Source of the DNA: Escherichia phage vB_EcoP_EP32B
DNA length: 64,000 nucleotides
Strand: one strand, 5' to 3'
Sequence record: OR544955
Notes under the pieces: model-generated
The model's input: the letters and a program-made list of their open reading frames with translations, nothing else
What the model was told of the DNA's origin: nothing
The model's database searches: none
In this document: positions 1 to 64,000 of the stretch, piece after piece
Numbering within the stretch: position 1 is the stretch's first letter
Layout of the letters: the number at the start of each line of letters is the position of its first letter
Position numbers and translations under genes: made by a program

Positions 1-1
1 T

Positions 2-565
2 GAAACTAAATTTGCTGATAAATTTGCTTGTGAATTCAATAACCAAGTGAATATGCTTTTTAAACATTCACGTAAATTATTCACTGGCGGCGATGGCCGT
101 ACAAATAAAGTTCATGTTAAAGATTGGGTTACTGCAGTATTCAAACCAACTGGTAATGGTAACGCATCGTTATCAATTGATATCCAGGTTCCTTATTATT
201 ACTCACGTAATCTCGGTACCATGAAAGCCGAAGAAATTAATAAGCGCAACAAAACCATTCGTTCTCTGTCTTATAAACTTCGCATGATGTTACAGACTAT
301 GGATGTTGTTGAAATGTTCGACGAAACCGAAGATAACGGTTCAATGTTATTCAGTTCTCGAATTAAAATTAAACTGAAGAACCCTAATGTGTTTAAGCCT
401 ATTAAAGAACCTAAAGCAGAAAAGGTCGATATCATGGCCGAAGAACGCGAATATCTCAAATCTCGTCTGAAAGAAGTCGAAGCCCAGATTGCAGAACAAA
501 CTAAATCGTTAAAAGCTCTGAATGCGAAAGCGGACGGTTTACGAAATGCCATTGAGGTGTTATAA
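2..565 (+). CDS. hypothetical protein, probably 5-prime partial (frame open to window start), coiled-coil C-terminus
   Basis: ORF 47..565; no in-frame stop upstream to position 2. Confidence 0.45.
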   Translation, partial: ETKFADKFACEFNNQVNMLFKHSRKLFTGGDGRTNKVHVKDWVTAVFKPTGNGNASLSIDIQVPYYYSRNLGTMKAEEINKRNKTIRSLSYKLRMMLQTMDVVEMFDETEDNGSMLFSSRIKIKLKNPNVFKPIKEPKAEKVDIMAEEREYLKSRLKEVEAQIAEQTKSLKALNAKADGLRNAIEVL

Positions 566-870
566 TGAACCTACGTCTTCTAGAGGATATTGATATGAGC
601 ACTAATCATGGCTTGGTTAAGTTTATTGACGATAGTTCAAAGATTGAATTTGTTCAGCGAGATAAAATCCACGGTGAAGAAGAGTTCGTTCCTCCGGCAT
701 GGAACGAAATAATGAAAATGGTTGAACGACGTGAAAATGCTGCCAAATCGGCAGCAAAACATCCATGTCCGGAATGTGGAACTATCCAAGTCCAACTGGT
801 TAACTGGACCACTGATAACTTGAAATTGAAATGCCGTAAATGCTTCCACAAATTTGAGAGAACATTATAA
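565..870 (+). CDS. small zinc-ribbon protein (CPEC...CRKC)
   Basis: 101-aa ORF, ATGA start/stop overlap with upstream gene, two Cys pairs. Confidence 0.5.
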   Translation: MNLRLLEDIDMSTNHGLVKFIDDSSKIEFVQRDKIHGEEEFVPPAWNEIMKMVERRENAAKSAAKHPCPECGTIQVQLVNWTTDNLKLKCRKCFHKFERTL

Positions 871-1283
871 TGAGATATAGCCTTCGTTGTTTTATCGCAG
901 CTTTAGTTTTTGCCATCATTCCATTCATTTGGAACAGCCAGAATACTTACATGGAAACTAAAGTAATTCCTGTGGAGGTAGTGGAATTAATTTCAGGTCA
1001 ATCTACAGGAAAATATTCTAAATTGGAATTTATTGCAGTTTATAAAGATGAACAAGGTCGAGTTTTTGACAGGCATGTATCACCATCGTTTTATACGCTT
1101 CTTAATAAAGGTGATACGATAGCTATAGAAATTCGTGAGATGGATATCAAACAAACTACTAAAGATAACCTGATTTGGTTCTTTGGTACAGTGTTGATGT
1201 TCTCTATCGGTATCACAGGTTTTATTACATGCATTGTATTTGGTGTTGCATATTTAATCGATGAAAGGAAAAATAATGTTTAA
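870..1283 (+). CDS. membrane protein, N- and C-terminal hydrophobic segments
   Basis: 137-aa ORF coupled to neighbours. Confidence 0.5.
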   Translation: MRYSLRCFIAALVFAIIPFIWNSQNTYMETKVIPVEVVELISGQSTGKYSKLEFIAVYKDEQGRVFDRHVSPSFYTLLNKGDTIAIEIREMDIKQTTKDNLIWFFGTVLMFSIGITGFITCIVFGVAYLIDERKNNV

Positions 1284-1539
1284 AGTGTACGGGTATGACT
1301 CTACTATTCATAAATGCATTTATTGCGATAATGCGAAACGATTGCTGACTGTTAAGAAACAGCCATTCGAATTCATTAATGTTATGCCAGAAAAAGGTGT
1401 GTTCGATGATGAGAAAATTGCTGAGCTTCTGGTTAAGCTTGGCCGTGAATCACAAGTCGGATTGACTATGCCTCAAGTGTTTGCTCCTGATGGAACTTCG
1501 ATCGGTGGCTTTGACCAACTACGAGAATATTTTAAATGA
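1276..1539 (+). CDS. nrdC: glutaredoxin/thioredoxin NrdC
   Basis: MFKVYGYDS..CIYCDNAKRLL..GGFDQLREYFK, recalled T4 NrdC match; CxxC active site; RBS GAAAGGA. Confidence 0.9.
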   Translation: MFKVYGYDSTIHKCIYCDNAKRLLTVKKQPFEFINVMPEKGVFDDEKIAELLVKLGRESQVGLTMPQVFAPDGTSIGGFDQLREYFK

Positions 1540-1676
1540 CAATGGTTACCATTACCGTTGAAGAATATAATCGCCTGCAAGCCATTGAAGAGCTTCTTTG
1601 GGAAATTGAATCTGATTTGCCATCTGGGCTAGAATCCTGGGTTGATTATGAAGAGATCAATAAGCTCCGCGGTTAA
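1536..1676 (+). CDS. small hypothetical protein (46 aa)
   Basis: ATG overlaps nrdC stop (ATGA). Confidence 0.3.
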   Translation: MTMVTITVEEYNRLQAIEELLWEIESDLPSGLESWVDYEEINKLRG

Positions 1677-1804
1677 ACCGTGGTATTCGGCTCGATGGGA
1701 GACAGTCGAGCCAGACGTCGAAACGGTTTACAACTACGAAGAACCATGTTATGATGAACCTTCAATAAATGAATTAATTGATATGGAAATGGGAAGAGAT
1801 TATT

Positions 1805-1975
1805 ATGCAAGTTAAATTATTATACCGTTTATTAAAAAATGGCAAGCATGATTGGTATTTGCTTATTAAAACCGATCCGAATTTTTTCTCTGGACAACCA
1901 TTTACAGTTCGTCCTACTAAACGTCAGCTTCGCAAAGCTAAACGTTCTCATCGTAACTTTTATAGAGAATATTGA
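1805..1975 (+). CDS. small basic hypothetical protein
   Basis: ORF 1778..1975, internal ATG with upstream purine-rich tract. Confidence 0.3.
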   Translation: MQVKLLYRLLKNGKHDWYLLIKTDPNFFSGQPFTVRPTKRQLRKAKRSHRNFYREY

Positions 1976-1976
1976 T

Positions 1977-2390
1977 ATGAATATTTCTGAAACTCGCGGT
2001 AAATGGTTCAAGATTGTTAAAGAAGACGAAGAACTCCAAGATAAGTTTCCTGAATTAAAGAAAGATACGATCATCAAGGTAATTGGTACTACTACCGAAG
2101 ATGGTTATGGCGACCATGGCATTATCGAAGTGATGTTGAACACAGGTGAGAAACTTTGCATCTATGACCGTGATACTTCTCTTTGGTGCTTCTGGGAATC
2201 CCATTCAATAGATGAACTCGAAGAAATTGACCAAGTAGTTTGTGATGGTGGTCTTGGCGAATTCGAAGGTGAACGTATTTCTTATGCTTTAGCTAAATTA
2301 GCCGGTCAAGAAAATAACGACGGTTATGAAGGTAATCTGATGCAAGCAGCCGCAGAATACATTGAATATTTAGAAAGACGTTTAAGTTAA
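1977..2390 (+). CDS. hypothetical acidic protein (T4 pin/49.x position)
   Basis: 137-aa ORF between nrdC and gene 49. Confidence 0.5.
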   Translation: MNISETRGKWFKIVKEDEELQDKFPELKKDTIIKVIGTTTEDGYGDHGIIEVMLNTGEKLCIYDRDTSLWCFWESHSIDELEEIDQVVCDGGLGEFEGERISYALAKLAGQENNDGYEGNLMQAAAEYIEYLERRLS

Positions 2391-2429
2391 GTAATAAATA
2401 CCCTTATCTATTTAAGGTAAGGGTTTATC

Positions 2430-2903
2430 ATGTTATTATCAGGCGCAAAATATAAAGAAGAAAAACAAAAATTTTATGATGCACAGAATGGTAAGTGTCC
2501 TATTTGCCACCGTGAATTAGACCCTGATGTTCAAGGTAACCATCTTGACCACGACCATGAATTAAACGGGCCAAAAGCCGGTAGAGTTCGTGGGTTACTA
2601 TGTAACCTGTGCAATGCAGCAGAAGGTCAAATGAAGCATAAGTTCAACCGTTCTGGTCTTAAAGGTCAAAACGTTGACTACCTCGAATGGCTTGAAGCTC
2701 TTCTTGCTTATTTGAAACAAGATTATTCTGATAATAATATCCATCCTAATTTTGTTCCAGACAAAACTAAAGAGTTCTCAAGACTAGGTAAAGAGGAAAT
2801 GATGGCCGAGATGCTTCAAAGAGGATTTGAATATAATGAATCTGATACTAAAACACAATTAATAGCTTCATTCAAAAAGCAGCTTAGAAAGAGTTTAAAA
2901 TGA
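2430..2903 (+). CDS. 49: endonuclease VII (Holliday junction resolvase)
   Basis: 157 aa, zinc motif CPIC..C..C, HLDHDHELNGPKAGRVRGLLCNLCN as in T4 gp49. Confidence 0.95.
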   Translation: MLLSGAKYKEEKQKFYDAQNGKCPICHRELDPDVQGNHLDHDHELNGPKAGRVRGLLCNLCNAAEGQMKHKFNRSGLKGQNVDYLEWLEALLAYLKQDYSDNNIHPNFVPDKTKEFSRLGKEEMMAEMLQRGFEYNESDTKTQLIASFKKQLRKSLK

Positions 2904-4717
2904 AAATTGAAAAAGAAATTGAAGGATTAATTCGTAAAACTAATAAAGATCTTTTAAACGAGAATGCTAATAAAGATTCTCGTGTTTTTCCAACTCAACG
3001 GGACCTTATGGCTGGTATTGTGTCTAAGCACATTGCCAAAAATATGGTCCCGTCTTTTATTATGAAAGCGCATGAAAGTGGAATTATCCACATGCATGAT
3101 ATTGATTATTCTCCTGCTCTTCCGTTTACTAATTGTTGTTTAGTCGATTTAAAGGGGATGCTTGAGAACGGATTTAAATTAGGCAATGCTCAAATTGAAA
3201 CGCCTAAATCGATTGGTGTTGCTACTGCAATTATGGCACAAATTACTGCACAAGTTGCTTCACATCAGTATGGCGGAACTACATTTGCAAATGTCGATAA
3301 AGTTCTTTCTCCTTATGTTAAACGCACATACGCTAAACATGTTGAAGATGCGGAAAAATGGCAAATCGCTGATGCGTTGAATTATGCTCAATCCAAAACA
3401 GAAAAAGATGTCTATGACGCGTTCCAAGCTTATGAATATGAAGTAAATACTCTCTTTAGTTCAAATGGGCAAACGCCTTTTGTAACAATTACATTTGGTA
3501 CGGGAACCGACTGGACTGAACGAATGATTCAGAAGGCAATTCTTAAAAACCGCATTAAAGGTCTTGGTCGTGATGGAATAACTCCTATTTTCCCTAAGCT
3601 TGTTATGTTTGTTGAAGAAGGTGTTAATCTTTATAAAGATGATCCGAACTATGATATTAAGCAGCTTGCTCTAGAGTGTGCAAGTAAAAGGATGTATCCT
3701 GACATTATTTCGGTTAAGAATAATAAAGCTATTACCGGTTCTTCAATTCCAGTTTCTCCAATGGGTTGCCGTAGTTTCTTGGGCGTATGGAAAGATTCGA
3801 CTGGTAATGAAATTCTTGATGGACGTAATAATCTCGGTGTTGTAACGCTGAATCTTCCTCGAATTGCGTTAGATTCTTATATTGGAACACAATTTAACGA
3901 ACAGAAATTTGTTGAATTATTCAATGAACGAATGGATTTGTGTTTTGAAGCATTGATGTGTAGAATTAGTTCCTTAAAAGGAGTTAAAGCGACTGTTGCT
4001 CCTATTCTTTACCAAGAAGGTGCATTCGGGGTTCGTCTTAAACCCGATGACGATATAATTGAGTTATTTAAAAACGGTAGAAGTTCAGTGTCCTTAGGAT
4101 ACATTGGTATTCACGAATTGAATATTCTTGTTGGTCGTGATATTGGACAAGAAATTTTAACTAAAATGAATGCTCTTCTTAAACAATGGACTGAAAGAAC
4201 TGGGTTTGCTTTTAGCTTGTATTCTACACCTGCTGAAAACCTTTGTTATCGTTTCTGTAAACTAGACACAGAAAAATATGGAAGTGTAAAGGATGTTACT
4301 GATAAAGGATGGTATACTAACAGTTTCCACGTTTCAGTAGAAGAAAATATTACTCCGTTTGAAAAGATTTCTCGTGAAGCACCATATCATTTCATTGCGA
4401 CAGGTGGTCACATTTCTTATGTTGAACTTCCTGATATGAAAAACAACCTAAAAGGACTTGAGGCTGTATGGGATTATGCTGCACAGCATTTAGATTATTT
4501 TGGTGTTAATATGCCAGTAGATAAATGTTTTACATGTGGAAGTACCCATGAAATGACTCCGACTGAAAATGGATTTGTTTGTTCTATTTGTGGAGAAACT
4601 GATCCTAAAAAGATGAACACAATAAGAAGAACATGCGGCTATTTGGGGAATCCGAACGAACGAGGATTTAATCTCGGCAAAAATAAAGAAATCATGCATA
4701 GGGTTAAACACCAATGA
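2900..4717 (+). CDS. nrdD: anaerobic ribonucleoside-triphosphate reductase NrdD
   Basis: 605 aa continuous ORF, glycyl-radical C-terminus (RRTCGYLG), C-terminal zinc Cys cluster. Confidence 0.95.
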   Translation: MKIEKEIEGLIRKTNKDLLNENANKDSRVFPTQRDLMAGIVSKHIAKNMVPSFIMKAHESGIIHMHDIDYSPALPFTNCCLVDLKGMLENGFKLGNAQIETPKSIGVATAIMAQITAQVASHQYGGTTFANVDKVLSPYVKRTYAKHVEDAEKWQIADALNYAQSKTEKDVYDAFQAYEYEVNTLFSSNGQTPFVTITFGTGTDWTERMIQKAILKNRIKGLGRDGITPIFPKLVMFVEEGVNLYKDDPNYDIKQLALECASKRMYPDIISVKNNKAITGSSIPVSPMGCRSFLGVWKDSTGNEILDGRNNLGVVTLNLPRIALDSYIGTQFNEQKFVELFNERMDLCFEALMCRISSLKGVKATVAPILYQEGAFGVRLKPDDDIIELFKNGRSSVSLGYIGIHELNILVGRDIGQEILTKMNALLKQWTERTGFAFSLYSTPAENLCYRFCKLDTEKYGSVKDVTDKGWYTNSFHVSVEENITPFEKISREAPYHFIATGGHISYVELPDMKNNLKGLEAVWDYAAQHLDYFGVNMPVDKCFTCGSTHEMTPTENGFVCSICGETDPKKMNTIRRTCGYLGNPNERGFNLGKNKEIMHRVKHQ

Positions 4718-5184
4718 ATTATGATAGATTTTATCCTTGCGATTTTGTGAATGGCCCTGGTTGCAGGGTCGTTCTTTTCGTTACGGGTTGTTTGCATAAA
4801 TGCGAAGGGTGTTATAATAAATCAACATGGAATGCTAGAAATGGTACTCCATTCACTGGAGAGACACTAGAACAATTAATTGAATGTTTGAATAATGATT
4901 ATATAGAAGGATTGACTATAACCGGAGGAGACCCTCTCTATCCTGATAACCGAGATGTTATTCATCGCATTGCTCAAACAGTAAAAAATCTTTATCCTAA
5001 TAAAAGCATTTGGTTGTGGACAGGATACAAGTTTGAAGATATTAAACAACTAGAAATGCTTAAATATGTTGATGTTATTATTGATGGGAAGTATGAGAAA
5101 AATCTTCCGACTAAAAAGCTGTGGCGAGGATCAGATAATCAGCGACTTTGGTCAAATACCGATGGGGTGTGGAAACATGATTAA
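4714..5184 (+). CDS. nrdG: anaerobic RNR activating enzyme NrdG (radical SAM)
   Basis: 156 aa, CxxxCxxC (CLHKCEGC), translationally coupled to nrdD. Confidence 0.93.
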   Translation: MNYDRFYPCDFVNGPGCRVVLFVTGCLHKCEGCYNKSTWNARNGTPFTGETLEQLIECLNNDYIEGLTITGGDPLYPDNRDVIHRIAQTVKNLYPNKSIWLWTGYKFEDIKQLEMLKYVDVIIDGKYEKNLPTKKLWRGSDNQRLWSNTDGVWKHD

Positions 5185-5294
5185 ATTGAATTACATTATG
5201 GATACTATAAATGATATGATTTTTCGTTTTGGTCCAGAATTTTATTCGCAATATAGTTTAATGATTATCAATGCTTAGTTAATTAAGGGTAAAT

Positions 5295-5510
5295 ATGTAC
5301 AAATTTCGTAAAGGTTTAGCTGATTTTCTTACAACTGTAACGTTCTTTTTGTTTATGGCAGTTGGAGCTATTTTTCTTATTCCTTTTACTGCTGTATTTT
5401 TCGTGATTAGTTTAATTTCTCCGGAAAAGGGTTTATCCTCCAGCGAATTCAATGAACGTTTGGACAAAATTACTAATAAACTGAATTCTGTTCTTGATAA
5501 AAAGGCTTAA
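5295..5510 (+). CDS. small membrane protein
   Basis: 71 aa, long hydrophobic core. Confidence 0.45.
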   Translation: MYKFRKGLADFLTTVTFFLFMAVGAIFLIPFTAVFFVISLISPEKGLSSSEFNERLDKITNKLNSVLDKKA

Positions 5511-5512
5511 TT

Positions 5513-5821
5513 ATGATTAGTTTTGAGATTGAAATTTATGGCATCCCTGAAGAAGTAGGACGTTGTCCAGGATGTTATACTGTTACAAAACTTTTAAAGG
5601 AACTCAATGCTCCTTATACATTTTATAAAGTCCTCACTAATAATGGTAAGATTGAATATGACCGTCCTTTAATCGTATCTCTTGCTAAACGTGCAGGATT
5701 CACTTCACTTAATATTCGTTATCCTGTCATATTTTTAAATGGTAAGAAACAAAAGAATATTGCAGAGTTTAAAAAGTCCTTGATTTCATTAGGATACGAC
5801 TCTGATATCATAGAAGATTGA
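5513..5821 (+). CDS. nrdH: glutaredoxin-like protein NrdH
   Basis: 102 aa, CPGC redox motif, position after nrdG. Confidence 0.8.
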   Translation: MISFEIEIYGIPEEVGRCPGCYTVTKLLKELNAPYTFYKVLTNNGKIEYDRPLIVSLAKRAGFTSLNIRYPVIFLNGKKQKNIAEFKKSLISLGYDSDIIED

Positions 5822-5987
5822 CCAGGTGCTGCCTGGTCTTCTTTATCCCATTTCTAATATAATCCATTGGAATCTTCACTTCACTATCTCCTTGTGCCCC
5901 TCTCAAATCAAAAATATTTTCATAAAACAGTTTACATCCTCAATAGATATGTTAAGATTAACACCATCTACCACAGAGGAAAATAAA

Positions 5988-6170
5988 ATGACAATTGAAG
6001 ATAAAGAAATTAAGGCTGACCAGTACTATTCTGTCAACGGTAATGCAGTACAGATAACCAGAGTTTCAAGCCTGGATGTTTGGTACCGTTCAATCAAATA
6101 TCCAGAAATTGGTGAAATGCTTTGTGACCGTGGTATCTTCTGTTCAATTGCGAAGGAAATTAAGCCATGA
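5988..6170 (+). CDS. hypothetical protein
   Basis: internal ATG of ORF 5826..6170 preceded by AGAGGAAAATAAA. Confidence 0.4.
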   Translation: MTIEDKEIKADQYYSVNGNAVQITRVSSLDVWYRSIKYPEIGEMLCDRGIFCSIAKEIKP

Positions 6171-6394
6171 TTAGTTTAGATTCAAAGAAAGTTGTTCTAA
6201 CCCTTAAAGTTAATGCGATTTGCATGTTGAAATTGCTAATGGCGTTCGTACTTATCAAGCAAATAAAACTCATTGGGATTATATCCCGATGTTGACGCTT
6301 ACTCAGCGTTTAGAATCAATCGGTCTTAAAGACCTTTCAGTAAGTGAAGTGAATTTTATCAAACGCGTTGTATCAATCAACCTCTGAGGTACTT

Positions 6395-6556
6395 ATGGGT
6401 AAAACGTATCGTCGTAAAGATTTGAAAGTTCGCGATTATGACTATTTTGGTAAACGTAAAGCTCCTGACGGTGTTAGCCACAAAGACATGGTTGAAAACA
6501 TATTCCGCTCTGATAAATGGAAGCGTATGAAAGGCGTTGATTCTGAAGTCAAATGA
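6395..6556 (+). CDS. hypothetical protein
   Basis: ATG preceded by GAGGTACTT. Confidence 0.4.
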   Translation: MGKTYRRKDLKVRDYDYFGKRKAPDGVSHKDMVENIFRSDKWKRMKGVDSEVK

Positions 6557-6693
6557 AATGAATCGACAACTCCGCAAAGAAGTTCGTAAGTTGAAAAAAG
6601 ATGTTTACAGTAAAGAAGAGTATGATTATAATACTTCTCATACTGAAGCCAAACGTAAAGCTAACGAATGTTATCGTTACAGTTGAGGAAATT

Positions 6694-6828
6694 ATGAATA
6701 TCAAACGAATGCTTTTTAAGCAGGGATTATATACTTTAAATGTTAATCCAAAGGGTGATACAACTAAATGGTCTGTAAATGACTGGATTAAGTTCATCGA
6801 TGAAAATGGGGCGTGGAACACAAAATGA
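6694..6828 (+). CDS. hypothetical protein
   Basis: ATG preceded by GAGGAAATT. Confidence 0.35.
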   Translation: MNIKRMLFKQGLYTLNVNPKGDTTKWSVNDWIKFIDENGAWNTK

Positions 6829-7025
6829 ATCCTGAAAATATTGTGTCATGGCAACTTCGTGAAGAACGTGCCGAATTCTTTGCCAATATGAAACTCAACG
6901 GTGTTGAGGATGAAGACTTTTTACGTTGGTTCTGGATTTACAAATACAAAGAATGCCAACATGCTGTGCTATTGACTTGCGCAGTTATGTACGAAGGCTG
7001 GAAAGGCGCTAAAAAGTTCGGTTAA
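6825..7025 (+). CDS. hypothetical protein
   Basis: ATGA overlap coupling. Confidence 0.4.
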   Translation: MNPENIVSWQLREERAEFFANMKLNGVEDEDFLRWFWIYKYKECQHAVLLTCAVMYEGWKGAKKFG

Positions 7026-7088
7026 TAATATACAACGATAGGAAGATAATAACATGACTTCCTATCGTCTTAAAATGAGGAAAATATC

Positions 7089-7328
7089 ATGGCCCAAGAA
7101 TTAGATTTTATCAAATTCAAAAAACACCTCGACGTTAAAATTGGGGATTCAATTGTTAGGATTGAGTATGACATTTTAACAGATGCTATTACTGTTAGTT
7201 GTGATGGAAATAGTTTCAGCTTCGATACAACCGAAAACAAATACCCAATATATAAAGGTATCTTTGATATGGGTGTCGATATCAGCCCACGCGATACAAA
7301 TTACTTGCTTTTCATGCTTAAAAAATAG
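7089..7328 (+). CDS. hypothetical protein
   Basis: 79-aa ORF with RBS. Confidence 0.45.
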   Translation: MAQELDFIKFKKHLDVKIGDSIVRIEYDILTDAITVSCDGNSFSFDTTENKYPIYKGIFDMGVDISPRDTNYLLFMLKK

Positions 7329-7358
7329 TGTACAGACTCTTGAGAGCAGAGTATAATG
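7328..7358 (+). promoter_or_regulatory. early promoter
   Basis: -35 TGTACA, 17-nt spacer, -10 TATAAT; duplicate of 51186-51216. Confidence 0.6.
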
Positions 7359-7394
7359 CCCTCGTTGGATAATAAAATAACCGAGGAAAATAAT

Positions 7395-7727
7395 ATGTCT
7401 ACTAAAATCAAAAACGTAGTTAATTCTTTCGCTTTCGATAAAGTTGTTGCTCTTCTGGAATCCGGCAATATTGTTACTCCTCAAGTTCTTGACGCGTGGG
7501 AATTCCGTCTTTATGAAATCATGCAAAAACACGACCAGAAAATTGGACGTAATTCTATTCGTGAAATTCTAGTACAATATATTCTTTCTGAATTTGACGT
7601 TGCTGCATTTGGTGTTGAATCTAAAGCTTATCAGAAACATGAAATCTCTGAAAAGACTATCCGTCGTATGAAAAATCAACGTAAGAAAAAATTCGCTGAC
7701 TTGAAAATTGTTAAGGCGGTAAAATGA
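7395..7727 (+). CDS. hypothetical protein
   Basis: RBS GAGGAAAATAAT, downstream of early promoter 7328-7358. Confidence 0.5.
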   Translation: MSTKIKNVVNSFAFDKVVALLESGNIVTPQVLDAWEFRLYEIMQKHDQKIGRNSIREILVQYILSEFDVAAFGVESKAYQKHEISEKTIRRMKNQRKKKFADLKIVKAVK

Positions 7728-7951
7728 GCGTATTAACAGAAACTTTGATTAATGACCTGCGTCTAGCTGGTTACGAAGTTGGTACAAATAGCCTAGGTCT
7801 TCCTCAGATTGAAGGTCCTGGATTTATTTTGGAATATGAATTCAAACAATGGTGGTTATATGCTACGGTTGACGATGCGTTGAATATTGATTTCGTTGAC
7901 CAATTTGATTCGCTGGATGCTGCTCTTGAAGCAGCAAAGGAACTAGAATGA
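7724..7951 (+). CDS. hypothetical protein
   Basis: ATGA-coupled ORF. Confidence 0.5.
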   Translation: MSVLTETLINDLRLAGYEVGTNSLGLPQIEGPGFILEYEFKQWWLYATVDDALNIDFVDQFDSLDAALEAAKELE

Positions 7952-8217
7952 AATTAACTCGAATCAGTATAACTGAAGAAAAGCTGGGCGAATTTTATGT
8001 TGACGAATACATGAAAGTTACGTATTTTCCATTCGTTAAAGGTGTTGGTTTTTGGGAAACTCATGTATCTCAATTAAACGAAGGCGACTATAACGAAACA
8101 CATGAGAACTTTTTAGATTTTCTTTATAATGCCGGTCTTACTGAGCTTTATATCGATATCCATGAGTTCAAACGTTTAATGGAAAAAGTGTTTCAGGCTT
8201 ATTGTTTGCTCCGATAG
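7948..8217 (+). CDS. hypothetical protein
   Basis: ATGA-coupled ORF. Confidence 0.5.
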   Translation: MKLTRISITEEKLGEFYVDEYMKVTYFPFVKGVGFWETHVSQLNEGDYNETHENFLDFLYNAGLTELYIDIHEFKRLMEKVFQAYCLLR

Positions 8218-8224
8218 TATCTCG

Positions 8225-8268
8225 TGCTTTAAGATAGGTCTCTAAATATTATGATATAATAGACCTAT
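8225..8268 (+). promoter_or_regulatory. gene 55 promoter region: MotA box plus -10, with 8-bp inverted repeat around a second TATAAT
   Basis: TGCTTTA 8225-31; TAAATAT 8243-49; IR ATAGGTCT 8234-41 / AGACCTAT 8261-68. Confidence 0.5.
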
Positions 8269-8289
8269 GAATTGAGCCAAGAGGTACTT

Positions 8290-8847
8290 ATGACTGAACA
8301 AAAACCTAAAAATAACTATGTGAATAATAAAGAGCTTCTCGCCGCTATAATCGAGTGGAAAAAGGAGCTCTTAAATAATAAAGACCCAAACAAAATTATT
8401 CGTCAGAATGATACCATCGGTTTAGCAATTATGCTTATCGCCGAAGGCCTGTCCAAACGTTTCAACTTTTCAGGATATACCCAGTCTTGGAAGCAGGAGA
8501 TGATTGCAGATGGGATTGAAGCCTCTATTAAGGGACTTCATAATTTCGACGAAACTAAGTACAATAACCCACATGCATACATAACTCGAGCTTGTTTTAA
8601 TGCTTTTGTCCAACGTATCAAAAAAGAACGTAAGGAAGTTGCAAAGAAATATAGTTACTTCGTTCATAATGTCTACGACAGTCATGACGATGATATGGTA
8701 GCGTTGGTAGATGAAACGTTTATTCAAGACATCTACGATAAAATGACGCATTATGAAGAATCCGCTTATAAAGCTCCTGGGGCTGAAAAGAAGGAAGTTG
8801 TTAGCGATTCGCCTAGTTTGGATTTTTTATATGAGGATGACAATTGA
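8290..8847 (+). CDS. 55: late-transcription sigma factor gp55
   Basis: 185 aa, [61 protein letters not shown], recalled T4 gp55 match. Confidence 0.93.
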
Positions 8848-9046
8848 CATCTCTAACTACTTAGAAGAACCTTTTGACGAAGCAATCCCTTATTTGGTAA
8901 AACTGTTGGGTCGTGAATTTAAAATTAATTTTGACATCGACCCTTTGAACCCACACGACGTGTCATTTTCGATAAATGGGACTCCAGTTGAGTACGAGTT
9001 CTGTATTGAAGAGGATGGACGTTTTTATTTTAATTTAATGAGATAA
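8831..9046 (+). CDS. hypothetical protein
   Basis: overlaps gene 55 end; start uncertain (8831 or 8837). Confidence 0.35.
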
Positions 9047-9047
9047 T

Positions 9048-9371
9048 ATGACTACCGAGATTATTGAAAATAAAGAAGCAGAAGATGCAGTAGCTAAAAT
9101 GCTACAAGAAATCCAAAAGAAAAATGAAGCTGAAGCACGTAAAAAATCCGAAAAGATTCTTAAAAAGAATCGTTTTGAACTAAACCGTCTTTATGCTCAC
9201 GCTCAAGAAGCAGCAATTCAAAACAACTTCGAAGCTTACGAATATGCTATTAAGAAATCTCGGGATATTCTACGACAACCATATAATGACAAGTTAATTA
9301 AAATCCAGTGGGTTACTACTCGTCAGGCTATTGAGGACATTATTAATGGCGCTAGTTCAAACAAAGTTTAA
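9048..9371 (+). CDS. hypothetical basic coiled-coil protein
   Basis: 107-aa ORF. Confidence 0.5.
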   Translation: MTTEIIENKEAEDAVAKMLQEIQKKNEAEARKKSEKILKKNRFELNRLYAHAQEAAIQNNFEAYEYAIKKSRDILRQPYNDKLIKIQWVTTRQAIEDIINGASSNKV

Positions 9372-9552
9372 ACGTCTGAAACTGAACGCAGGGTTCACCC
9401 TTAAATTGGGAGGTCCTCTTTGTGTTAAAATTTCTGAAAAGGAATATCACGACGGTTCTATTACAGAAATTTGTCCGCCTATTGTAAAGGCAGACCCAAA
9501 ACAACTCGTATGGGTCGATTCATTTCAAGTTAAGAAATGGTGGAAACGATGA
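9346..9552 (+). CDS. hypothetical protein
   Basis: ATG after GAGGA. Confidence 0.4.
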   Translation: MALVQTKFKRLKLNAGFTLKLGGPLCVKISEKEYHDGSITEICPPIVKADPKQLVWVDSFQVKKWWKR

Positions 9553-9591
9553 GAGAAATTGATTTAGGCATTTTCTGAGAGGTGCTTATGC

Positions 9592-9765
9592 ATGACGAAC
9601 ATCCCGACTTCTGAAAATTTCGATAAAATCCGTAAAGGCAAAGCAGAAAGAATGAGACGTTTTAAAGAGTCTTATGATAAAGCTAAAGCCGAAGGAACTA
9701 TTACATACAAGCCCATTCGATTTAAAAGTTCAAATGAGCCTCTGTACGGCGTACTATGTGGATAG
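9592..9765 (+). CDS. hypothetical protein (57 aa)
   Basis: ATG after GAGAGG; ends at hairpin terminator. Confidence 0.4.
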   Translation: MTNIPTSENFDKIRKGKAERMRRFKESYDKAKAEGTITYKPIRFKSSNEPLYGVLCG

Positions 9766-9789
9766 GAACTCTTCGGAGTTCCTTTTTTT
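9764..9789 (+). terminator. UUCG-tetraloop hairpin plus T7 run
   Basis: AGGAACTC TTCG GAGTTCCT then TTTTTTT. Confidence 0.75.
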
Positions 9790-9813
9790 GCTTTATAAAC
9801 GGATGATAGAATG
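9786..9813 (+). promoter_or_regulatory. middle (MotA-dependent) promoter upstream of gene 47
   Basis: MotA box TGCTTTA at 9789-9795, -10 TAGAAT at 9807-9812. Confidence 0.55.
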
Positions 9814-9835
9814 AATTAATTAATGAGGAAATAAT

Positions 9836-10855
9836 ATGAAAATTTTGCACTTAGGCGACTTCCATATCGGAGTCAAACAAGACGACCCATGGGTTCAAGA
9901 TATTCAACGTGATGGTATTCGTCAAGCAATTGAATACTCTAAGAAACACGGGATTAAAACTTGGATTCAGTACGGTGATTGGTTTGACGTCCGTAAAGCA
10001 ATAACGCATCGTACAATGGAATTCAATCGTGAAATCGTTGATATGATTTCTAAAGCAGGCATTCACGTTCATGTCACGATAGGAAACCATGACATGGCGT
10101 TTAAGAATACAATAACACCTAACACTGTTTCTGAATTGTTAACTCAATTTGAAAACTTTACTATTTACGAACATCCAACTACTGTAGATTTTGACGGATG
10201 TCTGATTGATATCGTTCCATGGATGTGTGAAGAAAATACAGGTGAAATCTTAGAGCACATCAAGACTTCTTCTGCGGCGTATTGTGTTGGTCACTGGGAA
10301 CTGAACGGCTTCTATTTCTATAAAGGAATGAAGTCTCATGGGCTTGAACCTGATTTCTTAAAGACCTATAAACAAGTTTGGTCCGGCCACTTCCACACAA
10401 TCTCTGAAGCTGCTAACGTCAAATATATTGGAACACCGTGGACCCTTACTGCAGGCGATGAGAACGATCCTCGCGGATTCTGGGTATTTGACACTGATGT
10501 TGAACGTATGGAATTTATTCCTAATGAAACAACATGGCATCGACGAATCACTTATCCATTTAAAGGCAAAATCAATTATTCTGATTATACTAATCTAGCC
10601 GTACGTGTTATAGTATCAGAAATTGATTCAGAGTTGACTAAGTTTGAATCTGAACTTGAAAAAGTAGTTCACTCTCTTCGTATGGTTTCTAAAGTTGATA
10701 ACAGTGTTGAATCTGATGACGACCAGGAAATCGAGATTAAATCACTTCAAGATATCATTAAAGAATATATTGACGCGATTCCGGATATCTCAGACGAAGA
10801 CAGAGAAGCGCTGGTCAAATATTCAAACGAACTTTATATTGAGGCAACACAATGA
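9836..10855 (+). CDS. 47: recombination endonuclease subunit gp47 (Mre11-like)
   Basis: 339 aa, phosphoesterase motifs LHLGDFH, GDWFD, GNHD, GHWE, GHFH. Confidence 0.95.
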   Translation: MKILHLGDFHIGVKQDDPWVQDIQRDGIRQAIEYSKKHGIKTWIQYGDWFDVRKAITHRTMEFNREIVDMISKAGIHVHVTIGNHDMAFKNTITPNTVSELLTQFENFTIYEHPTTVDFDGCLIDIVPWMCEENTGEILEHIKTSSAAYCVGHWELNGFYFYKGMKSHGLEPDFLKTYKQVWSGHFHTISEAANVKYIGTPWTLTAGDENDPRGFWVFDTDVERMEFIPNETTWHRRITYPFKGKINYSDYTNLAVRVIVSEIDSELTKFESELEKVVHSLRMVSKVDNSVESDDDQEIEIKSLQDIIKEYIDAIPDISDEDREALVKYSNELYIEATQ

Positions 10856-11109
10856 CTTTAGATGAATTTAACAATGCCGGGCTTGGGCTTGAAGTTGAAA
10901 TAGACGTTAAAGATGATGATGGATTCGAGAACACTATTAAGTATTGGATTGAGCCATTACGCGTTGAAGGCAATGAAGTTAAAGCCGTTCATGTCTGTAC
11001 CGACTGGGCTATTGAATTTAGCTTTAATATAATGGACACTGATACTCCTGGCTCTATTCTTAAAATGGCTGAAGCGTGTATTGAGGATGCGTATAATGAC
11101 GAAGACTGA
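10852..11109 (+). CDS. hypothetical acidic protein
   Basis: 85-aa ORF coupled to 47. Confidence 0.5.
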   Translation: MTLDEFNNAGLGLEVEIDVKDDDGFENTIKYWIEPLRVEGNEVKAVHVCTDWAIEFSFNIMDTDTPGSILKMAEACIEDAYNDED

Positions 11110-11317
11110 TTATGAAATCCATCGTCATGAATTTAGTATTGGTGACGGTTATATTGGTATAGTTTTATGAGGAGACAACTCCTCGTTTCTTTGGAACCAT
11201 GTATGTTACTTGTGAGTACGCACCAGGTGTTGTTATGTATGCAGAACTAGATGAATATTTTGCTGATAGAGATGACATGTTAAAATATGTAGAGGACTTC
11301 ATTCGAAGAGAATACAT

Positions 11318-12880
11318 ATGAAATCATTTAAATTAAATCGTGTTCGTTATCAAAACATCATGTCAGTAGGTGGGAATCCTATTGATATCCAATTAGATAA
11401 AGTCCAAAAGACATTAATCACTGGTAAAAATGGCGGTGGTAAATCTACGATGTTAGAAGCCATTACTTTCGGACTTTTCGGTAAACCATTTCGTGATGTT
11501 AAGAAAGGACAAATCATTAATAGCATGAACAAGAAAGAGCTCTTAGTTGAGCTTTGGATGGAATTCGATGATAAAAAATACTTCATTAAACGTGGCCAAA
11601 AGCCCAATATTTTCGAAATCTCCGTTGACGGTGTTCGTCTCGATGAATCTGCCAGCAGTCGTGACTTCCAAGAAGAATTTGAACGTAGCATCGGAATGTC
11701 ATACGCGTCTTTTAAACAAATCGTTGTGCTTGGGACGGCAGGGTATACCCCTTTCATGGCTCTTAGCACCCCTGCTCGTAGAAAGCTTGTTGAAGACTTA
11801 TTAGAAGTTGGCACACTCGCTGAAATGGATAAAATCAATAAGTCTCAAGTTCGCGAACTTAATTCTCAGGGACAAGTTCTTGATGCCAAGAAAGATGGTA
11901 TTATCCAACAAATTAAGATTTATAACGAGAATATCGAACGTCAAAAGAAATTATCTGGTGATAATGTAGCGCGTCTACAGAATATGTATGACGACCTAGC
12001 CAAAGAAGCTCGGTCATTAAAAGCAGAAATCGAAGAAGCTAATGAGCGACTACTTAATATCGTTCTTGATGAAGACCCTACTGAGGCATTCAACAAGATA
12101 GGACAAGAAGCATTCTTGATTAAATCTAAAATTGACTCATATAACAAAGTTATTAAGATGTATCATGATGGCGGTACATGTCCTACTTGTGCATCACAGT
12201 TGCACCAGGGTGACCCTATTGTCTCTAAGATTACCGATAAGCTTCATGAATGTAATCACTCATTCGAGCAACTTACATGTCACAGAGATAATCTGAGTGT
12301 CCTAGTGGACGAATATAGAGCTAATGTCAAGACTAAACAGGACCTTGCATCTGATATTCGTACCAAGAAACAAGCAATGATTGCCACTATTGATAAAGCT
12401 AAGAAAGTTAAAGCTGCAATAGAACAAGCCTCAGCAGAATTTATCGACCATGCCGATGAGATAGCTTTGCTTCAAAAAGAACTTGATAAAATCATTAAAA
12501 CAAAATCGGATATCGTTCTTGAAAAATACCATCGTGGTATTATCACAGATATGTTAAAAGATTCTGGTATTAAAGGTGCTATCATTAAAAAATATGTGCC
12601 TCTGTTCAACAAGCAGATTAACCATTATCTTAAAATCATGGAAGCTGATTACGTGTTTTCTATTGACGAAGAATTCAATGAATCTATAAAATCACGTGGC
12701 CGTGAAGAGTTCAGTTATGCTTCATTTAGTCAAGGCGAAAAAGCGCGTATCGATATCGCATTGTTGTTTACATGGCGAGATATTGCTGAAAAGGTCTCTG
12801 GTGTTAAAATCAACACAACGTGTTCATTATTTCTCACAGAGACCATGACCCACAAGCTTATGGACAACATCTTCAAATGA
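11318..12880 (+). CDS. 46: recombination ATPase gp46 (Rad50/SbcC-like); C-terminus disrupted, H-loop segment continues in another frame to 12918
   Basis: Walker A GKNGGGKST, zinc hook CPTC, signature SQGEKARIDIAL; no Walker B in frame; VFIISHRDHDPQ in other frame. Confidence 0.85.
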   Translation: MKSFKLNRVRYQNIMSVGGNPIDIQLDKVQKTLITGKNGGGKSTMLEAITFGLFGKPFRDVKKGQIINSMNKKELLVELWMEFDDKKYFIKRGQKPNIFEISVDGVRLDESASSRDFQEEFERSIGMSYASFKQIVVLGTAGYTPFMALSTPARRKLVEDLLEVGTLAEMDKINKSQVRELNSQGQVLDAKKDGIIQQIKIYNENIERQKKLSGDNVARLQNMYDDLAKEARSLKAEIEEANERLLNIVLDEDPTEAFNKIGQEAFLIKSKIDSYNKVIKMYHDGGTCPTCASQLHQGDPIVSKITDKLHECNHSFEQLTCHRDNLSVLVDEYRANVKTKQDLASDIRTKKQAMIATIDKAKKVKAAIEQASAEFIDHADEIALLQKELDKIIKTKSDIVLEKYHRGIITDMLKDSGIKGAIIKKYVPLFNKQINHYLKIMEADYVFSIDEEFNESIKSRGREEFSYASFSQGEKARIDIALLFTWRDIAEKVSGVKINTTCSLFLTETMTHKLMDNIFK

Positions 12881-12972
12881 GCAAAGTTGGACGATTTACG
12901 GTAATGACTGTTTCATAAACGCTTTAACACGATGTGGTTATAATGACCACATCAAATTAAATGGAGAACAAC

Positions 12973-13161
12973 ATGGAGTATTCAACCGGTCAACATCTTC
13001 TTGTTGTCCCTGAAATTAAAAAATATGTTTTGACCAATACGTTTTCAGGTGAAGAACATATTGTTACTGAACAAATGCTCAAATCTGCTTTTAAAGATGA
13101 GTATAATAAAATAATGTCTAATCGCAATTCCGCATGGACAGTTACCGACTTCTACGAATAA
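12973..13161 (+). CDS. hypothetical protein (T4 45.2 position)
   Basis: 62 aa, RBS GGAG. Confidence 0.55.
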   Translation: MEYSTGQHLLVVPEIKKYVLTNTFSGEEHIVTEQMLKSAFKDEYNKIMSNRNSAWTVTDFYE

Positions 13162-13173
13162 GAGAGAAATAAT

Positions 13174-13590
13174 ATGTTTACTACTGCTAAAGGTTTTACC
13201 GCTGCTGATCTGAAAGTTACTTCTATCCGTACTGACGCTAACCCGCATAACCATAATCGTGTTCGTAAAGCATGGGTCCTGCATTGTGATGACGCAAGTG
13301 CTAAAAAGCTTCAATCTTTGCCACAAGAAACTCGTTTTATGATTTATGGTTTTATTGATAACGATGTATCTGATATGTGGATTCATTTGATGCGTAAGCA
13401 CTATAAAGATTCTATCGAAGCAGGTGCTAAAATCGTTCTTGATAAAGATGGTTCTGAGCGTCTGGAAGATTTCTACTGTGTTGATGCCGATGAACAATTA
13501 ATTGCAGCTGGCGAAATTGTTGCTTCTAAAATTCCAGAATATATTGAATCACTGCCTGAAGCTATTAAAAAGCAGATGGTTGCTGCATAA
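13174..13590 (+). CDS. rpbA: RNA polymerase-binding protein RpbA-like (by synteny)
   Basis: 138-aa ORF between 45.2 and 45. Confidence 0.55.
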   Translation: MFTTAKGFTAADLKVTSIRTDANPHNHNRVRKAWVLHCDDASAKKLQSLPQETRFMIYGFIDNDVSDMWIHLMRKHYKDSIEAGAKIVLDKDGSERLEDFYCVDADEQLIAAGEIVASKIPEYIESLPEAIKKQMVAA

Positions 13591-13632
13591 TAAATTTGTT
13601 ATAAACTTTGAATTGTCTTGAAAGGAAATAAA

Positions 13633-14319
13633 ATGAAACTGTCTAAAGATACTATCGCTATTCTGAAAAACTTTGCCTCTATTAACTCAGGCATTCTGCT
13701 GAGTCAAGGTAAATTTATTATGACTCGTGCAGTTAATGGCACCACTTATGCGGAAGCAAATATCTCTGATGAAATTGATTTTGACGTAGCACTTTATGAT
13801 TTGAATAGCTTCTTAAGCATTTTGAGTCTAGTGTCTGATGATGCTGAAATTTCAATGCACACCGATGGCAATATTAAAATTGCAGACACACGTTCCACAG
13901 TTTATTGGCCTGCCGCTGACAAGAGCACCATTGTTTTTCCTAATAAGCCAATTCAATTCCCAGTGGCTTCTGTGATTACTGAAATTAAAGCTGAAGACCT
14001 TCAACAATTGCTTCGAGTTTCACGTGGTCTTCAGATTGATACAATTGCTATTACAAATAAAGATGGTAAAATTGTTATCAACGGCTATAATAAAGTTGAA
14101 GATTCCGGACTAACTCGTCCTAAGTATTCTTTGACTCTTACCGATTATGATGGCTCTAATAACTTTAACTTTGTAATCAATATGGCTAATATGAAAATCC
14201 AGCCAGGTAACTATAAAGTAATGTTGTGGGGAGCTGGTGATAAAGTTGCAGCTAAGTTTGAAAGCTCTCAAGTAAGTTATGTTATTGCAATGGAAGCCGA
14301 TTCTACTCACGACTTCTAA
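13633..14319 (+). CDS. 45: sliding clamp gp45
   Basis: 228 aa, MKLSKDTIAILKNFASINSGI...ADSTHDF, recalled T4 gp45 match. Confidence 0.95.
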   Translation: MKLSKDTIAILKNFASINSGILLSQGKFIMTRAVNGTTYAEANISDEIDFDVALYDLNSFLSILSLVSDDAEISMHTDGNIKIADTRSTVYWPAADKSTIVFPNKPIQFPVASVITEIKAEDLQQLLRVSRGLQIDTIAITNKDGKIVINGYNKVEDSGLTRPKYSLTLTDYDGSNNFNFVINMANMKIQPGNYKVMLWGAGDKVAAKFESSQVSYVIAMEADSTHDF

Positions 14320-14394
14320 GACAAAGATTTACGTTTAATGTGATACGATTATGGAGGAGAAATCCTCCAGTTTAATGATAATGAGGAAAATTAC

Positions 14395-15357
14395 ATGATT
14401 ACTATCAATTCCAAAGAACACATTCTAGAACAGAAATATCGTCCTTCTTCCATTGACGAATGTATTCTGCCTGCGTATGACCATGAAACATTCAAGTCTT
14501 TAGTATCTAAAGGAAAACTTCCTCATATTATTTTACACTCTCCATCTCCTGGTACCGGTAAAACCACCGTGGCAAAAGCATTATGTAATGATATCAACGC
14601 TGAAATGATGTTTGTCAACGGTTCTGATTGTAAAATTGATTTTGTACGCGGTCCGTTAACTGCATTTGCTCGTTCAGTCTCAATGGAAGGCAAGCCTAAA
14701 GTTATTGTTATTGATGAATTTGACCGTAGTGGCCTCGCCGAATCACAACGTCACCTTCGTACGTTTATGGAAGAATTCTCTAGTAACTGCTCTATTGTTA
14801 TTACTGCTAACAACATTGATGGAATTATTGAACCATTACGTAGCCGTTGTCGAGTTATAGAATTCGGTCGTCCGACTGAAGAAGATAAAATCTCGATGAT
14901 GAAGAAAATGATTCATCGTATGGTTGAAATCTGTAAGAATGAAAATATCGAAATCGCTGATATGAAAGTTGTTGCAGCTCTGGTTAAAAAGAACTTCCCG
15001 GACTTTCGTCGTACAATTGGTCAATTAGACCAGTACTCGTCTAAAGGTGTTCTTGATGCAGGTATTTTGTCTATCGTAACTAATGACCGTGGCACAGTCT
15101 CTGATGTTATCGAAGCAATGAAGAACAAAGATATCAAACAACTTCGTGCATTAGCTCCAAAATATGCTGCAGATTATTCATGGTTCATCGATAAATTAGT
15201 TTCAGAATGTTATGACCAAGTTGCACCTGGTAAAAGTATTATTTCGCTTTATGAAATTGCAGGCGAAAATAATAAGTTTCATGGATTAGCAAGTAATATT
15301 GAATTACATGTTATGTATATGCTTCTTCAACTGACCTGCGAACTGACTTGGAAATAA
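14395..15357 (+). CDS. 44: clamp loader large subunit gp44 (AAA+)
   Basis: Walker A GTGKTT, Walker [12 protein letters not shown] motif. Confidence 0.95.
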
Positions 15358-15358
15358 T

Positions 15359-15922
15359 ATGAACTTATTTGATGATGACGTCCGGCTTAACGAGCACCAA
15401 ATTGCATGGAAGTCTAATGACGCTGATGCGATTCAAAAATGTGCTGACATGTTTAAAGAAAAACCTGAGAATGAATTCTTTAAAATCATTAATGCTATTA
15501 ATGAAAAGAAATCTATGTCAATTGCTCAGGTCGACTACTCAAAATTTATGGTTGAGAACTCATTATCACAGTTCCCGGAATGTATGCCAGCTGTTTACAT
15601 GATGAACTTAGTCGGTTCTGAATTAAGTGATGAAGCGCACTTCAACTATATGATGGCGGCAATTCCGCATGGTCGTCGATTCTCTAAATGGGCTAAACTA
15701 GTCGAAGACACTTCAGAGTTACTAGTTATCAAACTGTTGATGAAACGTTACACAATCAACATGAATGATGCTACCGAGTATAAGCGGCTCCTTGAAAAAA
15801 ATAACAAGCTGCCAATAGTCCTTAAAGAACTGAAGGCCATGGTCACTGATGAGTTTCTCAAAGAAGTTACAAAAAATGTGAAAGAACAAAAACAATTTAA
15901 AAAATTAGCATTGGAATGGTAA
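15359..15922 (+). CDS. 62: clamp loader small subunit gp62
   Basis: 187 aa, coupled to 44. Confidence 0.88.
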
Positions 15923-15924
15923 AA

Positions 15925-16293
15925 ATGATCGAAATTAAATTGAAGAACCCCGAAGATTTTCTTAAAGTCAAAGAGACTCTGACCCGTATGGGCATCGCTA
16001 ATAACAAGGATAAAGTTCTTTATCAGTCCTGTCATATCCTCCAAAAGCAAGGTAAATATTACATCGTCCACTTTAAAGAAATGTTGCGTATGGACGGGCG
16101 TCAAGTTGATATTGATGGTGAAGACTACCAACGACGTGATTCGATTGCCCAGTTGCTTGAAGACTGGGGATTGATTGCTATTGAAGACTCTGCTCGTGAA
16201 GATCTGTTTGGCCTAACTAATAACTTCCGTGTTATCTCTTTTAAACAGAAAGATGACTGGACTTTGAAAGCAAAATATACAATTGGTAATTAA
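15925..16293 (+). CDS. regA: translational repressor RegA
   Basis: MIEIKLKNPEDFLKVKETLTRMGIANNKDKVLYQSCHILQK, recalled T4 RegA match. Confidence 0.9.
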   Translation: MIEIKLKNPEDFLKVKETLTRMGIANNKDKVLYQSCHILQKQGKYYIVHFKEMLRMDGRQVDIDGEDYQRRDSIAQLLEDWGLIAIEDSAREDLFGLTNNFRVISFKQKDDWTLKAKYTIGN

Positions 16294-16297
16294 AGCA

Positions 16298-16315
16298 ATG
16301 GGACTTCGGTCCCAT
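16298..16315 (+). other. UUCG-tetraloop hairpin between regA and 43, followed by TATAAT
   Basis: ATGGGAC TTCG GTCCCAT; no long T run. Confidence 0.5.
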
Positions 16316-16374
16316 TTGGAGTATAATAAGTTCATCAACAAACAAAAGACAATAACTCGTCTAAAGGAAATTAA

Positions 16375-19059
16375 ATGAAAGAATTTTACTTAACGGTTGA
16401 ACAGATTGGTGATTCAATTTTTGAACGTTACATCGATTCTAATGGCCGTGAACGTACTCGTGAAGTAGAATATAAACCATCACTGTTTGCTCATTGTCCA
16501 GAAAGTCAGGCTACGAAATATTTCGATATCTACGGTAAGCCGTGTACTCGTAAGTTGTTCGCTAATATGCGTGATGCCTCCCAATGGATTAAACGTATGG
16601 AAGATATCGGACTTGAAGCACTTGGCATGGACGATTTCAAATTGGCGTATTTGTCTGACACTTATAACTATGAAATCAAATACGACCATACAAAAATTCG
16701 TGTGGCTAACTTCGACATCGAAGTAACATCTCCGGACGGGTTCCCTGAGCCGTCACAAGCAAAACATCCGATTGATGCTATCACCCATTATGACTCAATT
16801 GACGACAGGTTCTACGTATTTGATCTATTGAATTCTCCATATGGTAATGTAGAAGAATGGTCTATCGAAATTGCAGCTAAGCTTCAAGAACAAGGTGGTG
16901 ATGAAGTTCCATCCGAAATTATCGATAAAATCATTTATATGCCGTTCGATAACGAAAAAGAATTGTTGATGGAATATCTCAACTTCTGGCAACAGAAAAC
17001 TCCTGTCATTTTGACTGGATGGAACGTTGAGTCATTTGATATTCCATATGTGTATAACCGAATCAAGAATATTTTTGGCGAATCTACTGCGAAACGTTTA
17101 TCACCACATCGTAAAACTCGTGTTAAAGTTATCGAAAACATGTATGGTTCTCGTGAAATCATTACATTGTTCGGTATCTCTGTTCTTGATTATATTGACC
17201 TTTACAAAAAATTCTCTTTTACCAATCAACCGTCGTATTCTCTGGATTACATTTCAGAATTTGAATTGAACGTTGGTAAACTGAAATACGACGGTCCTAT
17301 TTCTAAACTTCGTTATAACATCATCGACGTATATCGTGTATTGCAAATTGATGCTAAACGCCAGTTCATTAACTTGAGTTTGGACATGGGTTATTATGCT
17401 AAGATACAGATTCAATCTGTGTTTAGCCCAATTAAAACATGGGATGCTATTATTTTTAATAGCCTTAAAGAACAAAACAAGGTGATTCCACAAGGTCGTT
17501 CGCATCCAGTTCAACCTTACCCGGGTGCTTTTGTTAAGGAACCTATTCCAAATCGATACAAATATGTAATGAGTTTCGACCTTACATCTCTGTATCCAAG
17601 TATTATTCGCCAAGTGAATATTAGCCCGGAAACAATAGCAGGAACGTTTAAAGTAGCTCCACTGCATGATTATATTAACGCAATCGCTGAACGTCCTTCA
17701 GATGTGTACAGTTGCTCTCCTAACGGCATGATGTATTATAAAGACCGTGACGGTGTTGTTCCAACTGAAATCACTAAGGTCTTTAATCAACGTAAAGAAC
17801 ATAAAGGTTATATGCTTGCAGCTCAACGTAATGGTGAAATAATTAAAGAGGCATTGCATAATCCTAATCTTTCTGTTGACGAACCATTAGATGTTGATTA
17901 TCGTTTCGACTTCAGCGATGAGATTAAAGAAAAGATTAAAAAGTTGTCTGCTAAATCTCTTAATGAAATGTTGTTTAGAGCTCAACGTACTGAAGTTGCA
18001 GGTATGACTGCACAGATTAACCGTAAATTGCTTATCAACTCACTTTATGGTGCACTTGGAAACGTTTGGTTCCGTTATTATGATTTGCGTAATGCTACTG
18101 CAATCACAACATTCGGACAAATGGCTTTACAGTGGATTGAACGTAAAGTTAATGAATATCTGAATGAAGTTTGCGGTACAGAAGGTGAAGCTTTCGTTCT
18201 TTATGGTGATACAGACTCTATTTACGTATCTGCTGATAAAATTATCGATAAGGTTGGTGAATCTAAATTCCGTGATACCAACCATTGGGTAGACTTCTTA
18301 GATAAGTTCGCTCGTGAACGTATGGAACCTGCTATTGATAGAGGTTTCCGTGAAATGTGCGAATACATGAATAATAAGCAACATTTGATGTTCATGGACC
18401 GAGAAGCTATCGCTGGTCCTCCGCTCGGTTCTAAAGGTATTGGTGGATTTTGGACTGGTAAGAAACGTTATGCATTAAACGTGTGGGATATGGAAGGTAC
18501 TCGTTACGCTGAGCCTAAACTCAAAATCATGGGTCTAGAGACTCAGAAATCTTCGACACCTAAAGCAGTACAGAAAGCTCTTAAAGAATGTATTCGTCGT
18601 ATGCTTCAAGAAGGTGAAGAATCATTACAAGAATATTTTAAAGAGTTTGAAAAAGAATTCCGTCAATTGAATTATATTAGCATCGCGTCGGTATCTTCTG
18701 CGAATAACATTGCTAAATATGATGTCGGTGGATTCCCTGGCCCCAAATGTCCGTTCCATATTCGTGGAATTCTGACATATAACCGAGCTATCAAAGGTAA
18801 TATCGATGCACCGCAAGTTGTAGAAGGTGAAAAAGTATATGTTCTGCCTTTACGTGAAGGAAACCCATTCGGTGATAAATGTATCGCATGGCCTTCTGGT
18901 ACGGAAATCACTGATTTAATCAAAGATGATGTACTTCATTGGATGGACTACACGGTTCTCCTTGAGAAGACATTTATTAAACCACTTGAAGGATTCACAT
19001 CAGCAGCTAAACTCGATTACGAGAAGAAAGCATCTCTGTTCGATATGTTTGATTTTTGA
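16375..19059 (+). CDS. 43: DNA polymerase gp43 (family B, RB69-type numbering)
   Basis: 894 aa; Exo I FDIE (D114/E116), D222, YGDTDS, KILINSLYG; strong match to recalled RB69 gp43. Confidence 0.97.
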   Translation: MKEFYLTVEQIGDSIFERYIDSNGRERTREVEYKPSLFAHCPESQATKYFDIYGKPCTRKLFANMRDASQWIKRMEDIGLEALGMDDFKLAYLSDTYNYEIKYDHTKIRVANFDIEVTSPDGFPEPSQAKHPIDAITHYDSIDDRFYVFDLLNSPYGNVEEWSIEIAAKLQEQGGDEVPSEIIDKIIYMPFDNEKELLMEYLNFWQQKTPVILTGWNVESFDIPYVYNRIKNIFGESTAKRLSPHRKTRVKVIENMYGSREIITLFGISVLDYIDLYKKFSFTNQPSYSLDYISEFELNVGKLKYDGPISKLRYNIIDVYRVLQIDAKRQFINLSLDMGYYAKIQIQSVFSPIKTWDAIIFNSLKEQNKVIPQGRSHPVQPYPGAFVKEPIPNRYKYVMSFDLTSLYPSIIRQVNISPETIAGTFKVAPLHDYINAIAERPSDVYSCSPNGMMYYKDRDGVVPTEITKVFNQRKEHKGYMLAAQRNGEIIKEALHNPNLSVDEPLDVDYRFDFSDEIKEKIKKLSAKSLNEMLFRAQRTEVAGMTAQINRKLLINSLYGALGNVWFRYYDLRNATAITTFGQMALQWIERKVNEYLNEVCGTEGEAFVLYGDTDSIYVSADKIIDKVGESKFRDTNHWVDFLDKFARERMEPAIDRGFREMCEYMNNKQHLMFMDREAIAGPPLGSKGIGGFWTGKKRYALNVWDMEGTRYAEPKLKIMGLETQKSSTPKAVQKALKECIRRMLQEGEESLQEYFKEFEKEFRQLNYISIASVSSANNIAKYDVGGFPGPKCPFHIRGILTYNRAIKGNIDAPQVVEGEKVYVLPLREGNPFGDKCIAWPSGTEITDLIKDDVLHWMDYTVLLEKTFIKPLEGFTSAAKLDYEKKASLFDMFDF

Positions 19060-19099
19060 TATAATGCCAAGGACGGCCAACTAATTAAATGAGAGAAAT

Positions 19100-19408
19100 A
19101 TGAAAACTACTCCTATTACTATCGCTATTGACGCAATCATAAAACAAGCTTCTTCTTTGGCCGCTATGGCCAAAGTAATTAGTCAAAACCCTGCTCGTTA
19201 TAATGCTATTCTAGAAACTCTTCGACGCCCTGGACTGAGTAATTATGAAAGTCGTGTAATTATTACAGGTGTTGGTAAGAACGCTAATATCGCAACTAAA
19301 GCTTCCGAGACATTTGCTTCACTCGGTATCCCGAGTATGTACTTGAACACTGGGCATTATTCTCACGGTGATGCAGGATTCATTGCGCCTAATGAGGCAT
19401 CGCGGTAG
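19100..19408 (+). CDS. KdsD/GutQ-like SIS-domain sugar-phosphate isomerase, N-terminal part (gene frameshifted, continues 19396-19575)
   Basis: ITGVGKNANIATK..TFASLGIPS..HGD; downstream frame has LAPTMSTT and HPGGALG. Confidence 0.6.
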   Translation: MKTTPITIAIDAIIKQASSLAAMAKVISQNPARYNAILETLRRPGLSNYESRVIITGVGKNANIATKASETFASLGIPSMYLNTGHYSHGDAGFIAPNEASR

Positions 19409-19575
19409 AGGTTGATGAGAATTCTCTGGCTCCGACAATGTCTACTACATTGTTGTTAGCGCTTATCGATACGTTCGCTATCAACCTTTCGTCTGAACGT
19501 GGATTTACCTCTAATGATTTCCTTAAGTTCCATCCAGGCGGTGCACTAGGTGCCATGTTACGAGGCGAACAATGA
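19396..19575 (+). pseudogene. C-terminal segment of the SIS isomerase in the -1 frame
   Basis: open frame from 19396 encoding GIAVEVDENSLAPTMSTT...GFTSNDFLKFHPGGALG, no start codon. Confidence 0.55.
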
Positions 19576-19715
19576 AAGCAATAACAATAGGACTTTTACT
19601 ATTGATGCTTGTCATGACTATCTACTGGAGCTTAACGGCTCCGGTAATGATTCCAACACTTGTAATTGGATGGATTATGATTGGACTACAAGCAAAGTAT
19701 GAATGCTTTAACTAG
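19572..19715 (+). CDS. small membrane protein (47 aa)
   Basis: ATGA overlap, hydrophobic. Confidence 0.4.
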   Translation: MKAITIGLLLLMLVMTIYWSLTAPVMIPTLVIGWIMIGLQAKYECFN

Positions 19716-19756
19716 AATAGTGTACAATACACCTACTTACCAATGAGGACTTCAAC

Positions 19757-21442
19757 ATGAAAAAAGCTGTTATTCTTGGTGCTGGACTGGCAACTCGTTT
19801 GTATCCAATAACGCATCATATTCCAAAAGTTCTTGTGAACTATAAACAAGACACTATTCTGAGCAATTTGTATACAATTTATTCTGACCTTGGCGCAGAT
19901 GAAATTATTGTAGTAGTTCATTCAAAATTTGCTGAAACTGTTCGAGCTTATTGTGAGCAAGAAGGGTTCAATGTGACTATTCGTACAGTTGATGAAGCGT
20001 ATGGTTCTGCTTATGCTCTTGCTAAATTACACAAAGATTTAGATGGCCATAACGTAATTGTTAACTGGTGTGATATTATTCCTGATTTTGGTTCATGGTC
20101 TTGGAATGTTAATGCAATCTATGTTAAGGGTGACGAATGTCGATATAATTTTGACGGTGAAAATATCACTAACGTAGGTTCAACAGGTGGTAATGTTGTA
20201 GGAATTTATCAGTTCAAAGACTGGGAATTCTACATGGGTTCTACTGATGAGGAAATTCACGAATACTGCAAAGGTCGTGATTTCGTAGAATTCCTTTACG
20301 GCAGCGCATTCAATAAATCAGAGCTTATGAATCTAATTGATTTAGGTGATATGCCTAAACTTGAAAAAGCTCATGAAGTTCGTGAACTTAATCGTAGTTT
20401 TAATGCAGTTGAAATTGGTGAAGAAACTGTAACTAAATTCGCATTAACCGAACAAGGTCGAGCTCTTCAAAAAGATGAGATTTCATGGTATTTGAAAGTG
20501 AAATCAGATTCAGTTCCTCAGTTAGTTTCGGTAAATGAAAATAATTTTGAAATGGAACGCATTAAAGGTAAGCCGGCATTTGAATATATTAAATCCAAAT
20601 CAAGTCTTGCTCGTCCACAAATTGTTGATGCAATTTTAGATGCACTGAAATTCAGCACAGACACTTATTTTGTAAGTCCTGAAACTGTTCGTCGTGATTT
20701 CACTAAAGAATTCTATACGAAAGTTATTGATCGTTGTGAAAGCATTCAGCCATTGATTGATTCATTTGGTAAAATCACACACGTGAACTACACTAAGATT
20801 GGACGTCTGAAGCCAATGCTGAAGCAAGCTTTAGAACATCTTATTCGTTATCATACCCGTTCTCAGGGACAGTACTCTGTTATTCATGGTGACCCGAACT
20901 TCAGTAATACTATGATTACTGATAATGGCGAAGTCAAGTTTATCGACCCTCGTGGATATTTTGGCGAAACCAAGATTTACGGGCCAAAATTGTACGATGA
21001 AGCTAAAGTGCTTTATGCTGTTTCAGGTTATGATGAATTCAACGCTAATCCGACCTGGGGACAGTTTACTATTGACGAAACAACTTGTAATGTGACTATT
21101 AACATCAATCCATTAGTTTACAAATATGGAAAGATGAGTTCGTTTAACGAGTATCATCATTTGGCTGTAGCAATTATCTGGATTGCATTAGGTGGTTATT
21201 TCAAGAATAATCCACTTAAAGCGGTAGCCGCATATTATAAAGGTATGGAACTTCTGACTAAGCAATTACGTAACATGGGCCGTGTACTTCAAGACGGCTC
21301 TATTAGTTATGACGTAGCAGAACCTGTAACGGCTACTCTGATTACAAAAAATCCTGGTAAATGGGTACTAACTGATAAAGAAACTGGTGTTTCTTATCGT
21401 CCAATCGGTGGCGATATCACTCATCAATGGGAACGAATCTAA
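19757..21442 (+). CDS. bifunctional sugar-1-phosphate nucleotidyltransferase / sugar kinase (APH-choline-kinase-like)
   Basis: N-term GAGLATRL; C-term HGDPNFSN catalytic loop and IDPRG; 561 aa. Confidence 0.75.
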   Translation: MKKAVILGAGLATRLYPITHHIPKVLVNYKQDTILSNLYTIYSDLGADEIIVVVHSKFAETVRAYCEQEGFNVTIRTVDEAYGSAYALAKLHKDLDGHNVIVNWCDIIPDFGSWSWNVNAIYVKGDECRYNFDGENITNVGSTGGNVVGIYQFKDWEFYMGSTDEEIHEYCKGRDFVEFLYGSAFNKSELMNLIDLGDMPKLEKAHEVRELNRSFNAVEIGEETVTKFALTEQGRALQKDEISWYLKVKSDSVPQLVSVNENNFEMERIKGKPAFEYIKSKSSLARPQIVDAILDALKFSTDTYFVSPETVRRDFTKEFYTKVIDRCESIQPLIDSFGKITHVNYTKIGRLKPMLKQALEHLIRYHTRSQGQYSVIHGDPNFSNTMITDNGEVKFIDPRGYFGETKIYGPKLYDEAKVLYAVSGYDEFNANPTWGQFTIDETTCNVTININPLVYKYGKMSSFNEYHHLAVAIIWIALGGYFKNNPLKAVAAYYKGMELLTKQLRNMGRVLQDGSISYDVAEPVTATLITKNPGKWVLTDKETGVSYRPIGGDITHQWERI

Positions 21443-21828
21443 TGCACCGTGTAGAAAACATGCTTAATCTTTGTTTTGATGTCGATGATTGTATAACAGA
21501 GTGGAATAACAATCGTGATTACGTGAACTTCAAACCAGACGTCGAAATGGTGACTGCTATTAATGCCCTGTATGATGCAGGGCATACCATAACGCTTTAC
21601 ACTGCTCGTGGTATGAAGTCAGTAGGTCCTGGTCGTATAGCAATTGACATTCTCCCAAGTCTGATTCAGAACTTGGAAAACATTGGTTTGAAGTACCATA
21701 ATTTGCTAACACATAAACCAGTATATGATTGGATTATCGACGACAAAGCTATGCGTCCCGACGAATTCAAAGCTCTTATGAATAAAGGCGAATTCGAAAC
21801 ATTTAAATCATATAAACCGAATCTATAA
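21442..21828 (+). CDS. HAD-superfamily phosphatase
   Basis: motif I FDVDDCIT (DxDxT); TAATG coupling. Confidence 0.65.
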   Translation: MHRVENMLNLCFDVDDCITEWNNNRDYVNFKPDVEMVTAINALYDAGHTITLYTARGMKSVGPGRIAIDILPSLIQNLENIGLKYHNLLTHKPVYDWIIDDKAMRPDEFKALMNKGEFETFKSYKPNL

Positions 21829-21884
21829 TAATTTAAGTAAGACCTGCAAAAACCATCGCATAAATTAACGTGAGATGCAAAAAA

Positions 21885-23045
21885 ATGAATACTTTTAAAA
21901 TTGGAACGAATTTTGATTTAGCTCTTCTTGATAAAATCGTAGAGCTCAATAAAACTTATCCTAATAGCTTGATAAACGAAGTATACGGCTCTACAAGAGA
22001 AATGGCTTTTGTAGCAGCCAGACCTGATTTTAGGCTTCCTGACGTTGACAAAAAGATGTTAGAAGATTACGTTAAACGTTGTAACGAATTAGGTATTTGC
22101 TTTAACTATACACTCAACACGATAAATCCTGGTTCAAAAAGAGAACTAGTCGAGTGGAAGAAGAAAGCTATTCAGGATTATGTTCAGTATCTTTGGTCAA
22201 TAGGCGTATGGCGTATTACTATCGCTAACCCTGTTGTTATGGAAATTGTTCGTGAAGTCAATAAAGACATTGAGATTGAAGTTTCAACAATTCTACATGT
22301 CGATGCTGTAACTCAAATAAAATACTTGCATGACCAATATAATATCAAAAAGGTCTGCTGTGGAATTCATAAGAACCGTTCAGTTTCTTTCCTGAAGCGT
22401 GCAGCAGAGTTTTGCAATAAGAACAATATAATATTTGAAGTTCTTGTAAATGAGTTCTGTTCTAATGCTGGTAAAGGGTATACAACACATTGTAGCTATC
22501 GTGACTCTTGCTATATTTTCCATAGTACTGATGTTACAGCCGATGATGCTAAATCCTTAAACGGGTATCCTATGCAGCACTGTATTAAAGCTCGTGATAC
22601 AGACCCATTTAACTGGTTGAGAACTCGTTTTGTTCGTCCTCAAGATTTGAAACTTTATAATGATATTGGTATCACTCAATTCAAAGTTTCAGGACGTACA
22701 GGTAGCACAGACTACATTTTGAAAGTTCTTGAAGCATACGCTTCTGAAAAGTTTGAAGGTAATTTGTTAGAACTGTGGAAGCCTTTAGAGACTATTTTCA
22801 CTCTTGAAAATGAAACTGAGTTTTCACATACAGTAAATATTGAAACCTCTTTGTTAGATGGCTTTTTAGAAAAAAGGTGGTTCAGACATCCAGATTTTGA
22901 TTGTGCTAATGAAATCTGTGGATCAACGTGTACATATTGTGAAAGATATTATAAACGTCAATTATCTAAAAACGGGTTAGCAGAAAACTCTATATCTATT
23001 ATTGATATAACTAACTCTGATGACGCTTTGAGGTACCCGGAATGA
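21885..23045 (+). CDS. hypothetical protein with Cys-rich C-terminus; faint peptidase-U32-like motif
   Basis: 386 aa; NEFCSNAGKGYTTHCS and CANEICGSTCTYC. Confidence 0.5.
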   Translation: MNTFKIGTNFDLALLDKIVELNKTYPNSLINEVYGSTREMAFVAARPDFRLPDVDKKMLEDYVKRCNELGICFNYTLNTINPGSKRELVEWKKKAIQDYVQYLWSIGVWRITIANPVVMEIVREVNKDIEIEVSTILHVDAVTQIKYLHDQYNIKKVCCGIHKNRSVSFLKRAAEFCNKNNIIFEVLVNEFCSNAGKGYTTHCSYRDSCYIFHSTDVTADDAKSLNGYPMQHCIKARDTDPFNWLRTRFVRPQDLKLYNDIGITQFKVSGRTGSTDYILKVLEAYASEKFEGNLLELWKPLETIFTLENETEFSHTVNIETSLLDGFLEKRWFRHPDFDCANEICGSTCTYCERYYKRQLSKNGLAENSISIIDITNSDDALRYPE

Positions 23046-23323
23046 TTTCTAGAAAAACTTTTAATCACCAACTTAATGAAGAGATTTTGACTATTAAAAT
23101 TAACACTAACGAACAAATTCTTAAAAAGGCCCTTATGGGCCTGTTTGAAACTAAAGCGGCTAAAGTGATTAAAGAACCTGTTCAATTGGAATACTACGCT
23201 GATGCATTTCTTCATAGTGTTCTTGGAAGTATCGATGCTGAAGCTTTACGTTATATCAACATTGTCAAGAAATTCAAATAAGCTTTACGAATTGAGTATA
23301 TAATAAATTGTATTGAGGTAAAC

Positions 23324-24040
23324 ATGGGAAAACATAACACAATGAAATATATCAAAGCCGCAGATTTTCAAACCGCATTTAAAGCAGTCAATCGTGAAAT
23401 TTTAGAAAACCCGGAATTCGTAACTGATTCTCGTATTGGACGTTGTAATGAAATTGGGTCTATGACAGTAGTTGTTGACACTCCATCATCATTCAAAATG
23501 ACCGACCCGCGTATTAACCGCATCTCTTATGAATATGCCGAAGACTTCTGGAAGTTTATGATTTCTGGTGGTACTGACGCAGAAGAAGCGTTTAAGGCAT
23601 ATCCTAATGTCGCTAAATTTATTTCTAAACCAAAATCAGATGCTTTGCCTGCAAACTTCAACACTTTCTATGGTCCTCGCATTGCGGCCCAATTACCAGC
23701 TCTTCTAAAAGAACTTAAAGAGAAGCCTAACTCCAGAAGAGTTGTGTTCCAAATTCTAGAAAGTTCTGATCAGGCTTTGCTTGATTCGGACGAAACGCTT
23801 GAATATCCATGTACTGACTCAGTGACTTATTATATTCGTGACGGTAAGCTTTATACCCACTGTCATATGCGTTCCCAGAACTGTGCTGTTGTTATGCAGT
23901 TGGATTTTTATCTCCAAGGAAAATTACTTCATTATATCGCTAACGAATGCGGTGTAGAAGTTGGTGATTATACTCATACCATGGTAAGTGCCCATGTGTT
24001 TGAACGTGATTTTGATTATGTTAAAGGATTCCTTGACTAA
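23324..24040 (+). CDS. thymidylate-synthase-family deoxypyrimidylate hydroxymethylase (gene 42 position)
   Basis: NSRR, catalytic Cys in YPCT, MRSQN..D; RBS GAGG. Confidence 0.65.
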   Translation: MGKHNTMKYIKAADFQTAFKAVNREILENPEFVTDSRIGRCNEIGSMTVVVDTPSSFKMTDPRINRISYEYAEDFWKFMISGGTDAEEAFKAYPNVAKFISKPKSDALPANFNTFYGPRIAAQLPALLKELKEKPNSRRVVFQILESSDQALLDSDETLEYPCTDSVTYYIRDGKLYTHCHMRSQNCAVVMQLDFYLQGKLLHYIANECGVEVGDYTHTMVSAHVFERDFDYVKGFLD

Positions 24041-24939
24041 TGGCTATTTTCCGCGTACCAATCTTGAGTATGCGGTCTTATGAAACTGGTCAGTATGCTA
24101 TCCTTAAGGATGGCAACTTCCAACTTCATTTGCACCGTGCTAATCCGGGTGATGTGATTACATATCCACGTAATGCATCTGATATTAAAGAATGCGAACG
24201 TCTTTTTCCGGAATTTAAGTTTGTTCCATTATGGTATAAAGATAACGCGTATAACACTCGTAAATATTTCTGGTCTGAAAATGAATTTGTGGTTGATTCA
24301 TTAATTGCTTATTATGATTGTGATTTTCTAATCACAGATATCACTGGTTATGATGGCGCTTTTGACGTAGAATTCAATTTCAATATCACTGCAGACCCTA
24401 ATAAACCACGTTTTTATATTGATGAATTCTTAAAAACTGATATGTTGTCGGTTAATCGTTCACTTCAAACTACTGTGTTGAATGAACGTCAAAAAGAAGT
24501 GCTGGTTAACGCAGGTGCAGATGGTAATAAGATTATCGTAACGCAGAAAGTTATACGTCCTTCCGTCATGCAGCGTCTTGTAGGTGATTTGGCTCCTATT
24601 CATCTAGATGGTATTTTTCATCCATTTCGAATTAGTGACCCATGCTATCGTTTTGAACAAGTGGTTGAATGCGCAATTCAATTAGGTCAACCGCTTTATA
24701 TAACTGATCCAAATAATAGTTTCGACAGAAATAAGTATCCTGAAGAAGCGCTGATTCGAATTTTTAATCCAACTAAAACTGAGTACTATCAAATTCTTAA
24801 AGGACGTCCGAAGATTCAATATTTCGAAAATCCTGAAGAAGTATTCCATCCAGGTCTTGGTGAGTTCATCTACTTTAATGCTTTAATTTCTTCACCGTAT
24901 AATATACCTAAATACGAAGATGTCGTAATCGAGGAATAA
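24040..24939 (+). CDS. hypothetical protein (beta-gt position, no recognisable motifs)
   Basis: 299-aa ORF coupled ATGGCT after TAA. Confidence 0.5.
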   Translation: MAIFRVPILSMRSYETGQYAILKDGNFQLHLHRANPGDVITYPRNASDIKECERLFPEFKFVPLWYKDNAYNTRKYFWSENEFVVDSLIAYYDCDFLITDITGYDGAFDVEFNFNITADPNKPRFYIDEFLKTDMLSVNRSLQTTVLNERQKEVLVNAGADGNKIIVTQKVIRPSVMQRLVGDLAPIHLDGIFHPFRISDPCYRFEQVVECAIQLGQPLYITDPNNSFDRNKYPEEALIRIFNPTKTEYYQILKGRPKIQYFENPEEVFHPGLGEFIYFNALISSPYNIPKYEDVVIEE

Positions 24940-24940
24940 A

Positions 24941-25489
24941 ATGGCTAAAATTATTTTAGTAGACGGGCCGGATAATGCTGGTAAAACAACTTTCATTAAT
25001 GACATAATGGAAATTAGTGAAAGATATGTAAAGATTGATTTCCCTAAACGAACAGTTGATGGGCGTTTCGATGTTAAGTCTCGAAATGAAGTCGGCTGTT
25101 TCGAAACGATGTTGAATTATTTGGACCCTACTAAGATTTATCTGTTAGACCGTGGATATATTAGTAACTGGGTTTATGGACGTATTCGACAAGATGTGGA
25201 CTCGGTTCTTGACGTTTATGAACAGGATTATGTTCGTCTTTGCCAAAACCATGATGTGTTCACAATTATTTTAACACGTAACGAAATGACTGAAAGTTTT
25301 GAAGACGACCTTATTACTTTGTCTTCATTCGGTTTTAATACAGTCATTTCATATTTTGAAGAGTTTGCAATTCATAACAAAATCCAAACGTATCAATTAC
25401 TTAATCATGATGGTGCTAATAAAGTTATAGGATTTAACGCAAGCGAACGTAATAATTTGATTACAGAAATCATCAAATGGGCTCGTTAA
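24941..25489 (+). CDS. P-loop nucleotide kinase-like protein
   Basis: ILVDGPDNAGKTTF Walker A; 182 aa. Confidence 0.6.
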   Translation: MAKIILVDGPDNAGKTTFINDIMEISERYVKIDFPKRTVDGRFDVKSRNEVGCFETMLNYLDPTKIYLLDRGYISNWVYGRIRQDVDSVLDVYEQDYVRLCQNHDVFTIILTRNEMTESFEDDLITLSSFGFNTVISYFEEFAIHNKIQTYQLLNHDGANKVIGFNASERNNLITEIIKWAR

Positions 25490-25587
25490 GAGCCATTTAA
25501 AGTTTTAAATGCTGTATAACCCTTAGTATATAATCATCTTATCTTTTAAACATGAGTAAAATATAATGATGCCTATGGAAAAATACA

Positions 25588-26760
25588 ATGTCTGATTTAA
25601 AATCTCGTCTGATTAAAGCTTCTACTTCTAAAATGACTGCAGACTTGACTAAGTCTAAGCTGTTTAATAATCGTGATGAAGTCCCTACTCGTATTCCGAT
25701 GTTGAATATTGCATTAGGTGGTGCACTGAATGCCGGGTTGCAATCAGGCTTAACTATTTTTGCTGCTCCTTCTAAACACTTTAAAACGTTGTTTGGACTA
25801 ACTATGGTTGCAGCGTATATGAAGAAATATAAAGATGCAATCTGTTTGTTTTATGACTCAGAATTCGGTGCTTCGGAATCTTATTTTCGTTCAATGGGTG
25901 TTGATTTAGACCGTGTAGTTCATACTCCGATTCAATCTGTCGAACAACTTAAGGTTGATATGACTAATCAGCTTGACGCGATTGAACGCGGTGATAAAGT
26001 TATTATCTTTATCGATTCAATCGGTAATACTGCATCTAAGAAAGAAACCGAAGATGCGTTGAACGAGAAAGTTGTAGGTGATATGTCTCGTGCTAAGGCA
26101 CTTAAATCTCTGTTCCGCATTGTGACTCCTTATCTGACTATTAAAGATATTCCGTGTGTTGCAATTAACCATACTGCAATGGAAATTGGCGGACTATATC
26201 CTAAAGAGATTATGGGCGGTGGTACAGGTATTCTTTATTCTGCCAACACGGTATTTTTTATCTCTAAACGTCAGGTTAAAGAAGGTACAGAATTGACCGG
26301 TTATGACTTTACGTTGAAAGCGGAAAAATCTCGTACAGTTAAAGAGAAATCTACTTTCCCGATCACGGTTAATTTTGATGGCGGTATTGACCCATTCAGT
26401 GGCTTGTTAGAAATGGCAACTGAAATTGGATTTGTTGTTAAGCCTAAAGCCGGGTGGTATGCTCGTGAATTCCTTGACGAAGAAACAGGTGAAATGATTC
26501 GTGAAGAAAAATCATGGCGTGCTAAAGCTACTGATTGTGTAGAATTCTGGGGACCTTTGTTTAAACACAAACCTTTCCGAGATGCAATTGAAACTAAATA
26601 TAAACTAGGTGCTATCTCTTCTATTAAAGAAGTTGATGACGCTGTTAACGACCTTATTAATTGCAAAGCAACAACTAAAGTTCCGGTTAAAACTTCTGAT
26701 GCTCCGTCTGCAGCAGATATAGAAAACGACCTTGACGAAATGGAAGATTTCGATGAATAA
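25588..26760 (+). CDS. uvsX: recombinase UvsX (RecA-like)
   Basis: 390 aa, RecA fold motifs, recalled T4 UvsX match. Confidence 0.96.
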   Translation: MSDLKSRLIKASTSKMTADLTKSKLFNNRDEVPTRIPMLNIALGGALNAGLQSGLTIFAAPSKHFKTLFGLTMVAAYMKKYKDAICLFYDSEFGASESYFRSMGVDLDRVVHTPIQSVEQLKVDMTNQLDAIERGDKVIIFIDSIGNTASKKETEDALNEKVVGDMSRAKALKSLFRIVTPYLTIKDIPCVAINHTAMEIGGLYPKEIMGGGTGILYSANTVFFISKRQVKEGTELTGYDFTLKAEKSRTVKEKSTFPITVNFDGGIDPFSGLLEMATEIGFVVKPKAGWYAREFLDEETGEMIREEKSWRAKATDCVEFWGPLFKHKPFRDAIETKYKLGAISSIKEVDDAVNDLINCKATTKVPVKTSDAPSAADIENDLDEMEDFDE

Positions 26761-27094
26761 TCTCGATGATTTAAATCTAGAAATCGTTGATGAATCCCCT
26801 TCTTTGGAAGGGGAGGACATTCGCAAAGAACGAGTGTTTAATGAATCTCTTAAAATTGTCCGTTCAGCAATGGAAAATGTCATTCAAGAGATTCTGATTA
26901 CACTTGAAGACGGTTCCCATCATATAGTCTATATTACAAAACTAGACTGGGTTGATGGTAAAATCGTAATGGACTTTGCAGTTCTTGACCAGGACAGAAA
27001 AGCAGAACTTGCGCCACATGTTGAAAAATGTGTTACAATGCAAGTACAACAAGCTTTTAATGAACGGACCAAGAAAAAATTTAAATTCTTTTAA
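26753..27094 (+). CDS. 40: gene 40-like protein (by synteny)
   Basis: 114-aa ORF between uvsX and 41. Confidence 0.55.
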   Translation: MNNLDDLNLEIVDESPSLEGEDIRKERVFNESLKIVRSAMENVIQEILITLEDGSHHIVYITKLDWVDGKIVMDFAVLDQDRKAELAPHVEKCVTMQVQQAFNERTKKKFKFF

Positions 27095-27103
27095 GGAGTT
27101 ATC

Positions 27104-28546
27104 GTGGTAGAAATTATTTTGTCTCATCTCGTATATGACCAGGCTTATTTTTCTAAGGTCTGGCCTTATATGGATTCTGAGTATTTTGAGCGTGGACCGG
27201 CAAAAAACGTCTTTAAAATTATAAAGAGCCACGTTAACGAATATAATGCAATGCCATCTATCAATGCATTAAAGGTGGCTTTAGATAACAGTTCTTTAAC
27301 TGAAGCCGAATATAAAGGAACTTCAGACCTAATTGAAAAATTGGCTGATACTCCTGAAGACCATGAATGGTTGGTTAAAGAAACTGAGAAATATGTCCAG
27401 CAAAAAGCGATGTATAATGCTACATCCAAAATTATTGAGATTCAGTCTAATGCTGAACTACCTCCAGAACAACGTAACAAGAAAATGCCTGATGTAGGAG
27501 CTATTCCTGATATTATGCGTCAAGCACTTTCAATTTCGTTCGATAGTTATGTTGGGCATGACTGGATGGAAGACTATGAAGCACGTTGGCTTTCTTATCT
27601 AAATAAAGCACGTAAGGTCCCGTTCAAATTAAACATTTTGAATAAAATCACCAAAGGCGGCGCAGAAACAGGTACACTAAACGTTTTAATGGCTGGTGTT
27701 AACGTCGGTAAATCTTTAGGCCTTTGTTCACTTGCTGCAGATTATCTTCAAACAGGTCATAATGTTCTTTATATTTCCATGGAAATGGCTGAAGAAGTTT
27801 GTGCTAAGCGTATAGATGCAAACATGCTTGACGTATCACTTGATGATATTGATGATGGTAACGTATCTTATGCTGAATATAAAGCCAAGATGGAAAAATG
27901 GCGTTCAAAAACAACATTAGGACGTTTAGTAGTTAAACAGTATCCTACTGGTGGAGCTAATGCTAATACATTTCGTGCATTGCTTAATGAGTTAAAACTT
28001 AAGAAGAACTTTGTGCCATCTGTAATCATGGTTGATTACTTAGGTATTTGTGGGTCTTGTCGTATCAGAGTTTACACTGAAAATAGCTACACATTAGTTA
28101 AAGCTATCGCAGAAGAACTTCGTGCATTAGCAGTAGAATCTGAAACAGTTCTATGGACTGCAGCTCAAGTAGGACGTGCAGCATGGGATGCTTCGGATAT
28201 GAACATGAGCGATATTGCAGAATCAGCAGGTTTACCAGCAACGGCAGATTTCATGTTGGCCGTAATTGAAACCGAAGAACTTGCACAAGCTGAACAACAA
28301 CTTATCAAACAAATCAAATCACGATACGGTGATAAGAATAAGTGGAACAAGTTCTTGATGGGTGTACGTAAAGGCAACCAGAAATGGATTGAGATTGAGC
28401 AAGAAGGCATGAACACACCTAACACAGTAAATGAAAACGCAGGTGCTCAGATGCGTCAGGCAGAGGTGAATCGTACGGAACGCGTAGGTAAAGCCAAAGC
28501 AACACGTGCTGACCTAGATAGCTTAGCCAATGAGTTAAAATTTTAA
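27104..28546 (+). CDS. 41: replicative helicase gp41 (DnaB-like)
   Basis: GTG start after AAGGAG; Walker A GVNVGKS; recalled T4 gp41 match. Confidence 0.96.
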   Translation: MVEIILSHLVYDQAYFSKVWPYMDSEYFERGPAKNVFKIIKSHVNEYNAMPSINALKVALDNSSLTEAEYKGTSDLIEKLADTPEDHEWLVKETEKYVQQKAMYNATSKIIEIQSNAELPPEQRNKKMPDVGAIPDIMRQALSISFDSYVGHDWMEDYEARWLSYLNKARKVPFKLNILNKITKGGAETGTLNVLMAGVNVGKSLGLCSLAADYLQTGHNVLYISMEMAEEVCAKRIDANMLDVSLDDIDDGNVSYAEYKAKMEKWRSKTTLGRLVVKQYPTGGANANTFRALLNELKLKKNFVPSVIMVDYLGICGSCRIRVYTENSYTLVKAIAEELRALAVESETVLWTAAQVGRAAWDASDMNMSDIAESAGLPATADFMLAVIETEELAQAEQQLIKQIKSRYGDKNKWNKFLMGVRKGNQKWIEIEQEGMNTPNTVNENAGAQMRQAEVNRTERVGKAKATRADLDSLANELKF

Positions 28547-28550
28547 TAAA

Positions 28551-28570
28551 AAGGAGACTTCGGTCTCCTT
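28551..28570 (+). other. UUCG-tetraloop hairpin after gene 41
   Basis: AAGGAGAC TTCG GTCTCCTT; weak U tract. Confidence 0.5.
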
Positions 28571-28634
28571 TCGGGGTTTACATCTTCCTCTAGGCATGAT
28601 ATGATGTACTTACACAAACCAAGAGGAAAACATT

Positions 28635-29009
28635 ATGAATATGTCTCAAGCAATTTTTACTGCAATCACCGAAAACACAACTGTTGAAGTAGTTTCTCCG
28701 CTGGCAACCTACGTTATTCTTGCTCCTAAAACTATTGTATCTCGTATGGAAAACATGGGCAAACGTATCGTACAAATAGTTGGAGCTGGAAATCAAAAAC
28801 TTGATTATCTACGAACCATCAAAGCTTATGAACATTTCCAACTCGAAAAAGGTTCTCCTATCCAGGTAGAACTCGTAAATGGTGATATCGTTCGAGCAAT
28901 GTTCCATCATTTCTATGCATTGAATGACCCATCTAAAGCGGTTCGTTTAATTGCATACGACGCAAACCAAAACGAAATCAACGCAGACATATCTAAATTA
29001 CGTTTTTAA
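28635..29009 (+). CDS. hypothetical protein
   Basis: 124 aa, RBS AGGAAAACATT. Confidence 0.5.
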   Translation: MNMSQAIFTAITENTTVEVVSPLATYVILAPKTIVSRMENMGKRIVQIVGAGNQKLDYLRTIKAYEHFQLEKGSPIQVELVNGDIVRAMFHHFYALNDPSKAVRLIAYDANQNEINADISKLRF

Positions 29010-29060
29010 GTTTACTTCTCCAGTAGTTGTGTTATTATAGACCTATCAACTACTGGAGAA
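29010..29060 (+). promoter_or_regulatory. early promoter with 14-bp inverted repeat flanking the -10; distal arm contains the SD of the next gene
   Basis: -35 GTTTAC 29010-15, -10 TATTAT 29033-38, IR 29016-29029 / 29047-29060. Confidence 0.6.
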
Positions 29061-29064
29061 CAAA

Positions 29065-29382
29065 ATGAAAACCATCGATTGTAAAGCAGAATTTAAGATT
29101 TTTTATCACGGTTCAAGTAGTTCAGCTAACATCGAAAACATGCTTTGTCCTCCTGAGGAAACAGGAGTTCTGTCTGAAACTGGACGTAAGAAAAACTTGG
29201 ATCGTGTATTCTTTACTGAAGATATCGGTTTAGCAAAGATTTATGCAGGACGAGCAGCACGCTCTTATGGAGGTGAACCACGTCTCTATCGAGTAATTTC
29301 TCCGGTAGATGTAGTTCAAATGAATGATACTAAAGGTGCTACAGTTTATCACGCTGAATGGGCATTTTGCGAGGAAATATGA
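29065..29382 (+). CDS. hypothetical protein
   Basis: 105-aa ORF. Confidence 0.5.
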   Translation: MKTIDCKAEFKIFYHGSSSSANIENMLCPPEETGVLSETGRKKNLDRVFFTEDIGLAKIYAGRAARSYGGEPRLYRVISPVDVVQMNDTKGATVYHAEWAFCEEI

Positions 29383-29633
29383 GCAAATTAACTAAGGTTA
29401 CTTTTATCGGTTGGTTTAAAAGCGGTGAGATGTTCACTAAAGATATCATGTTATCAGGTGATCGCGAAGAAATCGAGTGGGTTACGGTACAACTTGCTGA
29501 AGTGAACAAAGCATTAGTTAAAGCGTTTGTTAATGACGAGAAAGTTTTTGAAGCTGATTTCAAGTTTAAAATAGCTGTTTACAAGCCCCACATATTGTGT
29601 TACTATCTTTCTATCAACTACAGAGGAAATTGA
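29379..29633 (+). CDS. hypothetical protein
   Basis: ATGA coupling. Confidence 0.45.
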   Translation: MSKLTKVTFIGWFKSGEMFTKDIMLSGDREEIEWVTVQLAEVNKALVKAFVNDEKVFEADFKFKIAVYKPHILCYYLSINYRGN

Positions 29634-29634
29634 A

Positions 29635-30003
29635 ATGAAAAAATTAATCGCTTTAGCAATGGTATTTGGATTAACCGGATGTGGTGCCCATGGCTTTATC
29701 CCTAATAACGTTGGCCAATTGATTTACAATCCGAATGTTAAACAGTATGACCAACCTAAAGTTGAAGTGGAAGACCCGGTTACTGTAGGTAATCGAATGA
29801 TTCAAGCTGATGCCCATGCTCAACGTTATCGTGACTCTGATACTGTAGCATTGTCAAAAGAACAACGCGTTAAAGAACATTGTCTACAGGCTACTGAAAT
29901 CGCATTCATTCGCTATGTTGAAACAACTGGTAAAGAGCCTACCCAGAAACAAATAGCGAATAACTACGTCCAGTGTATTGAACGTTTAAACAAATTTAAT
30001 TAA
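29635..30003 (+). CDS. putative lipoprotein
   Basis: signal peptide plus lipobox LTGC. Confidence 0.55.
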   Translation: MKKLIALAMVFGLTGCGAHGFIPNNVGQLIYNPNVKQYDQPKVEVEDPVTVGNRMIQADAHAQRYRDSDTVALSKEQRVKEHCLQATEIAFIRYVETTGKEPTQKQIANNYVQCIERLNKFN

Positions 30004-30064
30004 TTGGTTTACACCAAAGTTAAAACAAGATACTATAAACATAACAAATCAAGAGGAAATTAAC

Positions 30065-30313
30065 ATGGAATTATTCGTGGCTAGTTCAGTAGCAGTTTTA
30101 ATCGCAGGTATTGGTTCAATCATCATTTACATGTTGCCTTGGGTAATCGCACTTATTCGTGGCACAAAAAGCACAACAGCAATCTTCTTTGTATCTTTAC
30201 TCTTTAACTGGACGATGGTTGGTTGGATTGGAACTTTAATTTGGTCTATCGTTGCCGAAAAGAAATCTGCTCAGCAGCCTCAACAAGTAATTATTATTCG
30301 CGAAAAAGAATAA
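30065..30313 (+). CDS. two-TM membrane protein, possible superinfection-immunity type
   Basis: 82 aa, two hydrophobic helices. Confidence 0.45.
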   Translation: MELFVASSVAVLIAGIGSIIIYMLPWVIALIRGTKSTTAIFFVSLLFNWTMVGWIGTLIWSIVAEKKSAQQPQQVIIIREKE

Positions 30314-30317
30314 ACTT

Positions 30318-30353
30318 GTTTACATTATAGATGGACTATAGTATAGTAGTCCT
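30318..30353 (+). promoter_or_regulatory. early promoter with GGACTA/TAGTCC inverted repeat around -10
   Basis: -35 GTTTACA 30318-24, -10 TATAGT 30342-47. Confidence 0.5.
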
Positions 30354-30376
30354 ATCAAATCAACTAAGGAGTTAAA

Positions 30377-30670
30377 ATGAAAAAGTTATCATTGGCAGCA
30401 ATCTTACTTGCAGTATCATGTGCACCGGCTCCAGTTACGGCAGGTTATGATAAAGACCTCTGTGAGTGGTCAATGACTGCAAATCAAGAAGATGTTGAAC
30501 AACAAATCTTCTCTGATATCATGAACATCACTAAACGAGACCGTCCTAATATGGTTAATAAAGTTGTTGAACAACTTAAGTCTGGCGGTATCATGCAGTA
30601 CAACTATGTTTTGTATTGTGACCCTAATTTCGATAACAAAGATATCGTAACCGAAATCACAGGTGAATAA
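30377..30670 (+). CDS. sp: periplasmic superinfection-exclusion protein Spackle
   Basis: 97 aa, signal peptide, GYDKDLCEWSMTA..LKSGG.MQYNYVLYCD as recalled for T4 sp. Confidence 0.75.
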   Translation: MKKLSLAAILLAVSCAPAPVTAGYDKDLCEWSMTANQEDVEQQIFSDIMNITKRDRPNMVNKVVEQLKSGGIMQYNYVLYCDPNFDNKDIVTEITGE

Positions 30671-30671
30671 T

Positions 30672-31088
30672 ATGATTTATTATATGCACAAAAATGCGCC
30701 ATTTAAATATGGTAAATTTCCTAATGCACAATGTTATAATATAACGCCTAATGAAAATAATAACGGATACCATCTCGGTGTAATTTTTGTAATTGTTAAA
30801 GATAACGAAATCGTTGCCTGGGCAGATTTTAAAGGTACAACATATGATGTTAATCCTGTGCCTTTCACATATTATAATTTAATGGATTTGGCATATGATT
30901 ATAATTGGTTTAATCATGAAGGATTTGACATCTCTTATTCTAGCTATTCATTATGTCCTATGAGCCGAGCTCACGGTAAAGATGTATCATATCTTTCAAT
31001 TCGGAAACGTGTAAACTTCAAACGTAGTACAGAGTATGTTGGTGGACTCTTTGTTAAAGATAATAAAATAACATTAGTTATCCTCTAA
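30672..31088 (+). CDS. hypothetical protein; reading frame appears to continue in -1 frame to about 31294
   Basis: 138-aa ORF; adjacent start-less open frame 31067-31294. Confidence 0.4.
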   Translation: MIYYMHKNAPFKYGKFPNAQCYNITPNENNNGYHLGVIFVIVKDNEIVAWADFKGTTYDVNPVPFTYYNLMDLAYDYNWFNHEGFDISYSSYSLCPMSRAHGKDVSYLSIRKRVNFKRSTEYVGGLFVKDNKITLVIL

Positions 31089-31295
31089 GTGTAGGCCAAA
31101 AAGATGTTGATGTTGATTTGGACTTAACTGAAAATAACATTAATCGTATTGCTTCTGTATATTTTGATATCGATGAAAAAATTGTAGTGTGTGGATACGA
31201 ATTACCACCTGAAGAAAAGGCCGAAACAATTGAAGTCGAATTAGAAATTTCTGTTGATGACCAAATATTTAATGCATTTATGAATCGAGGTTAAA

Positions 31296-31481
31296 ATGAC
31301 TACTGCAATTTGCACTGGTTCTAAAATTAGTGTTTTTACAAGTTTTGAAGATTATGAAGTTGTTTCAAAACACCAATGCCATATTAGCGTAAAAGCTAAT
31401 GACGGTGTAATTTGGAATATTCCACAGTATGAAGGCACTACATATGAAGTCACAGATAAAGCAATCTTTGTAATTGATTAA
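31296..31481 (+). CDS. hypothetical protein
   Basis: 61-aa ORF. Confidence 0.4.
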   Translation: MTTAICTGSKISVFTSFEDYEVVSKHQCHISVKANDGVIWNIPQYEGTTYEVTDKAIFVID

Positions 31482-31500
31482 ATATACTCAGGAGGTACCT

Positions 31501-31968
31501 ATGGGTATTATTAACACTGCAATAGATTCTGTTTACGCATATAAGTTTATTCGACTAATGCAAAAACCTTTTACCGAATGGAAAGCGTACGAAGCCAAAA
31601 TAATCGATGAACGTGGAAGTGTTCTTAAACGTCCTTCTACTCCTGAAGAGAAAGCGGCTTATACACCTTTTCATGCTTCAGTTCGTTCAATGAAGCGAAT
31701 GATGAGTACTGTTCCAGGTCTTAATGGAATGGCCTCAATGATGTCTGCCTGGAGTGCTGTAGCTTCACGCTATAACATTACTGAAGAACAACAGAAAGAA
31801 ATATTTAAAGAACTCCCTTTATTTGAGGATATGGTTGCTGGTGATTCAGGCGGCAGTCCTCAAGCTATTGCATCAGGAACAACTACAGGTGCAGTCGTAA
31901 ATAAAGGTCCAGAACAAATTCCTTCCAAGAAAAGAAAGCGAATTAAAGTAAATATTAATAAGTTGTGA
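31501..31968 (+). CDS. hypothetical protein
   Basis: RBS CAGGAGG. Confidence 0.5.
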   Translation: MGIINTAIDSVYAYKFIRLMQKPFTEWKAYEAKIIDERGSVLKRPSTPEEKAAYTPFHASVRSMKRMMSTVPGLNGMASMMSAWSAVASRYNITEEQQKEIFKELPLFEDMVAGDSGGSPQAIASGTTTGAVVNKGPEQIPSKKRKRIKVNINKL

Positions 31969-32007
31969 TAAGATGGCCTTATTAATTTAAGGCCTCTGGA
32001 GAATACT

Positions 32008-33030
32008 ATGGCTGAATGGATAGATAATGAATTTGCTTATCGTGCGTTTTCTCACCTACCTCGTTTTAGACAAATCAATAATTCAAGTACATTTAAATTA
32101 ACATTTCGATGTCCAGTTTGTGGCGACTCCCAGACAGATGCAATGAAAGCTCGCGGATGGTATTATGGCGGTACTCCTGGTAATGTACATTGCTATAACT
32201 GTCAATACCACAATACAATTTCAGGATACTTAAAAGAGTATGATGAAGAGCTTTATCGCGAATATCTAATGGAAGTTCGTAAAGAAAAAGCTAGAATGGA
32301 ACCAAAGATTGAAAAGGTTCCTGAACATAAACCAGAACCGGAGAAAAAGACTATAAATTCTTTGCCGTCTTGTTCTCGTCTAGACAAGTTGCCTGAAGAG
32401 CATCCTATTGTGAAATATGTTAAGTCTCGGTGTATTCCTAAAGAATCGTGGAATAGATTATGGTTCACATTAGAATGGCCTAAATTGGTCAACAAGATTC
32501 AACCTGGTACGTATAAGAAAGAGATTCCCGAGCCACGTTTAGTGATTCCTATTTTTAATAAAGACGGGAAGGCCGAGTCATTCCAAGGACGTGCACTTCG
32601 TAAAGATGCTCCTCAGAAATATATCACTATTAAAGCGTTTGAGTCTGCAACAAAAATTTATGGCGTTGAACGTGTTAAGGAAGGAGACGTCTGGGTAATG
32701 GAAGGCCCTATTGATAGTTTATTCATACCCAATGCAATCGCTATTACAGGCGGCTCGATAGATTTAGATGTGGTACCATTTAAAGAACGACGGGTATGGG
32801 TAATGGATAATGAACCTAGGCATCCGGATACTATAGCTCGCATGAAGCGATTAGTTGATGCAGGCGAACGTGTCATGTTCTGGGATAGAGCTCCATGGAG
32901 TTCAAAGGATGTGAATGATATGGTAATGAAAGAAAATGCAACACCACAAGAAATTTTAGAATATATGAAACAGAATATTTCAAGTGGGTTGCATGCTAAA
33001 ATGAGATTATCTCGTTATTCGAAGATTTAA
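32008..33030 (+). CDS. 61: DNA primase gp61
   Basis: 340 aa, zinc ribbon CPVCGDS..CYNC, TOPRIM; recalled T4 gp61 match. Confidence 0.95.
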   Translation: MAEWIDNEFAYRAFSHLPRFRQINNSSTFKLTFRCPVCGDSQTDAMKARGWYYGGTPGNVHCYNCQYHNTISGYLKEYDEELYREYLMEVRKEKARMEPKIEKVPEHKPEPEKKTINSLPSCSRLDKLPEEHPIVKYVKSRCIPKESWNRLWFTLEWPKLVNKIQPGTYKKEIPEPRLVIPIFNKDGKAESFQGRALRKDAPQKYITIKAFESATKIYGVERVKEGDVWVMEGPIDSLFIPNAIAITGGSIDLDVVPFKERRVWVMDNEPRHPDTIARMKRLVDAGERVMFWDRAPWSSKDVNDMVMKENATPQEILEYMKQNISSGLHAKMRLSRYSKI

Positions 33031-33224
33031 ACAAGCCCTATAATAGCAAAGGCCAAATCAACTACAGTATCCAATGGAACAGAAGGAACTATAATACCAT
33101 GGGCAACTAACAATGGTGCAATCCCGAAGTTCCATGAAATAATGCCACCTACAACTATTGCAGCGATAGCATTTTTCTTTTTATTGCCTTTAATAGCGTT
33201 GATTAACGATGGAAGTTTAAACAT
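33027..33224 (-). CDS. small membrane protein on opposite strand
   Basis: 65 aa, RBS TAAGGAG on - strand; late-promoter-like AATAAATA upstream. Confidence 0.45.
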   Translation of the reverse strand: MFKLPSLINAIKGNKKKNAIAAIVVGGIISWNFGIAPLLVAHGIIVPSVPLDTVVDLAFAIIGLV

Positions 33225-33313
33225 AATATCTCCTTAGTTACCTATTATTTATTACGCTTTATAAAATTAATGTTAGAATTAACTCACTTATTACTGAATT
33301 GAAAGGAAAAATA

Positions 33314-33628
33314 ATGGCGCACTTTAATGAATGTTCACAACTTATTTCTGGTGTTGATAAAGCAGAAGAAGCTTATTTTAATGCTCTGATTCACGAAGAT
33401 AAAGACCCACTTCAGGTAATGCTTGATATGCAGAAATCTTTACAGGTTCGTCTGGCAAATGACAAGCCTGAACATAACAAACATCCTGATGAATTGGCTA
33501 CTGCCGGTGATGTTGTTGATTGGCTGCGTAATCAGAAAGATTATATTGATGATGAATTCCGTGAACTGTTGACTTCACTTGGTGGTATGATTATAAATAC
33601 ACCTGTAATTAAACAACAAAGGAGTTAA
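33314..33628 (+). CDS. MazG-like all-alpha NTP pyrophosphatase (gene 56 dCTPase-like), possibly short
   Basis: 104 aa; DDEFRELL motif; position after 61. Confidence 0.45.
   Translation: MAHFNECSQLISGVDKAEEAYFNALIHEDKDPLQVMLDMQKSLQVRLANDKPEHNKHPDELATAGDVVDWLRNQKDYIDDEFRELLTSLGGMIINTPVIKQQRS
33592..33599 (+). promoter_or_regulatory. late promoter TATAAATA for soc
   Basis: exact TATAAATA about 32 nt upstream of soc ATG. Confidence 0.7.
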
Positions 33629-33630
33629 TT

Positions 33631-33774
33631 ATGGGTGGTTATGTAAACATCAAAACCTTTACGCATCCTGCTGGTGAAGGCAAAGAAGTTAAAGGTATGG
33701 AAGTTTCTGTACCGTTTGAGATTTATTCAAACGAACATCGGATTGCTGATTCTCATTACCAAGTAAGTGGTTAA
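33631..33774 (+). CDS. soc: small outer capsid protein Soc, short form (47 aa)
   Basis: MGGYVNIKTF..EVSVPFEIYSNEHRIADSHYQ resembles recalled T4/RB69 Soc N-terminal half. Confidence 0.6.
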   Translation: MGGYVNIKTFTHPAGEGKEVKGMEVSVPFEIYSNEHRIADSHYQVSG

Positions 33775-33782
33775 ATAATTTA

Positions 33783-33808
33783 AGGAATCCTTCGGGATTC
33801 CTTTTTTT
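33783..33808 (+). terminator. UUCG-tetraloop hairpin plus T7 run
   Basis: AGGAATCC TTCG GGATTCC TTTTTTT. Confidence 0.75.
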
Positions 33809-33817
33809 GTTTCTACA

Positions 33818-33848
33818 GTTTACAACCACTAAAAACTGTGTTAAGATA
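33818..33848 (+). promoter_or_regulatory. early promoter
   Basis: -35 GTTTACA, 17-nt spacer, -10 TAAGAT. Confidence 0.55.
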
Positions 33849-33875
33849 TTTTTACTTACTCAAGAGGAGAACAAT

Positions 33876-34103
33876 ATGTTAAATCGTTGGATTAAACCTA
33901 ATAACACATTAGGTGCTTTGATTGCTCAAGAAGTTTCATTAAAGTACGGTCTTGGATATTACGATGATGTAGTCGTACACTCATTCATGATGGATGGTGA
34001 AGACGTCAAATTTAATGCCGAAATCCGCTGGGATGACGGTGGTGTTCGTTTTGTTCGAGGAACAATTAATGCTTACGATACTGAAGAAGTTGTTTGCTGT
34101 TAA
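33876..34103 (+). CDS. hypothetical protein
   Basis: RBS GAGGAGAACAAT. Confidence 0.45.
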   Translation: MLNRWIKPNNTLGALIAQEVSLKYGLGYYDDVVVHSFMMDGEDVKFNAEIRWDDGGVRFVRGTINAYDTEEVVCC

Positions 34104-34116
34104 ACCAGGCGAAGGT

Positions 34117-34317
34117 ATGATGCCTATTCCTGATACACACGAAAAAAGTTGGGAATATATCGGTGACGGCATGATGGAAGAAGTTGTTCGTCCAAAAACA
34201 AAACAGGTTAATGCTTCAAGCTCTTCAAGTTATAATCATTCATACGTATCGTCTTGGCCTGGTGATTCTGGGTCAAGTTATTCTGATTGTGGTTCAAACT
34301 CAGGGAGCTGCGAATGA
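34117..34317 (+). CDS. hypothetical Ser-rich protein
   Basis: internal ATG of ORF 33994..34317. Confidence 0.35.
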   Translation: MMPIPDTHEKSWEYIGDGMMEEVVRPKTKQVNASSSSSYNHSYVSSWPGDSGSSYSDCGSNSGSCE

Positions 34318-34493
34318 ACAAGATAGTTAAATGGTTTAAAAGCTGGGACGATGGTGTCGGTCCAGAAGATTGGCTGGATGTTCTTGAAGAGAATATGGCT
34401 AAAGAATTCCAAAAACATGAAGAGAAGCTCGTCGAAGATGAAGGCGAACGTATTGTAAAACTTTATATGGGTGAACCATCGAGGAAATTATAA
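34314..34493 (+). CDS. hypothetical protein
   Basis: ATGA coupling. Confidence 0.35.
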   Translation: MNKIVKWFKSWDDGVGPEDWLDVLEENMAKEFQKHEEKLVEDEGERIVKLYMGEPSRKL

Positions 34494-34957
34494 TGGATGC
34501 TATGTTATTTAAAATGTATTTGCTTGAAGCCAAGTCGTTTAAACATATACCAGTAGAAGATAAGACTCCACTAGAAATAGCTATTCTCATTAACAAAAGT
34601 CTAAATAATCCGCAATATATCGTAGAAGAATTCTGCAAATTGCAGATTCCTAAAGGTTACAAAATTCGTGTAGAGCGAGTTGGAGCTATTACTCGTTCTA
34701 AAAATTCTCCGTTTAGTCTTGAAGAAGGCATAAAGGACTTAGGTTATGAATCTACGGAAAATGCCGTTTATGCGAATCCTGAAAAGCGTTTAGACTTGTT
34801 TGAAAAGCGAGACCACAAATATTTTGCCAAAAAATACTTTATTACATCATTAGCAGATTTAATCCATTTGCAACGAGCTATTTGGAAATTTTTTAAGACA
34901 AAAGGTGTAGCGCTAGAAACATTTTCTGAACCGGCTAGTTTTTATCTCGGTGAATAA
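34493..34957 (+). CDS. hypothetical protein
   Basis: 154-aa ORF. Confidence 0.5.
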   Translation: MDAMLFKMYLLEAKSFKHIPVEDKTPLEIAILINKSLNNPQYIVEEFCKLQIPKGYKIRVERVGAITRSKNSPFSLEEGIKDLGYESTENAVYANPEKRLDLFEKRDHKYFAKKYFITSLADLIHLQRAIWKFFKTKGVALETFSEPASFYLGE

Positions 34958-34958
34958 T

Positions 34959-35138
34959 ATGGACTTGATGAGTATGTTTGATGAGCCTGAAGTTGAGGCT
35001 CCTAAAGTTCATCGTAGTGAACTTGTCGATGAACTAGATAGTATTATACAACGTCACGGCTTTAGTTTACCATTAGAAGTCCTGAAAGACCTTGCCTCTT
35101 ATTATGATGACCCTCCACCATGGAGTCCTTGGAAATGA
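34959..35138 (+). CDS. hypothetical acidic protein
   Basis: 59 aa. Confidence 0.4.
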   Translation: MDLMSMFDEPEVEAPKVHRSELVDELDSIIQRHGFSLPLEVLKDLASYYDDPPPWSPWK

Positions 35139-35299
35139 AAGAGAAATTGAAAGAGAAATTCTTACTAGAAATCAAGGAAAAAGACTTTGAGACATGGTAT
35201 CGAATGGTGAAAGGGTTGACATTGCTTTTTAAAGCATCGTTATTCATGTTAGAACAACCTGGTCCTGATGGTCCTTTAGTAGGAAAGCTTAAAAAGTAG
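35135..35299 (+). CDS. hypothetical protein (54 aa)
   Basis: ATGA coupling. Confidence 0.3.
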   Translation: MKEKLKEKFLLEIKEKDFETWYRMVKGLTLLFKASLFMLEQPGPDGPLVGKLKK

Positions 35300-35328
35300 T
35301 TTACATTCCCTCCTCTCGTGTTATGATA
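35299..35328 (+). promoter_or_regulatory. early promoter
   Basis: -35 GTTTACA 35299-305, -10 TATGAT 35322-27. Confidence 0.55.
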
Positions 35329-35354
35329 GGCTTATCTTTAAATGGAGGTCTATC

Positions 35355-35936
35355 ATGACATGTCAATCTGAACTTCAAGAACGCGAATACCTAACAAATC
35401 TGATTGATAGCAAATTCACCCGCCAAGAACAAAACATTCTCTGGGCTTGCACCGATTCTAAGGAAGACCCGGATTTCCACTATGAATTAGACCATCTTGT
35501 TCGTAAGCATATGACTTCTACAGTACCGGTAGAGCTCTACCGTGGTGTAACTCCAGAAGAAGTAGAACGTCTTTCCCTTCTTTCTGTTGGATGCCATTGG
35601 TCTCCTGGACGAGTAACATCGTTCACAACTGATTTCAGTACAGCTCGTCAATTCTCCGGGAGATGGGAATATCAGACGTACACTATTCTTAGTCTCAGGA
35701 ATGCTCCATTCATTTTTGATTACTACCAAAACATGGTTAACATTGTACTCGCCGGAAAGAACCCTAAGCATGTTATGGAAGAAACGCGTGTTGACGTCCT
35801 AGATATGATTGAATCTGAACAAGAGTACATGGTCTCAGGTATCTCTAGATTTGAGATTGTGGAAATTGAAGACTTAGAATATGACCCTTTATCTCGATTA
35901 TACAAAATCATTCATTTGAAAATGTTGAATTTTTAG
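35355..35936 (+). CDS. ADP-ribosyltransferase, ModA/ModB family
   Basis: R-S-E motifs: ELYRG, SFTTD, ESEQEY; 193 aa. Confidence 0.6.
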   Translation: MTCQSELQEREYLTNLIDSKFTRQEQNILWACTDSKEDPDFHYELDHLVRKHMTSTVPVELYRGVTPEEVERLSLLSVGCHWSPGRVTSFTTDFSTARQFSGRWEYQTYTILSLRNAPFIFDYYQNMVNIVLAGKNPKHVMEETRVDVLDMIESEQEYMVSGISRFEIVEIEDLEYDPLSRLYKIIHLKMLNF

Positions 35937-36046
35937 TGTACAAACTCTTCCGATGATGATACTATACCTCTATCAACCACAGGAGAAACCTAAATGTTTA
36001 TGCCGTATAACGAGTGTGAAATTGAAGAAATGGTTCGTCGTGCTCA

Positions 36047-36505
36047 ATGCCCGGATTATCAAGATTAAGTGCAATTGTTCGTAGAAATTGGTCGTCTTCT
36101 GTTCCTGAGACAATGTATCGTGGAATCTCTAAGAAAACTATGGCCACACTCGATGATAAAGGTATTGGTAGTATTATTAAATTTGACAGAGTAATGAGCT
36201 TCAGCCCAGTGTTCGGTGTAGCACGTAACTTTGCTTCGTATAATTTTTACGGAACATTTAATATGTTCTGCATCAAAGATGCACCATTTGCTTTCAACTT
36301 CCGTGAACATATGCTTAACATGATTCTGGCTGCGCCATCTTGTGAGTTCAATGGAGCTTTCCCTGAAGCGACAAGACGGTCTAATGCTAGACTTATATCT
36401 GACGAATGTGAATTTATGCTCCCTATAGGGACTACACTGCGTGTAGATTCTATTATTCAAGATGGAAGTTATACAATCTGGAATCTGTCTATTGTCAGTT
36501 ACTGA
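36047..36505 (+). CDS. ADP-ribosyltransferase paralog; N-terminus apparently frameshifted (RBS and ATG at about 35994 in another frame)
   Basis: MYRG, SFSPV, ECEFML motifs; upstream 24-codon ORF with strong RBS ends at 36069. Confidence 0.55.
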   Translation: MPGLSRLSAIVRRNWSSSVPETMYRGISKKTMATLDDKGIGSIIKFDRVMSFSPVFGVARNFASYNFYGTFNMFCIKDAPFAFNFREHMLNMILAAPSCEFNGAFPEATRRSNARLISDECEFMLPIGTTLRVDSIIQDGSYTIWNLSIVSY

Positions 36506-36658
36506 CTGAATTGGAATAACCGGATGGAACTCAGAACCATTATAACACATAAAAAATTAAAGCATTTTATGAAAAAAGAGTGTACACTACCTGAGGGCAT
36601 GATATTATAAGCTTATCAGCTAAATGACCTTAACGTCCGTAAGACAGAGGAAAATATT

Positions 36659-37405
36659 ATGTTATCAAATAATAAAATTAACAAAATCAATCGTCGTCTT
36701 GACCACACCAGAGCTTCTGCGAAGAGACGCTCTAAGGATTTTAACTTAGACTTTAATTACCTTAAAAACATTCTTGATCAAAAGGTCTGCGCTTACTCAG
36801 GTGAATCTTTTAATAACTCTGTTGAAGGTGAGAAATTATCCTTAGAACGTTTTAATAATGATATAGGCTACATTAAAGGTAATGTTATCCCAGTTAAGAA
36901 AAAATATAACACGGCTCGTTCTGATTTAACACTAGAAGAACTTATTGGGAAACGCGATGCCATTGCAAGACGTATCGCTAATCCTTCTGCCCGTAAAGTA
37001 GAGAAACTTAATCTCGACGAGAAGAAATGGGCCCAAATTAAAAAGGTTTATGGTACTATTTTAAAAATCCGAGCAAAACGTGAAAATCGTGTTAAGCATA
37101 TGGCGAACATGATGAAAAATCAACCTTTATCTAACGAATCTAAACTTAGAATTGTTGCTTTGAAAGCACGCATTAATGGCTCACATCAAGCAGAAGGCCA
37201 TGAACTTACTAAACTCAACGTTCTTCTTAAAGGCTCTGACTGGAAAACTAAAACTAAATTAACTGACGCTGAATCGCTTTTCGATACATATGATAAAGTT
37301 ATCCAAGGTCTGCAACGTTTTGAAAAGATTGGTTTCATTGGTAAATTAAAATTGAAACGTGGCTTACCACTTAGCGCATCATTATTCCAACTGATTAAAG
37401 GTTAA
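36659..37405 (+). CDS. hypothetical basic protein (Srd position); faint HNH-like segment
   Basis: 248-aa ORF. Confidence 0.45.
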   Translation: MLSNNKINKINRRLDHTRASAKRRSKDFNLDFNYLKNILDQKVCAYSGESFNNSVEGEKLSLERFNNDIGYIKGNVIPVKKKYNTARSDLTLEELIGKRDAIARRIANPSARKVEKLNLDEKKWAQIKKVYGTILKIRAKRENRVKHMANMMKNQPLSNESKLRIVALKARINGSHQAEGHELTKLNVLLKGSDWKTKTKLTDAESLFDTYDKVIQGLQRFEKIGFIGKLKLKRGLPLSASLFQLIKG

Positions 37406-37407
37406 TT

Positions 37408-37719
37408 ATGGTTTATGTATATGCAATAGTTTATCGAGATATGGAAGGATTTACTGTCCCGGTTCCACTTGATGAGCATCGTCCTGCAGTATTTTTTAGA
37501 AAGGATATTGCAGATAAAGTTTTCGATACTTTGAAAACACAGTATAAAACAGATTTAAAAATGGGAGTTCTAAGAATGGTCGAAACTCCGCGTAAGTTCT
37601 GGTTTAATAAGCTTGAAATGAAACACGTTAAACTAGATGCGGAGACGCAAAGATTGTATCAACGAATCCTGGACACAGGCCGTATTGTTAGTATTCCAAT
37701 TGCAGGGACTTTACGATGA
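37408..37719 (+). CDS. hypothetical protein
   Basis: 103-aa ORF coupled to dda. Confidence 0.5.
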   Translation: MVYVYAIVYRDMEGFTVPVPLDEHRPAVFFRKDIADKVFDTLKTQYKTDLKMGVLRMVETPRKFWFNKLEMKHVKLDAETQRLYQRILDTGRIVSIPIAGTLR

Positions 37720-39029
37720 CATTTGATGATTTGACTGAAGGCCAGAAAAACGCCTTCAACGTTGTTATGGAAGCTATTAAAGAAAAGAAACATCATGTAA
37801 CTATTAATGGACCTGCTGGTACAGGTAAAACAACCCTTACTAGATTCATCGTTGAAGCCCTTATTTCTTCTGGAGAATCAGGTATTATTTTAGCAGCCCC
37901 TACACATGCTGCTAAAAAGGTTCTAAGCAAACTTGCAGGTCAAGAAGCATCGACTATTCATAGCATTCTTAAAATCAACCCAACTACATACGAAGAAAAC
38001 GTATTGTTTGAACAGAAAAAGGTTCCCGACTTAGCCTTGTGTCGTGTACTGTTATTTGATGAAGCGTCAATGTGCGACCGTTCTCTGTTTAAAATAATGT
38101 TAGCTAGTATCCCTAAATGGTGCACAGTAATTGGAATCGGCGACCGATGCCAGATTCGTCCGGTAGACCCAGGCGAATCAACTGCGTATCTAAGTCCTTT
38201 CTTCACTCACAAAGACTTCGTGCAATGCAACCTTACAGAAGTTAAACGTAGCAATGCACCAATTATTGATGTTGCGACCGATATTCGTAATGGCAAATGG
38301 ATTTACGATAAAGTAGTTGATGGACACGGTGTTCATGGATATACAGACCTTAAATCATATATGATGAACTATTTTAACGTCGTTAAAACTCCTGAAGACC
38401 TTTTCGAAAATCGAATGATGGCATTCACAAATAAGTCGGTGGACAAGTTAAATTCAATTATTCGCCGAAAACTTCTTGAAACAGAAAAACCATTTATTAA
38501 AGACGAAGTCATTGTTCTACAAGAGCCATTTACTAAGACATATAAGCTAGACGGTAAAAATATGACCGAAATGCTTTTCAATAATGGGCAATTCGTTCGT
38601 ATTCGAGATGCTGTAGAAACGTCTACATTCGTTAAAGCACGTGGCGTTTCAGGCGAATATATGATACGATACTGGAATCTTACAGTAGAAACATATGGCG
38701 ATGATGAAGAATACGTCCGAGAGGATATAAAGGTTATTTCTTCTGAAGAAGAGCTTTATAAATTCAATTTGTTTTTGGCTAAGACCGCAGAAACATACAA
38801 ATTCTGGAATAAAGGTGGTAAAGCTCCATGGAGCGAATTCTGGGATGCTAAACGTATGTTCACTAAGGTGAAGGCACTACCAGTATCAACCTTCCATAAG
38901 GCCCAGGGTATGTCTGTTGACACGGCCTTTGTTTATACACCGTGTATCCATTATGCTGATTCAGAATTAGCTAAACAGTTATTGTATGTCGGCACGACTC
39001 GTGGTCGTTTTGACGTCCATTTTATTTGA
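37716..39029 (+). CDS. dda: DNA helicase Dda (SF1B)
   Basis: 437 aa, Walker A GPAGTGKTT, Walker B LLFDEASM; recalled T4 Dda match. Confidence 0.95.
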   Translation: MTFDDLTEGQKNAFNVVMEAIKEKKHHVTINGPAGTGKTTLTRFIVEALISSGESGIILAAPTHAAKKVLSKLAGQEASTIHSILKINPTTYEENVLFEQKKVPDLALCRVLLFDEASMCDRSLFKIMLASIPKWCTVIGIGDRCQIRPVDPGESTAYLSPFFTHKDFVQCNLTEVKRSNAPIIDVATDIRNGKWIYDKVVDGHGVHGYTDLKSYMMNYFNVVKTPEDLFENRMMAFTNKSVDKLNSIIRRKLLETEKPFIKDEVIVLQEPFTKTYKLDGKNMTEMLFNNGQFVRIRDAVETSTFVKARGVSGEYMIRYWNLTVETYGDDEEYVREDIKVISSEEELYKFNLFLAKTAETYKFWNKGGKAPWSEFWDAKRMFTKVKALPVSTFHKAQGMSVDTAFVYTPCIHYADSELAKQLLYVGTTRGRFDVHFI

Positions 39030-39038
39030 GAGAAAATT

Positions 39039-39716
39039 ATGAGCACTGATGTTATTATAGATTTTGAAACATTCGGCAATACATCAAAAGCGGCTGTTAT
39101 TGACCTTGCGGTTATTGCATATAATTCCGACCCTGAAGTTGTTGAATCATTTGAAGAACTTGTTCAACGAGGTAAGCGAATTAAATTTAATTTAGCTTCT
39201 CAAAAAGGGAAGCGAGTTTTCGCTAAATCCACTATGAAATGGTGGAAAGAACAGTCAGCAGAAGCGCGTAAAAACCTGGCTCCGTCTGAAGACGATGTCA
39301 CTACGCTTGAAGGCATTAAAATCTTTTTAGACTATTGCCGAGCTAATAAAGTTGACCAATGGAAATCACAGATGTGGTGCCGTGGTATGAGCTTTGACTT
39401 CCCGATCTTGGTCGATTTGATTCGTGACCTCTATCGTGATGAAGGTGTTCTTGAACCAGATATTGATACTGATAAATTAGAACCGGTTAAATTCTGGGCT
39501 CAACGTGATATTCGTACGGCAATCGAAGCTTACTCGTTGACACGAGGATTAAGTATGTGTCCATTACCGATGGGTACGCTAAAAGGATTCGTTGCCCATG
39601 ATAGTATTCATGATTGTGCTAAAGATATTTTGATGTTAAAATATGCTCAGCGTTATGCGCTTGGCCTTGAAGATGTCCCTGAGAATCCTGACCCGTTAAG
39701 TGTAAAACAGCGATAA
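39039..39716 (+). CDS. dexA: exonuclease A DexA (DEDDh)
   Basis: 225 aa, IIDFETFG exo motif, HD near C-terminus. Confidence 0.85.
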   Translation: MSTDVIIDFETFGNTSKAAVIDLAVIAYNSDPEVVESFEELVQRGKRIKFNLASQKGKRVFAKSTMKWWKEQSAEARKNLAPSEDDVTTLEGIKIFLDYCRANKVDQWKSQMWCRGMSFDFPILVDLIRDLYRDEGVLEPDIDTDKLEPVKFWAQRDIRTAIEAYSLTRGLSMCPLPMGTLKGFVAHDSIHDCAKDILMLKYAQRYALGLEDVPENPDPLSVKQR

Positions 39717-39722
39717 AACCAG

Positions 39723-39753
39723 TTTACAACCAAGGATGGTTGGAGTATAATGA
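39723..39753 (+). promoter_or_regulatory. early promoter
   Basis: -35 GTTTACA, 17-nt spacer, -10 TATAAT; shares CCAAGGATGG box with 40280 promoter. Confidence 0.6.
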
Positions 39754-39781
39754 ATCTATCTTAACCAAACAGGAAACCATT

Positions 39782-40276
39782 ATGAATATCAATACTACGG
39801 CTACTTACATCCTGAAAGATGAAAAACAAATCAACTGGTATGGTGCTTCAGTGCGAGCTTATGAAAAGTTTTGTGAAATTTTAGGTGCCACTCAAGGTAA
39901 TAGTTTCACTATTGTTAACTTCATCAAACAAGTTGAAGGCCCTTGGTTATTCTTAGAAATTAAAAATTCATATGGTACAATTTCTACTACCGCCCTTCCA
40001 AGCACCGACTTTGAACTGTTGATTGAAGAAGCACCTGTTAAAGATGGTCTCCACTTTGATATGGATATCGCTTGTATGTACGGTACTTTAGTTAAACCTA
40101 TCGAGCCTACAGACTTGTTGTGTAAAGCAGTTTCAATTCGTCGACCATTCGCTGGACCGGTAAGTGGCTGGGTAACTGACCAGTGGATTGAAGACGGTGT
40201 TGAACTTCTGAACGTTGTTCATGCAGGTGATTTTAGTGTAGTTCCACGTAGTGCTGTGGTTAATATTCTAAATTAA
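39782..40276 (+). CDS. paralog family member 1 (C-terminal WxxDxWIEDG..LxNVV motif)
   Basis: RBS CAGGAAACC; C-terminal motif shared with next two genes. Confidence 0.55.
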   Translation: MNINTTATYILKDEKQINWYGASVRAYEKFCEILGATQGNSFTIVNFIKQVEGPWLFLEIKNSYGTISTTALPSTDFELLIEEAPVKDGLHFDMDIACMYGTLVKPIEPTDLLCKAVSIRRPFAGPVSGWVTDQWIEDGVELLNVVHAGDFSVVPRSAVVNILN

Positions 40277-40279
40277 TGT

Positions 40280-40310
40280 TGTACATCCAAGGATGGATGG
40301 AGTATAGTGA
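40280..40310 (+). promoter_or_regulatory. early promoter
   Basis: -35 TTGTACA, -10 TATAGT. Confidence 0.55.
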
Positions 40311-40336
40311 ATTCAATTTAAACAAAGAGAGAAATT

Positions 40337-40792
40337 ATGATTACTATTGGTGAAATTAAGCGTGTATCAACTGCATCCCGTTCTAAAGCCGCAGGTCGTC
40401 TGGTTGAAGTAGTAGGACTTCGTACTAATGGCATGGGCCGTATTAAAGAAGTTAAAGTTCGAATCATTCCTAGTTTTGGACGTCAGGATACTCAGTACGC
40501 TTACGTAAGTCCTAAATTCTTGGAAACTCATGTGAGCGCTCATTTTGCTTCTACTGAACCTAATGTACAGTTCAAATGGGCCCTTTGCAAAGGCGTTGAA
40601 TTCCGGACTGATAAAGAATTTGATTTCATCGACGAATACGGCTATCCAAACAAAACTGATATTATGTGCGGCTTCATCAGTGACCGATGGGTTGAAGATG
40701 GTGAAAAGTTATACAATATCGTATTCTTAGGTGACTTCCGAGTTGTTAAAGAATCTGAAATCACTCGCTATGTGTCTCCTCGTAAAGCTTAA
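40337..40792 (+). CDS. paralog family member 2
   Basis: 151 aa; CGFISDRWVEDGEKLYNIVFLGDFRVV. Confidence 0.6.
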   Translation: MITIGEIKRVSTASRSKAAGRLVEVVGLRTNGMGRIKEVKVRIIPSFGRQDTQYAYVSPKFLETHVSAHFASTEPNVQFKWALCKGVEFRTDKEFDFIDEYGYPNKTDIMCGFISDRWVEDGEKLYNIVFLGDFRVVKESEITRYVSPRKA

Positions 40793-40801
40793 GGAATTAT
40801 T

Positions 40802-41221
40802 ATGAATATTGTAAATCTCTCTACAGGTGATTACGTATATGTATCTGTTGCTTCTCGCTCTAAAGTTGCCGGGAAGTTGGTTGAAGTTCTTTCTGTGAGT
40901 GATCCGGTTTTTGGTCGTAACCAAGTTAAAGTTCGTGATGCTAATGGTAATATTGGCTACGTTACAAGCCAATTCATTGAACCAGAAGAAAAAGCGTTCA
41001 AATGGGGACTATGCAGATCAGTTTCTGTTGAAAAAGACCATGAATTCACTATTGCTGCAGCAACTGATGGAACACCGTGGAAAACTAAGCAAATCGCCGG
41101 ATTTATTAGCGACCGTTGGGTAGAAGATGGTGTTAAGCTTTATAACATCGTTTTCGCTGGTCAGTTCATGGTAGTTCCTGAATTCCAAATCAAAAAATAT
41201 AGCCCAGCTGCTTTCGCATAA
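40802..41221 (+). CDS. paralog family member 3
   Basis: 139 aa; AGFISDRWVEDGVKLYNIVFAGQFMVV. Confidence 0.6.
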   Translation: MNIVNLSTGDYVYVSVASRSKVAGKLVEVLSVSDPVFGRNQVKVRDANGNIGYVTSQFIEPEEKAFKWGLCRSVSVEKDHEFTIAAATDGTPWKTKQIAGFISDRWVEDGVKLYNIVFAGQFMVVPEFQIKKYSPAAFA

Positions 41222-41225
41222 AGTT

Positions 41226-41275
41226 GTTTACTTCTCCTCTGGTTTTGATATTATATCCATATCAACCAGAGGAGA
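41226..41275 (+). promoter_or_regulatory. early promoter with 12-bp inverted repeat flanking -10; distal arm includes SD
   Basis: -35 GTTTAC 41226-31; IR 41233-41244 / 41264-41275. Confidence 0.6.
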
Positions 41276-41280
41276 ATAGT

Positions 41281-41805
41281 ATGTTAGTTTACCGCGTAGA
41301 ACGTAGTTTTTGTACTCAACGTGAATCATTACCAGGAATTGCTATCGAAGACGGTAAAGCCGTCAGAATTTGGGAAACCTCTTGGAATAAAGAACCTCGC
41401 TCGCCTTACGGTTGGTCGGGCACTGACAACTCTGAAGAAACATGGGAGTTCCTTGATAAGCATGGAATACTCTCAGGCAACTTCTACCATCACGGCGACA
41501 ACTATAATGTCCCTAATCGTCCTACAGTAAATGAAGACAAACTCCTTGAACAAAATATCTTAAGATACTATAGAATTGATTACACATTTGAATTGAGTGA
41601 AGATTGGGCTCAAGGGTTCTATTTTGGATTTGAAAGTGTTGACGCGGTTTATGCATGGTTTGATGACCAGGTGGATGTTGAACTCTTGAAAGCTAAAGGA
41701 TACTACATCGCGGTCTATGAAGCACCTGATTTCATCCTCGGAAGTTGTCAATTAATGTTTAGACGTTCATTGGCAGAACAAGTTGATTTTATTTTGCTAA
41801 AATGA
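41281..41805 (+). CDS. hypothetical protein
   Basis: RBS AGAGGAG. Confidence 0.5.
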   Translation: MLVYRVERSFCTQRESLPGIAIEDGKAVRIWETSWNKEPRSPYGWSGTDNSEETWEFLDKHGILSGNFYHHGDNYNVPNRPTVNEDKLLEQNILRYYRIDYTFELSEDWAQGFYFGFESVDAVYAWFDDQVDVELLKAKGYYIAVYEAPDFILGSCQLMFRRSLAEQVDFILLK

Positions 41806-41862
41806 TGTACAACAACTATGGTCTATGATACTATAGACCTATCAAAACAAGAGGAGAATATT

Positions 41863-42090
41863 ATGAAACGTCAAATCATTAAAAACGTAACTACTGATTC
41901 AAACATCGATGAGTTTGAAGATGTTCTGTTTAATCCTGATTTAGTTGTTGTACAGAAAAACTGGACTGAATTTTTATGCTACACTGAAGTGGTTTACGTT
42001 TACGAAAAACTAGGTGACGAAATGCCTATCTATGGTATCTTCCGTGAAATCACTGAAAATGGTACAACTTATTGGAAGGAAACTTACTAA
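41863..42090 (+). CDS. hypothetical protein
   Basis: RBS AAGAGGAG. Confidence 0.45.
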
Positions 42091-42500
42091 TGGCTAATAA
42101 ATTCCGCGTTAACTCATGGTACCAATTTATAGATAAACGTGCCCAAGAAGAGTTTATTAAAGACCACACTGATAATGGGATTTATGCACGACGTCTTGGC
42201 ATGGAACCATTTAAAGTATTAGATGTTGACCATCTTGGTCGTCCTACTAAAATTGTGACATCTACTGGCACGGTTGGATACGCAACAGGCGGTGATATCC
42301 TTGATGAAAACTTTATCTGGCTCTCCACGAACGAAGCAGAGTTTTTTGATGAAGTGGAAAATCCATATCAAGCGTCTGAAGAGCAAGATTCTGGTGAACT
42401 TGGCGAATTGTCTGAATTTCCTGTGATGACGATTACTATCGAAAATAATGACCAGGCATGGTCTTTGTATCAAATGTTGAAAGCACATTTTAAGGAATAA
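42090..42500 (+). CDS. hypothetical acidic protein
   Basis: TAATG coupling. Confidence 0.5.
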
Positions 42501-42502
42501 TA

Positions 42503-42682
42503 ATGCCGTTATACGACTATAAATGCCAATCTGAAGATTGTGGTCATGAATATGAAAAAATTAAAAGAATTTCTGAACGAGAAAACGATGTTTGCCCTGA
42601 ATGTCATCGTCTGTCTACTCGTCGGGTTTCTGCTCCTAAACATGTGAACGGTGGTTTTTACGACTTACTTAAGAAGGGTTAA
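42503..42682 (+). CDS. zinc-ribbon protein (CxxxxC...CxxC), 59 aa
   Basis: MPLYDYKCQSEDCGHEYEK...CPECHR; RBS AAGGAATAAT. Confidence 0.5.
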   Translation: MPLYDYKCQSEDCGHEYEKIKRISERENDVCPECHRLSTRRVSAPKHVNGGFYDLLKKG

Positions 42683-42684
42683 TT

Positions 42685-43107
42685 ATGGCTTTTAAAGGTT
42701 TTGAAGTTGGTAAGAAATATCGTATTATCAAAGGTCAAGAAGATAATTTCTTGAGAATTCTTAATACAACTGGTAAACGTCTTAACACTACTCTGCATAC
42801 AGTTTTATTATCAAGAGATTTTATTGTAGAAGAGATGATTGGTTACGGTGTTTCAATGATTGCCGCTGAAACCGATGGACCTGGGCGTACAATCATTAGT
42901 ATGCAAGGTGATATTCTGCTTTATGGTGCAGAATTTAAATTCTTTGAAGAAGTTCCGGAACCAGATACAGCTGTCGATTTCAAAAAAGGCTCTATAGAAT
43001 TTGTTGATGGTTCGGTGATCGTATCAGGCGATGTGGTCATTACAGTTAAAAGTGAACAAGGGCGTTTGGCTGCAATTGATGCACTTCAGAAAATTAAATT
43101 TAAATAA
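42685..43107 (+). CDS. hypothetical protein
   Basis: 140-aa ORF. Confidence 0.5.
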   Translation: MAFKGFEVGKKYRIIKGQEDNFLRILNTTGKRLNTTLHTVLLSRDFIVEEMIGYGVSMIAAETDGPGRTIISMQGDILLYGAEFKFFEEVPEPDTAVDFKKGSIEFVDGSVIVSGDVVITVKSEQGRLAAIDALQKIKFK

Positions 43108-43124
43108 GGGCTTCGGCCCTTTTT
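43106..43124 (+). terminator. UUCG-tetraloop hairpin plus T run
   Basis: AAGGGC TTCG GCCCTT TTT. Confidence 0.7.
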
Positions 43125-43149
43125 GCTTTAGATTTCGGATGATAGAATA
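43121..43149 (+). promoter_or_regulatory. middle (MotA-dependent) promoter upstream of gene 39
   Basis: MotA box TGCTTTA 43124-30, -10 TAGAAT 43143-48; near-identical to cassette at 9786-9813. Confidence 0.55.
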
Positions 43150-43170
43150 CCTTCATAACGAGGAGACAAC

Positions 43171-44988
43171 ATGATTAAAAATGAAATTAAGGTATTGTCA
43201 GATGTAGAACATATTAAGAAACGTAGTGGTATGTATATTGGTTCTTCGGCCAAAGAAGCACATGAGCGTTTTTTGTTTGGTAAATATCAACAAGTTGAAT
43301 ATGTTCCTGGTCTGGTTAAATTAATCGATGAGATTATTGACAACTCGGTTGATGAAGCTATTCGTACATCATTTAAGTTTGCAAATAAAATTGATGTGCA
43401 AATTAAAAATAATCAAGTTTCGGTGGAAGATAACGGGCGTGGTATTCCTCAAGGTTTAGTTACCGACCAAACAGGTGAACAAATTCCTGGGCCTGTAGCA
43501 GCCTGGACTATTCCAAAAGCCGGTGGTAACTTTGGCGATGACTCTGAACGCAAGACTGGTGGTATGAACGGCGTCGGGAGTAGTTTAACTAATATCTTCT
43601 CTACGTTGTTTACAGGCATCACGTCAGATGGCGAAAACGAAATCACTGTTAACTGTTCAAACGGAATGGAAAACAAATCATGGTCTTCTAAGAAATCTAA
43701 AGGTAAAGGCACTAAAGTAATCTTCACTCCTGATTTCTCTTCGTTTGAAGAGCATAATTTATCTCAAATTTATTTAGATATTACTTTAGACCGACTTCAA
43801 ACATTGGCAGTCGTTTATCCTGATATCAAGTTCACATTTAACGGTAAAAAGGTTGATGGTAATTTTAAACGATTTGCTAAACAATTTGGTGAAGATAACA
43901 TCATTCAAGAAAATGATAAAGTCTCTATAGCATTCACAACATCACCAGATGGCTTCCGTCATTTAACTTATGTGAATAACATCCATACTAAAAATGGCGG
44001 TCATCATGTTGAATGTGTAATGGATGATATCTGTGAACATCTTTTACCTGGTATTAAAAAGAAATATAAGGGTATTGAAGTCACTAAAGCTCGTGTTAAA
44101 GAATGCCTCACAATGTTGATGTTTATTAGAGACATGAGCAACATGCGTTTTGATTCTCAGACTAAAGAACGTTTAACGTCAACGTATGGTGATATTCGTA
44201 ATCATATCCAATTAGATGCTAAGAAAATTGCTCAGGCACTTCTTAAAAACGAAGCCTTGATTATGCCTATTGTTGAAGCGGCATTAGCTCGTAAATTGGC
44301 GGCAGAAAAGGCTGCAGAAACTAAAGCGGCTAAAAAGGCAACTAAAGCTAAGGTTCATAAGCATATTAAAGCTAACCAATGTGGTAAAGATGCAGATACG
44401 ACATTGTTCTTAACAGAAGGTGATTCGGCAATTGGTTATCTCATTGATGTTCGTGACCGTGAACTACACGGCGGATTCCCATTACGTGGTAAGGTGATGA
44501 ACAGCTGGGGTATGTCATATGCTGATATGATGAAGAACAAAGAGCTCTTTGATATCTGTGCTATCACAGGTCTTATTCTTGGTGAAAAGGCAGAGAATAC
44601 GAACTATCGTAATATTGCAATTATGACTGATGCAGATCACGACGGTCTTGGAAGTATCTATCCGGCTTTGCTTGCTTTCTTTAGTAATTGGCCCGAATTG
44701 TTTGAACAAGGACGTATTCGCTTTGTTAAAACGCCTGTAATTATTGCACAAATTGGCAAAACTCAAAAATGGTTTTATACTGTAGCTGAGTATGAAGAAG
44801 TTAAAGATACACTGCCTAAGCATAGTATTCGATACATCAAGGGATTAGGCTCACTTGAAAAGTCAGAATATCGTGAAATGATTCAGAACCCTGTGTACGA
44901 CGTAGTTAAACTTCCTGAAAATTGGAAAGAACTCTTTGAAATGTTGATGGGTGATGATTCAGAACTTCGTAAAGAATGGATGTCCTAA
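43171..44988 (+). CDS. 39: DNA topoisomerase II large subunit gp39 (GyrB-like; 39 and 60 fused)
   Basis: 605 aa; GHKL ATPase motifs, TOPRIM; single continuous ORF. Confidence 0.95.
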   Translation: MIKNEIKVLSDVEHIKKRSGMYIGSSAKEAHERFLFGKYQQVEYVPGLVKLIDEIIDNSVDEAIRTSFKFANKIDVQIKNNQVSVEDNGRGIPQGLVTDQTGEQIPGPVAAWTIPKAGGNFGDDSERKTGGMNGVGSSLTNIFSTLFTGITSDGENEITVNCSNGMENKSWSSKKSKGKGTKVIFTPDFSSFEEHNLSQIYLDITLDRLQTLAVVYPDIKFTFNGKKVDGNFKRFAKQFGEDNIIQENDKVSIAFTTSPDGFRHLTYVNNIHTKNGGHHVECVMDDICEHLLPGIKKKYKGIEVTKARVKECLTMLMFIRDMSNMRFDSQTKERLTSTYGDIRNHIQLDAKKIAQALLKNEALIMPIVEAALARKLAAEKAAETKAAKKATKAKVHKHIKANQCGKDADTTLFLTEGDSAIGYLIDVRDRELHGGFPLRGKVMNSWGMSYADMMKNKELFDICAITGLILGEKAENTNYRNIAIMTDADHDGLGSIYPALLAFFSNWPELFEQGRIRFVKTPVIIAQIGKTQKWFYTVAEYEEVKDTLPKHSIRYIKGLGSLEKSEYREMIQNPVYDVVKLPENWKELFEMLMGDDSELRKEWMS

Positions 44989-45030
44989 GCTCCTTCGGGA
45001 GCTTCATTTTAATTTTAATAAGGCTTAATT

Positions 45031-45621
45031 ATGAAAGTTATGTTTATCCCATCTCGCGCAGTCCCATTTAATCCTGACCGTGTACAAGGTGGACTTGAAG
45101 CAGTACATTTAAATGTGTTGAAATATTTAGTTTCTATCGGTGCCGATATTGATTATATTGGTTTTGATAATGACACATTTGGTGATTGGAAGGTTAATCA
45201 TCATCCTGTTGGTCATCTGACTAAATTCAGTCTAGGTATGAGTTATACTATGGCCCGTAAGATTGTTGAACTAGCCGGCATCCATGAATACGATTTTGTT
45301 GTTACTATGGAACCGACTAAACTAACCGTCCAAGCAATTAAAGATGCTGGACTCTCTAAAGTTCATAAGAATTTTATGGCAACACCGTTTGAACCGGTAT
45401 CTCGTGGCATTGTTCAAATTTGGGACCAGACTATTCAAATTCATAAGAATGGTGGTAAGAGTTATGCTCCTACTAAAGCCTTCCGTGAATTTGAACGTAA
45501 ATATTGTTATATGACTTCAGGTCTGACTGACAAAATTGATTATGATTATTGGCGAGCAAATCCGTTGTTTGAAGCCGAAGATTATCCGGTTATTTGTTTG
45601 AATGAGAAACCTGAGATCTGA
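45031..45621 (+). CDS. GT-B-fold glycosyltransferase, N-terminal domain (gene split by frameshift)
   Basis: MKVMFIPSRAVPFNPDRVQGGLE..; ends NEKPEI. Confidence 0.55.
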   Translation: MKVMFIPSRAVPFNPDRVQGGLEAVHLNVLKYLVSIGADIDYIGFDNDTFGDWKVNHHPVGHLTKFSLGMSYTMARKIVELAGIHEYDFVVTMEPTKLTVQAIKDAGLSKVHKNFMATPFEPVSRGIVQIWDQTIQIHKNGGKSYAPTKAFREFERKYCYMTSGLTDKIDYDYWRANPLFEAEDYPVICLNEKPEI

Positions 45622-46115
45622 TTATTAGTGCACAACGTTATGACACTAAAATGCGTCGTACTGATGTTGCTCTTGAAGCGATTAAAGCACTAGGCGAAAA
45701 TGGTGCAGGATACTGTCCAAGCAAATGGGCACCACCAGCTAAATATCCTGTTATTATTGATGCTCAACACAGTGAAATCATGGAACGTCTTAAAACAGCT
45801 AAAGCACTTATTAATACGTGTCCTGACACAGGTACGGTAGAGAATAGTTCTATTGAAGCCATCTCTAAAGGTGTCCCTGTAATCCAGTTAGTTTTTAAGG
45901 ATTATCCTCATGCGACATTCGAATACGACCCAGATACTGTGCGTGTAGAAATTGATTCCTCTACTCCTAAGAAAGAAGTAGTTGCGCTTTACACAAAAGC
46001 TGTATTAGAATTCACTGACACATACGAAGCTCGAGTTAAACGTGCTGAAGCAGTATGGAAGAAGTATAATCGAGATGCAGTTGTTGCGATGTGGGATAAA
46101 ATCTTCACAGCGTAA
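45615..46115 (+). CDS. GT-B-fold glycosyltransferase, C-terminal domain (-1 frame; first ATG at 45651)
   Basis: frame open from 45615: DLIISAQRYDTKMRRTDVALEAIKAL, typical of GT4 C-domain start. Confidence 0.55.
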   Translation, partial: DLIISAQRYDTKMRRTDVALEAIKALGENGAGYCPSKWAPPAKYPVIIDAQHSEIMERLKTAKALINTCPDTGTVENSSIEAISKGVPVIQLVFKDYPHATFEYDPDTVRVEIDSSTPKKEVVALYTKAVLEFTDTYEARVKRAEAVWKKYNRDAVVAMWDKIFTA

Positions 46116-46207
46116 ATCCTGAATAGCCTGAGGCACTATTACACATAAGATGATAAATTATATGGTCTTTAGTAATAGTGTCCTAGGAATCTACTGAAGA
46201 GAATATT

Positions 46208-46408
46208 ATGAGAACGTATAACGTGGACTTGGAACTTTTTGATAAAGCAGTGCTCCGGGAATTCCGGCTTATCCAAAGATTTTTTGATATCGAGTCAGCA
46301 GAGTCCTTTAAAGAACGCTTTAAAGAAATACGATATAAAATACAAACCGATACAGCTACTAAAGAAGAACTTCTTGAAGTAGCAGAAATTTTTAAACGTA
46401 ACTTGTGA
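46208..46408 (+). CDS. hypothetical protein (rIIA.1 position)
   Basis: 66-aa ORF. Confidence 0.45.
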   Translation: MRTYNVDLELFDKAVLREFRLIQRFFDIESAESFKERFKEIRYKIQTDTATKEELLEVAEIFKRNL

Positions 46409-46420
46409 TGAGAGAAAAAT

Positions 46421-48634
46421 ATGATTATTGAAACGGCTAAAGAAACGATTATTGGTTCAGGCGGTAAGAGCACAGCATTCACTATTCAAGGCAATAGCAA
46501 AGTTTATAAGATTTTGTCTAATGACCTTTATACAAACAAAGAATTGGCTTGTGTACGTGAATTAATCACAAACTGTATCGACGGACAAATTCTTAATGGT
46601 TGCACTGATAAGTTTATTGTTCAGGCTCCAGGTCGTTTAGACCCACGTTTTGTAGTTCGAGACTTTGGTCCTGGTATGAGTGATTTCACCATTCGAGGTA
46701 ATGACGAAGAGCCAGGAATCTATAACTCATATTTTGCTTCAACTAAAACATCGAGTAACGATTTCATTGGTGGATTCGGACTCGGCTCTAAAGCTCCACT
46801 AGCATATACCGATACGTTTAACCTTACGTCTTATCACAACGGTGAAGTTCGTGGTTATGTAATTTACCAAGATGACACAGGTCCACAAATTAAGCCGACC
46901 TTTGTAGATAAGATGGGTCCTGATGACCGTACGGGTGTAGAAGTAGTCGTACCGGTTAACCCGGAAGATTTTGAAAAGTTTGCATCCGAAATTGCATATG
47001 TTATGCGTCCTCTAGGTGATATTGCAGAAGTTCGTGGTGTTAAAGATATTAAATACTTCCCTGAATTTGACGATGTATATTTGGCCAAGGAAGCTCCATG
47101 GGGTGAACGCGGTAATATCATGGCTGTTTATGGTGGTATTGTATATCCAATCGGAAGTGTTATTAAAGAACAAACATGGATGATGACGCGATGCACTACA
47201 GCTTATATTAAATTCCCTATGGGTGAACTAGATGTAGCTCCGTCTCGTGAAGCATTGTCATTTGATAAACGTACAGTAGCAAATATCCATAAACGCGTTG
47301 CAGAAATCGATGCTAAATTGTTCGCTGAAGATTCTAAGAAATGGATTGATTGTAAATACCCGCGTCATGTATTCCGTGAAATTGATTCTCTCGGCTATAC
47401 CGCTCGTAAATACATGGAAAAGGCCGGGTCTAATATTGAATCACTGAAATACTCTAAAGAACAACTAACTTATTCTGAGTTGTACAAACGTTTTAAAATG
47501 GGGCCTGAGTGGTGTAATCTTGGCGTCGTATACGATATCGTTGAATCCCCTCGTCTTCGTCGTATTCGTGAAAGTGGTAGCTCATCATCAACTATTTCAA
47601 TTAACAGCCTGATTGGCATTAACATTAAAAACGTTGAAATTGTTATTGACGACGTTAAGGGACGCGTTCCATTAATGCGAGCTCTTAATTCGATTGAAAT
47701 GTCTAAAGACGAGGTTAAATTAACCGGTAAAGTTCCACGCGGTTTTGGTAAAAGCGTACTATTCGTTGACCCTACAGACGAAGATGCAATGAAACTTCTT
47801 GAACGTCTTAAAGTTATCTTTGATGGCGACAACATTAACATGTACAAGACTTCAGAGCTTTTACAAATCGTTAAGCCATGGATTGAAGTCAGGAAACGGA
47901 CTAATGAGCCTCGCCCTAAATCACCGAGTGCCCATCGTTTCTTCAAGAACGAAAACGATGTTTGGGTATCGGAAGATCTCTTTATTCCAGCGAGTGAAGC
48001 TGATGAAATCCAAGGTTATGCTATAGTTCGTAATCGTTCTAATGCTGAATGTCTTGACGCAGATAAAGGTTGGTTGAACTATGACTCTAATTTCTTGACT
48101 CGTATTGCCGATTTGTCAGGTATTAAAGAGTTCACTGTAGTTCGCCCACAAATTGCTAAGAAAGTTCGTAAACTTGGTGAAGTAGAATGTTTGTTTGAAA
48201 AATCAATTAATGACTATATTATGCTAATCGATAAAGTAGATTATGATGAGTATGTATCACCAAGTCGTAGAGCACAGCCTTATTTGAATCATATTACTCG
48301 TAATGAAGAGCTTAACTTCCTTAGTAAGTATTTTAGCTCTAAGAACAAAGAAATCAGTAAAGACTTTGCAAAACTCTCAACAGTAAATAATCGCTGGGGA
48401 TGGAATCGATTCGCAGGTGCTGATAACAGAGACCTTAACAGGAAGTTAGAATTGTGTGCTAAAATTTTCGATAAGCTTAAAGATAATGCTTACGATAATG
48501 ATGATAAAATGGTTATTGAATTTGAAACCAATTATCATATTGTGTCAGAATACATGGGACGACGTGGTACTCTTTCCAAAGAACAGGTCGCTCAAATCGT
48601 TAAATTCATGAAGGCCGTGGAAGCGGCCAAATAA
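46421..48634 (+). CDS. rIIA: rIIA protein (GHKL-ATPase-like)
   Basis: 737 aa; N-terminus MIIETAKETIIG..VRELITNCID..FGPGMS as recalled for T4 rIIA. Confidence 0.9.
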   Translation: MIIETAKETIIGSGGKSTAFTIQGNSKVYKILSNDLYTNKELACVRELITNCIDGQILNGCTDKFIVQAPGRLDPRFVVRDFGPGMSDFTIRGNDEEPGIYNSYFASTKTSSNDFIGGFGLGSKAPLAYTDTFNLTSYHNGEVRGYVIYQDDTGPQIKPTFVDKMGPDDRTGVEVVVPVNPEDFEKFASEIAYVMRPLGDIAEVRGVKDIKYFPEFDDVYLAKEAPWGERGNIMAVYGGIVYPIGSVIKEQTWMMTRCTTAYIKFPMGELDVAPSREALSFDKRTVANIHKRVAEIDAKLFAEDSKKWIDCKYPRHVFREIDSLGYTARKYMEKAGSNIESLKYSKEQLTYSELYKRFKMGPEWCNLGVVYDIVESPRLRRIRESGSSSSTISINSLIGINIKNVEIVIDDVKGRVPLMRALNSIEMSKDEVKLTGKVPRGFGKSVLFVDPTDEDAMKLLERLKVIFDGDNINMYKTSELLQIVKPWIEVRKRTNEPRPKSPSAHRFFKNENDVWVSEDLFIPASEADEIQGYAIVRNRSNAECLDADKGWLNYDSNFLTRIADLSGIKEFTVVRPQIAKKVRKLGEVECLFEKSINDYIMLIDKVDYDEYVSPSRRAQPYLNHITRNEELNFLSKYFSSKNKEISKDFAKLSTVNNRWGWNRFAGADNRDLNRKLELCAKIFDKLKDNAYDNDDKMVIEFETNYHIVSEYMGRRGTLSKEQVAQIVKFMKAVEAAK

Positions 48635-48643
48635 GGAAACATT

Positions 48644-49591
48644 ATGTACAATATCAAATGCTTGTCCCAAGAAGAACAGTTAGAAGCTTACGGCCTTGTT
48701 GAATCAGGCAAATGGACTCGTAAAGAAATTGCCGATTACTTCGACATTTCAACAGATACTCTTCGTAAGATTGTTAAGAATTTTAAAGCAGAAGGCGTTG
48801 TCCCTGAAGCAAACGATGCCTCTTATGTAATCGAAGAAGTTCCAGAAAATGATGAACCTATTATCGGCGGACATCGTCCTGAAATCGTATGGAACGCGTC
48901 ATCTAAATTTATTTCAATTATTGAAGGACGCGTAGCATACAATGCGACCCCATCAAGTCATGCAAATTTTGAAGAAATTAAAGCTAATTTGGTCGCAGGA
49001 AACCTTAGTAAAGCTGTCGAACTTATTAACATCAAGAAAGCTATTAGTAAGTTTGTTGATGGTAATGTTACTATTGAAGGTGGTAGTTTATTTTATCAAG
49101 GTATAGAAATTCGTTCAGGACTGGTTAACCGTATTATTGATTCCATGGAAAAAGGTGAAGACTTTAAATTCTATCTGCCGTTCCTTGAAAACCTGTTAGA
49201 AAACCCAAGCGAAAAAGCTGTACAACGTTTATTCGACTTCTTGGTTGCAAATGATATTGAAATCACTGAAGATGGGTATTTCTATGCGTGGAAAGTAGTT
49301 CGTAAGGACTATTTAGACTGCTATAGTGGTACATTTGATAACTCCCCAGGTAAAGTTGTTTCAATGCCTCGTACTCGTGTTAACGATGATGATACGCAAA
49401 CCTGTTCTCGCGGTCTCCACGTTTGTGCTAAATCTTATATTCGCCACTTTGGTTCAAGCTCAGATAAAGTTGTTAAGGTTAAAGTTCATCCACGTGATGT
49501 TGTGTCCATCCCAGTTGACTATGGTGATGCTAAGATGCGTACTTGTCGTTATGAAGTAATTTCAGACGTTACTGAATTATTTGCAGAATAA
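48644..49591 (+). CDS. rIIB: rIIB protein
   Basis: 315 aa; MYNIKCL..; FDFLVANDIEITEDGYFYAWKVVR as recalled for T4 rIIB. Confidence 0.9.
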   Translation: MYNIKCLSQEEQLEAYGLVESGKWTRKEIADYFDISTDTLRKIVKNFKAEGVVPEANDASYVIEEVPENDEPIIGGHRPEIVWNASSKFISIIEGRVAYNATPSSHANFEEIKANLVAGNLSKAVELINIKKAISKFVDGNVTIEGGSLFYQGIEIRSGLVNRIIDSMEKGEDFKFYLPFLENLLENPSEKAVQRLFDFLVANDIEITEDGYFYAWKVVRKDYLDCYSGTFDNSPGKVVSMPRTRVNDDDTQTCSRGLHVCAKSYIRHFGSSSDKVVKVKVHPRDVVSIPVDYGDAKMRTCRYEVISDVTELFAE

Positions 49592-49596
49592 TAATT

Positions 49597-49618
49597 GGGG
49601 ACTTCGGTCCCCTTTTTT
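49597..49618 (+). terminator. UUCG-tetraloop hairpin plus T6 run
   Basis: GGGGAC TTCG GTCCCC TTTTTT. Confidence 0.8.
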
Positions 49619-49632
49619 CTTTAGGGGTAATT

Positions 49633-49920
49633 ATGATTCATCCATTTGACGTATCAGAATCCAAAATTGCTAATCTTCGTGGTCATCATAAGTGTAAATC
49701 AGTTTATTGTGCTAAATTGGTAAAACATCCTGGCGATGCACACTACGGCTGGTTAGAATGCGACGAAGTTGTTATTGAAATTCCGCCGGTAGATGCAGAA
49801 TATCTTGAAGAAGGTGACCGCATTTATTTTGGCGAACTACACATCAGAGGTATCTATGGTAAAGACGAACTTGGGACTGTTGAGACTGAAGAATCTTCCG
49901 ACATTTATCCTGTCGAATGA
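49633..49920 (+). CDS. hypothetical protein
   Basis: 95-aa ORF. Confidence 0.5.
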   Translation: MIHPFDVSESKIANLRGHHKCKSVYCAKLVKHPGDAHYGWLECDEVVIEIPPVDAEYLEEGDRIYFGELHIRGIYGKDELGTVETEESSDIYPVE

Positions 49921-49935
49921 GTTTTTGACTAGTGA

Positions 49936-50399
49936 AATGAAGGTTAAGATCGCTGATACTGCTCGGTACTCGTTGACAAATAAAAGAAGACGTTGTTCGA
50001 CGTTGTAAGGTTGCAATCTTTGCAGAGTATGTAGTAGCAAATTGGCTAGATGGATATGTTAATAAAGGTAATGAAGACGTAGAAGACCCGTACACGTATG
50101 CATGGGACGTTTTAGCTCATCCTAAGTACTGTGGTCTACGCGTAGAAGTAAAGACCCATCAGATGGATTCGAAATGGATTTCGGTTACCACAGGATACAG
50201 TGGTGATTATCCGGGTGGTAATGGAATCAATATAGGGCCCTTCTTGAACCATCGAGTCGCAGATTGCATTATTATATTAGATGTCAAAGAAACCTCACCT
50301 GACGTCTTCTCTTATTCTATAAAGTTCGTGGGAGACCATGAAGACCTAAAGAAAATCGTCCGTAAGAGCAACTACAACGGGTGGTATCTTCATCTTTAA
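49936..50399 (+). pseudogene. interrupted ORF: 23-codon start segment (49936-50007) plus start-less open frame 49977-50399 (possible DenB-position nuclease)
   Basis: 62 codons of open frame with no ATG/GTG/TTG before M at 50163. Confidence 0.4.
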
Positions 50400-50411
50400 T
50401 TTCATAAAGGT

Positions 50412-50447
50412 GTTTACAACTAAGTAGGACTATGATATAGTAGTCCT
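50412..50447 (+). promoter_or_regulatory. early promoter with AGGACTA/TAGTCCT inverted repeat
   Basis: -35 GTTTACA, -10 TATGAT. Confidence 0.5.
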
Positions 50448-50467
50448 ATCTAAAAGAGGATAACATC

Positions 50468-50731
50468 ATGAAATTTAAATTTTTCTACGCAAAACATAAA
50501 GTAACAGGTGAGTTTGTTTCAATGTACAACACCGCAGATGACGAAGGGATGATTTATACCCATTTAGGTCTATCTCACTGGGACTCGGACGTGCCTTATA
50601 TGTCATCTGAAGCCGAAATAACTCGTTTAGTTAACGGACATATGAACGACCATTTTGGTGTTATTCTTTCTAAAGACCTTAAAGAGGTTATCAACAAAGG
50701 ATATATGGAACTCGCGGAAGTTGAGATATGA
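50468..50731 (+). CDS. hypothetical protein
   Basis: 87-aa ORF, RBS AAGAGGA. Confidence 0.5.
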   Translation: MKFKFFYAKHKVTGEFVSMYNTADDEGMIYTHLGLSHWDSDVPYMSSEAEITRLVNGHMNDHFGVILSKDLKEVINKGYMELAEVEI

Positions 50732-50981
50732 GCTCTAAAATGTGGATCGGAATATGGTTGCTTAGTATCCCAATGATTTGTATAATATTTTCAATTGTGT
50801 TGAGGTACTTATGAAAAATGCACTTCTTATTGTACTAAGAACAATTTGCGATACAGGTTTTTACATCGCATGTTCGTTCACTGGAACATGGTTGGCTTTA
50901 ACATATTTTAATGTAATTTAATTGTTTACATCAAGGTAGGATTATGGTATAGTAGTCCTATCGAAACACGAGGAATACAAA

Positions 50982-51182
50982 ATGGCTAAGCTTTTTAAAG
51001 ATGTTGAAATTGGTGAAAAATTTGTCCTGAATAATGGTCAGCAGCTTATTCGTGTAGCTTCTATCGCCGGACAAACTCATAACTGTATCGCCCCAACGTG
51101 TTGGACTCGATTTTTTATTGAAGATGACACTGAATGTTTAACTGTTGAAGAGCTTTTTGAACGTTCTGATATAGCCGAATAA
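50982..51182 (+). CDS. hypothetical protein
   Basis: 66 aa, RBS GAGGAATAC. Confidence 0.45.
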   Translation: MAKLFKDVEIGEKFVLNNGQQLIRVASIAGQTHNCIAPTCWTRFFIEDDTECLTVEELFERSDIAE

Positions 51183-51185
51183 AAT

Positions 51186-51216
51186 TGTACAAACTCTTGA
51201 GAGCAGAGTATAATGC
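51186..51216 (+). promoter_or_regulatory. early promoter, near-identical copy of 7328-7358
   Basis: TTGTACAAACTCTTGAGAGCAGAGTATAATGC. Confidence 0.6.
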
Positions 51217-51258
51217 TCTCATGGATTACAAAAACATTAATCAATTGAGGAAATTAGC

Positions 51259-51705
51259 ATGTCCAAATATTTAACTCGTAAAGACCTTCTGGCAGTTGGC
51301 GGTGAAGTTGTTGCAGTAGTTCGTAATGGCGAATATGGTTCTGAAGTTTCTAAAGAGTTTCGTTCTCGTGAAGGTTTTTACTTCTTTGTTAAAGGTTCAT
51401 CAGATTGGCGACAAGTAGCAGCACGGTTCTTTGTAGGACGTCAACGTTCTAAACAAGGGTTGGATGCAATTCTTTCTCACATTCGTCAAGGCCGTTCGCA
51501 ACTGGCTCGTACCATGGGCACTAACAATATTGAATATGATGTAATCTTTGTTGCAGCTAAGAACATGAAACCACTGACTACTGGTTACGGTAAAGGTCAA
51601 TTGGCTCTGGCATTCACTCGCAACCATACATCAGAATATCAAACACTCACTGAAATGAACCGTCTTCTGGCTGATAACTTCAAATTCATTCTGCAGAGTT
51701 ATTAA
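51259..51705 (+). CDS. ndd: nucleoid disruption protein Ndd
   Basis: 148 aa; ..[56 protein letters not shown] as recalled for T4 Ndd. Confidence 0.75.
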
Positions 51706-51758
51706 TTTATACGGGGCCTATTAAGTTGGGCCTTTAATTTATTTTTGAGGTAATTAAA

Positions 51759-51905
51759 ATGGTAGCATGGATTATTGCATTGCTGTGTTGGTCGTTTTTA
51801 TTCGTTAACACTTTAGTTACAGGCGAAACAACAGTATTTCAACAGGCCGTATCACAAGGTACCTTAGCGGTCTTAGCTCTTCTTAACGTGTTAAAAGGCG
51901 AGTAA
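51759..51905 (+). CDS. small membrane protein (48 aa)
   Basis: RBS GAGG; hydrophobic. Confidence 0.35.
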   Translation: MVAWIIALLCWSFLFVNTLVTGETTVFQQAVSQGTLAVLALLNVLKGE

Positions 51906-52045
51906 TGATTAAGAAAATCTTAGCAGGAGCCTTCGGGCTCTTGTTGCTGCTTACGGTTCTGTACTATGGTGTGATGTTTGGACTAATCCAAGTAGTGCTT
52001 TTCATTTCAGATGTTATAATGGTTATTCGTTCATTAATATGGTGA
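51905..52045 (+). CDS. small membrane protein (46 aa)
   Basis: TAATG coupling. Confidence 0.35.
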   Translation: MIKKILAGAFGLLLLLTVLYYGVMFGLIQVVLFISDVIMVIRSLIW

Positions 52046-52049
52046 AAAT

Positions 52050-53375
52050 ATGCAATTGAATTCTCGTAATCTAAAAAGTATTATTGATAACGAAGCCTTA
52101 GCATATGCGATGTACACCGTTGAAAACCGTGCAATCCCAAACATGATTGATGGATTTAAGCCGGTTCAACGTTTTGTGGTTCATCGTGCGTTAGATTTGG
52201 CTCGTGGTAATAAAGAAAAATTTCATAAACTTGCGTCAATTGCAGGAGGTGTTGCAGATTTAGGTTATCACCATGGTGAATCTTCTGCACAAGATGCAGG
52301 TGCATTGATGGCTAACACGTGGAACAACAACTATCCACTGTTAGATGGCCAAGGCAACTTTGGTTCTAGAACAGTCCAAAAAGCTGCAGCATCTCGTTAT
52401 ATTTTTGCTCGTGTAAGTAAAAATTTCTATAACGTATATAAAGATACTGAATATGCTCCAGCTCATGAAGATAAAGAACACATTCCACCAAAATTCTATC
52501 TTCCTATTATTCCGACAGTTCTTTTGAATGGTGTTTCTGGTATTGCAACCGGTTACGCAACAAATATTCTGCCTCATAGTTTTAAATCGGTAAAAAAGGC
52601 TGTATTACAAGCTCTTCAAGGTAAAAATGTCACTAAGCCAAAAGTTGAATTCCCGGAATTCCGTGGTGAAGTACATGAAGTTGATGGGCGTTATGAGATT
52701 CACGGAACATATAAGTTCACATCTCGTACTCAAATGCAGATAACTGAAATCCCATATAAATTCGACCGTGAAACGTATGTGAGTAAGGTTCTTGACCCGT
52801 TGGAAGACAAAGGTCTAATCTCATGGGAAGATGATTGCGGTGAACACGGCTTTGGGTTTAAGGTGAAGTTCCGTAAAGAGTACTCGCTTCCTGATGATGA
52901 AGAGCTACGTCATGAAAAAATCATGAAAGATTTTAGTCTCATCGAACGTCGTTCACAAAACATCACAGTGATTAATGAAAAGGGTAAATTAGCTGTCTAC
53001 GATAACGTAGTGGACTTAATCAAAGATTTTGTTGAAGTCCGTAAGACTTACGTTCAGAAACGTATTGACAACAAAATCCTTGAATCTGAAAAAGCATTTA
53101 AACTTGCTTTTGCTAAGGCACACTTCATCAAAAAAGTTATCAGTGGTGAAATTGTGATTCAGGGCAAGACTCGTAAAGCTTTGACTGAAGAGCTAGCACA
53201 AATCGAAATGTATAAAGAACATGTCGATAAACTGGTATGTCTTAACATCTTCCATATCACTTCCGACGAAGCACGTAAACTAGCAGAAGAAGCTAAAGCT
53301 AAGAAAGAAGAAAATGAGTATTGGAAGTCTACTGATGTTGTGACAGAGTACACTAAAGACTTGGAGGCACTTTGA
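52050..53375 (+). CDS. 52: DNA topoisomerase II medium subunit gp52 (GyrA-like)
   Basis: 441 aa; ..AIPNMIDGFKPVQRF.. and active-site Tyr region. Confidence 0.95.
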   Translation: MQLNSRNLKSIIDNEALAYAMYTVENRAIPNMIDGFKPVQRFVVHRALDLARGNKEKFHKLASIAGGVADLGYHHGESSAQDAGALMANTWNNNYPLLDGQGNFGSRTVQKAAASRYIFARVSKNFYNVYKDTEYAPAHEDKEHIPPKFYLPIIPTVLLNGVSGIATGYATNILPHSFKSVKKAVLQALQGKNVTKPKVEFPEFRGEVHEVDGRYEIHGTYKFTSRTQMQITEIPYKFDRETYVSKVLDPLEDKGLISWEDDCGEHGFGFKVKFRKEYSLPDDEELRHEKIMKDFSLIERRSQNITVINEKGKLAVYDNVVDLIKDFVEVRKTYVQKRIDNKILESEKAFKLAFAKAHFIKKVISGEIVIQGKTRKALTEELAQIEMYKEHVDKLVCLNIFHITSDEARKLAEEAKAKKEENEYWKSTDVVTEYTKDLEAL

Positions 53376-53450
53376 GTGCCCTAGCCTTAGGATTTCTCGG
53401 TGCAATAGCTGCACTAGTGATTTGGCTGTATTGGTTGGACAAACATGATT

Positions 53451-53474
53451 AGGGAGCTTCGAAGCTCCCTTTTG
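53451..53474 (+). terminator. perfect palindromic hairpin plus T run
   Basis: AGGGAGCTTCGAAGCTCCCT TTTT. Confidence 0.7.
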
Positions 53475-53494
53475 TGCATTTTTCTCACAAAACA

Positions 53495-53525
53495 GTTTAC
53501 ATGTGCTTCAAACATGATATTATAG
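53495..53525 (+). promoter_or_regulatory. early promoter upstream of motA
   Basis: -35 GTTTACA, -10 GATATT/TATTAT, then conserved ATAGACCTATCAA start region. Confidence 0.55.
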
Positions 53526-53562
53526 ACCTATCAAAACAAAACAACCAAATTGGAGAAATGAA

Positions 53563-54195
53563 ATGTCTAAAGTTACTTACATCATCAAAGCTTCTGAAAA
53601 CGCTCTGAATGAAAAAACTGCTGCAATAATGGTTTATATCATTAAGAACAACTTCACCACTGCTGCCAATGTCCGTGAAGCTCTGGAAGCAGAATACAGT
53701 GCATCAGTTGTTAACTCTAACATTGGTGTATTGATTAAGAAAGGTTTAGTCGAAAAATCCGGTGATGGACTTGTAGCAACAGGCGAAGCAATGGATATTA
53801 TCCAAAAAGCTGCAGACCTCTTTGCCCAAGAAAATGCTCCAGAACTTCTTCAGAAACGTAACACCAGAAAAGCACGTGGAGTTACTCCTGAAATGCATGA
53901 ACTAGCAAACTTTGTTTTTGAAAATATTAAAGATAAAGTTGAAGTTAAAGAAATTGGTGAAAACCGTAGTAACTTAGAAGTTCGATTTGCAAAACGAGTT
54001 CTAGGTATTCGTCAGATCGAAATTCGTCGAGATGGTTCTCTTAGAATCTTTGCATACAACATGTCAGAAACTGAATCAAAGCTGTTTACTTCTCTTGAAA
54101 ATGATGTTAAGATTAAGATCGGTGGTAAATATACTTACATTGACTTCCCTAATGTGTCCAAAGAAATCATTACCCTTGTAACTAACGTACTGTGA
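53563..54195 (+). CDS. motA: middle-transcription activator MotA
   Basis: 210 aa; MSKVTYIIKAS..NSNIGVLIKKGLVEKSGDGL as recalled for T4 MotA. Confidence 0.9.
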   Translation: MSKVTYIIKASENALNEKTAAIMVYIIKNNFTTAANVREALEAEYSASVVNSNIGVLIKKGLVEKSGDGLVATGEAMDIIQKAADLFAQENAPELLQKRNTRKARGVTPEMHELANFVFENIKDKVEVKEIGENRSNLEVRFAKRVLGIRQIEIRRDGSLRIFAYNMSETESKLFTSLENDVKIKIGGKYTYIDFPNVSKEIITLVTNVL

Positions 54196-54205
54196 GGAAT
54201 ACATA

Positions 54206-54535
54206 ATGAATAAGCTGAATATTATTAACGAACTTCGTAAATGTGCAGAACCTACTCAAGAAGGATGGGATATTTGGTACCACGGTGCTTATTTAGGGAC
54301 AATTGTAAAGATTAAAGCAGGCCAATATACGGTTATTCGTGAAAATAATGACGCGCCATTTGGTCTTCGTAAAAACTACATGGCAGCGATCAGTTCGTTT
54401 GTTGATGCAGCTTACGAAATCTATAAAGAAGATTATAAAGAGTATCAGCAGTCACAACCGGTTATTCGTTCGATTGGTGTAAATAAACAAGCACAAAAAT
54501 CTATTTGGCAACGTATTAAGGAATGGTTTAAATGA
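54206..54535 (+). CDS. hypothetical protein
   Basis: 109-aa ORF. Confidence 0.5.
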   Translation: MNKLNIINELRKCAEPTQEGWDIWYHGAYLGTIVKIKAGQYTVIRENNDAPFGLRKNYMAAISSFVDAAYEIYKEDYKEYQQSQPVIRSIGVNKQAQKSIWQRIKEWFK

Positions 54536-54623
54536 AATCATTTAAAGAACGTTTAGAAATGAAGTTCCTGAAATCTGTTGGCAAACTCTGGTTATTCCTG
54601 GAGTTCGTCATTACTCTAAAGAT

Positions 54624-54818
54624 ATGGCTGAAGTACTTGATATAGTTGGTCCTCAATTAGTCTCGCAACAAGTTTGTGGCGATGACCAAGGCTTTATCGA
54701 CCAATACTCTAATTACTGGACTCGTGAAGAAGCAATGATTATTGCAACATATGCTGGACAGGTACGTATTGAACGTGGCGGAAGTGAGAAAGAACTTTAT
54801 TCAGAGGACCTTTATTAA
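54624..54818 (+). CDS. hypothetical protein
   Basis: 64-aa ORF. Confidence 0.4.
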
Positions 54819-55099
54819 TGAATATTAAACAACTCCAGAAAGATGCTATTGAATCACGTATCCAAGATATCAAACGCCTGAATGCTATGATGGAAGAAAA
54901 TTATGGTATGTATGCTAATCAGCCTGGTTGGGATGCTTTAGACCATCCTTATTTGGTTAATTTATGTAAAGGTGATACGTTAGCAATTATTCGTGATGGG
55001 TTAAAACCTTTCTTGCGAGACATGTATATTAAAATGAACGAAGAAATTATTAGCTCGTTGCAATATCAATTAAGGAAATTAGATGATGAGAATAATTGA
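54818..55099 (+). CDS. hypothetical protein (Arn-like position)
   Basis: 93-aa ORF between motA and asiA. Confidence 0.4.
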   Translation: MNIKQLQKDAIESRIQDIKRLNAMMEENYGMYANQPGWDALDHPYLVNLCKGDTLAIIRDGLKPFLRDMYIKMNEEIISSLQYQLRKLDDENN

Positions 55100-55310
55100 T
55101 TCTAAAGCAGATTATTTTAATTCTGTTAATGATAAGAATAAAGCTTTAATTCGCCACTTTATTACTAAGATGGGTTATACTGACTCTAAAGATTTGAAAG
55201 AGCACATTATCGAATGTTCTGTGGCTAAAAAGTTTTCTTTCACAGACAAATGTTTAAACGAGGTTATAAATCATTATGAACAATCTTGTAGCAAAACACG
55301 ATTTCAATAA
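55083..55310 (+). CDS. hypothetical protein
   Basis: 75-aa ORF. Confidence 0.4.
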   Translation: MMRIIDSKADYFNSVNDKNKALIRHFITKMGYTDSKDLKEHIIECSVAKKFSFTDKCLNEVINHYEQSCSKTRFQ

Positions 55311-55384
55311 GGCTTCTGTTCATAAGGACAAGAAGAAATCAGAACTTCAATCTAAACGCAAACAAAAACATAAGGGTAAAGACT

Positions 55385-55684
55385 ATGCTTACTAAAATCA
55401 AAGAAAATCCTGCCACTGAACTTGTTATTCGATGTGAAGAACTTGCAGAGCTTTATCAGGTTAACAGAGAAGTGTGTCGTAGTGTTATCGTAGATATGGA
55501 AGATGAAGTCTGTTCTCGTATTCCTTTTAGTGTCGATTTCAATCACATGAAGCCTGGTGAAATCACTATCGTCTTTGGTTCTGACTATACTGAAGAACGG
55601 GCTCTTAATGTCCTAGAATATGAAATGTCATTCTTTGACATACAGGACTACATTGATAGTTATAAGGAACAATATGAGTCATAA
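55385..55684 (+). CDS. hypothetical acidic protein
   Basis: 99-aa ORF. Confidence 0.45.
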   Translation: MLTKIKENPATELVIRCEELAELYQVNREVCRSVIVDMEDEVCSRIPFSVDFNHMKPGEITIVFGSDYTEERALNVLEYEMSFFDIQDYIDSYKEQYES

Positions 55685-55835
55685 TCTTCAGAACGTAGTA
55701 GAGGCCGAACGTGAGCGTGAGGCTTTAGTCTATAATGAACTATTAGCTTTGTTCTTAGCCTTAAACTCGTACGAACAGGAAGACTACACTAATTACGTTA
55801 AAAGCGTAGAAAAAGCCGTTTACAATCAACACTGA
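55674..55835 (+). CDS. hypothetical protein
   Basis: internal ATG of ORF 55620..55835. Confidence 0.35.
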   Translation: MSHNLQNVVEAEREREALVYNELLALFLALNSYEQEDYTNYVKSVEKAVYNQH

Positions 55836-55881
55836 TAATGGTACTATATCCATATCAACTAAGTGGAATGAATAAAACGTT

Positions 55882-56154
55882 ATGAATAAAGACATTGAAA
55901 TCGTACGTGAAATTATTACTATTGCTTCTATTTTGATTAAATTCTCTAGGGAAGATATTGTTGAAGACCGAGCAAGTTTCATCGGATTCTTGAATGAGAT
56001 TGGAATTAAAAAAGATGGTCGGCAGCTAAATCAGAATTCGTTCAGAAAACTAATTACAAATTTAACTGCCGAAGAAAAGAAAACACTGATTAGTGAATTC
56101 AATGAAGGTTTTGAAAATATTTATCGTCATTTAGCGATGTATTCTAACAACTAA
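55882..56154 (+). CDS. asiA: anti-sigma-70 factor AsiA
   Basis: 90 aa; REIIT.ASILIKFSREDIVE.RA.FI.FLNEIG...GR.LNQNSFRK as recalled for T4 AsiA. Confidence 0.9.
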   Translation: MNKDIEIVREIITIASILIKFSREDIVEDRASFIGFLNEIGIKKDGRQLNQNSFRKLITNLTAEEKKTLISEFNEGFENIYRHLAMYSNN

Positions 56155-56814
56155 TTATTTAGCCCTTCCTAGTATTCGGACCGCTTGGTTGCATATAGCC
56201 GCTAAGCGATCTTCCTCAAGTATATTATTCCCCTTATACCAATACATCGTCACAGTTCCAGCATAGATGTTATCCAAATTAAAGTATGGACAACTATACA
56301 TATAAGAAAGTTCGGCAGTCTTAGATTTTGTAGGCAAAAATGCAAATTCTGATTTAGATGAGAAATGACGGCCGCTTAAATGAATTATATATTCATTAGC
56401 CGTTTTATCCACTGGGAATCCGCCAAGGGACTTTTCAGAAATTGTGCTAGGTAGTTTGCCTTCATAAGCTATAAGGTCGACAAAATAATTTAAGTTTTTA
56501 GGTCTGAAAGAATACACAGCACTAAAATCTGCACCAGATGAGATATGAACTATTTGCAGTTGTTCTAGAGCCGCAGATTCAAAACGTAAAGCTCGTTCTT
56601 TTTGGATTATTTCAGTATAAGTATCATACTTAGCTCTTACATAATAATCCAGCAAAATACTTCCTTTGTACCATATTAGTGCCATTAGGAACAAAAGAAT
56701 AATTACCGCCACTCGGGACATTAAAACCTTTCCGGTAGCGTTATCTTTGAAAATACGATCTAGCAACCCAAATAGAATATCACTAAGCGAAAATGATACT
56801 TTTGGTGTTGCCAT
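56155..56814 (-). CDS. t: holin T
   Basis: 219 aa; single N-terminal TM, FSLSDILFG.LDR.FKDNATGKVL; recalled T4 t match. Confidence 0.95.
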   Translation of the reverse strand: MATPKVSFSLSDILFGLLDRIFKDNATGKVLMSRVAVIILLFLMALIWYKGSILLDYYVRAKYDTYTEIIQKERALRFESAALEQLQIVHISSGADFSAVYSFRPKNLNYFVDLIAYEGKLPSTISEKSLGGFPVDKTANEYIIHLSGRHFSSKSEFAFLPTKSKTAELSYMYSCPYFNLDNIYAGTVTMYWYKGNNILEEDRLAAICNQAVRILGRAK

Positions 56815-56823
56815 AATACCTCC

Positions 56824-57375
56824 TTACTTAAAGATATTTATAATCGCTTTGATAATAGATTTGTTTTCAAGGTCAGGGAATTTAGGGAATTCGCCGCCAA
56901 GATGTTCATGTTTTTCTAAAAGGGCAAAGAATTTTTTGAGCTCTTTAAATTTTCGTTTTTCTTCTCTATTAGCAACCTCTGCGTCAATAAGAGAACTTAA
57001 AACACTGAATAATTTATAGAGTTCATGAATTTTCTTATCACGTTGAACTACACGTTTATATGCTTCATCTTCCTTCCACCCGTCGTCGGTCCAAAGGTCA
57101 AATTCACCAGGTTCTTCTGTAGTAACATTTTGAAGAGCACCTGGAGTGTCAATAACAATTTTTTGCTTATCATATGTCCATACTGTTTTTCCACGATGGT
57201 CTTCAACATATACCCATTCTTGTTCGCGTTCATCAAATACAACAGCATAGCCTTCTTTAGGGTCTAAAGGTTTTTTTGGTGTCGAATGAGCCGGAAATCC
57301 TACGCCTTTTAATGGTTTATAATTTTCTTCTTTGTAAAATTCTTTAGTGTCAAAATAATAGTGATAGAGTTTCAT
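56824..57375 (-). CDS. 38: tail fiber assembly/adhesin protein gp38 (T4 type)
   Basis: 183 aa; MKLYHYYFDTKEFYKEENYKP..FALLEKHEHLGGEFP. Confidence 0.9.
   Translation of the reverse strand: MKLYHYYFDTKEFYKEENYKPLKGVGFPAHSTPKKPLDPKEGYAVVFDEREQEWVYVEDHRGKTVWTYDKQKIVIDTPGALQNVTTEEPGEFDLWTDDGWKEDEAYKRVVQRDKKIHELYKLFSVLSSLIDAEVANREEKRKFKELKKFFALLEKHEHLGGEFPKFPDLENKSIIKAIINIFK
56835..56842 (-). promoter_or_regulatory. late promoter TATAAATA for t (inside 3-prime end of gene 38)
   Basis: + strand TATTTATA about 20 nt upstream of t start. Confidence 0.6.
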
Positions 57376-57408
57376 ATTATAAAAAAGGGACCGAAGTCCC
57401 TTCTCCTT
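57376..57408 (-). promoter_or_regulatory. gene 38 translation initiation region: SD separated from AUG by a UUCG hairpin
   Basis: mRNA UAAGGAGAA GGGACUUCGGUCCC UUUUUUAUAAU AUG. Confidence 0.65.
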
Positions 57409-58992
57409 ATGCTAAACGAACGATATAGTTAAAAGCAACGTTTTTAACTGTGTTTTCTGTATTTCCTGTGGCATTTACAGTTATTGTATGTCCATGGGAA
57501 CCAATTGCAACAGTATGAGAATGAGCACCAATACCTACCGAATGGGTATGAGCGCCAATACCCACAGTATGAGCATGGTTACCCGTGGTACTTGTGGTTC
57601 CTGACCAAGAGTGTGTATGGTTACCTTCTGAAGAAGTTTTGGCTATATTCGACCCTGCAGTAGCACCGTTCACGGTTCCAGTGAATTTAGAGCACTATGG
57701 TTATGAGACTTAATACCATCTGCTTCTGTACTTAATACAGCACGCCCAGATGGTTTACCTTTAATCGTTTGCCCACGCATATCAGGCAGAGAGCCGGAAG
57801 GATACACCGCAGCTAACTTAGGATACAAGCCAGCATCAAATGTTTGACCTTCCATTATGGCATAACCTTCAGGAGGTGTATCAGTAGGCCATGGAATCGG
57901 AGCACCAATTGGGTAACTCGACACAATATCCGTCTTAAGGTTATTTATTGTGGTATTCAAGTTAGCAAAATTACCAGAACCGCCGGTGATATTACCATCA
58001 GTACCAATAATTGTCCTAATTGCATACGGTAATTAGGAGAAATGCGACTATGACTAGTTATAACAACAAGTTTATTATCATTATCAACGGTCACCATATT
58101 ACCGCCAGCACCATCATCACCTAACGTAACAGAATGGCGCATTTGAACCATACCGTTAATAGTGGTTCATTTTACCACCAGCATTGTACCCGATATGGGT
58201 TTGTCCGTCTCCAGCATTGTTATTATCAGCTTGTGTTTGAACCCTTGGTCTTCTGAACGTCCAAATATACCTTTACGAGTACTACGGAAACTGTCAGGAG
58301 TAATAGAAGCAACAGAATTCCAATTACCTACTAAATCATAAACTCCTTGCTTAATATATTTTAAGCCAGTAGCAGCATCCCCCAAAGCAATATATCTTTC
58401 TCCCATTGGAGTAGGAGAGCCGTAGTTATTGGTATTTTCGTCAGCAGTAATTGTGCCAATAGCAAGTGAACGACGTAATACCATTGCTCCATCATTACGA
58501 AGACCCATTAATTTAGTAGTAAGTATATTTCCGGTCCACCAAGAAATTTCATCATTCTTACCAGTTTGAGCTGAAGCGATTTCATGGTAAATAGTTCCGC
58601 CTGATTTAGCTCGAACTTTACGAAGATAGTTTATACCATTTTCTTCACCTGTTCCAGGATAAACATATTGAACTAATGACTGCGAATCGTATTGTCCAAA
58701 TGCTTTTGTGTCCAAAACAATGGTTTTCGTATTAACTTGCGGAGCAGAAACTATACCATTAGCGGAGTTAATATTGCCGGACGCAGAAATATTACCTGCG
58801 TTGAGTTACATTACCGTTAATATCCCCGCCCTTAGCAAAGCCTAGGCTAATAATATTACCGAGGTCATCTTTAGTAAAAAGAGTTCGATCTTTTAAGTTT
58901 ATCGCTAATTCGCCTTCGGCTAATTGTGCTGCAGTAGGATTAACTCCTGCTACTTTGCTTCTTTTAAATTGTATCTGTTTTAATGTAGCCAT
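57407..58992 (-). pseudogene. 37: distal tail fiber gene 37 (T4 type), reading frame broken into at least five segments
   Basis: N-term [13 protein letters not shown]; internal [23 protein letters not shown]; His-box C-term [22 protein letters not shown]; frame changes near 58790, 58235, 58155, 57670. Confidence 0.8.
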
Positions 58993-59000
58993 AAGTCCTC

Positions 59001-59666
59001 TTAATAATAGCCGAAATCTTGAACAGAATCTTTAATTACAATCTGGTCGAAACGAGGAACATGATTAGCCTCAGACGCCGGATTCTGTGAGAAAAAGTTT
59101 GGTGCTGTTAAAGTACCAGTCATGGTATCGCCTTTACGCAATACACGGGAATTTGCGTTATCCGTAACAATATTTATTCGTCCATCAACATAATCTTTTC
59201 TTGTGAGATCATTTGCTGCTATAGGAGCAGCCGCATCACTTCTTACTTGACCAGCTGCCGACACAACGCCTTTTGTATTAATATCACCATTACGTGTATT
59301 AATTACTACAGTTCTACCCGCTGTTCCTTGTGATGATTTAAAACCAATACCATACCACGAAACAATATCAATATTTGCTGTAACAAAAGTAGCTGCATCT
59401 CCATTACCAGGATAAATACCAGATTGATTTGTATTGTTTATAGCATATGGTATTTGAACACCGCCGTTAAATGTTACCTTTGAAGCATAAGTACCACCAT
59501 TAGCTTTAGAAACGAAATCGTTATCAGCAGCTTGTGGTTTATTATATTCTGAATAGAGTTTAAACGTTTTATACAGGACGTCATCACCTGCTGGCATTAA
59601 AGGGAAATTACCTTGATGCCATATAACAGCACCGCCAGTTGTACTACCAGCTTTTAAATCGGCCAT
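59001..59666 (-). CDS. 36: tail fiber protein gp36
   Basis: 221 aa; [38 protein letters not shown]. Confidence 0.92.
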
Positions 59667-59690
59667 AGTTGTCTCCTTATATGTATACCA

Positions 59691-59698
59691 TATTTATA
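59691..59698 (-). promoter_or_regulatory. late promoter TATAAATA upstream of gene 36
   Basis: + strand TATTTATA, 24 nt upstream of gp36 ATG. Confidence 0.7.
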
Positions 59699-59705
59699 CA
59701 AAAAT

Positions 59706-59723
59706 GGGAGCCCGAAGGCTCCC
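59706..59723 (-). terminator. UUCG-tetraloop hairpin after gene 35
   Basis: GGGAGCC TTCG GGCTCCC on - strand. Confidence 0.6.
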
Positions 59724-59728
59724 TAAAT

Positions 59729-60856
59729 TTATTCTGATGCTTCTTTAAATTCTTGTCCAAATACCTTACCAGTATCAGTTGAAGATTGAGTAGGTAATGT
59801 CATTATGTCTGGAGCACTTAAAGATTCTGAAACATAATTTACACGAATACCATTTATACCAAACTCCGCAGGTTTTGAAACGCTTCCATTACATGATACT
59901 TCAGTGAATATAACGTTTCTTAATCCACCTTGCCCGACTGGAGCCGTACGATAACAATAAATCGTGAACCCGTCAGCACCAGCAGGAATTTCTATGTAGT
60001 CTTCATATATCTTCCATTCACCTGCACCCCCGTCAAAGTTTATATCCTTAAATGAAATAGGTGAAGTAGAAGGAGATTTAAAGAAACGAATAGAAAGTCG
60101 TGTCGTCCCTTGTGCTAACAAATCAGCATCGGCCATTAGTTGGAATTTCATATAAAGGAAATCTCCAGGCTTCAATTTATACCCAGCGAGAGGTGTAATA
60201 ATGGATGTTGTAGGCATCCTTTTAATTTCATTATTAGTACCTCCAATGGCAGATAAAAATGTGTCTGTCGATTCGTACGTACGTCTAGGGAAGCCGGTAG
60301 CACCAATATCATCGATCGTGTCGTACACAACATCAAGTGGTGTACTATAGTCGGTTGAAGTTTTCTTATTACTATACTTAATATGTTCTAGTGCTATAGC
60401 ATTCTTACCAGAAATATAAAATGCAGAATAAGAAATGTCCACTATATTTAAAACTTGTTGAGCTAATGGAATAGCAGAACTCCCAGCTTTAGTAAACCAT
60501 GCAAGAACTTCTGGTGGAAAGTTTGTTTTAGCGTTAGTAACAAGAGCAAATATAAAATTTGAAGCATATGTGTCCATGAAAGTAACAAATGCACTTGACG
60601 TGGCGTCGTTTTCAGTAGAGAAATTATATGTCTTAGATTCAACTACTGTACCTGTTGTAGGATTTATTACACGAACGTTTAATCCAACGGAAAAAACCTG
60701 AGACCCAAGTGGATTATCCTGGAACTTAATATAAGCAGGAGATGTTGATAGCGGGCAAGAGCCCGCTATGCTTAATTTAAATCGTACTGAATTGCTTTCC
60801 GATAAAAATGGCGTTTGGACGTATCCTTGTCCAAACTTAGCCATAAATTTTTCCAT
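59729..60856 (-). CDS. 35: tail fiber hinge protein gp35
   Basis: 375 aa; MEKFMAKFGQGYVQTPFLSESNSVR. Confidence 0.92.
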   Translation of the reverse strand: MEKFMAKFGQGYVQTPFLSESNSVRFKLSIAGSCPLSTSPAYIKFQDNPLGSQVFSVGLNVRVINPTTGTVVESKTYNFSTENDATSSAFVTFMDTYASNFIFALVTNAKTNFPPEVLAWFTKAGSSAIPLAQQVLNIVDISYSAFYISGKNAIALEHIKYSNKKTSTDYSTPLDVVYDTIDDIGATGFPRRTYESTDTFLSAIGGTNNEIKRMPTTSIITPLAGYKLKPGDFLYMKFQLMADADLLAQGTTRLSIRFFKSPSTSPISFKDINFDGGAGEWKIYEDYIEIPAGADGFTIYCYRTAPVGQGGLRNVIFTEVSCNGSVSKPAEFGINGIRVNYVSESLSAPDIMTLPTQSSTDTGKVFGQEFKEASE

Positions 60857-60864
60857 AATACCTC

Positions 60865-63800
60865 TTATTCAATCCACTCGAATTTAACAGATTTATTCAC
60901 AGGGTCTGGAATAATGCGGACATTACCAATCCTTAAGAAATCCCTTATTGTCAAGTTTCCGATTGTTGCATTATCAGAAGGTAAAGCACCAATATCAGAA
61001 GGTTGAGGAGGGTTTCCACCATCAAATACCTGAACAAAACTTGACCAAGAATTTTTAGTTTTCTGCCATGTACGAGTCCAACGGGTTGTACGTGCTTCTG
61101 GAGTTGTTGGATAAGTAATCCAATCTTGGTAAAGTGAATCAAGTGTGTTACCAAACTGAGTCAAAGTACCAGGAGATTTAACTTCTTCACCACGTTCTAA
61201 GTATGGAAGTCCAGACACTTCATTAGTTTTTTCAACCATTTTAAAATAACCCGGGAATTGGTTATAAGTGGCTGAATCGTTAATATCAATTGACCAGAAT
61301 CCTACATTATCAGATGTTGGCGCACGGGTATATAAATCGGATGTTTTAGTACCCTGAGAACGAATTCTCGAGTTAACAGTCAAACCGCCAGAATTTATAG
61401 TAGCACCATTGGCAATGATTAAGCCTTCACCAATTGTAATCTGACCGGATTGGTTATTAATTGATAATGGACGTAATCCATTAAATCCGCCAGTCTGATC
61501 ACCGGATGCGGTGATCATAAAATATGTGCTGCCGCCATCATTGCGAATAAAGAATCCATAATCACCACTAATTGCTCTAAATGCATTTGCAGACTTGCTA
61601 ATGAATTCGCCATTGGCTGTAACTGAACGACCAAATGTTGCAACGCCATTCGCATTTAACGTGCCTGAAGCGTTAACATTTATTGGCATCACAGTACCAT
61701 TAATGCTAAACGTTATATTCCCAGCTTTATTACGTTGAGAATAAAAGTGATTAGATGTTTCATCGCCAACTTCAAATACAGTAGAACGTGTTGTATCTGA
61801 ACCACCACCAAATTCATTTCCCCAAACTCTGATAGTTATCGTTTGAGCAGGATTTGTTCCAGTTTGAGGTCCTTTTTCAAAAATCAGACGAGTTGCTGTT
61901 CCAGTATTAGAAATAGTTAATGTACTATTTGCCGAAACTGAACCACCAAACGTAGCAGTACTAGATGATACAAGAGGGGCACTCAGATTCGTTTGCTGGG
62001 TTAAGGTTAGTGAACCATTAACCGTCTGTGCAATGTCCCTACGAATGAACTGAGATGAATCTAGGCCATCTAATAAATTACTATCTATGGCTTTTGCTTT
62101 TAATGGTAAATAGTTAGCAAGTACACGGTTTAATTCATATGGTGATATAGCATAGCTATTTTTTTCATATGATTCTAAAGGTTGTGTTGAACCAACTGTA
62201 TCATTACCAACAAATGTAATAGAACCGGATGAAGTTTTAACGAATCCGCGAATTGCCGTAGTAGCAGCCCATGTTGGTTCGTTCTGGACAATCCATTTTA
62301 AATTCTTAGGCGATACAGCAGTATTAGCAGAAGTTCCTGTTACAGTTTCAGCCCGAGTAGCAACCTTAATTACACCTTCAGACGTTTCAGTGGACTTAGT
62401 CCCTAAAAGCTTTTTAGGAGTAATAAGAACATCATCTAAAGTTCCTGCATTAGATTCTGCCTGAGTCGCTACGCGAAGTGTACCACGTTGTGTTTCATTT
62501 GCTTTAGAAATATCAAGAGTATAATGGTTCCACAAGGTTCCTTCTTCAATAAGTCCGGAATCAGAATTAACACTGGTACGGTCAGAAGAATCAAAATGAG
62601 TTTTAATTTTCAGTGGAGTCGAGATACGAGTATCATCAGTTCCAGTATCAAATTCAACTTGCGTAGCAATTTCGGCTATGCCGGATAATCCTTCCGTAGC
62701 TTTCCTATCATTTAACGTCTTAGGCGTTACTGCACGTGTATAATCAGTCCCAGCATTAGTTTCTACTTGCGTAGCAATTTCAATTAAACCAATACGTCCA
62801 TCAGTAGAAGTTTTCTTATGTAGTGTTTCAGGAGTTACTACAGCGTGAGAATAACCTGCTTGAGATTGTCCAGCAATTACTTCACTATCAACAGCTAAAA
62901 TTACTGCACCTTGTTGAGCATAAGTTGCTTTATATTGGTCAAGGGCTTTAGGAGAAATAGTTAAATTATTTACGGTTTTATTATAAACGTTAGTGCCTGC
63001 GGCCCCACGAGTTTCAGCAGGAGTAGCAGAAGTAGTTGATACATATTTAACTATACCAGATAGTGTTTCAGAACCCTGACGTGCCTGCAATTTCTTAGGT
63101 GTAATAATCGTTGTGTCATCAAGACCAGCATCGGTTTCAGCCTGAGTAGCAATTTCAGCAAGACCACGACGAGTTTCAGTTGCTGTACGCTCATTTAGTT
63201 TTTTAGGCGTAACAATAGTATCGTCAACGAATGTTGCTGTGGAATTCTGATTAACTTGTGCTGTTGTAGCAATTTTAGCGATACCACGTCGAGCTTCGGT
63301 TGCTGTACGATTTGCCAACGTTTCAGGAGTAATAGCCACTTCTTTAGCTGGAGTATTCTCTAAATCAACATTTGCTTGCGCTTGAGTAGCAAGAGCAATA
63401 ACACCTAAACGAGCTCGTGTAGCATCAGTTCCAGCATCAACACGTTCTACCGTAGGGACATTCTGTTGCACAACCCAATAATGAGTGTCGGAATCGGTGT
63501 CTTCAATATATGCTAATTCTAATACAGGAACATATGAAGTAGTGCCATTGAATTCTAGTTCAGTAACAGAGACCCATTGAGCATCAGGTGGATATTCAGA
63601 ACGTTTAGGGAACTGAAGCAATGCAACAGAAGAAGCAATTGTATCACCTTCGGCAGCTTTAATTTTTACTGTTTGGCCTTTACGCATGTAGTTCATTGAA
63701 ATTTTAACAGTGTCACCACTCAAAATTCCTGTAGGCAGCGTAAGATTAATAGTTCCGGTTGTAGCGTTATTTGTGCCAAAAATAAGAACTTCTTCATTTG

Positions 63801-64000
63801 GACGAATATTTGAATCCGCACGGATAATACGAAGACGTGATTTCTGATCGCCTTCCCATATACGCCATAAACTATTTGAAGCATCAAAAACAAAAAACGC
63901 GTCAGAGTCATTTCTGCCTTCGGCAATATGAGTCCCGACTTCACCAATAGACGTTGTATCATCAAATGTTTTAACAATTGTATGATACAGTGGGTTTAAT
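60865..64000 (-). CDS. 34: proximal long tail fiber protein gp34, 5-prime partial (runs off window end)
   Basis: frame open from 60865 to 64000; ..RIIRADSNIRPNEEVLIFGTNNATTGTINLTLPTGILSGDTVKISMNYMRKGQ.. to ..VKFEWIE. Confidence 0.95.
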   Translation of the reverse strand, partial: LNPLYHTIVKTFDDTTSIGEVGTHIAEGRNDSDAFFVFDASNSLWRIWEGDQKSRLRIIRADSNIRPNEEVLIFGTNNATTGTINLTLPTGILSGDTVKISMNYMRKGQTVKIKAAEGDTIASSVALLQFPKRSEYPPDAQWVSVTELEFNGTTSYVPVLELAYIEDTDSDTHYWVVQQNVPTVERVDAGTDATRARLGVIALATQAQANVDLENTPAKEVAITPETLANRTATEARRGIAKIATTAQVNQNSTATFVDDTIVTPKKLNERTATETRRGLAEIATQAETDAGLDDTTIITPKKLQARQGSETLSGIVKYVSTTSATPAETRGAAGTNVYNKTVNNLTISPKALDQYKATYAQQGAVILAVDSEVIAGQSQAGYSHAVVTPETLHKKTSTDGRIGLIEIATQVETNAGTDYTRAVTPKTLNDRKATEGLSGIAEIATQVEFDTGTDDTRISTPLKIKTHFDSSDRTSVNSDSGLIEEGTLWNHYTLDISKANETQRGTLRVATQAESNAGTLDDVLITPKKLLGTKSTETSEGVIKVATRAETVTGTSANTAVSPKNLKWIVQNEPTWAATTAIRGFVKTSSGSITFVGNDTVGSTQPLESYEKNSYAISPYELNRVLANYLPLKAKAIDSNLLDGLDSSQFIRRDIAQTVNGSLTLTQQTNLSAPLVSSSTATFGGSVSANSTLTISNTGTATRLIFEKGPQTGTNPAQTITIRVWGNEFGGGSDTTRSTVFEVGDETSNHFYSQRNKAGNITFSINGTVMPINVNASGTLNANGVATFGRSVTANGEFISKSANAFRAISGDYGFFIRNDGGSTYFMITASGDQTGGFNGLRPLSINNQSGQITIGEGLIIANGATINSGGLTVNSRIRSQGTKTSDLYTRAPTSDNVGFWSIDINDSATYNQFPGYFKMVEKTNEVSGLPYLERGEEVKSPGTLTQFGNTLDSLYQDWITYPTTPEARTTRWTRTWQKTKNSWSSFVQVFDGGNPPQPSDIGALPSDNATIGNLTIRDFLRIGNVRIIPDPVNKSVKFEWIE

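Follow-up and report, generated by a model that had tools for sequence, protein, structure and literature searches.

The window analyzed here, i.e., the whole stretch of 64,000 nucleotides from Escherichia phage vB_EcoP_EP32B (OR544955), is of the RB69-like Mosigvirus type. On its plus strand it carries a 386-aa ORF (21885..23045) and a 299-aa ORF (24040..24939), which lie where the earlier note had placed them and are both intact, conserved, and genuine. They have PHROG matches with E values of 7e-267 and 1e-155, respectively, while PDB sequence searches with either protein gave no meaningful match. For the longer ORF, a GTG start would give 21870..23045, and the ATG at 21885, which results in 386 aa, agrees with the N-termini of homologs (MNTFK...). 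The gene, ortholog of RB69 gp50, differs from its RB69 counterpart by 14 synonymous and 3 non-synonymous codons. A scan for promoters and terminators across 19000-25700 performed no better than on shuffled sequence.

Both ORFs are part of a modification module with all its listed genes on the plus strand. It includes an arabinose-5-phosphate isomerase gene (19100..19702, located by blastn and tblastn against RB69) that is disrupted in the window by a deletion of ca. 160 nt so that the ORF stops at 19408; the close relatives listed match this region in two pieces that span ca. 160 nt more. There follow a bifunctional, AfhE-like sugar-1-P nucleotidyltransferase and kinase (19757..21442, RB69 gp52:53; Pfam NTP_transferase and weak kinase-family matches) that makes UDP-arabinofuranose (PMC13326640) and an AfhF-like HAD-type phosphatase (21427..21828, RB69 gp51; NCBIfam TIGR01689, E 2e-13; PMC13326640). 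Downstream of the 386-aa ORF lies a 79-aa ORF (23042..23281, RB69 gp49) whose start overlaps the stop of its neighbor. Next comes the ortholog of RB69 gp48 (23324..24040), a ThyA-like, FMN/O2-dependent 5-hydroxy-dCMP synthase with a Pfam Thymidylat_synt domain and a full-length match to PDB 9iqc/9ir2 (E 4.5e-162), for which this function is experimentally established (PMC13326640). The 299-aa ORF (RB69 gp46:47) is followed by a thymidylate-kinase-like nucleotide kinase (24941..25489, RB69 gp45; PHROG 761, E 7e-45). Two ORF pairs that are split in RB69 are single intact ORFs in the window.

Two further loci on the same strand bear on the module. The second arabinosyltransferase (45031..46115; RB69 gp3/HY126 GT, PDB 9iqz) is split into ORFs of 196 aa and 154 aa and matches residues 4-199 of 9iqz_H with an E value of 4.5e-133; in relatives this stretch is longer by 16 nt. 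The Afh cluster of HY126, a near-identical phage, has reportedly been studied by He et al. in 2026 (Nat Chem Biol). Finally, the window encodes the anaerobic ribonucleotide reductase NrdD and its activase NrdG (2900..5184; Pfam NRDD, E 1.9e-170, and Fer4_12/Radical_SAM, E 6e-49), i.e., the phage is equipped for replication without O2.

Product of the module and the 299-aa protein

As a correction to the reading in the earlier note, the product of the module is not a hydroxymethylcytosine derivative of the T4 type. The module makes arabinosyl-5-hydroxycytosine and not glucosyl-hmC (NAR 2026, PMC13326640). In the DNA of RB69-type phages, cytosine is wholly replaced by 5-hydroxycytosine. The sole enzyme known to make this base requires O2: gp48 depends on FMN and O2, needs reduced flavin, and takes its oxygen from O2 as shown by 18O2 labeling (PMC13326640). 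Together with a dNMP kinase it suffices for aerobic formation of 5hodC (PMC13326640), so that gp50 is dispensable in air.

In the 299-aa protein the earlier note had recognized no motif, and we likewise found no Pfam or NCBIfam match and no Pfam domain among the 120 homologs listed. Its AF2 model (pLDDT 93.9) has a GT-B fold with two Rossmann-like domains. The Glycos_transf_1/EX7E signature of retaining, GT4-like GT-B glycosyltransferases is absent, and a conserved VFHPGLxEF segment of the family bears a loose resemblance to the motif. Known DNA enzymes of the GT-B type are the T4 beta- and alpha-glucosyltransferases, and T4 BGT is similar to this protein neither in sequence nor closely in structure. 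The gene directly follows the gene-42 homolog and lies two genes before uvsX, a slot that in the T4 gene order belongs to beta-gt, as the earlier note had said. The note's idea of a modification or transfer step is borne out by the GT-B fold and by a published prediction that this protein is the first arabinosyltransferase (PMC13326640).

Based on the modeled fold, we also regard the 299-aa protein as a predicted glycosyltransferase that would add the first, base-proximal arabinose. It might instead activate the sugar as a UDP-pentose pyrophosphorylase without being a DNA glycosyltransferase: The Thanatos homolog TH1_063 formed UDP-xylose from UTP and xylose-1-P in vitro but showed no transfer (PMC12838424), purified DLP3 glycosyltransferases did not transfer a first arabinose in vitro (PMC13326640), and the family has no demonstrated transferase activity to date. 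We nevertheless consider this alternative unlikely.

The U32 protein and its cysteine sites

What had looked like a faint resemblance of the 386-aa protein to peptidase U32 is a true Pfam match (PF01136, Peptidase_U32; 42.2 bits compared to a gathering score of 22.4, E 7e-11, residues 94-286), and all close homologs carry this domain. The AF2 model (pLDDT 90.9) adopts the U32 TIM-barrel fold with 5d88, the U32 peptidase Mk0906, as its best PDB fold match (E 1.3e-7, target-normalized TM-score 0.68). As 5d88 is the only solved U32 structure and no structure of a U32 hydroxylase is available, the fold search returned just this entry and generic TIM barrels.

A total of 221 phage records encode the 386-aa protein at an identity of at least 80%, and the same search gave no match below this value. 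It does not belong to any NCBIfam equivalog, with UbiU as the sole match (18.5 bits compared to a cut-off of 440) and none to TrhP or RlhA. By its sequence gp50 is a member of a separate, phage-specific U32 subfamily, which comprises 111 clusters at 50% identity (E<=1e-30). In previous work gp50 appears as a table entry only, listed as "sugar or heterocycle reductase" (Table 1 of PMC13326640), with no discussion, no link to U32 or prephenate, and no observation regarding chorismate mutase. In the accessible literature, we did not come across any biochemical or genetic experiment on gp50. The literature searched contained nothing relevant that would tie a phage U32 protein to arabinose or chorismate mutase, and the U32 gene is not mentioned in the Thanatos, Durham-collection, and transposon-mutagenesis papers.

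All non-protease functions of U32 proteins with genetic evidence are prephenate-dependent, O2-independent hydroxylations, though no U32 hydroxylase reconstituted in vitro has been reported to date. Among them, RlhA (YdcP) is the E. coli 23S rRNA 5-hydroxycytidine C2501 synthase, which depends on prephenate and Fe-S and makes a C5-hydroxylated cytosine, i.e., the same base chemistry that we propose for gp50. The two proteins share ca. 22% identity, and RlhA has 653 aa with a DUF3656 domain, while the phage protein has 386 aa and lacks those domains. RlhA acts on a ribosome assembly intermediate, whereas the phage gene is found among genes for DNA precursors. UbiU resembles the phage protein in the C-x-x-A-R context after phage C233 and in a conserved FK[IV]xGR motif, but it acts on a lipid and does so in a heterodimer together with UbiV, while the phage protein has its second cysteine site in cis.

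The U32-motif cysteines of the phage protein (C192/C203/C209/C233, nt 22458..22583) would form a first cluster, as suggested by the alignment and by their conservation across 97 representatives with identities as low as 26%. C203, C209, and C233 align with UbiU C169/C176/C193, TrhP C170/C177/C193, and RlhA C169/C176/C192, respectively; C169 and C176 of RlhA are essential, as are additional C-terminal cysteines (PMC5727448), and a C176A substitution in UbiU abolishes cluster binding. C203 and C233 are conserved in 97/97 representatives and C192 in 96/97, while at the position of C209 there is a Cys in 66 of them and a His in 30. The [4Fe-4S] cysteines of the U32 motif are present except for the fourth ligand: The phage protein has no equivalent of UbiU C232, and we propose that C192 may stand in for it.

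The cysteine-rich C-terminus described in the earlier note is CANEICGSTCTYC at residues 340-352 (nt 22902-22940), a Cx4CGxTCxYC motif with C340/C345/C349/C352 that is kept in 95-96 of the 97 representatives and could be a second metal or Fe-S site. C-terminal cysteines are common to RlhA and the phage protein, though the latter has the spacing Cx4Cx3Cx2C. Its CGSTCTYC part fits the Cx3Cx2C spacing of radical-SAM enzymes, but no Pfam Radical_SAM profile match was found in the protein. An auxiliary cluster as in RlhA is more likely than a radical-SAM site because the motif sits at the end of the U32 barrel.

Gene neighborhoods of the phage U32 family

Chorismate mutase yields prephenate, from which U32 hydroxylases take their oxygen, and a chorismate mutase gene (CM_2) is located directly 3' of the U32 gene in 4/6 genera examined and next but one after it in Pectobacterium phage PM2 and Proteus phage Pm5461. 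Small U32-linked genes match PF01817 above threshold in phages of Serratia, Enterobacter, Klebsiella, Pectobacterium, Proteus, and Shewanella (E values from 8e-8 to 3e-12). Compared to AroQ (the EcCM domain of PheA), the phage enzymes retain R11, R28, K39, E52, S84, and Q88, whereas D48 and R51 are substituted. The gene is present in 51 phage records and, among those listed, lies under or beside U32/ThyA genes. In Thanatos-2, U32 and chorismate mutase genes have been relocated as one unit, and in a metagenomic locus (L017) the gene after U32 encodes a DAHP synthase (E 2.6e-70). One Klebsiella phage has the U32 gene without chorismate mutase.

Chorismate mutase is absent from the window, where an HMM of the family found no match in the six-frame translation, and from all Mosigviruses. 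The link of the window's U32 protein to prephenate therefore runs by orthology only, and host PheA/TyrA would have to supply the compound. The 79-aa ORF was considered as a diverged chorismate mutase and rejected, with no CM_2 Pfam match at E<=10 and an hhalign probability of 0.1 against the alignment of phage chorismate mutases. The two are different genes since Pectobacterium phage PM2 carries both, with the homolog of the 79-aa ORF sitting between U32 and chorismate mutase genes. Apart from this homolog, the family is restricted to Mosigviruses, with some members truncated.

Ten metagenomic U32 loci were inspected over ca. 8 kb on each side of the gene. Seven of them encode a homolog of the 299-aa protein near U32 (GT299-family HMM, E 1e-25 to 8e-37); in six of these it is the direct neighbor of U32, and in L017 it sits two genes upstream. 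In most of these cassettes the pair is accompanied by a TMK-like kinase, either upstream of the GT299-like gene (L022, L023, L026, L027, L028) or downstream (L020, L021); the kinase of L024 counts solely through its similarity to that of L023. L017 also encodes an epimerase and sugar-activation genes, while the minimal kinase-GT-U32 cassettes lack sugar-activation genes. None of the ten loci has a ThyA homolog within ca. 8 kb, though one may lie elsewhere on these genomes. Other jumbo-phage loci combine a GT299 homolog with ThyA and a Flavodoxin_2 gene and have no U32. This alternation of U32 or ThyA beside GT299 is the pattern expected of non-orthologous alternative hydroxylases.

U32 and ThyA-like genes are near neighbors in all T4-like carriers. 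The ThyA homolog occurs in phage records from Acinetobacter (57) and Rhizobium (20), and the Acinetobacter phage locus examined has no U32, which is also missing altogether from E. coli Dhakaviruses. The distribution across aerobic and facultatively anaerobic hosts lends weak support to an anaerobic role of gp50, as it is confounded with phage phylogeny and has exceptions such as Dhakavirus.

A proposed anaerobic route to 5-hydroxycytosine

These results lead us to favor, with some reservation, a reading in which the two proteins would catalyze coupled steps of the arabinosyl-5-hydroxycytosine pathway, with gp50 acting as an O2-independent, prephenate-dependent pyrimidine C5-hydroxylase. Using the U32-motif cluster (C192/C203/C209/C233) and a second, C-terminal one (C340-C352), gp50 would hydroxylate a pyrimidine at C5, most likely dCMP to 5-hydroxy-dCMP, with oxygen coming from prephenate and not from O2. 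It would thereby provide an anaerobic route to the base that gp48 makes from O2 and serve as a backup of gp48. The 5-hydroxy-dCMP would be phosphorylated and then incorporated by the polymerase, after which the 5-hydroxyl would receive its first arabinofuranose from UDP-Araf, with the 299-aa GT-B protein as the transferase. While the results directly show the family membership, the conserved ligand cysteines, the GT-B fold, and the gene linkages, we infer from gene context the hydroxylase chemistry of gp50, its use of prephenate, its substrate, and its anaerobic role, and the acceptor of the transferase is likewise putative. In two known cases, TrhO/TrhP and UbiIHF/UbiUV, one product is reached by both an O2-dependent and a U32 pathway, i.e., a flavin/O2 route alongside a U32/prephenate route as proposed here for gp48 and gp50.

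Alternatively, gp50 could modify the sugar or base in another way, either as a reductase, as listed in Table 1 of PMC13326640, or by prephenate-dependent hydroxylation of another substrate of the pathway. TIM barrels are common to many sugar-phosphate enzymes, and the epimerase and sugar-activation genes of L017 would fit such a role. We find this rather improbable because there is no reductase among known U32 proteins and because the minimal cassettes do without sugar activation. In addition, the DNA products reported for RB69, mono- and di-arabinosyl-5hoC, require no further reduction step.

We think it quite unlikely that gp50 merely assists gp48 in redox or maturation, e.g., supplying electrons to FMN as an Fe-S protein, and is no hydroxylase itself. 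The proximity of U32 and ThyA genes in T4-like carriers, the need of gp48 for reduced flavin, and the two conserved cysteine sites of gp50 would all agree with such a partnership. However, the ten metagenomic U32 loci have no ThyA nearby, seven of them with an adjacent GT299 homolog, and stand-alone ThyA is partnered by Flavodoxin_2 and not by U32. The linkage to chorismate mutase and DAHP synthase would also be left unexplained.

Both characterized pyrimidine-hydroxylating U32 proteins, RlhA and TrhP, act on RNA, so gp50 might hydroxylate host or phage tRNA or rRNA and tune translation during infection. This strikes us as very unlikely given that gp50 has neither DUF3656 nor the further C-terminal domains that RlhA and TrhP carry, falls far under the NCBIfam equivalog cut-offs, and is always encoded next to genes for DNA precursors, DNA glycosylation, or replication. 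That gp50 is truly a peptidase of the collagenase type, as the historical family name and database annotations, including GenBank, imply, is hardly credible since U32 proteolysis has no known catalytic mechanism (PMC5727448) and would not explain the Fe-S cysteines, the context of nucleotide metabolism, or the linkage to chorismate mutase.

The earlier note's view of both ORFs as candidates for additional modification steps therefore holds up, because nothing points outside nucleotide or sugar metabolism and because the 386-aa protein is a U32 family member that is linked in other phages to chorismate mutase, DAHP synthase, and homologs of the 299-aa protein. The arabinosyltransferase prediction for the latter had already been published.

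Going beyond the window, we tentatively suggest, at a confidence that falls a little short of even, that gp50 founds a phage U32 subfamily which would hydroxylate free dCMP or dUMP with prephenate. Together with the GT299 transferase and the TMK-like kinase, it would form an old and widespread three-gene cassette of uncultivated phages. T4-like phages of facultative anaerobes may then have joined this cassette to the O2/FMN-dependent ThyA-like enzyme, often adding a chorismate mutase of their own, so that they could make the base whether or not oxygen is present.

If true, an O2-independent route through gp50 would resolve how gut phages with an anaerobic ribonucleotide reductase can depend on a base that otherwise needs O2, and it would explain why phages carry genes for chorismate mutase and DAHP synthase. 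It would also extend the hydroxylase chemistry of U32 proteins from RNA and quinones to DNA precursors. In that case, gp50 would be the first U32 hydroxylase whose substrate is small and soluble, which would open the way to reconstitution in vitro. Glycosylated 5-hydroxypyrimidines are likely to occur in the many uncultivated phages that have the kinase-GT-U32 cassette. The modification state of therapeutic Mosigviruses, and with it their ability to withstand restriction, CRISPR, and type IV systems, would depend on oxygen and on flux through the aromatic pathway of the host.

The arabinosyl-5-hydroxycytosine module and its two intact genes

Over 19000-25600 the window shares 97.8-98.5% nucleotide identity with RB69 and other Mosigviruses. 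Its module comprises, in order, DNA polymerase, arabinose-5-phosphate isomerase (API), nucleotidyltransferase/kinase, HAD phosphatase, 386-aa ORF (21885..23045, +), 79-aa ORF (23042..23281, +), ThyA homologue (23324..24040, +), 299-aa ORF (24040..24939, +), TMK-like kinase and uvsX. RB69 DNA carries mono- and di-arabinosyl-5-hydroxycytosine (5hoC), and the ThyA homologue gp48 produces 5-hydroxy-dCMP with FMN as cofactor and oxygen from O2 (Lee et al., NAR 2026, PMC13326640); its counterpart in the window aligns along its whole length with the HY126 enzyme of known structure (PDB 9iqc/9ir2; E 4.5e-162). On these grounds, the modification module described in the earlier note is real, but what it makes is no hmC derivative.

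Both ORFs are single and intact at the coordinates first proposed for them, and both families are conserved under purifying selection. In the RB69 reference record the 299-aa gene appears as two ORFs, 046 and 047, a split that Lee et al. put down to a sequencing error (PMC13326640). The suggestion that both ORFs perform extra modification or transfer steps is supported by family, conserved ligands, fold and gene neighbourhoods.

Elsewhere, about 160 nt are deleted relative to RB69 from the API gene (19100-19702, junction near 19395), whose ORF stops after 102 aa and not 211; the region is ~160 nt longer in close relatives among the matches listed, and several related phages showed no API match in the loci fetched. 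The window's phage would rely on host KdsD/GutQ in place of the truncated enzyme. The second arabinosyltransferase (RB69 gp3 / HY126 GT, PDB 9iqz; 45031-46115) is broken into two ORFs of 196 and 154 aa in a stretch 16 nt shorter than that of relatives and, if this split is genuine, the phage might produce only mono-arabinosyl-5hoC. The DNA polymerase ORF (16375-19059) has lost 27 nt in frame, encoding 894 aa where the RB69 annotation gives 903 aa (2712 nt). The window thus has three deletions, none of them found in the close relatives checked.

A phage U32 subfamily and its proposed link to prephenate

The U32 resemblance of the 386-aa ORF, previously noticed as faint, proves to be a true Pfam match that scores above threshold, and its fold is confirmed by a model (pLDDT 90.9) with 5d88 as top structural match. 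Lee et al. list the RB69 orthologue gp50 solely as a table entry, "sugar or heterocycle reductase", with structural match 5d88 (PMC13326640). In an alignment with E. coli UbiU, UbiV, TrhP and RlhA, phage C203/C209/C233 correspond to UbiU C169/C176/C193, TrhP C170/C177/C193 and RlhA C169/C176/C192. Formation of ho5C2501 by RlhA needs C169, C176 and C-terminal cysteines (PMC5727448), and UbiU C176A loses its Fe-S cluster. The Cys-rich C-terminus is indeed present (residues 340-352): C192, C203, C233, C340, C345, C349 and C352 are each kept in 95-97 of 97 subfamily representatives, down to 26% identity, and the C209 position holds Cys or His in the same set. This conservation suggests two four-ligand sites. 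In NCBIfam profile searches the protein fell far under the UbiU cut-off and gave no TrhP match; it is a separate U32 subfamily, orthologous to no characterised U32.

U32-dependent oxygen transfer by UbiU/V uses prephenate, the product of chorismate mutase (CM), as donor, and RlhA and TrhP also need prephenate. A CM_2 chorismate mutase, above threshold, is encoded directly 3' of U32 in Serratia LC53, Enterobacter Entb_45, a Klebsiella phage and Shewanella Thanatos-2, and as next-but-one gene in Pectobacterium PM2 and Proteus Pm5461. By tblastn, the phage CM gene occurs in 51 phage records and, among the matches listed, sits under or beside U32/ThyA genes. The phage CMs retain EcCM residues R11, R28, K39, E52, S84 and Q88, and in Thanatos-2 the U32-CM pair has relocated together to a new position within the module. 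On the metagenomic phage contig L017, the U32 homologue is directly followed by a gene for DAHP synthase (E 2.6e-70), the first enzyme of the shikimate pathway. Our literature search found no publication tying phage U32 to phage CM or DAHP synthase genes. The whole 64 kb of the window encodes no CM, and Mosigviruses would therefore rely on host PheA/TyrA for prephenate.

Klebsiella phage Clarke_MM3 (L011:4001-5918) has U32 followed directly by the ThyA homologue, without CM or a 79-aa ORF homologue, so the small genes after U32 are dispensable accessories. The 79-aa ORF itself was rejected as a chorismate mutase, having no profile or profile-profile similarity to CM; in PM2 its homologue is a separate small gene between U32 and CM. 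Its family (RB69 gp49; window 23042-23281; comparison locus L012:5155-5328) is essentially Mosigvirus-only, with many database members truncated to 47-58 aa, and its substitution pattern against RB69 (3 synonymous, 4 non-synonymous codons) looks relaxed.

The comparison locus L003 has a second, very divergent U32-like gene (13227-14360; 22% identity to the phage protein, Pfam match below threshold) 4 kb from the first, near NT5C, deoxynucleoside kinase and nucleoside deoxyribosyltransferase-like genes; both U32 genes together might act as a pair in the manner of UbiU/UbiV.

The predicted arabinosyltransferase and its probable hydroxylase partners

The 299-aa ORF, located where T4 carries beta-GT, gave zero matches in profile searches. 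Structure prediction with a 33-sequence alignment was confident (pLDDT 93.9), with a GT-B fold and T4 beta-GT absent among the top structural matches. The model reproduces the published prediction of RB69 gp46:47 as arabinosyltransferase 1 (Lee et al., PMC13326640) and independently confirms the fold. DLP3 GTs assayed one at a time did not arabinosylate 5hoC-DNA, and UDP-xylose formation from UTP and xylose-1-P has been reported for TH1_063, the homologue in Thanatos (PMC12838424).

Ten distinct metagenomic loci with U32 homologues at 49-56% identity were sampled, all phage-like or rich in nucleotide/DNA-replication genes. In seven, a homologue of the 299-aa ORF (GT299; family HMM E 1e-25 to 8e-37) accompanies U32, abutting it in six and lying two genes upstream in L017. 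A TMK-like kinase akin to that of the window is also encoded in most of the seven, and no ThyA homologue was found within the fetched loci. Two jumbo-phage loci have no U32; there GT299 is accompanied by a ThyA homologue and an FMN-reductase-like gene (Flavodoxin_2). GT299 thus occurs with a ThyA-type hydroxylase, with U32 or, in RB69-like phages, with both, as expected if U32 is an alternative source of the acceptor hydroxyl.

In environmental jumbo phages, Flavodoxin_2 lies directly (L021:8739-9293) or ~6 kb (L020:1978-2523) upstream of the ThyA-like hydroxylase, GT299 homologue and TMK-like kinase, and is a candidate flavin-reducing partner of the O2-dependent 5hodCMP synthase. L017 (80-kb contig; 4903-10804) encodes in a row a GT299 homologue, API, AfhE-like nucleotidyltransferase-kinase, U32, DAHP synthase and NAD-epimerase, with no ThyA homologue found in the locus, and looks like an arabinosylation-type module resting on U32 alone. 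Around the GT299-U32 pair of L022 (61-kb contig; 5777-13076), a Gly_transf_sug GT, two T4 alpha-GT-like (TAGT) proteins, a dUTPase/dCTP-deaminase-like gene and UDP-galactopyranose mutase suggest multi-sugar (galactofuranose?) 5-hydroxypyrimidine modification. A radical-SAM (often SPASM) gene recurs beside the kinase-GT-U32 cassette or U32 in several metagenomic phages (L002:1-249; L003:12160-13185; L023:5980-7011; L024:5972-7000) and could be an activase, electron-transfer partner or further modification enzyme.

A proposed second route to one base

E. coli itself runs O2-dependent and U32/prephenate routes side by side, with TrhO/TrhP for ho5U34 and UbiIHF/UbiUV for ubiquinone. The window encodes NrdD and NrdG, whereas gp48 uses O2; the phage is therefore equipped for replication in anoxic hosts. 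U32 matches in cultured phages are all at least 80% identical, and the carriers among the matches listed infect Enterobacterales or Shewanella. The ThyA homologue occurs in 57 Acinetobacter and 20 Rhizobium phage records, and neither host appears among the U32 matches listed; the locus of Acinetobacter phage Maestro lacks U32, and Acinetobacter is absent from the top organisms with NrdD among the matches listed. Phylogeny confounds this host-oxygen pattern, and E. coli Dhakavirus is among its exceptions; we take the pattern as weak support.

No U32 hydroxylase has so far been reconstituted in vitro, and we infer the mechanism of the 386-aa ORF from its family, the conservation of its ligand residues and the genes around it. 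The accessible literature assigns no function to this protein. On balance, we lean towards reading it as a 5-hydroxypyrimidine synthase that uses prephenate, works independently of O2, belongs to a new phage U32 subfamily and is coupled by evolution to the transferase.

Follow-up and report, generated by a model that had tools for sequence, protein, structure and literature searches.

The DNA of phage RB69 was first reported to carry arabinosyl-hmC (PMC6024577), an assignment that has since been called erroneous (PMC13390438); by NMR, the arabinose is linked through an ether oxygen that sits directly on C5. Lee et al. (NAR 2026) showed that RB69 gp48 produces 5-hydroxy-dCMP, taking the oxygen from 18O2 and binding a flavin loosely, that the cofactor is FMN-like, and that E. 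coli expressing gp48 contains 5hodC in its DNA, whereas T4 gp42 in the gp48 assay yields 5hmdC (PMC13326640). A crystal structure of the HY126 enzyme with flavin, by He et al. (Nat Chem Biol 2026), is cited in the same paper. Asn at the position of ThyA Asp169 (D169N) was proposed by Lee et al. as diagnostic of 5-hydroxy-dCMP synthases, and Asp at the position of ThyA Asn177 is an established cytosine determinant (PMC13326640, refs 46, 58, 60, 61). The kinase shown to phosphorylate 5hodCMP in vitro is the gp1-type gp159, and gp46:47 is proposed to transfer arabinofuranose from UDP-arabinofuranose to 5hoC; single glycosyltransferases were inactive on 5hoC-DNA, later arabinosylations take place on DNA, and the authors cannot say whether the first one hits the mononucleotide or DNA (PMC13326640). 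The function of gp52:53/AfhE-type enzymes also comes from this paper, which cites He et al. Among the prephenate-dependent, O2-independent hydroxylases of the U32 family (RlhA, TrhP, UbiU-UbiV), RlhA makes 5-hydroxycytidine (PMC13602947).

The window analyzed here, a 64,000-nt stretch of Escherichia phage vB_EcoP_EP32B (OR544955), belongs to a Mosigvirus, an RB69-like T4-type phage. Its modification system is the already known pathway, published in 2025-2026, in which cytosine in phage DNA is replaced by arabinose-decorated 5-hydroxycytosine, and as an instance of that pathway it adds little new. Positions 23324-25489 hold three tightly packed genes for a TS-fold enzyme, a GT-B glycosyltransferase (GT1), and a Tmk-fold kinase (Table 1), and this span very probably encodes the core of DNA hypermodification with arabinosyl-5-hydroxycytosine in Mosigvirus, with the three products as synthase, first glycosyltransferase, and kinase. 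An earlier note had read the locus as a non-canonical pyrimidine-nucleotide pathway in which a kinase gene clusters with that of a TS-fold enzyme, and this is supported. Both folds of that pair were named correctly, but the third gene, encoding the glycosyltransferase, was missed.

Table 1. Features of the arabinosyl-5-hydroxycytosine pathway and its surroundings in the window
Feature	Position	Strand	Evidence or remark
Arabinose-5-phosphate isomerase gene, broken: 102-aa and 45-aa ORFs	19100..19575	+	deletion of ~160 bp at 19395
Bifunctional sugar-1-P nucleotidyltransferase/kinase, RB69 gp52:53, HY126 AfhE type, UDP-arabinose synthesis	19757..21442	+	Pfam NTP_transferase and kinase-like C-terminal region; NCBIfam matches
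HAD-type phosphatase, RB69 gp51, HY126 AfhF type	21427..21828	+	NCBIfam TIGR01689 capsule biosynthesis phosphatase, E=2e-13; PMC13326640
U32-family Fe-S protein, RB69 gp50 type	21885..23045	+	Pfam Peptidase_U32, 42.2 bits, cutoff 22.4
79-aa ORF, RB69 gp49 type	23042..23281	+	phrog_8601
Spacer, 42 nt, 5' of the TS-fold gene	23282..23323	+	
5-Hydroxy-dCMP synthase, TS fold, RB69 gp48 type, 238 aa	23324..24040	+	Pfam PF00303; RB69 gp48 identity
GT-B glycosyltransferase, 299 aa, RB69 gp46:47 type, proposed arabinosyltransferase 1	24040..24939	+	
Thymidylate-kinase-fold P-loop kinase, 182 aa, RB69 gp45 type	24941..25489	+	
dCTPase, T4 gp56 type, first 92 of 173 codons only	33314..33589	+	window-specific deletion up to the soc start
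Second arabinosyltransferase, RB69 gp3 type, split: 196-aa and 154-aa ORFs	45031..46115	+	16-nt deletion near 45614

The spacer ahead of the TS-fold gene contains GCTTTA (23282-23287), followed after 11 nt by TATAAT (23299-23304), and then GAGG (23315-23318), which ends 5 nt ahead of the ATG. These motifs are a possible T4-type middle promoter, by resemblance to the MotA-box/-10 consensus, and a ribosome-binding site. A generic sigma-70 scan gave sites no more numerous than in shuffled controls, and a terminator scan was likewise uninformative. Elsewhere in the window, unique apparent deletions break three other pathway genes, those for the isomerase, the dCTPase, and the second arabinosyltransferase. 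The isomerase deletion junction is common to no phage record searched and is specific to the window, and in the dCTPase region each of the top-matching records aligns as two separate pieces.

The TS-fold ORF matches Pfam PF00303 (E=2.4e-15, 56.9 bits against a cutoff of 24.3) and shows 100% identity to RB69 gp48, and 235 of its 238 residues are identical to PDB 9IQC, with three substitutions relative to 9IQC, 9IR2, and 9IQU. The nucleophile C163 is the equivalent of ThyA C146 in an invariant column, and the phosphate ligands R138, R139, R183, and S184 are kept. The other key residues are the acidic E160 at the position of ThyA L143, N186 at that of Asp169, and D194 at that of N177. The signature at ThyA positions 143/146/169/177 is E/C/N/D in 11 of 11 gp48-type proteins and D/C/D/D in T4 gp42, with Asp at position 169 in both T4 gp42 and ThyA; in addition, A97 occupies the position of ThyA Trp80, which is W in T4 gp42. 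The ORF is a flavin/O2-dependent 5-hydroxy-dCMP synthase and not a hydroxymethylase, the activity having been shown for the identical RB69 gp48 (PMC13326640), and the four signature residues suffice to call the chemistry correctly. The earlier note was right that the enzyme is divergent from T4 gp42 (25% identity, E=7e-13); it is not a standard gp42 ortholog. The hydroxymethyl chemistry that it assumed has to be given up, since the identical protein makes 5-hydroxy-dCMP and the diagnostic N186 is present, and substrate specificity, which it held to be undecidable from sequence, can be read as dCMP from Asp194 at the position of ThyA Asn177. The gene is flanked by gene 43 and uvsX and thereby takes the slot of gene 42, and many GenBank records label gp48-type enzymes as thymidylate synthase or dCMP hydroxymethylase. 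A search for gp48-type enzymes at E<=1e-20 returned no gp42-type Tequatrovirus record among the matches listed.

GT1 is 98-99% identical to RB69 gp47+46 and has a GT-B fold with two Rossmann domains. The kinase is 98% identical to RB69 gp45, and the six best matches in a fold search are all Tmk. Residues invariant in its family are G9, D11, N12, G14, and K15, F34-P35-K36, D70-R71, S75, N76, and Y79, R113, and F120-x-D122-D123-L124-I125. The P-loop GxxxxGK(S/T) (G9-K15-T16) and D70-R71 align to E. coli Tmk and are invariant, as are the Tmk NMP-site motifs DR-x-x-x-S-x-x-x-Y and FP(K/R). Type I Tmk has a catalytic Arg in the P-loop and type II an Arg-rich LID. Here, N12 stands in the P-loop instead of Arg, and the shortened LID has one Arg, the invariant R113, which lines up with the leading Arg of KRARAR in E. 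coli Tmk, so that catalytic competence of the kinase is not guaranteed. The scores are below the curated Tmk cutoffs (PF02223, 12.3 bits against 27; TIGR00041, 16.8 against 83), so it is fold and motifs that place the protein under Tmk. No sequence similarity to T4 gp1 (PDB 1DEK) or RB69 gp159 was detectable, and gp1 is absent from the fold matches, in agreement with the earlier note, which had set the kinase apart from the T4 gp1 type; the unrelated ATPase that the same note had allowed for is in fact a genuine NMP-kinase fold.

The distribution of the kinase follows that of the synthase. Records with the kinase and with gp48-type TS number 176/176 in Escherichia, 57/57 in Acinetobacter, 25/26 in Klebsiella, and 15/15 in Shigella phages, and the other genera are similar; the kinase is found only in 5-hydroxypyrimidine-type phage clusters and is absent from the corresponding T4 region. 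In JS98, the kinase gene is joined to TS and GT by overlapping start and stop codons, and the gene order TS-GT-kinase recurs in Rhizobium phage RL38J1, whose gp214 is a marginal match to the kinase family (hhalign probability 51%). In unrelated DnaE-type phage contigs, homologs of the kinase and GT1 are again adjacent, and kinase homologs on metagenomic contigs sit among dUTPase, DnaE, and UDG genes. Because the kinase co-occurs almost 1:1 with gp48-type enzymes, we infer that it probably serves as a dedicated 5-hydroxy-dCMP kinase. The gp159 gene lies ~50 kb away, outside the window. Given that a gp1-type enzyme already accepts 5hodCMP in vitro, the kinase in the cluster may duplicate this activity or serve a different substrate. 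RL38J1 was considered as a case in which the clustered kinase would be the sole 5hodCMP kinase, and this was rejected because RL38J1 gp219 is annotated as a dNMP kinase.

In the pathway that we propose, Cys163 of the TS-fold enzyme attacks C6 of dCMP, and flavin and O2 put a hydroxyl on C5 to give 5-hydroxy-dCMP, with no folate one-carbon transfer; this step has been shown for a protein identical to the TS-fold ORF (PMC13326640). The Tmk-fold kinase would then convert 5-hydroxy-dCMP to the diphosphate, in parallel to the gp1-type dNMP kinase encoded elsewhere, and host NDP kinase would supply the triphosphate, from which the phage polymerase would insert 5-hydroxy-dC instead of dC. As proposed in the literature, the GT-B enzyme would use UDP-arabinose as donor and attach the first arabinofuranose at the 5-hydroxyl. 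UDP-arabinose would come from the upstream genes, and the next arabinose would be added by the second transferase encoded elsewhere.

A T4 gp42-like dCMP (or dUMP) hydroxymethylase, using methylene-THF to make a hydroxymethyl-dNMP that the kinase then phosphorylates, would account for the TS fold, the catalytic Cys, the acidic residue at ThyA L143, and the Asp at N177, all of which are common to T4 gp42, and would fit the gene-42 slot, the original report on RB69 DNA, and the many dCMP hydroxymethylase labels in GenBank. However, the identical protein yields 5hodC and not 5hmdC, with 18O from O2 (PMC13326640), the equivalents of Asp169 and Trp80 are Asn and Ala, and the ether oxygen at C5 seen by NMR and the correction of the hmC assignment (PMC13390438) also speak against it. 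Published LC-MS, NMR, and 18O2 data on the identical protein already rule this reading out, and we give it next to no chance.

For the kinase and GT1, glycosylation before replication is another explanation, in which GT1 would arabinosylate free 5-hydroxy-dCMP and the kinase would be specialized for arabinosyl-5-hydroxy-dCMP, too bulky for the gp1-type kinase. It would explain why the two genes form an invariant adjacent pair in Straboviridae, Pootjesviridae, and unrelated DnaE-type contigs, whatever the hydroxylase, and it agrees with the coverage of 5hodCMP by the gp1-type kinase, the inactivity of single glycosyltransferases on 5hoC-DNA, and the stage of first arabinosylation being left open (PMC13326640). 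We nevertheless consider it unlikely, as it departs from the post-replicative glycosylation that is the paradigm for T-even phages, the later arabinosylations occur on DNA, and 5hodC itself enters plasmid DNA in vivo (PMC13326640). A P-loop protein outside the nucleotide branch, which would either phosphorylate some small molecule, such as a sugar, in the UDP-arabinose branch or be a non-catalytic or regulatory partner of GT1, is very unlikely given the exclusively Tmk best fold matches, the invariant NMP-site motifs, and the company of dUTPase, DnaE, and UDG genes in metagenomes, and the bifunctional enzyme already supplies the sugar branch with a kinase domain. A 5-hydroxy-dCMP kinase is the reading that we prefer. 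Why a second, Tmk-fold kinase stays tied to GT1 is of interest, as its substrate would decide whether any glycosylation precedes replication.

The U32 gene, two genes upstream of that for the TS-fold enzyme, has a mechanical ORF start at GTG 21870, and its homologs start at ATG 21885. In every one of the 221 phage records carrying U32, the protein is at least 80% identical, and the subfamily has ten invariant Cys, including an extra C-terminal CX4CX3CX2C cluster. Aligned at ~20% identity to RlhA/TrhP/UbiU, the protein has Cys opposite C1, C3, and C4 of their four-Cys Fe-S motif and Gly opposite C2. Neither NCBIfam nor PDB assigned it to a subfamily, and NCBIfam yielded only a faint match to UbiU. 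A prephenate-forming chorismate mutase adjoins the U32 gene in 54 related phage records (CM_2, 44.6 bits against 27, in Winklervirus), and in unrelated phage contigs, within ±6-7 kb around each U32 gene, U32 takes the place of the TS-fold enzyme beside homologous GT and kinase genes. This neighborhood and this replacement suggest that the U32 protein is a candidate second hydroxylase, O2-independent and prephenate-dependent. We tentatively consider it possible, though somewhat doubtful, that one 5-hydroxypyrimidine is reached by two independent routes, the O2/flavin TS-fold enzyme and a prephenate-dependent, O2-independent U32 C5 hydroxylase acting on a deoxypyrimidine nucleotide or DNA. The invariant core across phage families would then be the Tmk-fold kinase and GT1, served by either hydroxylase. 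We did not find such a pair of routes stated in the literature covered here.

A strict link of U32 to facultatively anaerobic hosts was rejected, as it holds in one direction only and E. coli Dhakavirus JS98 also is without U32. The Acinetobacter phage records with the cluster include 57 with kinase and TS and 0 with U32, and no Rhizobium or Agrobacterium record is among the U32-carrying records listed. The 79-aa ORF overlaps the U32 stop codon (ATGA) and matches the ~75-aa chorismate mutase genes of Klebsiella and Yersinia phages in size and slot, but it has no similarity to phage chorismate mutases and was rejected as a mini chorismate mutase; it is a separate small gene, homologous to g049 of Yersinia phage phiR1-RT (44% identity, E=1e-13). 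If U32 is an anaerobic hydroxylase, it would be the first prephenate-dependent U32 hydroxylase directed at nucleotides or DNA. It would let gut phages hypermodify their DNA without oxygen, explaining an O2-requiring modification in the anoxic gut, and would bear on forecasts of how therapeutic coliphages evade restriction and CRISPR.

Compared with the RB69 gp48/HY126 synthase (9IQC, 9IR2, 9IQU), the window enzyme has the same gene neighborhood and signature, and nothing material differs, making it another isolate's copy. It resembles T4 gp42 in its fold, nucleophile, base-discriminating Asp (dCMP), and acidic residue at ThyA L143, and in a genome slot followed by a DNA glycosyltransferase, but besides the low identity and the Asn and Ala substitutions, enzymes of its type use flavin and O2 instead of methylene-THF and yield 5-OH, not 5-CH2OH (PMC13326640). 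The kinase differs from Tmk (PF02223) in its 8-18% identity, its short one-Arg LID, and its invariant acidic F-x-DDLI; its job is probably the same as that of T4 gp1/RB69 gp159, modified-dCMP phosphorylation, without sequence similarity to them. [quoted passage not shown] The U32 neighbor shares the Pfam U32 domain with RlhA, TrhP, and UbiU-UbiV, and three of the four Fe-S motif cysteines align, but its identity to them is 16-22%, the second motif Cys is Gly, and the C-terminal Cys cluster is extra; their context is RNA or quinone, and that of the U32 neighbor is deoxynucleotide or DNA. The ring chemistry proposed for it is that of the RlhA product (PMC13602947), and if both routes exist, the pair of TS-fold enzyme and U32 would mirror the TrhO/TrhP pair for tRNA.

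The TS-fold protein has the same sequence as gp48 of phage RB69; PDB chains 9IQC, 9IR2, and 9IQU match it at all but 3 of its 238 residues. RB69 DNA contains 5-hydroxycytosine in mono- and di-arabinosylated forms, in which an ether oxygen links the sugar directly to C5; 5-hydroxy-dC enters the DNA of E. coli expressing gp48, the oxygen source of the gp48 reaction is 18O2, and purified gp48 carries an FMN-like flavin (Lee et al., NAR 2026, PMC13326640). As cited in that paper, He and colleagues (Nat Chem Biol 2026) describe a flavin-bound structure and a reconstituted reaction for the HY126 homolog. The former arabinosyl-hydroxymethylcytosine assignment is now called erroneous (PMC13390438). 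An Asn at the ThyA Asp169 position has been proposed as diagnostic (Lee et al., PMC13326640). Our alignments place E160, C163, N186, and D194 at ThyA positions 143, 146, 169, and 177, and this E/C/N/D signature is present in all 11 gp48-type proteins collected, from Mosigvirus to the 30%-identical enzyme of Rhizobium phage RL38J1, whereas T4 gp42 has D/C/D/D at the same positions. The nucleotide-phosphate ligands are retained, and Ala stands in place of the folate-contact Trp80. The identity to gp48, which makes 5-hydroxy-dC (PMC13326640), and the active-site residues therefore indicate hydroxylation, not the hydroxymethylation claimed in the earlier note. That note had also considered the choice between dCMP and dUMP undecidable from sequence, but Asp194 marks the enzyme as specific for dCMP. 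Its view that the enzyme diverges from gp42 is borne out, and the folate-site test places the protein outside the gp42 family.

The window comes from an RB69-like phage of the T4 type, genus Mosigvirus, and the 5.9 kb around the finding shows 98-98.6% identity to over 150 phage records, O157 typing phage 3 and BASEL phage AlbertHofmann among them. The plus-strand order is DNA polymerase, broken arabinose-5-phosphate isomerase, nucleotidyltransferase/kinase, phosphatase, the gene of a U32-family Fe-S protein (hereafter U32), a 79-aa ORF, the TS-fold ORF, the 299-aa glycosyltransferase (GT1) ORF, the P-loop ORF, uvsX, gene 40, and gene 41. The TS stop and GT1 start codons overlap (TAATG), only 1 nt separates GT1 from the kinase, and the three genes are packed for coupled translation. 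Their span (23324-25489) is intact and collinear with those of RB69, Bas47, and HY126. The spacer 5' of the TS-fold gene contains GCTTTA-N11-TATAAT and then GAGG, which we take to resemble a T4 MotA-dependent middle promoter; from this candidate promoter, TS, GT1, and the kinase would be transcribed as a unit of their own.

Coordinates of the features in the window and of related loci in other phages and metagenomic contigs
Feature	Position	Strand	Length
DNA polymerase	16375-19059		894 aa
Arabinose-5-phosphate isomerase (broken)	19100-19575	+	102 + 45 aa
Nucleotidyltransferase/kinase	19757-21442	+	561 aa
Phosphatase		+	133 aa
U32 (RB69 gp50 type)	21885-23045	+	
79-aa ORF (phrog_8601)	23042-23281	+	79 aa
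Spacer, candidate middle promoter	23282-23323		
TS-fold ORF	23324-24040	+	
GT1 ORF	24040-24939	+	299 aa
P-loop kinase ORF	24941-25489	+	
Truncated dCTPase (gp56 type) through truncated soc	33314-33774		
Second arabinosyltransferase (RB69 gp3 type)	45031-46115		196 + 154 aa
U32/chorismate mutase related loci	L008 7158-7502; L009 6447-6740; L010 6486-6731; L011 6507-6764; L012 6342-6728		
g049 of phiR1-RT	L009 6266-6463		
79-aa ORF counterpart, HY126 record	L006 5601-5723		40 aa
Seg-type homing endonuclease, Winklervirus and Tegunavirus	L008 5352-5990; L009 4424-5062		
Kinase/GT1/U32 homolog clusters, unrelated DnaE-type phage contigs	L023 2939-7086; L024 4495-8000; L025 4552-7089; L026 3459-7086		
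dCMP deaminase/U32 homolog, 466-kb and related 60-kb contigs	L020 6447-8086; L022 6504-8083		
U32 homolog cluster, 86-kb scaffold	L021 7001-14428		

The kinase is 98% identical to RB69 gp45, for which Lee et al. give just the label "nucleotide kinase", derived by structural matching (PMC13326640). Conversion of 5hodCMP to the diphosphate was shown for gp159, a gp1-type enzyme and the kinase that Lee et al. tested (PMC13326640), so we infer the function of gp45 here; the gp159-type gene lies outside the window. The family invariants are G9, D11, N12, G14, and K15, an FPK motif, D70-R71, S75, N76, and Y79, R113, and an acidic F-x-DDLI. In a profile alignment with Tmk of E. coli (probability 81%), the P-loop, DR, and FFN motifs correspond and R113 falls opposite the first LID arginine; the kinase scores below curated Tmk thresholds, and its short LID has one Arg. 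In line with the earlier note, it is not a gp1 family member. The kinase occurs in 343 phage records and the gp48-type TS in 373, with counts that run parallel genus by genus (kinase/TS: Escherichia 176/176, Acinetobacter 57/57, Klebsiella 25/26, Shigella 15/15, Enterobacter 9/9, Serratia 9/9, Proteus 7/7, Yersinia 6/6), and the extra TS records belong to Rhizobium and Agrobacterium phages, whose kinase has diverged beyond detection. No gp45-type kinase gene is found in the corresponding region of T4. The order is kinase-TS-GT with overlapping start and stop codons in JS98, and in Klebsiella and Proteus phages the kinase precedes U32; the trio is retained although gene order shuffles.

Based on these sequence features, the distribution, and the gene context, we propose that the gp45-type protein is a dedicated 5-hydroxy-dCMP kinase beside the gp1-type enzyme, with the odds for precisely this substrate at about even. 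Its chief rival is a role of the protein on arabinosyl-5-hydroxy-dCMP. Two points in Lee et al. (PMC13326640) bear on this: by their account the first arabinosylation could be on either the mononucleotide or DNA, and single GTs showed no activity on 5hoC-DNA.

For the U32 gene, the RB69 counterpart gp50 bears only the table label "sugar or heterocycle reductase", without discussion (Lee et al., PMC13326640), and the Thanatos paper makes no mention of it. Our literature search, with He et al. 2026 and Mahler et al. 2025 outside its coverage, found no paper tying a phage U32 protein to prephenate. Identity of U32 is 80% or higher in each of the 221 phage records that have the gene, Shewanella phage Thanatos included, while that of its neighbor, the kinase, falls to about 37%. 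U32 is found in none of the Acinetobacter phage records, though 57 have the kinase and TS genes, and JS98-type coliphages are also without it. A chorismate-mutase-domain gene adjoins U32 in 54 records from more than 10 host genera, the Winklervirus copy tested is above the Pfam CM_2 threshold, and the pair stays together when gene order changes; in Mosigviruses, the window among them, there is no chorismate mutase, just a small g049-like ORF. The product of chorismate mutase is prephenate. Prephenate is the hydroxyl donor for the U32-family enzymes RlhA (5-hydroxycytidine in 23S rRNA) and TrhP, the latter having an O2-dependent counterpart, TrhO (PMC13602947). Of the family's four Fe-S cysteines, three can be matched in an alignment at about 20% identity, and the phage U32 subfamily has ten invariant cysteines, including a C-terminal CX4CX3CX2C cluster.

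U32 relatives (48-58% identity) are also found on phage-like metagenomic contigs amid deoxypyrimidine genes (dCMP deaminase, dUTPase/dCTP deaminase, Tmk-like kinases, UDG, DnaE, and deoxynucleoside kinase with 5'-nucleotidase). Four contigs have a full-length GT1 homolog (E 4e-9 to 1e-16) directly before U32 or, in the case of L023, two genes before it, and on two of these a homolog of the window kinase (E about 1e-5) comes ahead of the GT1 homolog. One contig has the bifunctional NDP-sugar enzyme (E=6e-49), and one has a TET-associated-type (TAGT-type) glycosyltransferase with UDP-galactopyranose mutase. In the ±6-7 kb covered around each contig U32 gene, there was no TS-fold gene. The four clusters, which adjoin genes for dUTPase/dCTP deaminase and UDG, suggest other glycosylated 5-hydroxypyrimidine systems in which U32 would be the hydroxylase. 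Taken together, the conservation of U32, the chorismate mutase, the prephenate chemistry, the cysteines, the contig contexts, and the GT1 and kinase homologs suggest that U32 could be a second, O2-independent C5 hydroxylase serving the same kinase and glycosyltransferase core.

Further observations concern the surroundings of U32. The 79-aa ORF is conserved, overlaps the U32 stop codon, and is a homolog of g049 of Yersinia phage phiR1-RT; because g049 lies between U32 and chorismate mutase, the ORF may be a U32 accessory protein. The HY126 record gives its counterpart a length of only 40 aa. In Winklervirus and Tegunavirus, the phosphatase and U32 genes are separated by an inserted gene for a Seg-type homing endonuclease. 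On the 466-kb contig and the related 60-kb contig, a U32 homolog (55-56% identical) comes right after dCMP deaminase, with DnaE, UDG, and SSB beside it (and a Tmk gene on the 466-kb contig) and a conserved protein of about 250 aa downstream. On the 86-kb scaffold, genes for a 5'-deoxyribonucleotidase, a PnuC-like transporter, and a deoxynucleoside kinase come after the U32 homolog. Farther along lie those for a radical SAM/SPASM protein, another, divergent U32 protein, and a nucleoside deoxyribosyltransferase; the cluster may serve modification or salvage at the nucleoside level.

At face value, the window also carries deletions that are found in none of the best-matching phage records listed. 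The isomerase gene is broken by a deletion of about 160 bp (junction 19395) that is not in RB69, Bas47, or HY126, and the missing sequence is present in all best-matching records listed. The dCTPase gene ends after 92 of 173 matching codons and then jumps to a truncated soc (junctions about 33590 and 33762), and the about 250-600 bp gone, from the C-terminal half of dCTPase through the soc start, are present in all best-matching records listed. A 16-nt deletion near 45614 causes a frameshift in the second arabinosyltransferase and, if real, would mean that only mono-arabinosylated 5-hydroxycytosine is made. The DNA polymerase is 9 codons shorter than that of Bas47 (903 aa), and more window-specific gaps lie at 29562 (about 210 bp), 33762, and 36065 (about 96 bp). 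Because a cytosine-replacing phage should need its dCTPase, the truncated gene is likely an assembly artefact or the mark of a defective genome. GT1 and the nucleotidyltransferase/kinase are single intact ORFs, whereas the RB69 reference has split 46/47 and 52/53, which supports the published attribution of those splits to sequencing errors.

The system belongs to the arabinosyl-5-hydroxycytosine pathway already described in the literature. It shows no departure from RB69 and HY126 in the finding's span, and it is like the T4 gp42/gp1/glucosyltransferase scheme in both its working and its genomic slot.

Follow-up and report, generated by a model that had tools for sequence, protein, structure and literature searches.

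The window analysed here, a 64-kb stretch of DNA from the record of Escherichia phage vB_EcoP_EP32B (hereafter EP32b; OR544955), belongs to a T-even phage in the genus Mosigvirus (RB69/JS98 group). The gene order around the region of interest is primase gene 61, an ORF for a small membrane protein, gene 56, soc, small early ORFs, mrh, and modB/modA, which is the standard Mosigvirus 56-soc locus. It contains the following features, with positions numbered from the first letter of the window:

32008-33030, plus strand: primase gene 61
33027-33224, minus strand: conserved ORF for a small membrane protein (65 aa), between the primase gene and gene 56
33314-33628, plus strand: gene 56 (dCTP pyrophosphatase), an ORF of 104 aa with its ATG at 33314 and its stop at 33628, overlapping the soc promoter
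Between 33590 and 33591: junction of gap 1, with 250 bp missing relative to phages mogra and EP32a, and no microhomology
33592-33599, plus strand: putative -10 element of the soc late promoter, TATAAATA, read in the sequence and found by motif scan, its function assigned from the consensus
33619-33624, plus strand: Shine-Dalgarno sequence AAGGAG, separated from the soc ATG by 6 nt, invariant in relatives
33631-33774, plus strand: soc ORF of 47 aa (MGGYVNIKTFTHPAGEGKEVKGMEVSVPFEIYSNEHRIADSHYQVSG), in which Soc residues 1-44 are joined to residues 76-78 (VSG)
Between 33761 and 33762, ambiguous within 33758-33762: junction of gap 2, with 93 bp missing and ACCA microhomology
33782-33810, plus strand: intrinsic terminator, consisting of a hairpin (33782-33803; 9-bp stem, TTCG loop) and then a T-run, conserved in relatives

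The counterpart of the 65-aa minus-strand ORF in phage Mizar is annotated with a single transmembrane domain. At least 80% of the locus (631 bp) is matched in each of 226 phage records, and in the best 40 of these 226 records the match always falls into three pieces, which span approximately 973 or 1317 bp. Between mogra and the window the locus is 98.6% identical, with two clean gaps of 250 bp and 93 bp.

The 47-aa ORF encodes Soc, and both its late promoter and its terminator are intact. It matches the Pfam family PF16855 with a score of 41.9 bits (cutoff 27; E = 1.4e-10), covering only positions 1-43 of the 74 in the profile, and in tblastn searches its residues 1-44/45 have 96-100% identity to Mosigvirus Soc proteins. 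A preliminary description of this DNA, made by reading the letters alone, had identified the ORF as the N-terminal half of Soc, and these matches bear it out. The gene lies downstream of gene 56 and has its own late promoter and terminator, as soc does elsewhere. A full-length Soc has about 77-80 aa and a conserved C-terminal half (FPS..AAY..W..N..F.P), and by this measure the ORF is incomplete, with residues 45-75 of 78 absent. A base-by-base alignment with mogra puts the loss at exactly 31 internal codons, in frame, where the preliminary description had estimated about 30, and reveals a 4-nt microhomology (ACCA) at 33758-33761. Past the gap, the last three residues (VSG), the soc stop codon and the terminator are all retained. 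The ORF ends in HYQVSG right before a hairpin and T-run, just as had been described. In a structural model of a full-length homolog (pLDDT 81), the region around residues 45-75 is predicted to comprise a strand (residues 44-48), a helix (60-69) and a second strand (73-75), and the lost part contains ten positions with conservation of 90% or more (F46, P47, S48, A52, Y53, V56, W63, N67, F71 and P73). Taken alone, the soc gap is biologically possible as a genuine deletion.

Going by the established T4 late-promoter consensus, we take TATAAATA to be a T4-type late promoter element; promoters of this type do not require a -35 element. As the preliminary description had noted, an exact copy is present at 33592-33599 ahead of the 47-aa ORF. 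It is 31 nt from the soc ATG, which would be a fitting place for a T4-type late promoter, shortly upstream of a late gene, and it is invariant in all the relatives that we aligned. The motif is depleted in the 64-kb window, with 3 copies vs 7.6 expected from shuffled sequences, and all three copies (33592 on the plus strand; 56835-56842 and 59691-59698 on the minus strand) are just upstream of late genes, namely soc, holin t and gene 36. A single TATAAATA is not unlikely to occur by chance, and the rarity of the motif combined with its placement at late genes is consistent with counter-selection elsewhere. The terminator has four GC pairs in its stem and TTTTTGTTT directly after the hairpin, as is typical of Rho-independent terminators; scanning 700 bp, we found three terminator-like sites vs 0.3 expected. 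Both elements are of known types, a T4-type late promoter and an intrinsic terminator, and neither is a new kind of element.

Gene 56 is truncated by gap 1. Codons 1-92 of the 104-aa ORF are authentic (100% identity to the 173-aa gp56 of O157 typing phage 3), and its remaining 12 codons (IINTPVIKQQRS) come from reading on into what was formerly the 56-soc spacer: the frame crosses the promoter and ribosome-binding site and reaches a TAA codon 2 nt before the soc ATG. From gene 56 the gap takes codons 93-173 as well as the stop codon; it also takes 5 bp of spacer and stops one base short of TATAAATA. It is 594 bp long when measured against typing phage 3, mobillu and p000y, because they have an extra 344-bp insert at that site. 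The preliminary description had remarked that the late promoter lies within the gene 56-like ORF, and the ORF does span TATAAATA; the reason is that the 250-bp gap joins gene 56 codon 92 to a spacer that is normally non-coding. The 104-aa protein has no Pfam match and is not a complete NTP pyrophosphohydrolase. The full 173-aa gp56 of a relative matches the domains dUTPase_2 (residues 141-173) and PRA-PH (61-156), and the truncated protein is without the dUTPase_2 region and most of the PRA-PH/MazG-like match.

The 344-bp insert, located between gene 56 and the soc promoter, is present in about half of the close Mosigviruses and contains the ORFs soc.2 and soc.1. Its end is exactly at TTATAAATA, and it is absent from mogra and EP32a. 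The 56-soc intervals of two relatives have the coordinates 35880-36267 and 35351-35738.

Occurrence of the short forms in other sequences

By exact-sequence look-up we found the 47-aa Soc (WPK29096.1) and the 104-aa gp56 (WPK29095.1) in the EP32b record only. A check raised in the preliminary description, whether related phages encode the same 47-aa form, came out negative: the full 47 aa are covered by none of 974 phage records with soc, and the form is in none of the 36 Soc homolog clusters listed (of 37) in a search of 5.8 billion proteins. These listed clusters have lengths of 72-83 aa, save for truncated entries of 54 and 56 aa. In the protein cluster to which the 47-aa form belongs, the other Soc members among those listed are 75-82 aa long, and the 47-aa protein is listed from NCBI sources only, not from assemblies of read runs.

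The junctions themselves gave the same result. Neither of them (33590/33591 and 33761/33762) occurs in the viral contig collection, the soc junction does not occur in metagenome contigs (which were scanned for this junction only), and the gene 56 junction does not occur in genome contigs (scanned for that junction only). That neither junction was found independently in the collections scanned argues against real deletions. There is no natural 47-aa Soc on record; the form is unique to OR544955.

Gaps in the rest of the window

We compared the window to four other phages: O157 typing phage 3 (KP869101), mobillu (MN850622), p000y (MK047718), and EP32a (OR544954), which comes from the same study as EP32b. 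We defined a private gap as at least 30 bp missing at a place where all four comparators have sequence. By this definition EP32b has eight private gaps in the 64 kb, besides a cluster of gaps in gene 37 and an 88-bp gap in gene 46, vs none in each of typing phage 3, mobillu and p000y, which are three independent genomes. EP32a has three private gaps of this size, plus the gene 46 gap that it has in common with the window. In total, about twenty gaps are found only in the EP32b record, including several of 12-27 bp. About one in three of the gaps is a multiple of 3, so there is no sign of selection for reading frame. The principal gaps are:

Approximately 1540, 5527, 19395, 33590, 33762, 36065, 54557 and 57690: the eight private gaps of the window
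Between 12816 and 12817: gene 46 (recombination exonuclease subunit), 88-bp gap causing a frameshift, 520 aa vs 562 aa
Between 49976 and 49977: denB (endonuclease IV), 14-bp gap causing a frameshift
57690-58801, minus strand: gene 37 (distal long tail fibre), with five gaps that abut one another (247, 334, 722, 43 and 350 bp by comparison with typing phage 3)

Of gene 37 only ORFs of 64-182 aa are left, vs 1093 aa in typing phage 3, and between the gaps two islands (148 and 85 nt) are kept that have 100% identity to typing phage 3. EP32b was plaque-purified, propagated, and tested for host range on many strains (PMC11657129), yet a phage without gene 37 cannot adsorb, so at least part of the record is not the true genome. 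The gap in gene 46 is common to EP32a only, with an offset of 1 nt and different flanking SNPs; the 88 bp are kept in all 25 of the 25 top-listed Mosigvirus records. In EP32a, too, gene 37 is broken and gene 46 is split.

Further genes are affected. In gene 43 (DNA polymerase), a private 27-bp gap at approximately 17321-17332 removes nine codons in frame (894 vs 903 aa) from an invariant stretch. A 366-aa ORF downstream of the topoisomerase gene (45615) is split by a gap of 16 bp, and small frameshifts at 6556-6558 and 11170-11199 split two small ORFs, which have 97 and 82 aa in typing phage 3. A KpsF-like gene is also split, and two more genes, one ModA/B-like and one arn-like, are truncated. 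In the arn-like gene, a 27-nt island that is conserved between alleles (54558-54583) is flanked by 94 bp and 81 bp of missing divergent sequence. The denB gap corresponds exactly to a patch at which each of the four comparators has its own allele. Gene 42 appears to be intact, as it was not flagged in the gene comparison.

The gaps are biased toward places where the relatives differ from each other. When local divergence among relatives is ranked, the 18 missing segments average the 83rd percentile, with 14 of the 18 at or above 0.78, and at several loci the first and last polymorphic columns mark the gap edges. At gap 1, for example, the left edge is the first site that differs between typing-phage-3-type and mogra-type sequences, and the right edge is exactly where all the relatives become identical (TTATAAATA...). 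The gaps fall preferentially in patches that are mosaic or locally hypervariable, and short conserved islands escape them. A biological deletion has no reason to respect conservation between strains, and a process that fails at discordant or unmappable reads would do so. This model does not cover every gap: those of 298, 27, 24, 16 and 12 bp are in invariant DNA, with no nearby polymorphism and no flanking repeats.

We tried and rejected several more specific causes. Coverage bias related to base composition showed no consistent trend, since the GC or C content of the missing segments ranges from percentile 0.04 to 1.00. Replication slippage at direct repeats does not fit the junction microhomologies: most are 0-2 nt, and only those at soc and the ModA-like gene are as long as 4-5 nt. 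A filter that drops short de Bruijn contigs does not fit the islands of 27, 85, 148 and 172 nt that are kept between gaps. EP32a as the second haplotype in a mixture of two phages fits several loci, but at the soc gap the left flank differs within 18 nt of the edge. There is also no clear excess of 1-2-nt frameshift errors, with nine private small indels in the window vs 3-8 in the independent genomes.

Origin of the gaps

We conclude that the short soc and short gene 56 are very probably assembly or consensus dropouts of OR544955 rather than features of the living phage, a judgement made from sequence comparison. Both gaps belong to a record-wide private set that wrecks essential genes, and for this reason they are best read as assembly defects. 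The set is confined to one record or one pipeline, and a phage that carried it could not have been viable, yet EP32b was propagated. What the preliminary description reported of the locus (soc, its promoter and terminator, the in-frame loss and the short gene 56) was accurate, but the biology that it implied, a phage making half a Soc, is unsupported, because the gaps are of one set with those that destroy essential genes.

If the sequences were lost computationally, the real phage would have a normal Mosigvirus locus, comprising gene 56 (173 aa), the late promoter, soc (78 aa) and the terminator, possibly with the 344-bp soc.2/soc.1 insert after gene 56. The assembly or consensus step would have lost stretches of 12-720 bp and joined their flanks without Ns. 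The losses would have occurred mainly where reads were hard to place, in hypervariable or mosaic patches, and the source of such reads may have been a mixed lysate, low or uneven coverage, or a reference-guided step.

De novo SPAdes assembly normally breaks contigs rather than deleting internal segments. EP32b was assembled de novo with SPAdes 3.13 from Illumina 2x150 reads (PMC11657129), and there are no Ns in the window, so a dropout must assume an unreported step of joining or of N-stripping. The genome of 156,698 bp is short compared to approximately 163-170 kb in its relatives; the authors reported it to be about 12 kb shorter than relatives and to have 0 tRNAs (PMC11657129). The vB_EcoP name denotes a podovirus morphotype, yet the genome is of the Straboviridae myovirus type, and the genus assignments of the phages in that study disagree between its abstract and its table (PMC11657129; records OR544954-OR544956).

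The best-surviving alternative, which we nevertheless consider improbable, is that both deletions are real in the isolate: a 93-bp loss from soc by illegitimate recombination mediated by the ACCA microhomology, and a 250-bp loss from gene 56. The phage would then have a capsid with no Soc or a mini-Soc and a dead dCTPase, and the late promoter would still drive a 47-aa remnant. At soc this alternative has some appeal, and the same points would count against a dropout there: the gap is in frame and has a 4-nt microhomology, as is often the case in real deletions formed by illegitimate recombination, and soc is dispensable. The soc gene keeps its promoter, ribosome-binding site, stop codon and terminator intact, and what was deposited is a de novo assembly. 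Null mutants of T4 soc are fully viable, though sensitive to alkali and heat (PMC3012670). The remnant, however, would be without both predicted strands, the helix and the ten near-invariant residues, and similar private gaps destroy genes 37 and 46 in the same record. At gene 56 the difficulty is greater. This gene is essential in T-even phages that make HMC, unless denB and alc are lost (PMC1635256). Because the dCMP hydroxymethylase gene (gene 42) appears to be intact, a real deletion in gene 56 is implausible.

The essentiality of gene 56 could be circumvented if EP32b were a natural cytosine-DNA Mosigvirus that has lost genes 56 and denB, perhaps with a weakened gene 46, in the manner of laboratory T4dC, and in which the loss in soc is unrelated. 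Gene 56 is indeed truncated, and denB and gene 46 are frameshifted, in this one genome. In T4, a denB mutation permits stable DNA synthesis in a 56 mutant, and adding an alc mutation gives plaque formers (PMC1635256). We think it highly unlikely, however, that this accounts for EP32b. The denB gap, which removes exactly a multi-allelic patch, bears the signature of a dropout; the gene 46 gap is common to EP32a, whose 56 and denB genes are intact; and the shredded gene 37 means that the record should not be taken at face value. The set of genes was moreover picked after seeing the data, and alc and denA are outside the window. A wild T4dC-like Mosigvirus without 56 and denB, with a 47-aa Soc remnant and an undecorated capsid, is accordingly hard to credit.

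Finally, a mixed lysate in which a viable helper accompanied abundant deletion-bearing genomes, with the assembler taking the deleted paths, is very improbable: the many gaps at allele-divergent patches do suggest more than one haplotype in the reads, and EP32a and EP32b come from the same study and share O157 host strains on which they plate, among them J32 (PMC11657129), but about 20 independent deletions linked on one genome would be needed, which is not known for T-even stocks, the same kind of defect in the sister record would be left unexplained, and it takes the reads to separate such a mixture from an artefact.

Implications and comparison with known systems

The many silent internal gaps in OR544955, and to a lesser extent those in OR544954, are a warning about the quality of these records. 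The proteins WPK29096.1 and WPK29095.1 and the tail-fibre fragments are already in the nr database and in protein clusters, and proteins of these records should be avoided in comparative or therapeutic-safety inference unless the phages are re-sequenced. If the short soc were real, a truncated capsid clamp and the absence of dCTPase would be seen together for the first time in a natural T-even phage, which would have a bearing on capsid stability and on the biology of DNA modification.

Among characterized proteins, the closest to the soc ORF is Soc of RB69 and other Mosigviruses (PDB 3IG9, 3IGE; PF16855). Residues 1-44 are approximately 96-100% alike, and the gene is at the same place downstream of gene 56 with the same TATAAATA, ribosome-binding site and terminator, whereas residues 45-75 are missing from the window form. 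The full-length Soc of mogra is near-identical to that of RB69. Soc of T4 (80 aa; capsid structures 5VF3 and 7VS5) has about 49% identity over the part retained in the window. This decoration protein, which T4 can dispense with, clamps gp23 hexamers; it sits between the hexamers and trimerises on expanded capsids (PMC3012670). Compared to gp56 of T4, a dCTPase/dUTPase of the all-alpha NTP pyrophosphohydrolase type, the window form is without the C-terminal 81 residues and has 12 spacer-derived residues instead.

As a whole genome, EP32b resembles laboratory T4dC (42-, 56-, denB-, alc-) in that gene 56 and denB are disrupted. It differs from T4dC in that gene 42 appears intact, and its disruptions are like the other dropouts and occur alongside a destroyed tail-fibre gene. 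The other comparison is to mis-assembled phage records. EP32b departs from these in that its gaps contain no Ns and some of them are in invariant DNA. It is like them in having private, frame-blind gaps at tail-fibre and mosaic regions, islands of sequence kept between the gaps, and a short genome, and also in that its sister EP32a, from the same pipeline, is affected too.

Follow-up and report, generated by a model that had tools for sequence, protein, structure and literature searches.

A deletion separates the start of modA from its catalytic body, beside an intact modB, in an RB69-like phage sequence

Background

The ModA and ModB proteins of phage T4 are textbook host-takeover enzymes, and EF-Tu is among the host targets of ModB. 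T4 ModA (NP_049635) ADP-ribosylates Arg265 of both alpha subunits of RNA polymerase (PMC2988021), and T4 ModB (NP_049636) acts on ribosomal proteins S1 and L2 and on other translation factors, both by ADP-ribosylation and by RNAylation (PMC10468400). The T-even ADP-ribosyltransferases (ARTs) also have a role in evasion of the Mokosh defence, and a ModA orthologue was flagged in phage Bas37 in this connection (bioRxiv 10.1101/2025.11.20.689424).

The closest described counterparts of the locus considered here are those of phages RB69 (ModB and ModA, NP_861709 and NP_861708), AV116 and E. coli O157 typing phage 3 (O157tp3), which share its backbone at the genus level with 96-99% DNA identity. 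The DNA analysed is a stretch of 64,000 nucleotides from the record of Escherichia phage vB_EcoP_EP32B (OR544955), called the window below. Gene order and ModB length are the same in the window as in these Mosigvirus relatives, and the body of ModA is 98-99% identical in protein sequence; however, their modA is intact, whereas that of the window lacks 97 bp and is frameshifted.

The comparison with T4 is more distant. The window modA and T4 ModA belong to the same family of about 200 aa, share the R-S-ExE residues (with R72 and E163/E165 aligned) and occupy the same place between modB and srd, and identity between T4 ModA and the RB69-type catalytic core is 35-36%. The RB69-type "ModA" scores 109 bits against T4 ModB and 72 bits against T4 ModA, and its N-terminal motif, EQSVLWQCME, is ModB-like. 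The window ModB is 38% identical to T4 ModB over 160 aa by BLASTP, which returned no match between it and T4 ModA. It has 193 aa against the 207 of T4 ModB; its R63/G64 align with R73/G74 of the T4 protein, conservation extends to the S and ExE columns, and its host targets and any RNAylation in Mosigvirus are presumed. The labels ModA and ModB in Mosigvirus, together with these presumed targets, therefore rest on synteny rather than on demonstrated orthology. The spacing of the genes also differs: the two T4 genes share 4 nt, an overlap suggestive of translational coupling, whereas in the RB69-like phages modB and modA lie 57 nt apart (35937-35993 in the window) and modA has a strong Shine-Dalgarno (SD) sequence of its own.

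Gene order around modB and modA

The window comes from an RB69-like Mosigvirus of the T-even type, and its + strand carries soc, mrh, modB, modA, srd, dda.1 and dda in that order (Table 1). RB69 and AV116 are annotated soc, mrh, modA.2, modB, modA, srd, dda.1, dda, the T4 order is the same, and the synteny of the T-even early region (mrh, modA.2, modB, modA, srd, dda.1, dda) was recovered. When positions 35200-36700 were compared by megablast with 50,697 phage records, 158 matched, nearly all of them Escherichia/Shigella Mosigvirus phages with 95-99% identity and annotated modB, modA and srd. The closest relative is O157tp3, with 97.9% identity over 24 kb.

An early-type sigma-70 promoter-like site lies upstream of modB (TTTACA, 16 nt, TATGAT, with TG before the -10 hexamer; a consensus match only), and another precedes srd. 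Because srd has this promoter-like site of its own, it is possibly independent of read-through from modA, and polar effects of the modA lesion described below would not be expected. Two further open reading frames in the region, an antisense one at 36065-36550 (161 aa) and a third-frame one at 35953-36084, have no family matches and were set aside as spurious.

Table 1. Features of the modB-modA region and deletions in the window
Feature	Position	Strand	Basis or detail
Promoter-like site 5' of modB, early-type sigma-70	35300..35327	+	consensus scan, 10/12 matches
modB, intact, 193 aa, Arg-specific ADP-ribosyltransferase	35355..35936	+	ORF; PHROG 832, E 5.9e-38
Orphaned modA 5' end	35982..36068	+	GGAG 35982-35985, ATG 35994, codons 1-24, TAA 36066-36068
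modA body, 152-aa ORF, -1 (+2) frame relative to leader	36047..36505	+	ORF; PHROG 832, E 1.9e-28
modA deletion junction, 97 bp missing	36065..36066	+	alignment with RB69 and AV116
Promoter-like site 5' of srd	36581..36608	+	consensus scan; TGTACA, 16 nt, TATTAT, with TG
srd, intact, 248 aa	36659..37405	+	ORF; synteny with RB69 and T4 annotation
dda.1, 103-aa ORF	37408-37719	+	ORF; synteny with RB69 and T4
dda, 437-aa helicase	37716-39029	+	ORF; synteny with RB69 and T4
gp46 (SbcC/Rad50-like recombination nuclease subunit)	11318-12880		88-bp deletion, junction 12816/12817
gp43 (DNA polymerase)	16375-19059		9 aa lost, deletion at 17321-17332
gp56 (dCTPase)	33314-33774 (with soc)		residues 93-173 lost, junction 33589/33590
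soc, adjoining gene 56	junction ~33762		in-frame loss of 31 aa
gp37 (distal long-tail-fibre)	57389-58990	-	five deletions: 247, 334, 722, 43 and 350 bp
Further deletion	1540		216 bp
Further deletion	5527		298 bp
Further deletion	6216		28 bp
Further deletion	11165		14 bp
Further deletion	19395		160 bp
Further deletion	30920		24 bp
Further deletion	31073		4 bp
Further deletion	31458		12 bp
Further deletion	45615		16 bp
Further deletion	49977		14 bp
Further deletion	54557-54584		~200 bp

Two Mod-type reading frames

A first-pass annotation of this DNA had proposed two tandem ART paralogues in 35355-36505, with the body of the second from 36047 onward, had ascribed to both the Arg, Ser and Glu-x-Glu motifs of ModA/ModB-type ARTs, and had suggested a profile search against ART families. 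These proposals hold up well: the ORFs lie where they were placed, on the + strand at 35355-35936 (193 aa) and 36047-36505 (152 aa), the motifs were located in columns that are invariant with T4 ModA and T4 ModB, and the profile search found similarity of both ORFs to PHROG 832 ("RNA polymerase ADP-ribosylase"). The Pfam family PF26816 (Mod_ADP_RT) is precomputed on an identical ModB and on the neighbouring 202-aa ModA in eight independent contigs, and is also recorded for a ModA that shares 98% identity with the window body. Local scans with Pfam-A and NCBIfam gave no match for either ORF; the local Pfam copy is presumably older than PF26816. Taken with the fold of a relative (see below), the family matches and catalytic residues indicate that both ORFs are Mod-type phage ADP-ribosyltransferase genes of an already known kind.

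In ModB, the motifs are YRG at residues 62-64 (35538-35546; R63), SFTT at 89-92 (35619-35630; S89) and E155-Q-E157 (EQE, residues 155-157) at 35817-35825; in the modA body they are YRG at 36116-36124, SFSP at 36197-36208 and ECE at 36404-36412. The R of YRG, the first S of SF(T/S)x and both E residues of E-x-E are invariant among T4 ModA, T4 ModB, the window ModB and the modA body, so that both ORFs carry the R-S-ExE signature of Arg-specific ARTs. The YRG arginine is in the column of T4 ModB R73, and the R73A and R73A/G74A proteins are inactive (PMC10468400). Likewise, the E-x-E column includes T4 ModA E165, which is catalytic, the E165A protein being inactive (PMC11404850).

A structural comparison was made with a full-length ModA that is 98% identical to the window body (P0001), for which the AlphaFold2 model has a pLDDT of 93.7 and a pTM of 0.88. 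Foldseek found 96 matches to this model in the PDB with E <= 0.001, and the best 50 of the 96 are all R-S-E clade ARTs or ART-fold toxins or effectors. The matches include C3 (C3bot), iota Ia, CDTa, HopU1, Vis and Certhrax, with Foldseek E of about 1e-5, probability 1.00 and TM of 0.35-0.51; these are bacterial toxins or effectors rather than phage early proteins, and their sequence identity to the relative is only 9-17%. A sequence search of the PDB gave chance-level matches only. The ART fold, with N-terminal helices and a beta-sandwich core, is thus that of the modelled full-length relative.

The modB gene matches RB69 modB in length and position, and contigs in 47 blocks of a public collection encode the identical 193-aa protein, which carries PF26816. 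A complete family member can be described as a single ORF of about 190-207 aa with the N-terminal motif EQSxLWxC...K, and ModB has both the length and the motif (as EQNILWAC). The modB gene should work as it does in the relatives.

The deletion in modA

The start of modA is present downstream of modB but is separated from the rest of the gene. A GGAG lies 8 nt 5' of ATG 35994, a second in-frame ATG follows at 36000, and the frame runs for 24 codons, MFMPYNECEIEEMVRRAQCPDYQD, before the TAA. AV116 and RB69 modA begin with the same 24 codons, and the two-frame pattern is judged not to be chance because these codons form the true modA 5' end in all relatives. The body lies in the other frame, with its first in-frame ATG at 36047 and native residues 57-202 from 36065 onward, and is 99% identical to residues 57-202 of AV116 ModA. 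An SD sequence was looked for before ATG 36047 and none was found; the 152-aa product is not on record by exact look-up.

The modA genes of RB69 and AV116 run uninterrupted for 201-203 codons straight through the break. The 97 bp missing from the window comprise codons 25-56 and one T of a TTT run at codon 56/57, and their loss puts the body out of frame and gives rise to the TAA. The first-pass annotation had described the same arrangement as a displaced start, with a strong ribosome-binding site and ATG at about 35994 out of frame with the body and a stop at 36067-36069. The ribosome-binding site, the ATG and the change of frame are as described; the stop is one nucleotide earlier, at 36066-36068, and the "displaced start" as a gene architecture gives way to a 97-bp deletion. 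Alignment with RB69 and AV116, the means it had suggested for finding the missing N-terminal segment, located that segment as codons 25-56 plus 1 nt. We interpret the displaced start as a deletion scar that leaves the original start orphaned, and not as an evolved arrangement. The relevance to host takeover that had been ascribed to both enzymes remains for modB and is withdrawn for the window copy of modA, broken as it is by the deletion.

The deletion is unique to this sequence among the collections searched. A search with the 96 bases around the junction matched 153 phage records, and a record with the junction in one piece would have ranked at the top; none of the best 25 of the 153 has it, all of them matching in two pieces that span 193 bp. 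The modA gene is intact in phage EP32a (vB_EcoM_EP32a, OR544954), O157tp3, RB69 and AV116 and in the eight contigs that encode the identical ModB. An exact search for the 31-mer across the junction found it absent from IMG/VR, the JGI metagenomes and the GTDB genomes, and a nearby 41-mer specific to the window had no match in IMG/VR.

The protein would be severely affected. Thirteen clusters of homologues were collected, all with PF26816 and with lengths of 185-204 aa (mostly 200-204 aa), apart from one fragment of 83 aa that sits on a 660-nt contig; the 185-aa cluster has an internal gap. In the alignment of the homologues, the deleted segment holds the most conserved N-terminal motif, EQSxLWQCMENKPD, and the near-invariant positions lost are E38, Q39, L42, W43, C45, K49 and D51. 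Mapped onto the P0001 model, the missing residues take in helix 3 (36-47) in its entirety, the greater part of helix 2 (20-33) and one half of helix 4 (51-63); the frameshift also cuts helix 1 off from the body. Translation from ATG 36047 would yield a product without any of the N-terminal helical region, in which the most conserved motif lies. Measured against the complete members (an ORF of about 190-207 aa with the N-terminal motif), modA falls short, with codons 25-56 gone and the frame broken. Full-length ModA cannot, to judge from its reading frames, be made from the window gene; the second enzyme is most probably not made in functional form, and ModA activity would be lost. The window modA is best regarded as a disrupted family member, a pseudogene-like remnant.

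Deletions elsewhere in the window

Compared with O157tp3, EP32a and RB69, the window shows about 22 clean deletions besides that of modA, with sizes of 4-722 bp; no insertion of at least 4 bp is specific to it relative to these three. The junctions seen against O157tp3 recur against EP32a and RB69, and 23 annotated genes lose sequence. In gene 46, the Walker B region (LIMDEV...) is lost and the frame is shifted. The segment is kept in other phage records among the matches listed, and EP32a lacks 89 bp at the same site, its gene 46 being annotated in two pieces. Since the deletion recurs within 1 nt in EP32a, which was deposited independently, it has a cause that is shared beyond this record.

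With about 1.7 kb lost, gene 37 measures about 1.6 kb instead of about 3.3 kb, and the longest ORF left is at most 182 aa. In EP32a, gene 37 is collapsed too, in a different way. Gene 56 is essential in T4; on either side of its deletion, the window matches several relatives at 100% identity, and these have 250 bp more. The polymerase, gp43, is otherwise identical to RB69 gp43 at 893 of 894 positions and has lost ESNHQRYIS (RB69 314-322), which immediately precedes the Exo III motif YNIIDV; each phage record among the matches listed has 27 more bases at this junction. The gp56, gp37 and gp43 junctions were not found in one piece in the phage collection. The further deletions of Table 1 strike a thioredoxin-neighbour ORF, an nrdH-adjacent ORF, a kpsF-like isomerase, gp61.2-like ORFs, an RB69ORF003c-like gene, denB and others.

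The substitutions present a very different picture. Of 1125 in total, 938 are at codon position 3, and 933 are synonymous as against 161 nonsynonymous, with no nonsense change. The backbone seems to have been shaped by purifying selection, and the substitutions look natural. The deletions overlaid on it are probably recent, non-selective and non-biological in cause, because no viable phage could carry deletions that wreck gp37, gp56 and gp46.

Origin of the modA lesion

We consider it likely that the modA lesion is a defect of this sequence, of one kind with the other deletions. It is assigned to such a defect, and not to biology specific to modA, because about 22 like deletions are present, several in essential genes. 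A non-biological origin is the most likely one, and selection acting on modA is a less likely cause than damage to the sequence. The proposed course is as follows. modB and modA are early genes for small Arg-specific mono-ADP-ribosyltransferases of the R-S-ExE type, which use NAD on host proteins soon after infection. The 97 bp would have dropped out of modA through assembly or consensus drop-outs, or through other non-biological editing of the record. A ribosome loading at the SD and ATG 35994 reads 24 native codons and halts at the TAA, and the catalytic body is left in the -1 frame without a ribosome-binding site of its own.

The main alternative, which we view as unlikely, is that the mutation is genuine and that the phage is a natural modA-null Mosigvirus. 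ModA would then be dispensable, and its loss might even be favoured if the protein were toxic or recognised by the host. In T4 the shut-off of early transcription is not markedly affected when modA is deleted; the gene is dispensable there, so that a true null would be viable, and its product is highly toxic to E. coli (PMC2988021). The single-base indels elsewhere in the window are intergenic, so that its accuracy at the base level looks good, and the recurrence of the gp46 deletion in EP32a weighs against the defect reading for at least that deletion. However, the modA junction is absent from the related phage records (the best 25 of 153) and from every other collection searched, and it occurs together with about 22 deletions, including those of gp37, gp56 and gp46, that are incompatible with a viable phage. 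A slipped-strand origin could in principle be read from the closest relatives, in which the endpoints lie one base away from the copies of a direct repeat of 6 bp (CAAGAT), themselves 96 bp apart. This was rejected as evidence: the loss is 97 bp and not the 96 expected from a slip, and 1.8% of random deletions attain the repeat score of 6 that was obtained at the one-base offset, which is unremarkable in a test that took in 17 deletions. Direct-repeat homology at the deletion endpoints showed no excess over randomly placed deletions. If a natural modA-null Mosigvirus did exist, it would be a modestly useful comparator for questions of RNAylation and Mokosh evasion.

The N-terminal helices of C3-like ARTs pack on the core, which bears on a second and highly improbable alternative, namely that an active 152-aa ModA comprising only the catalytic core is made by re-initiation at ATG 36047 after the leader stop. 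The leader SD is strong, the stop is 17 nt 3' of ATG 36047 and within back-scanning distance, and none of the R, S and ExE residues is lost. Against this, ATG 36047 has no SD sequence, the full-length family members found (the 83-aa fragment aside) all have at least 185 aa, and the product would be without helices 1-4 of the model and without the best-conserved N-terminal motif. We give similarly little credence to a real deletion in a lineage that lacks full-length ModA and perhaps makes a core-only 152-aa ART with altered targets, or, more widely, to a multiply deleted T-even genome complemented by co-infecting relatives. Programmed -1 ribosomal frameshifting, joining leader to body for regulated synthesis of ModA, is almost certainly not the explanation: the two frames do overlap at 36026-36065, where a shift would give a fused product, but no X XXY YYZ slippery heptamer occurs in 35994-36066, the two-frame layout is seen in none of the relatives examined, whose modA is a single uninterrupted ORF longer by 97 bases, and the fused product would still be without residues 25-56.

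With damage to the sequence as the favoured reading, a gene of this window that looks split, truncated or shifted should first be compared with its counterparts in relatives and only then interpreted biologically, because the 64-kb window holds about 20 comparable lesions, several of them in essential genes. Small deletions in modA, real or artefactual, do occur in public records: the 185-aa ModA of Escherichia phage vB_EcoM-ZQ3 (P0002) has an internal gap of 17 residues (APFAFNFREHMLNMILA) in the catalytic domain.
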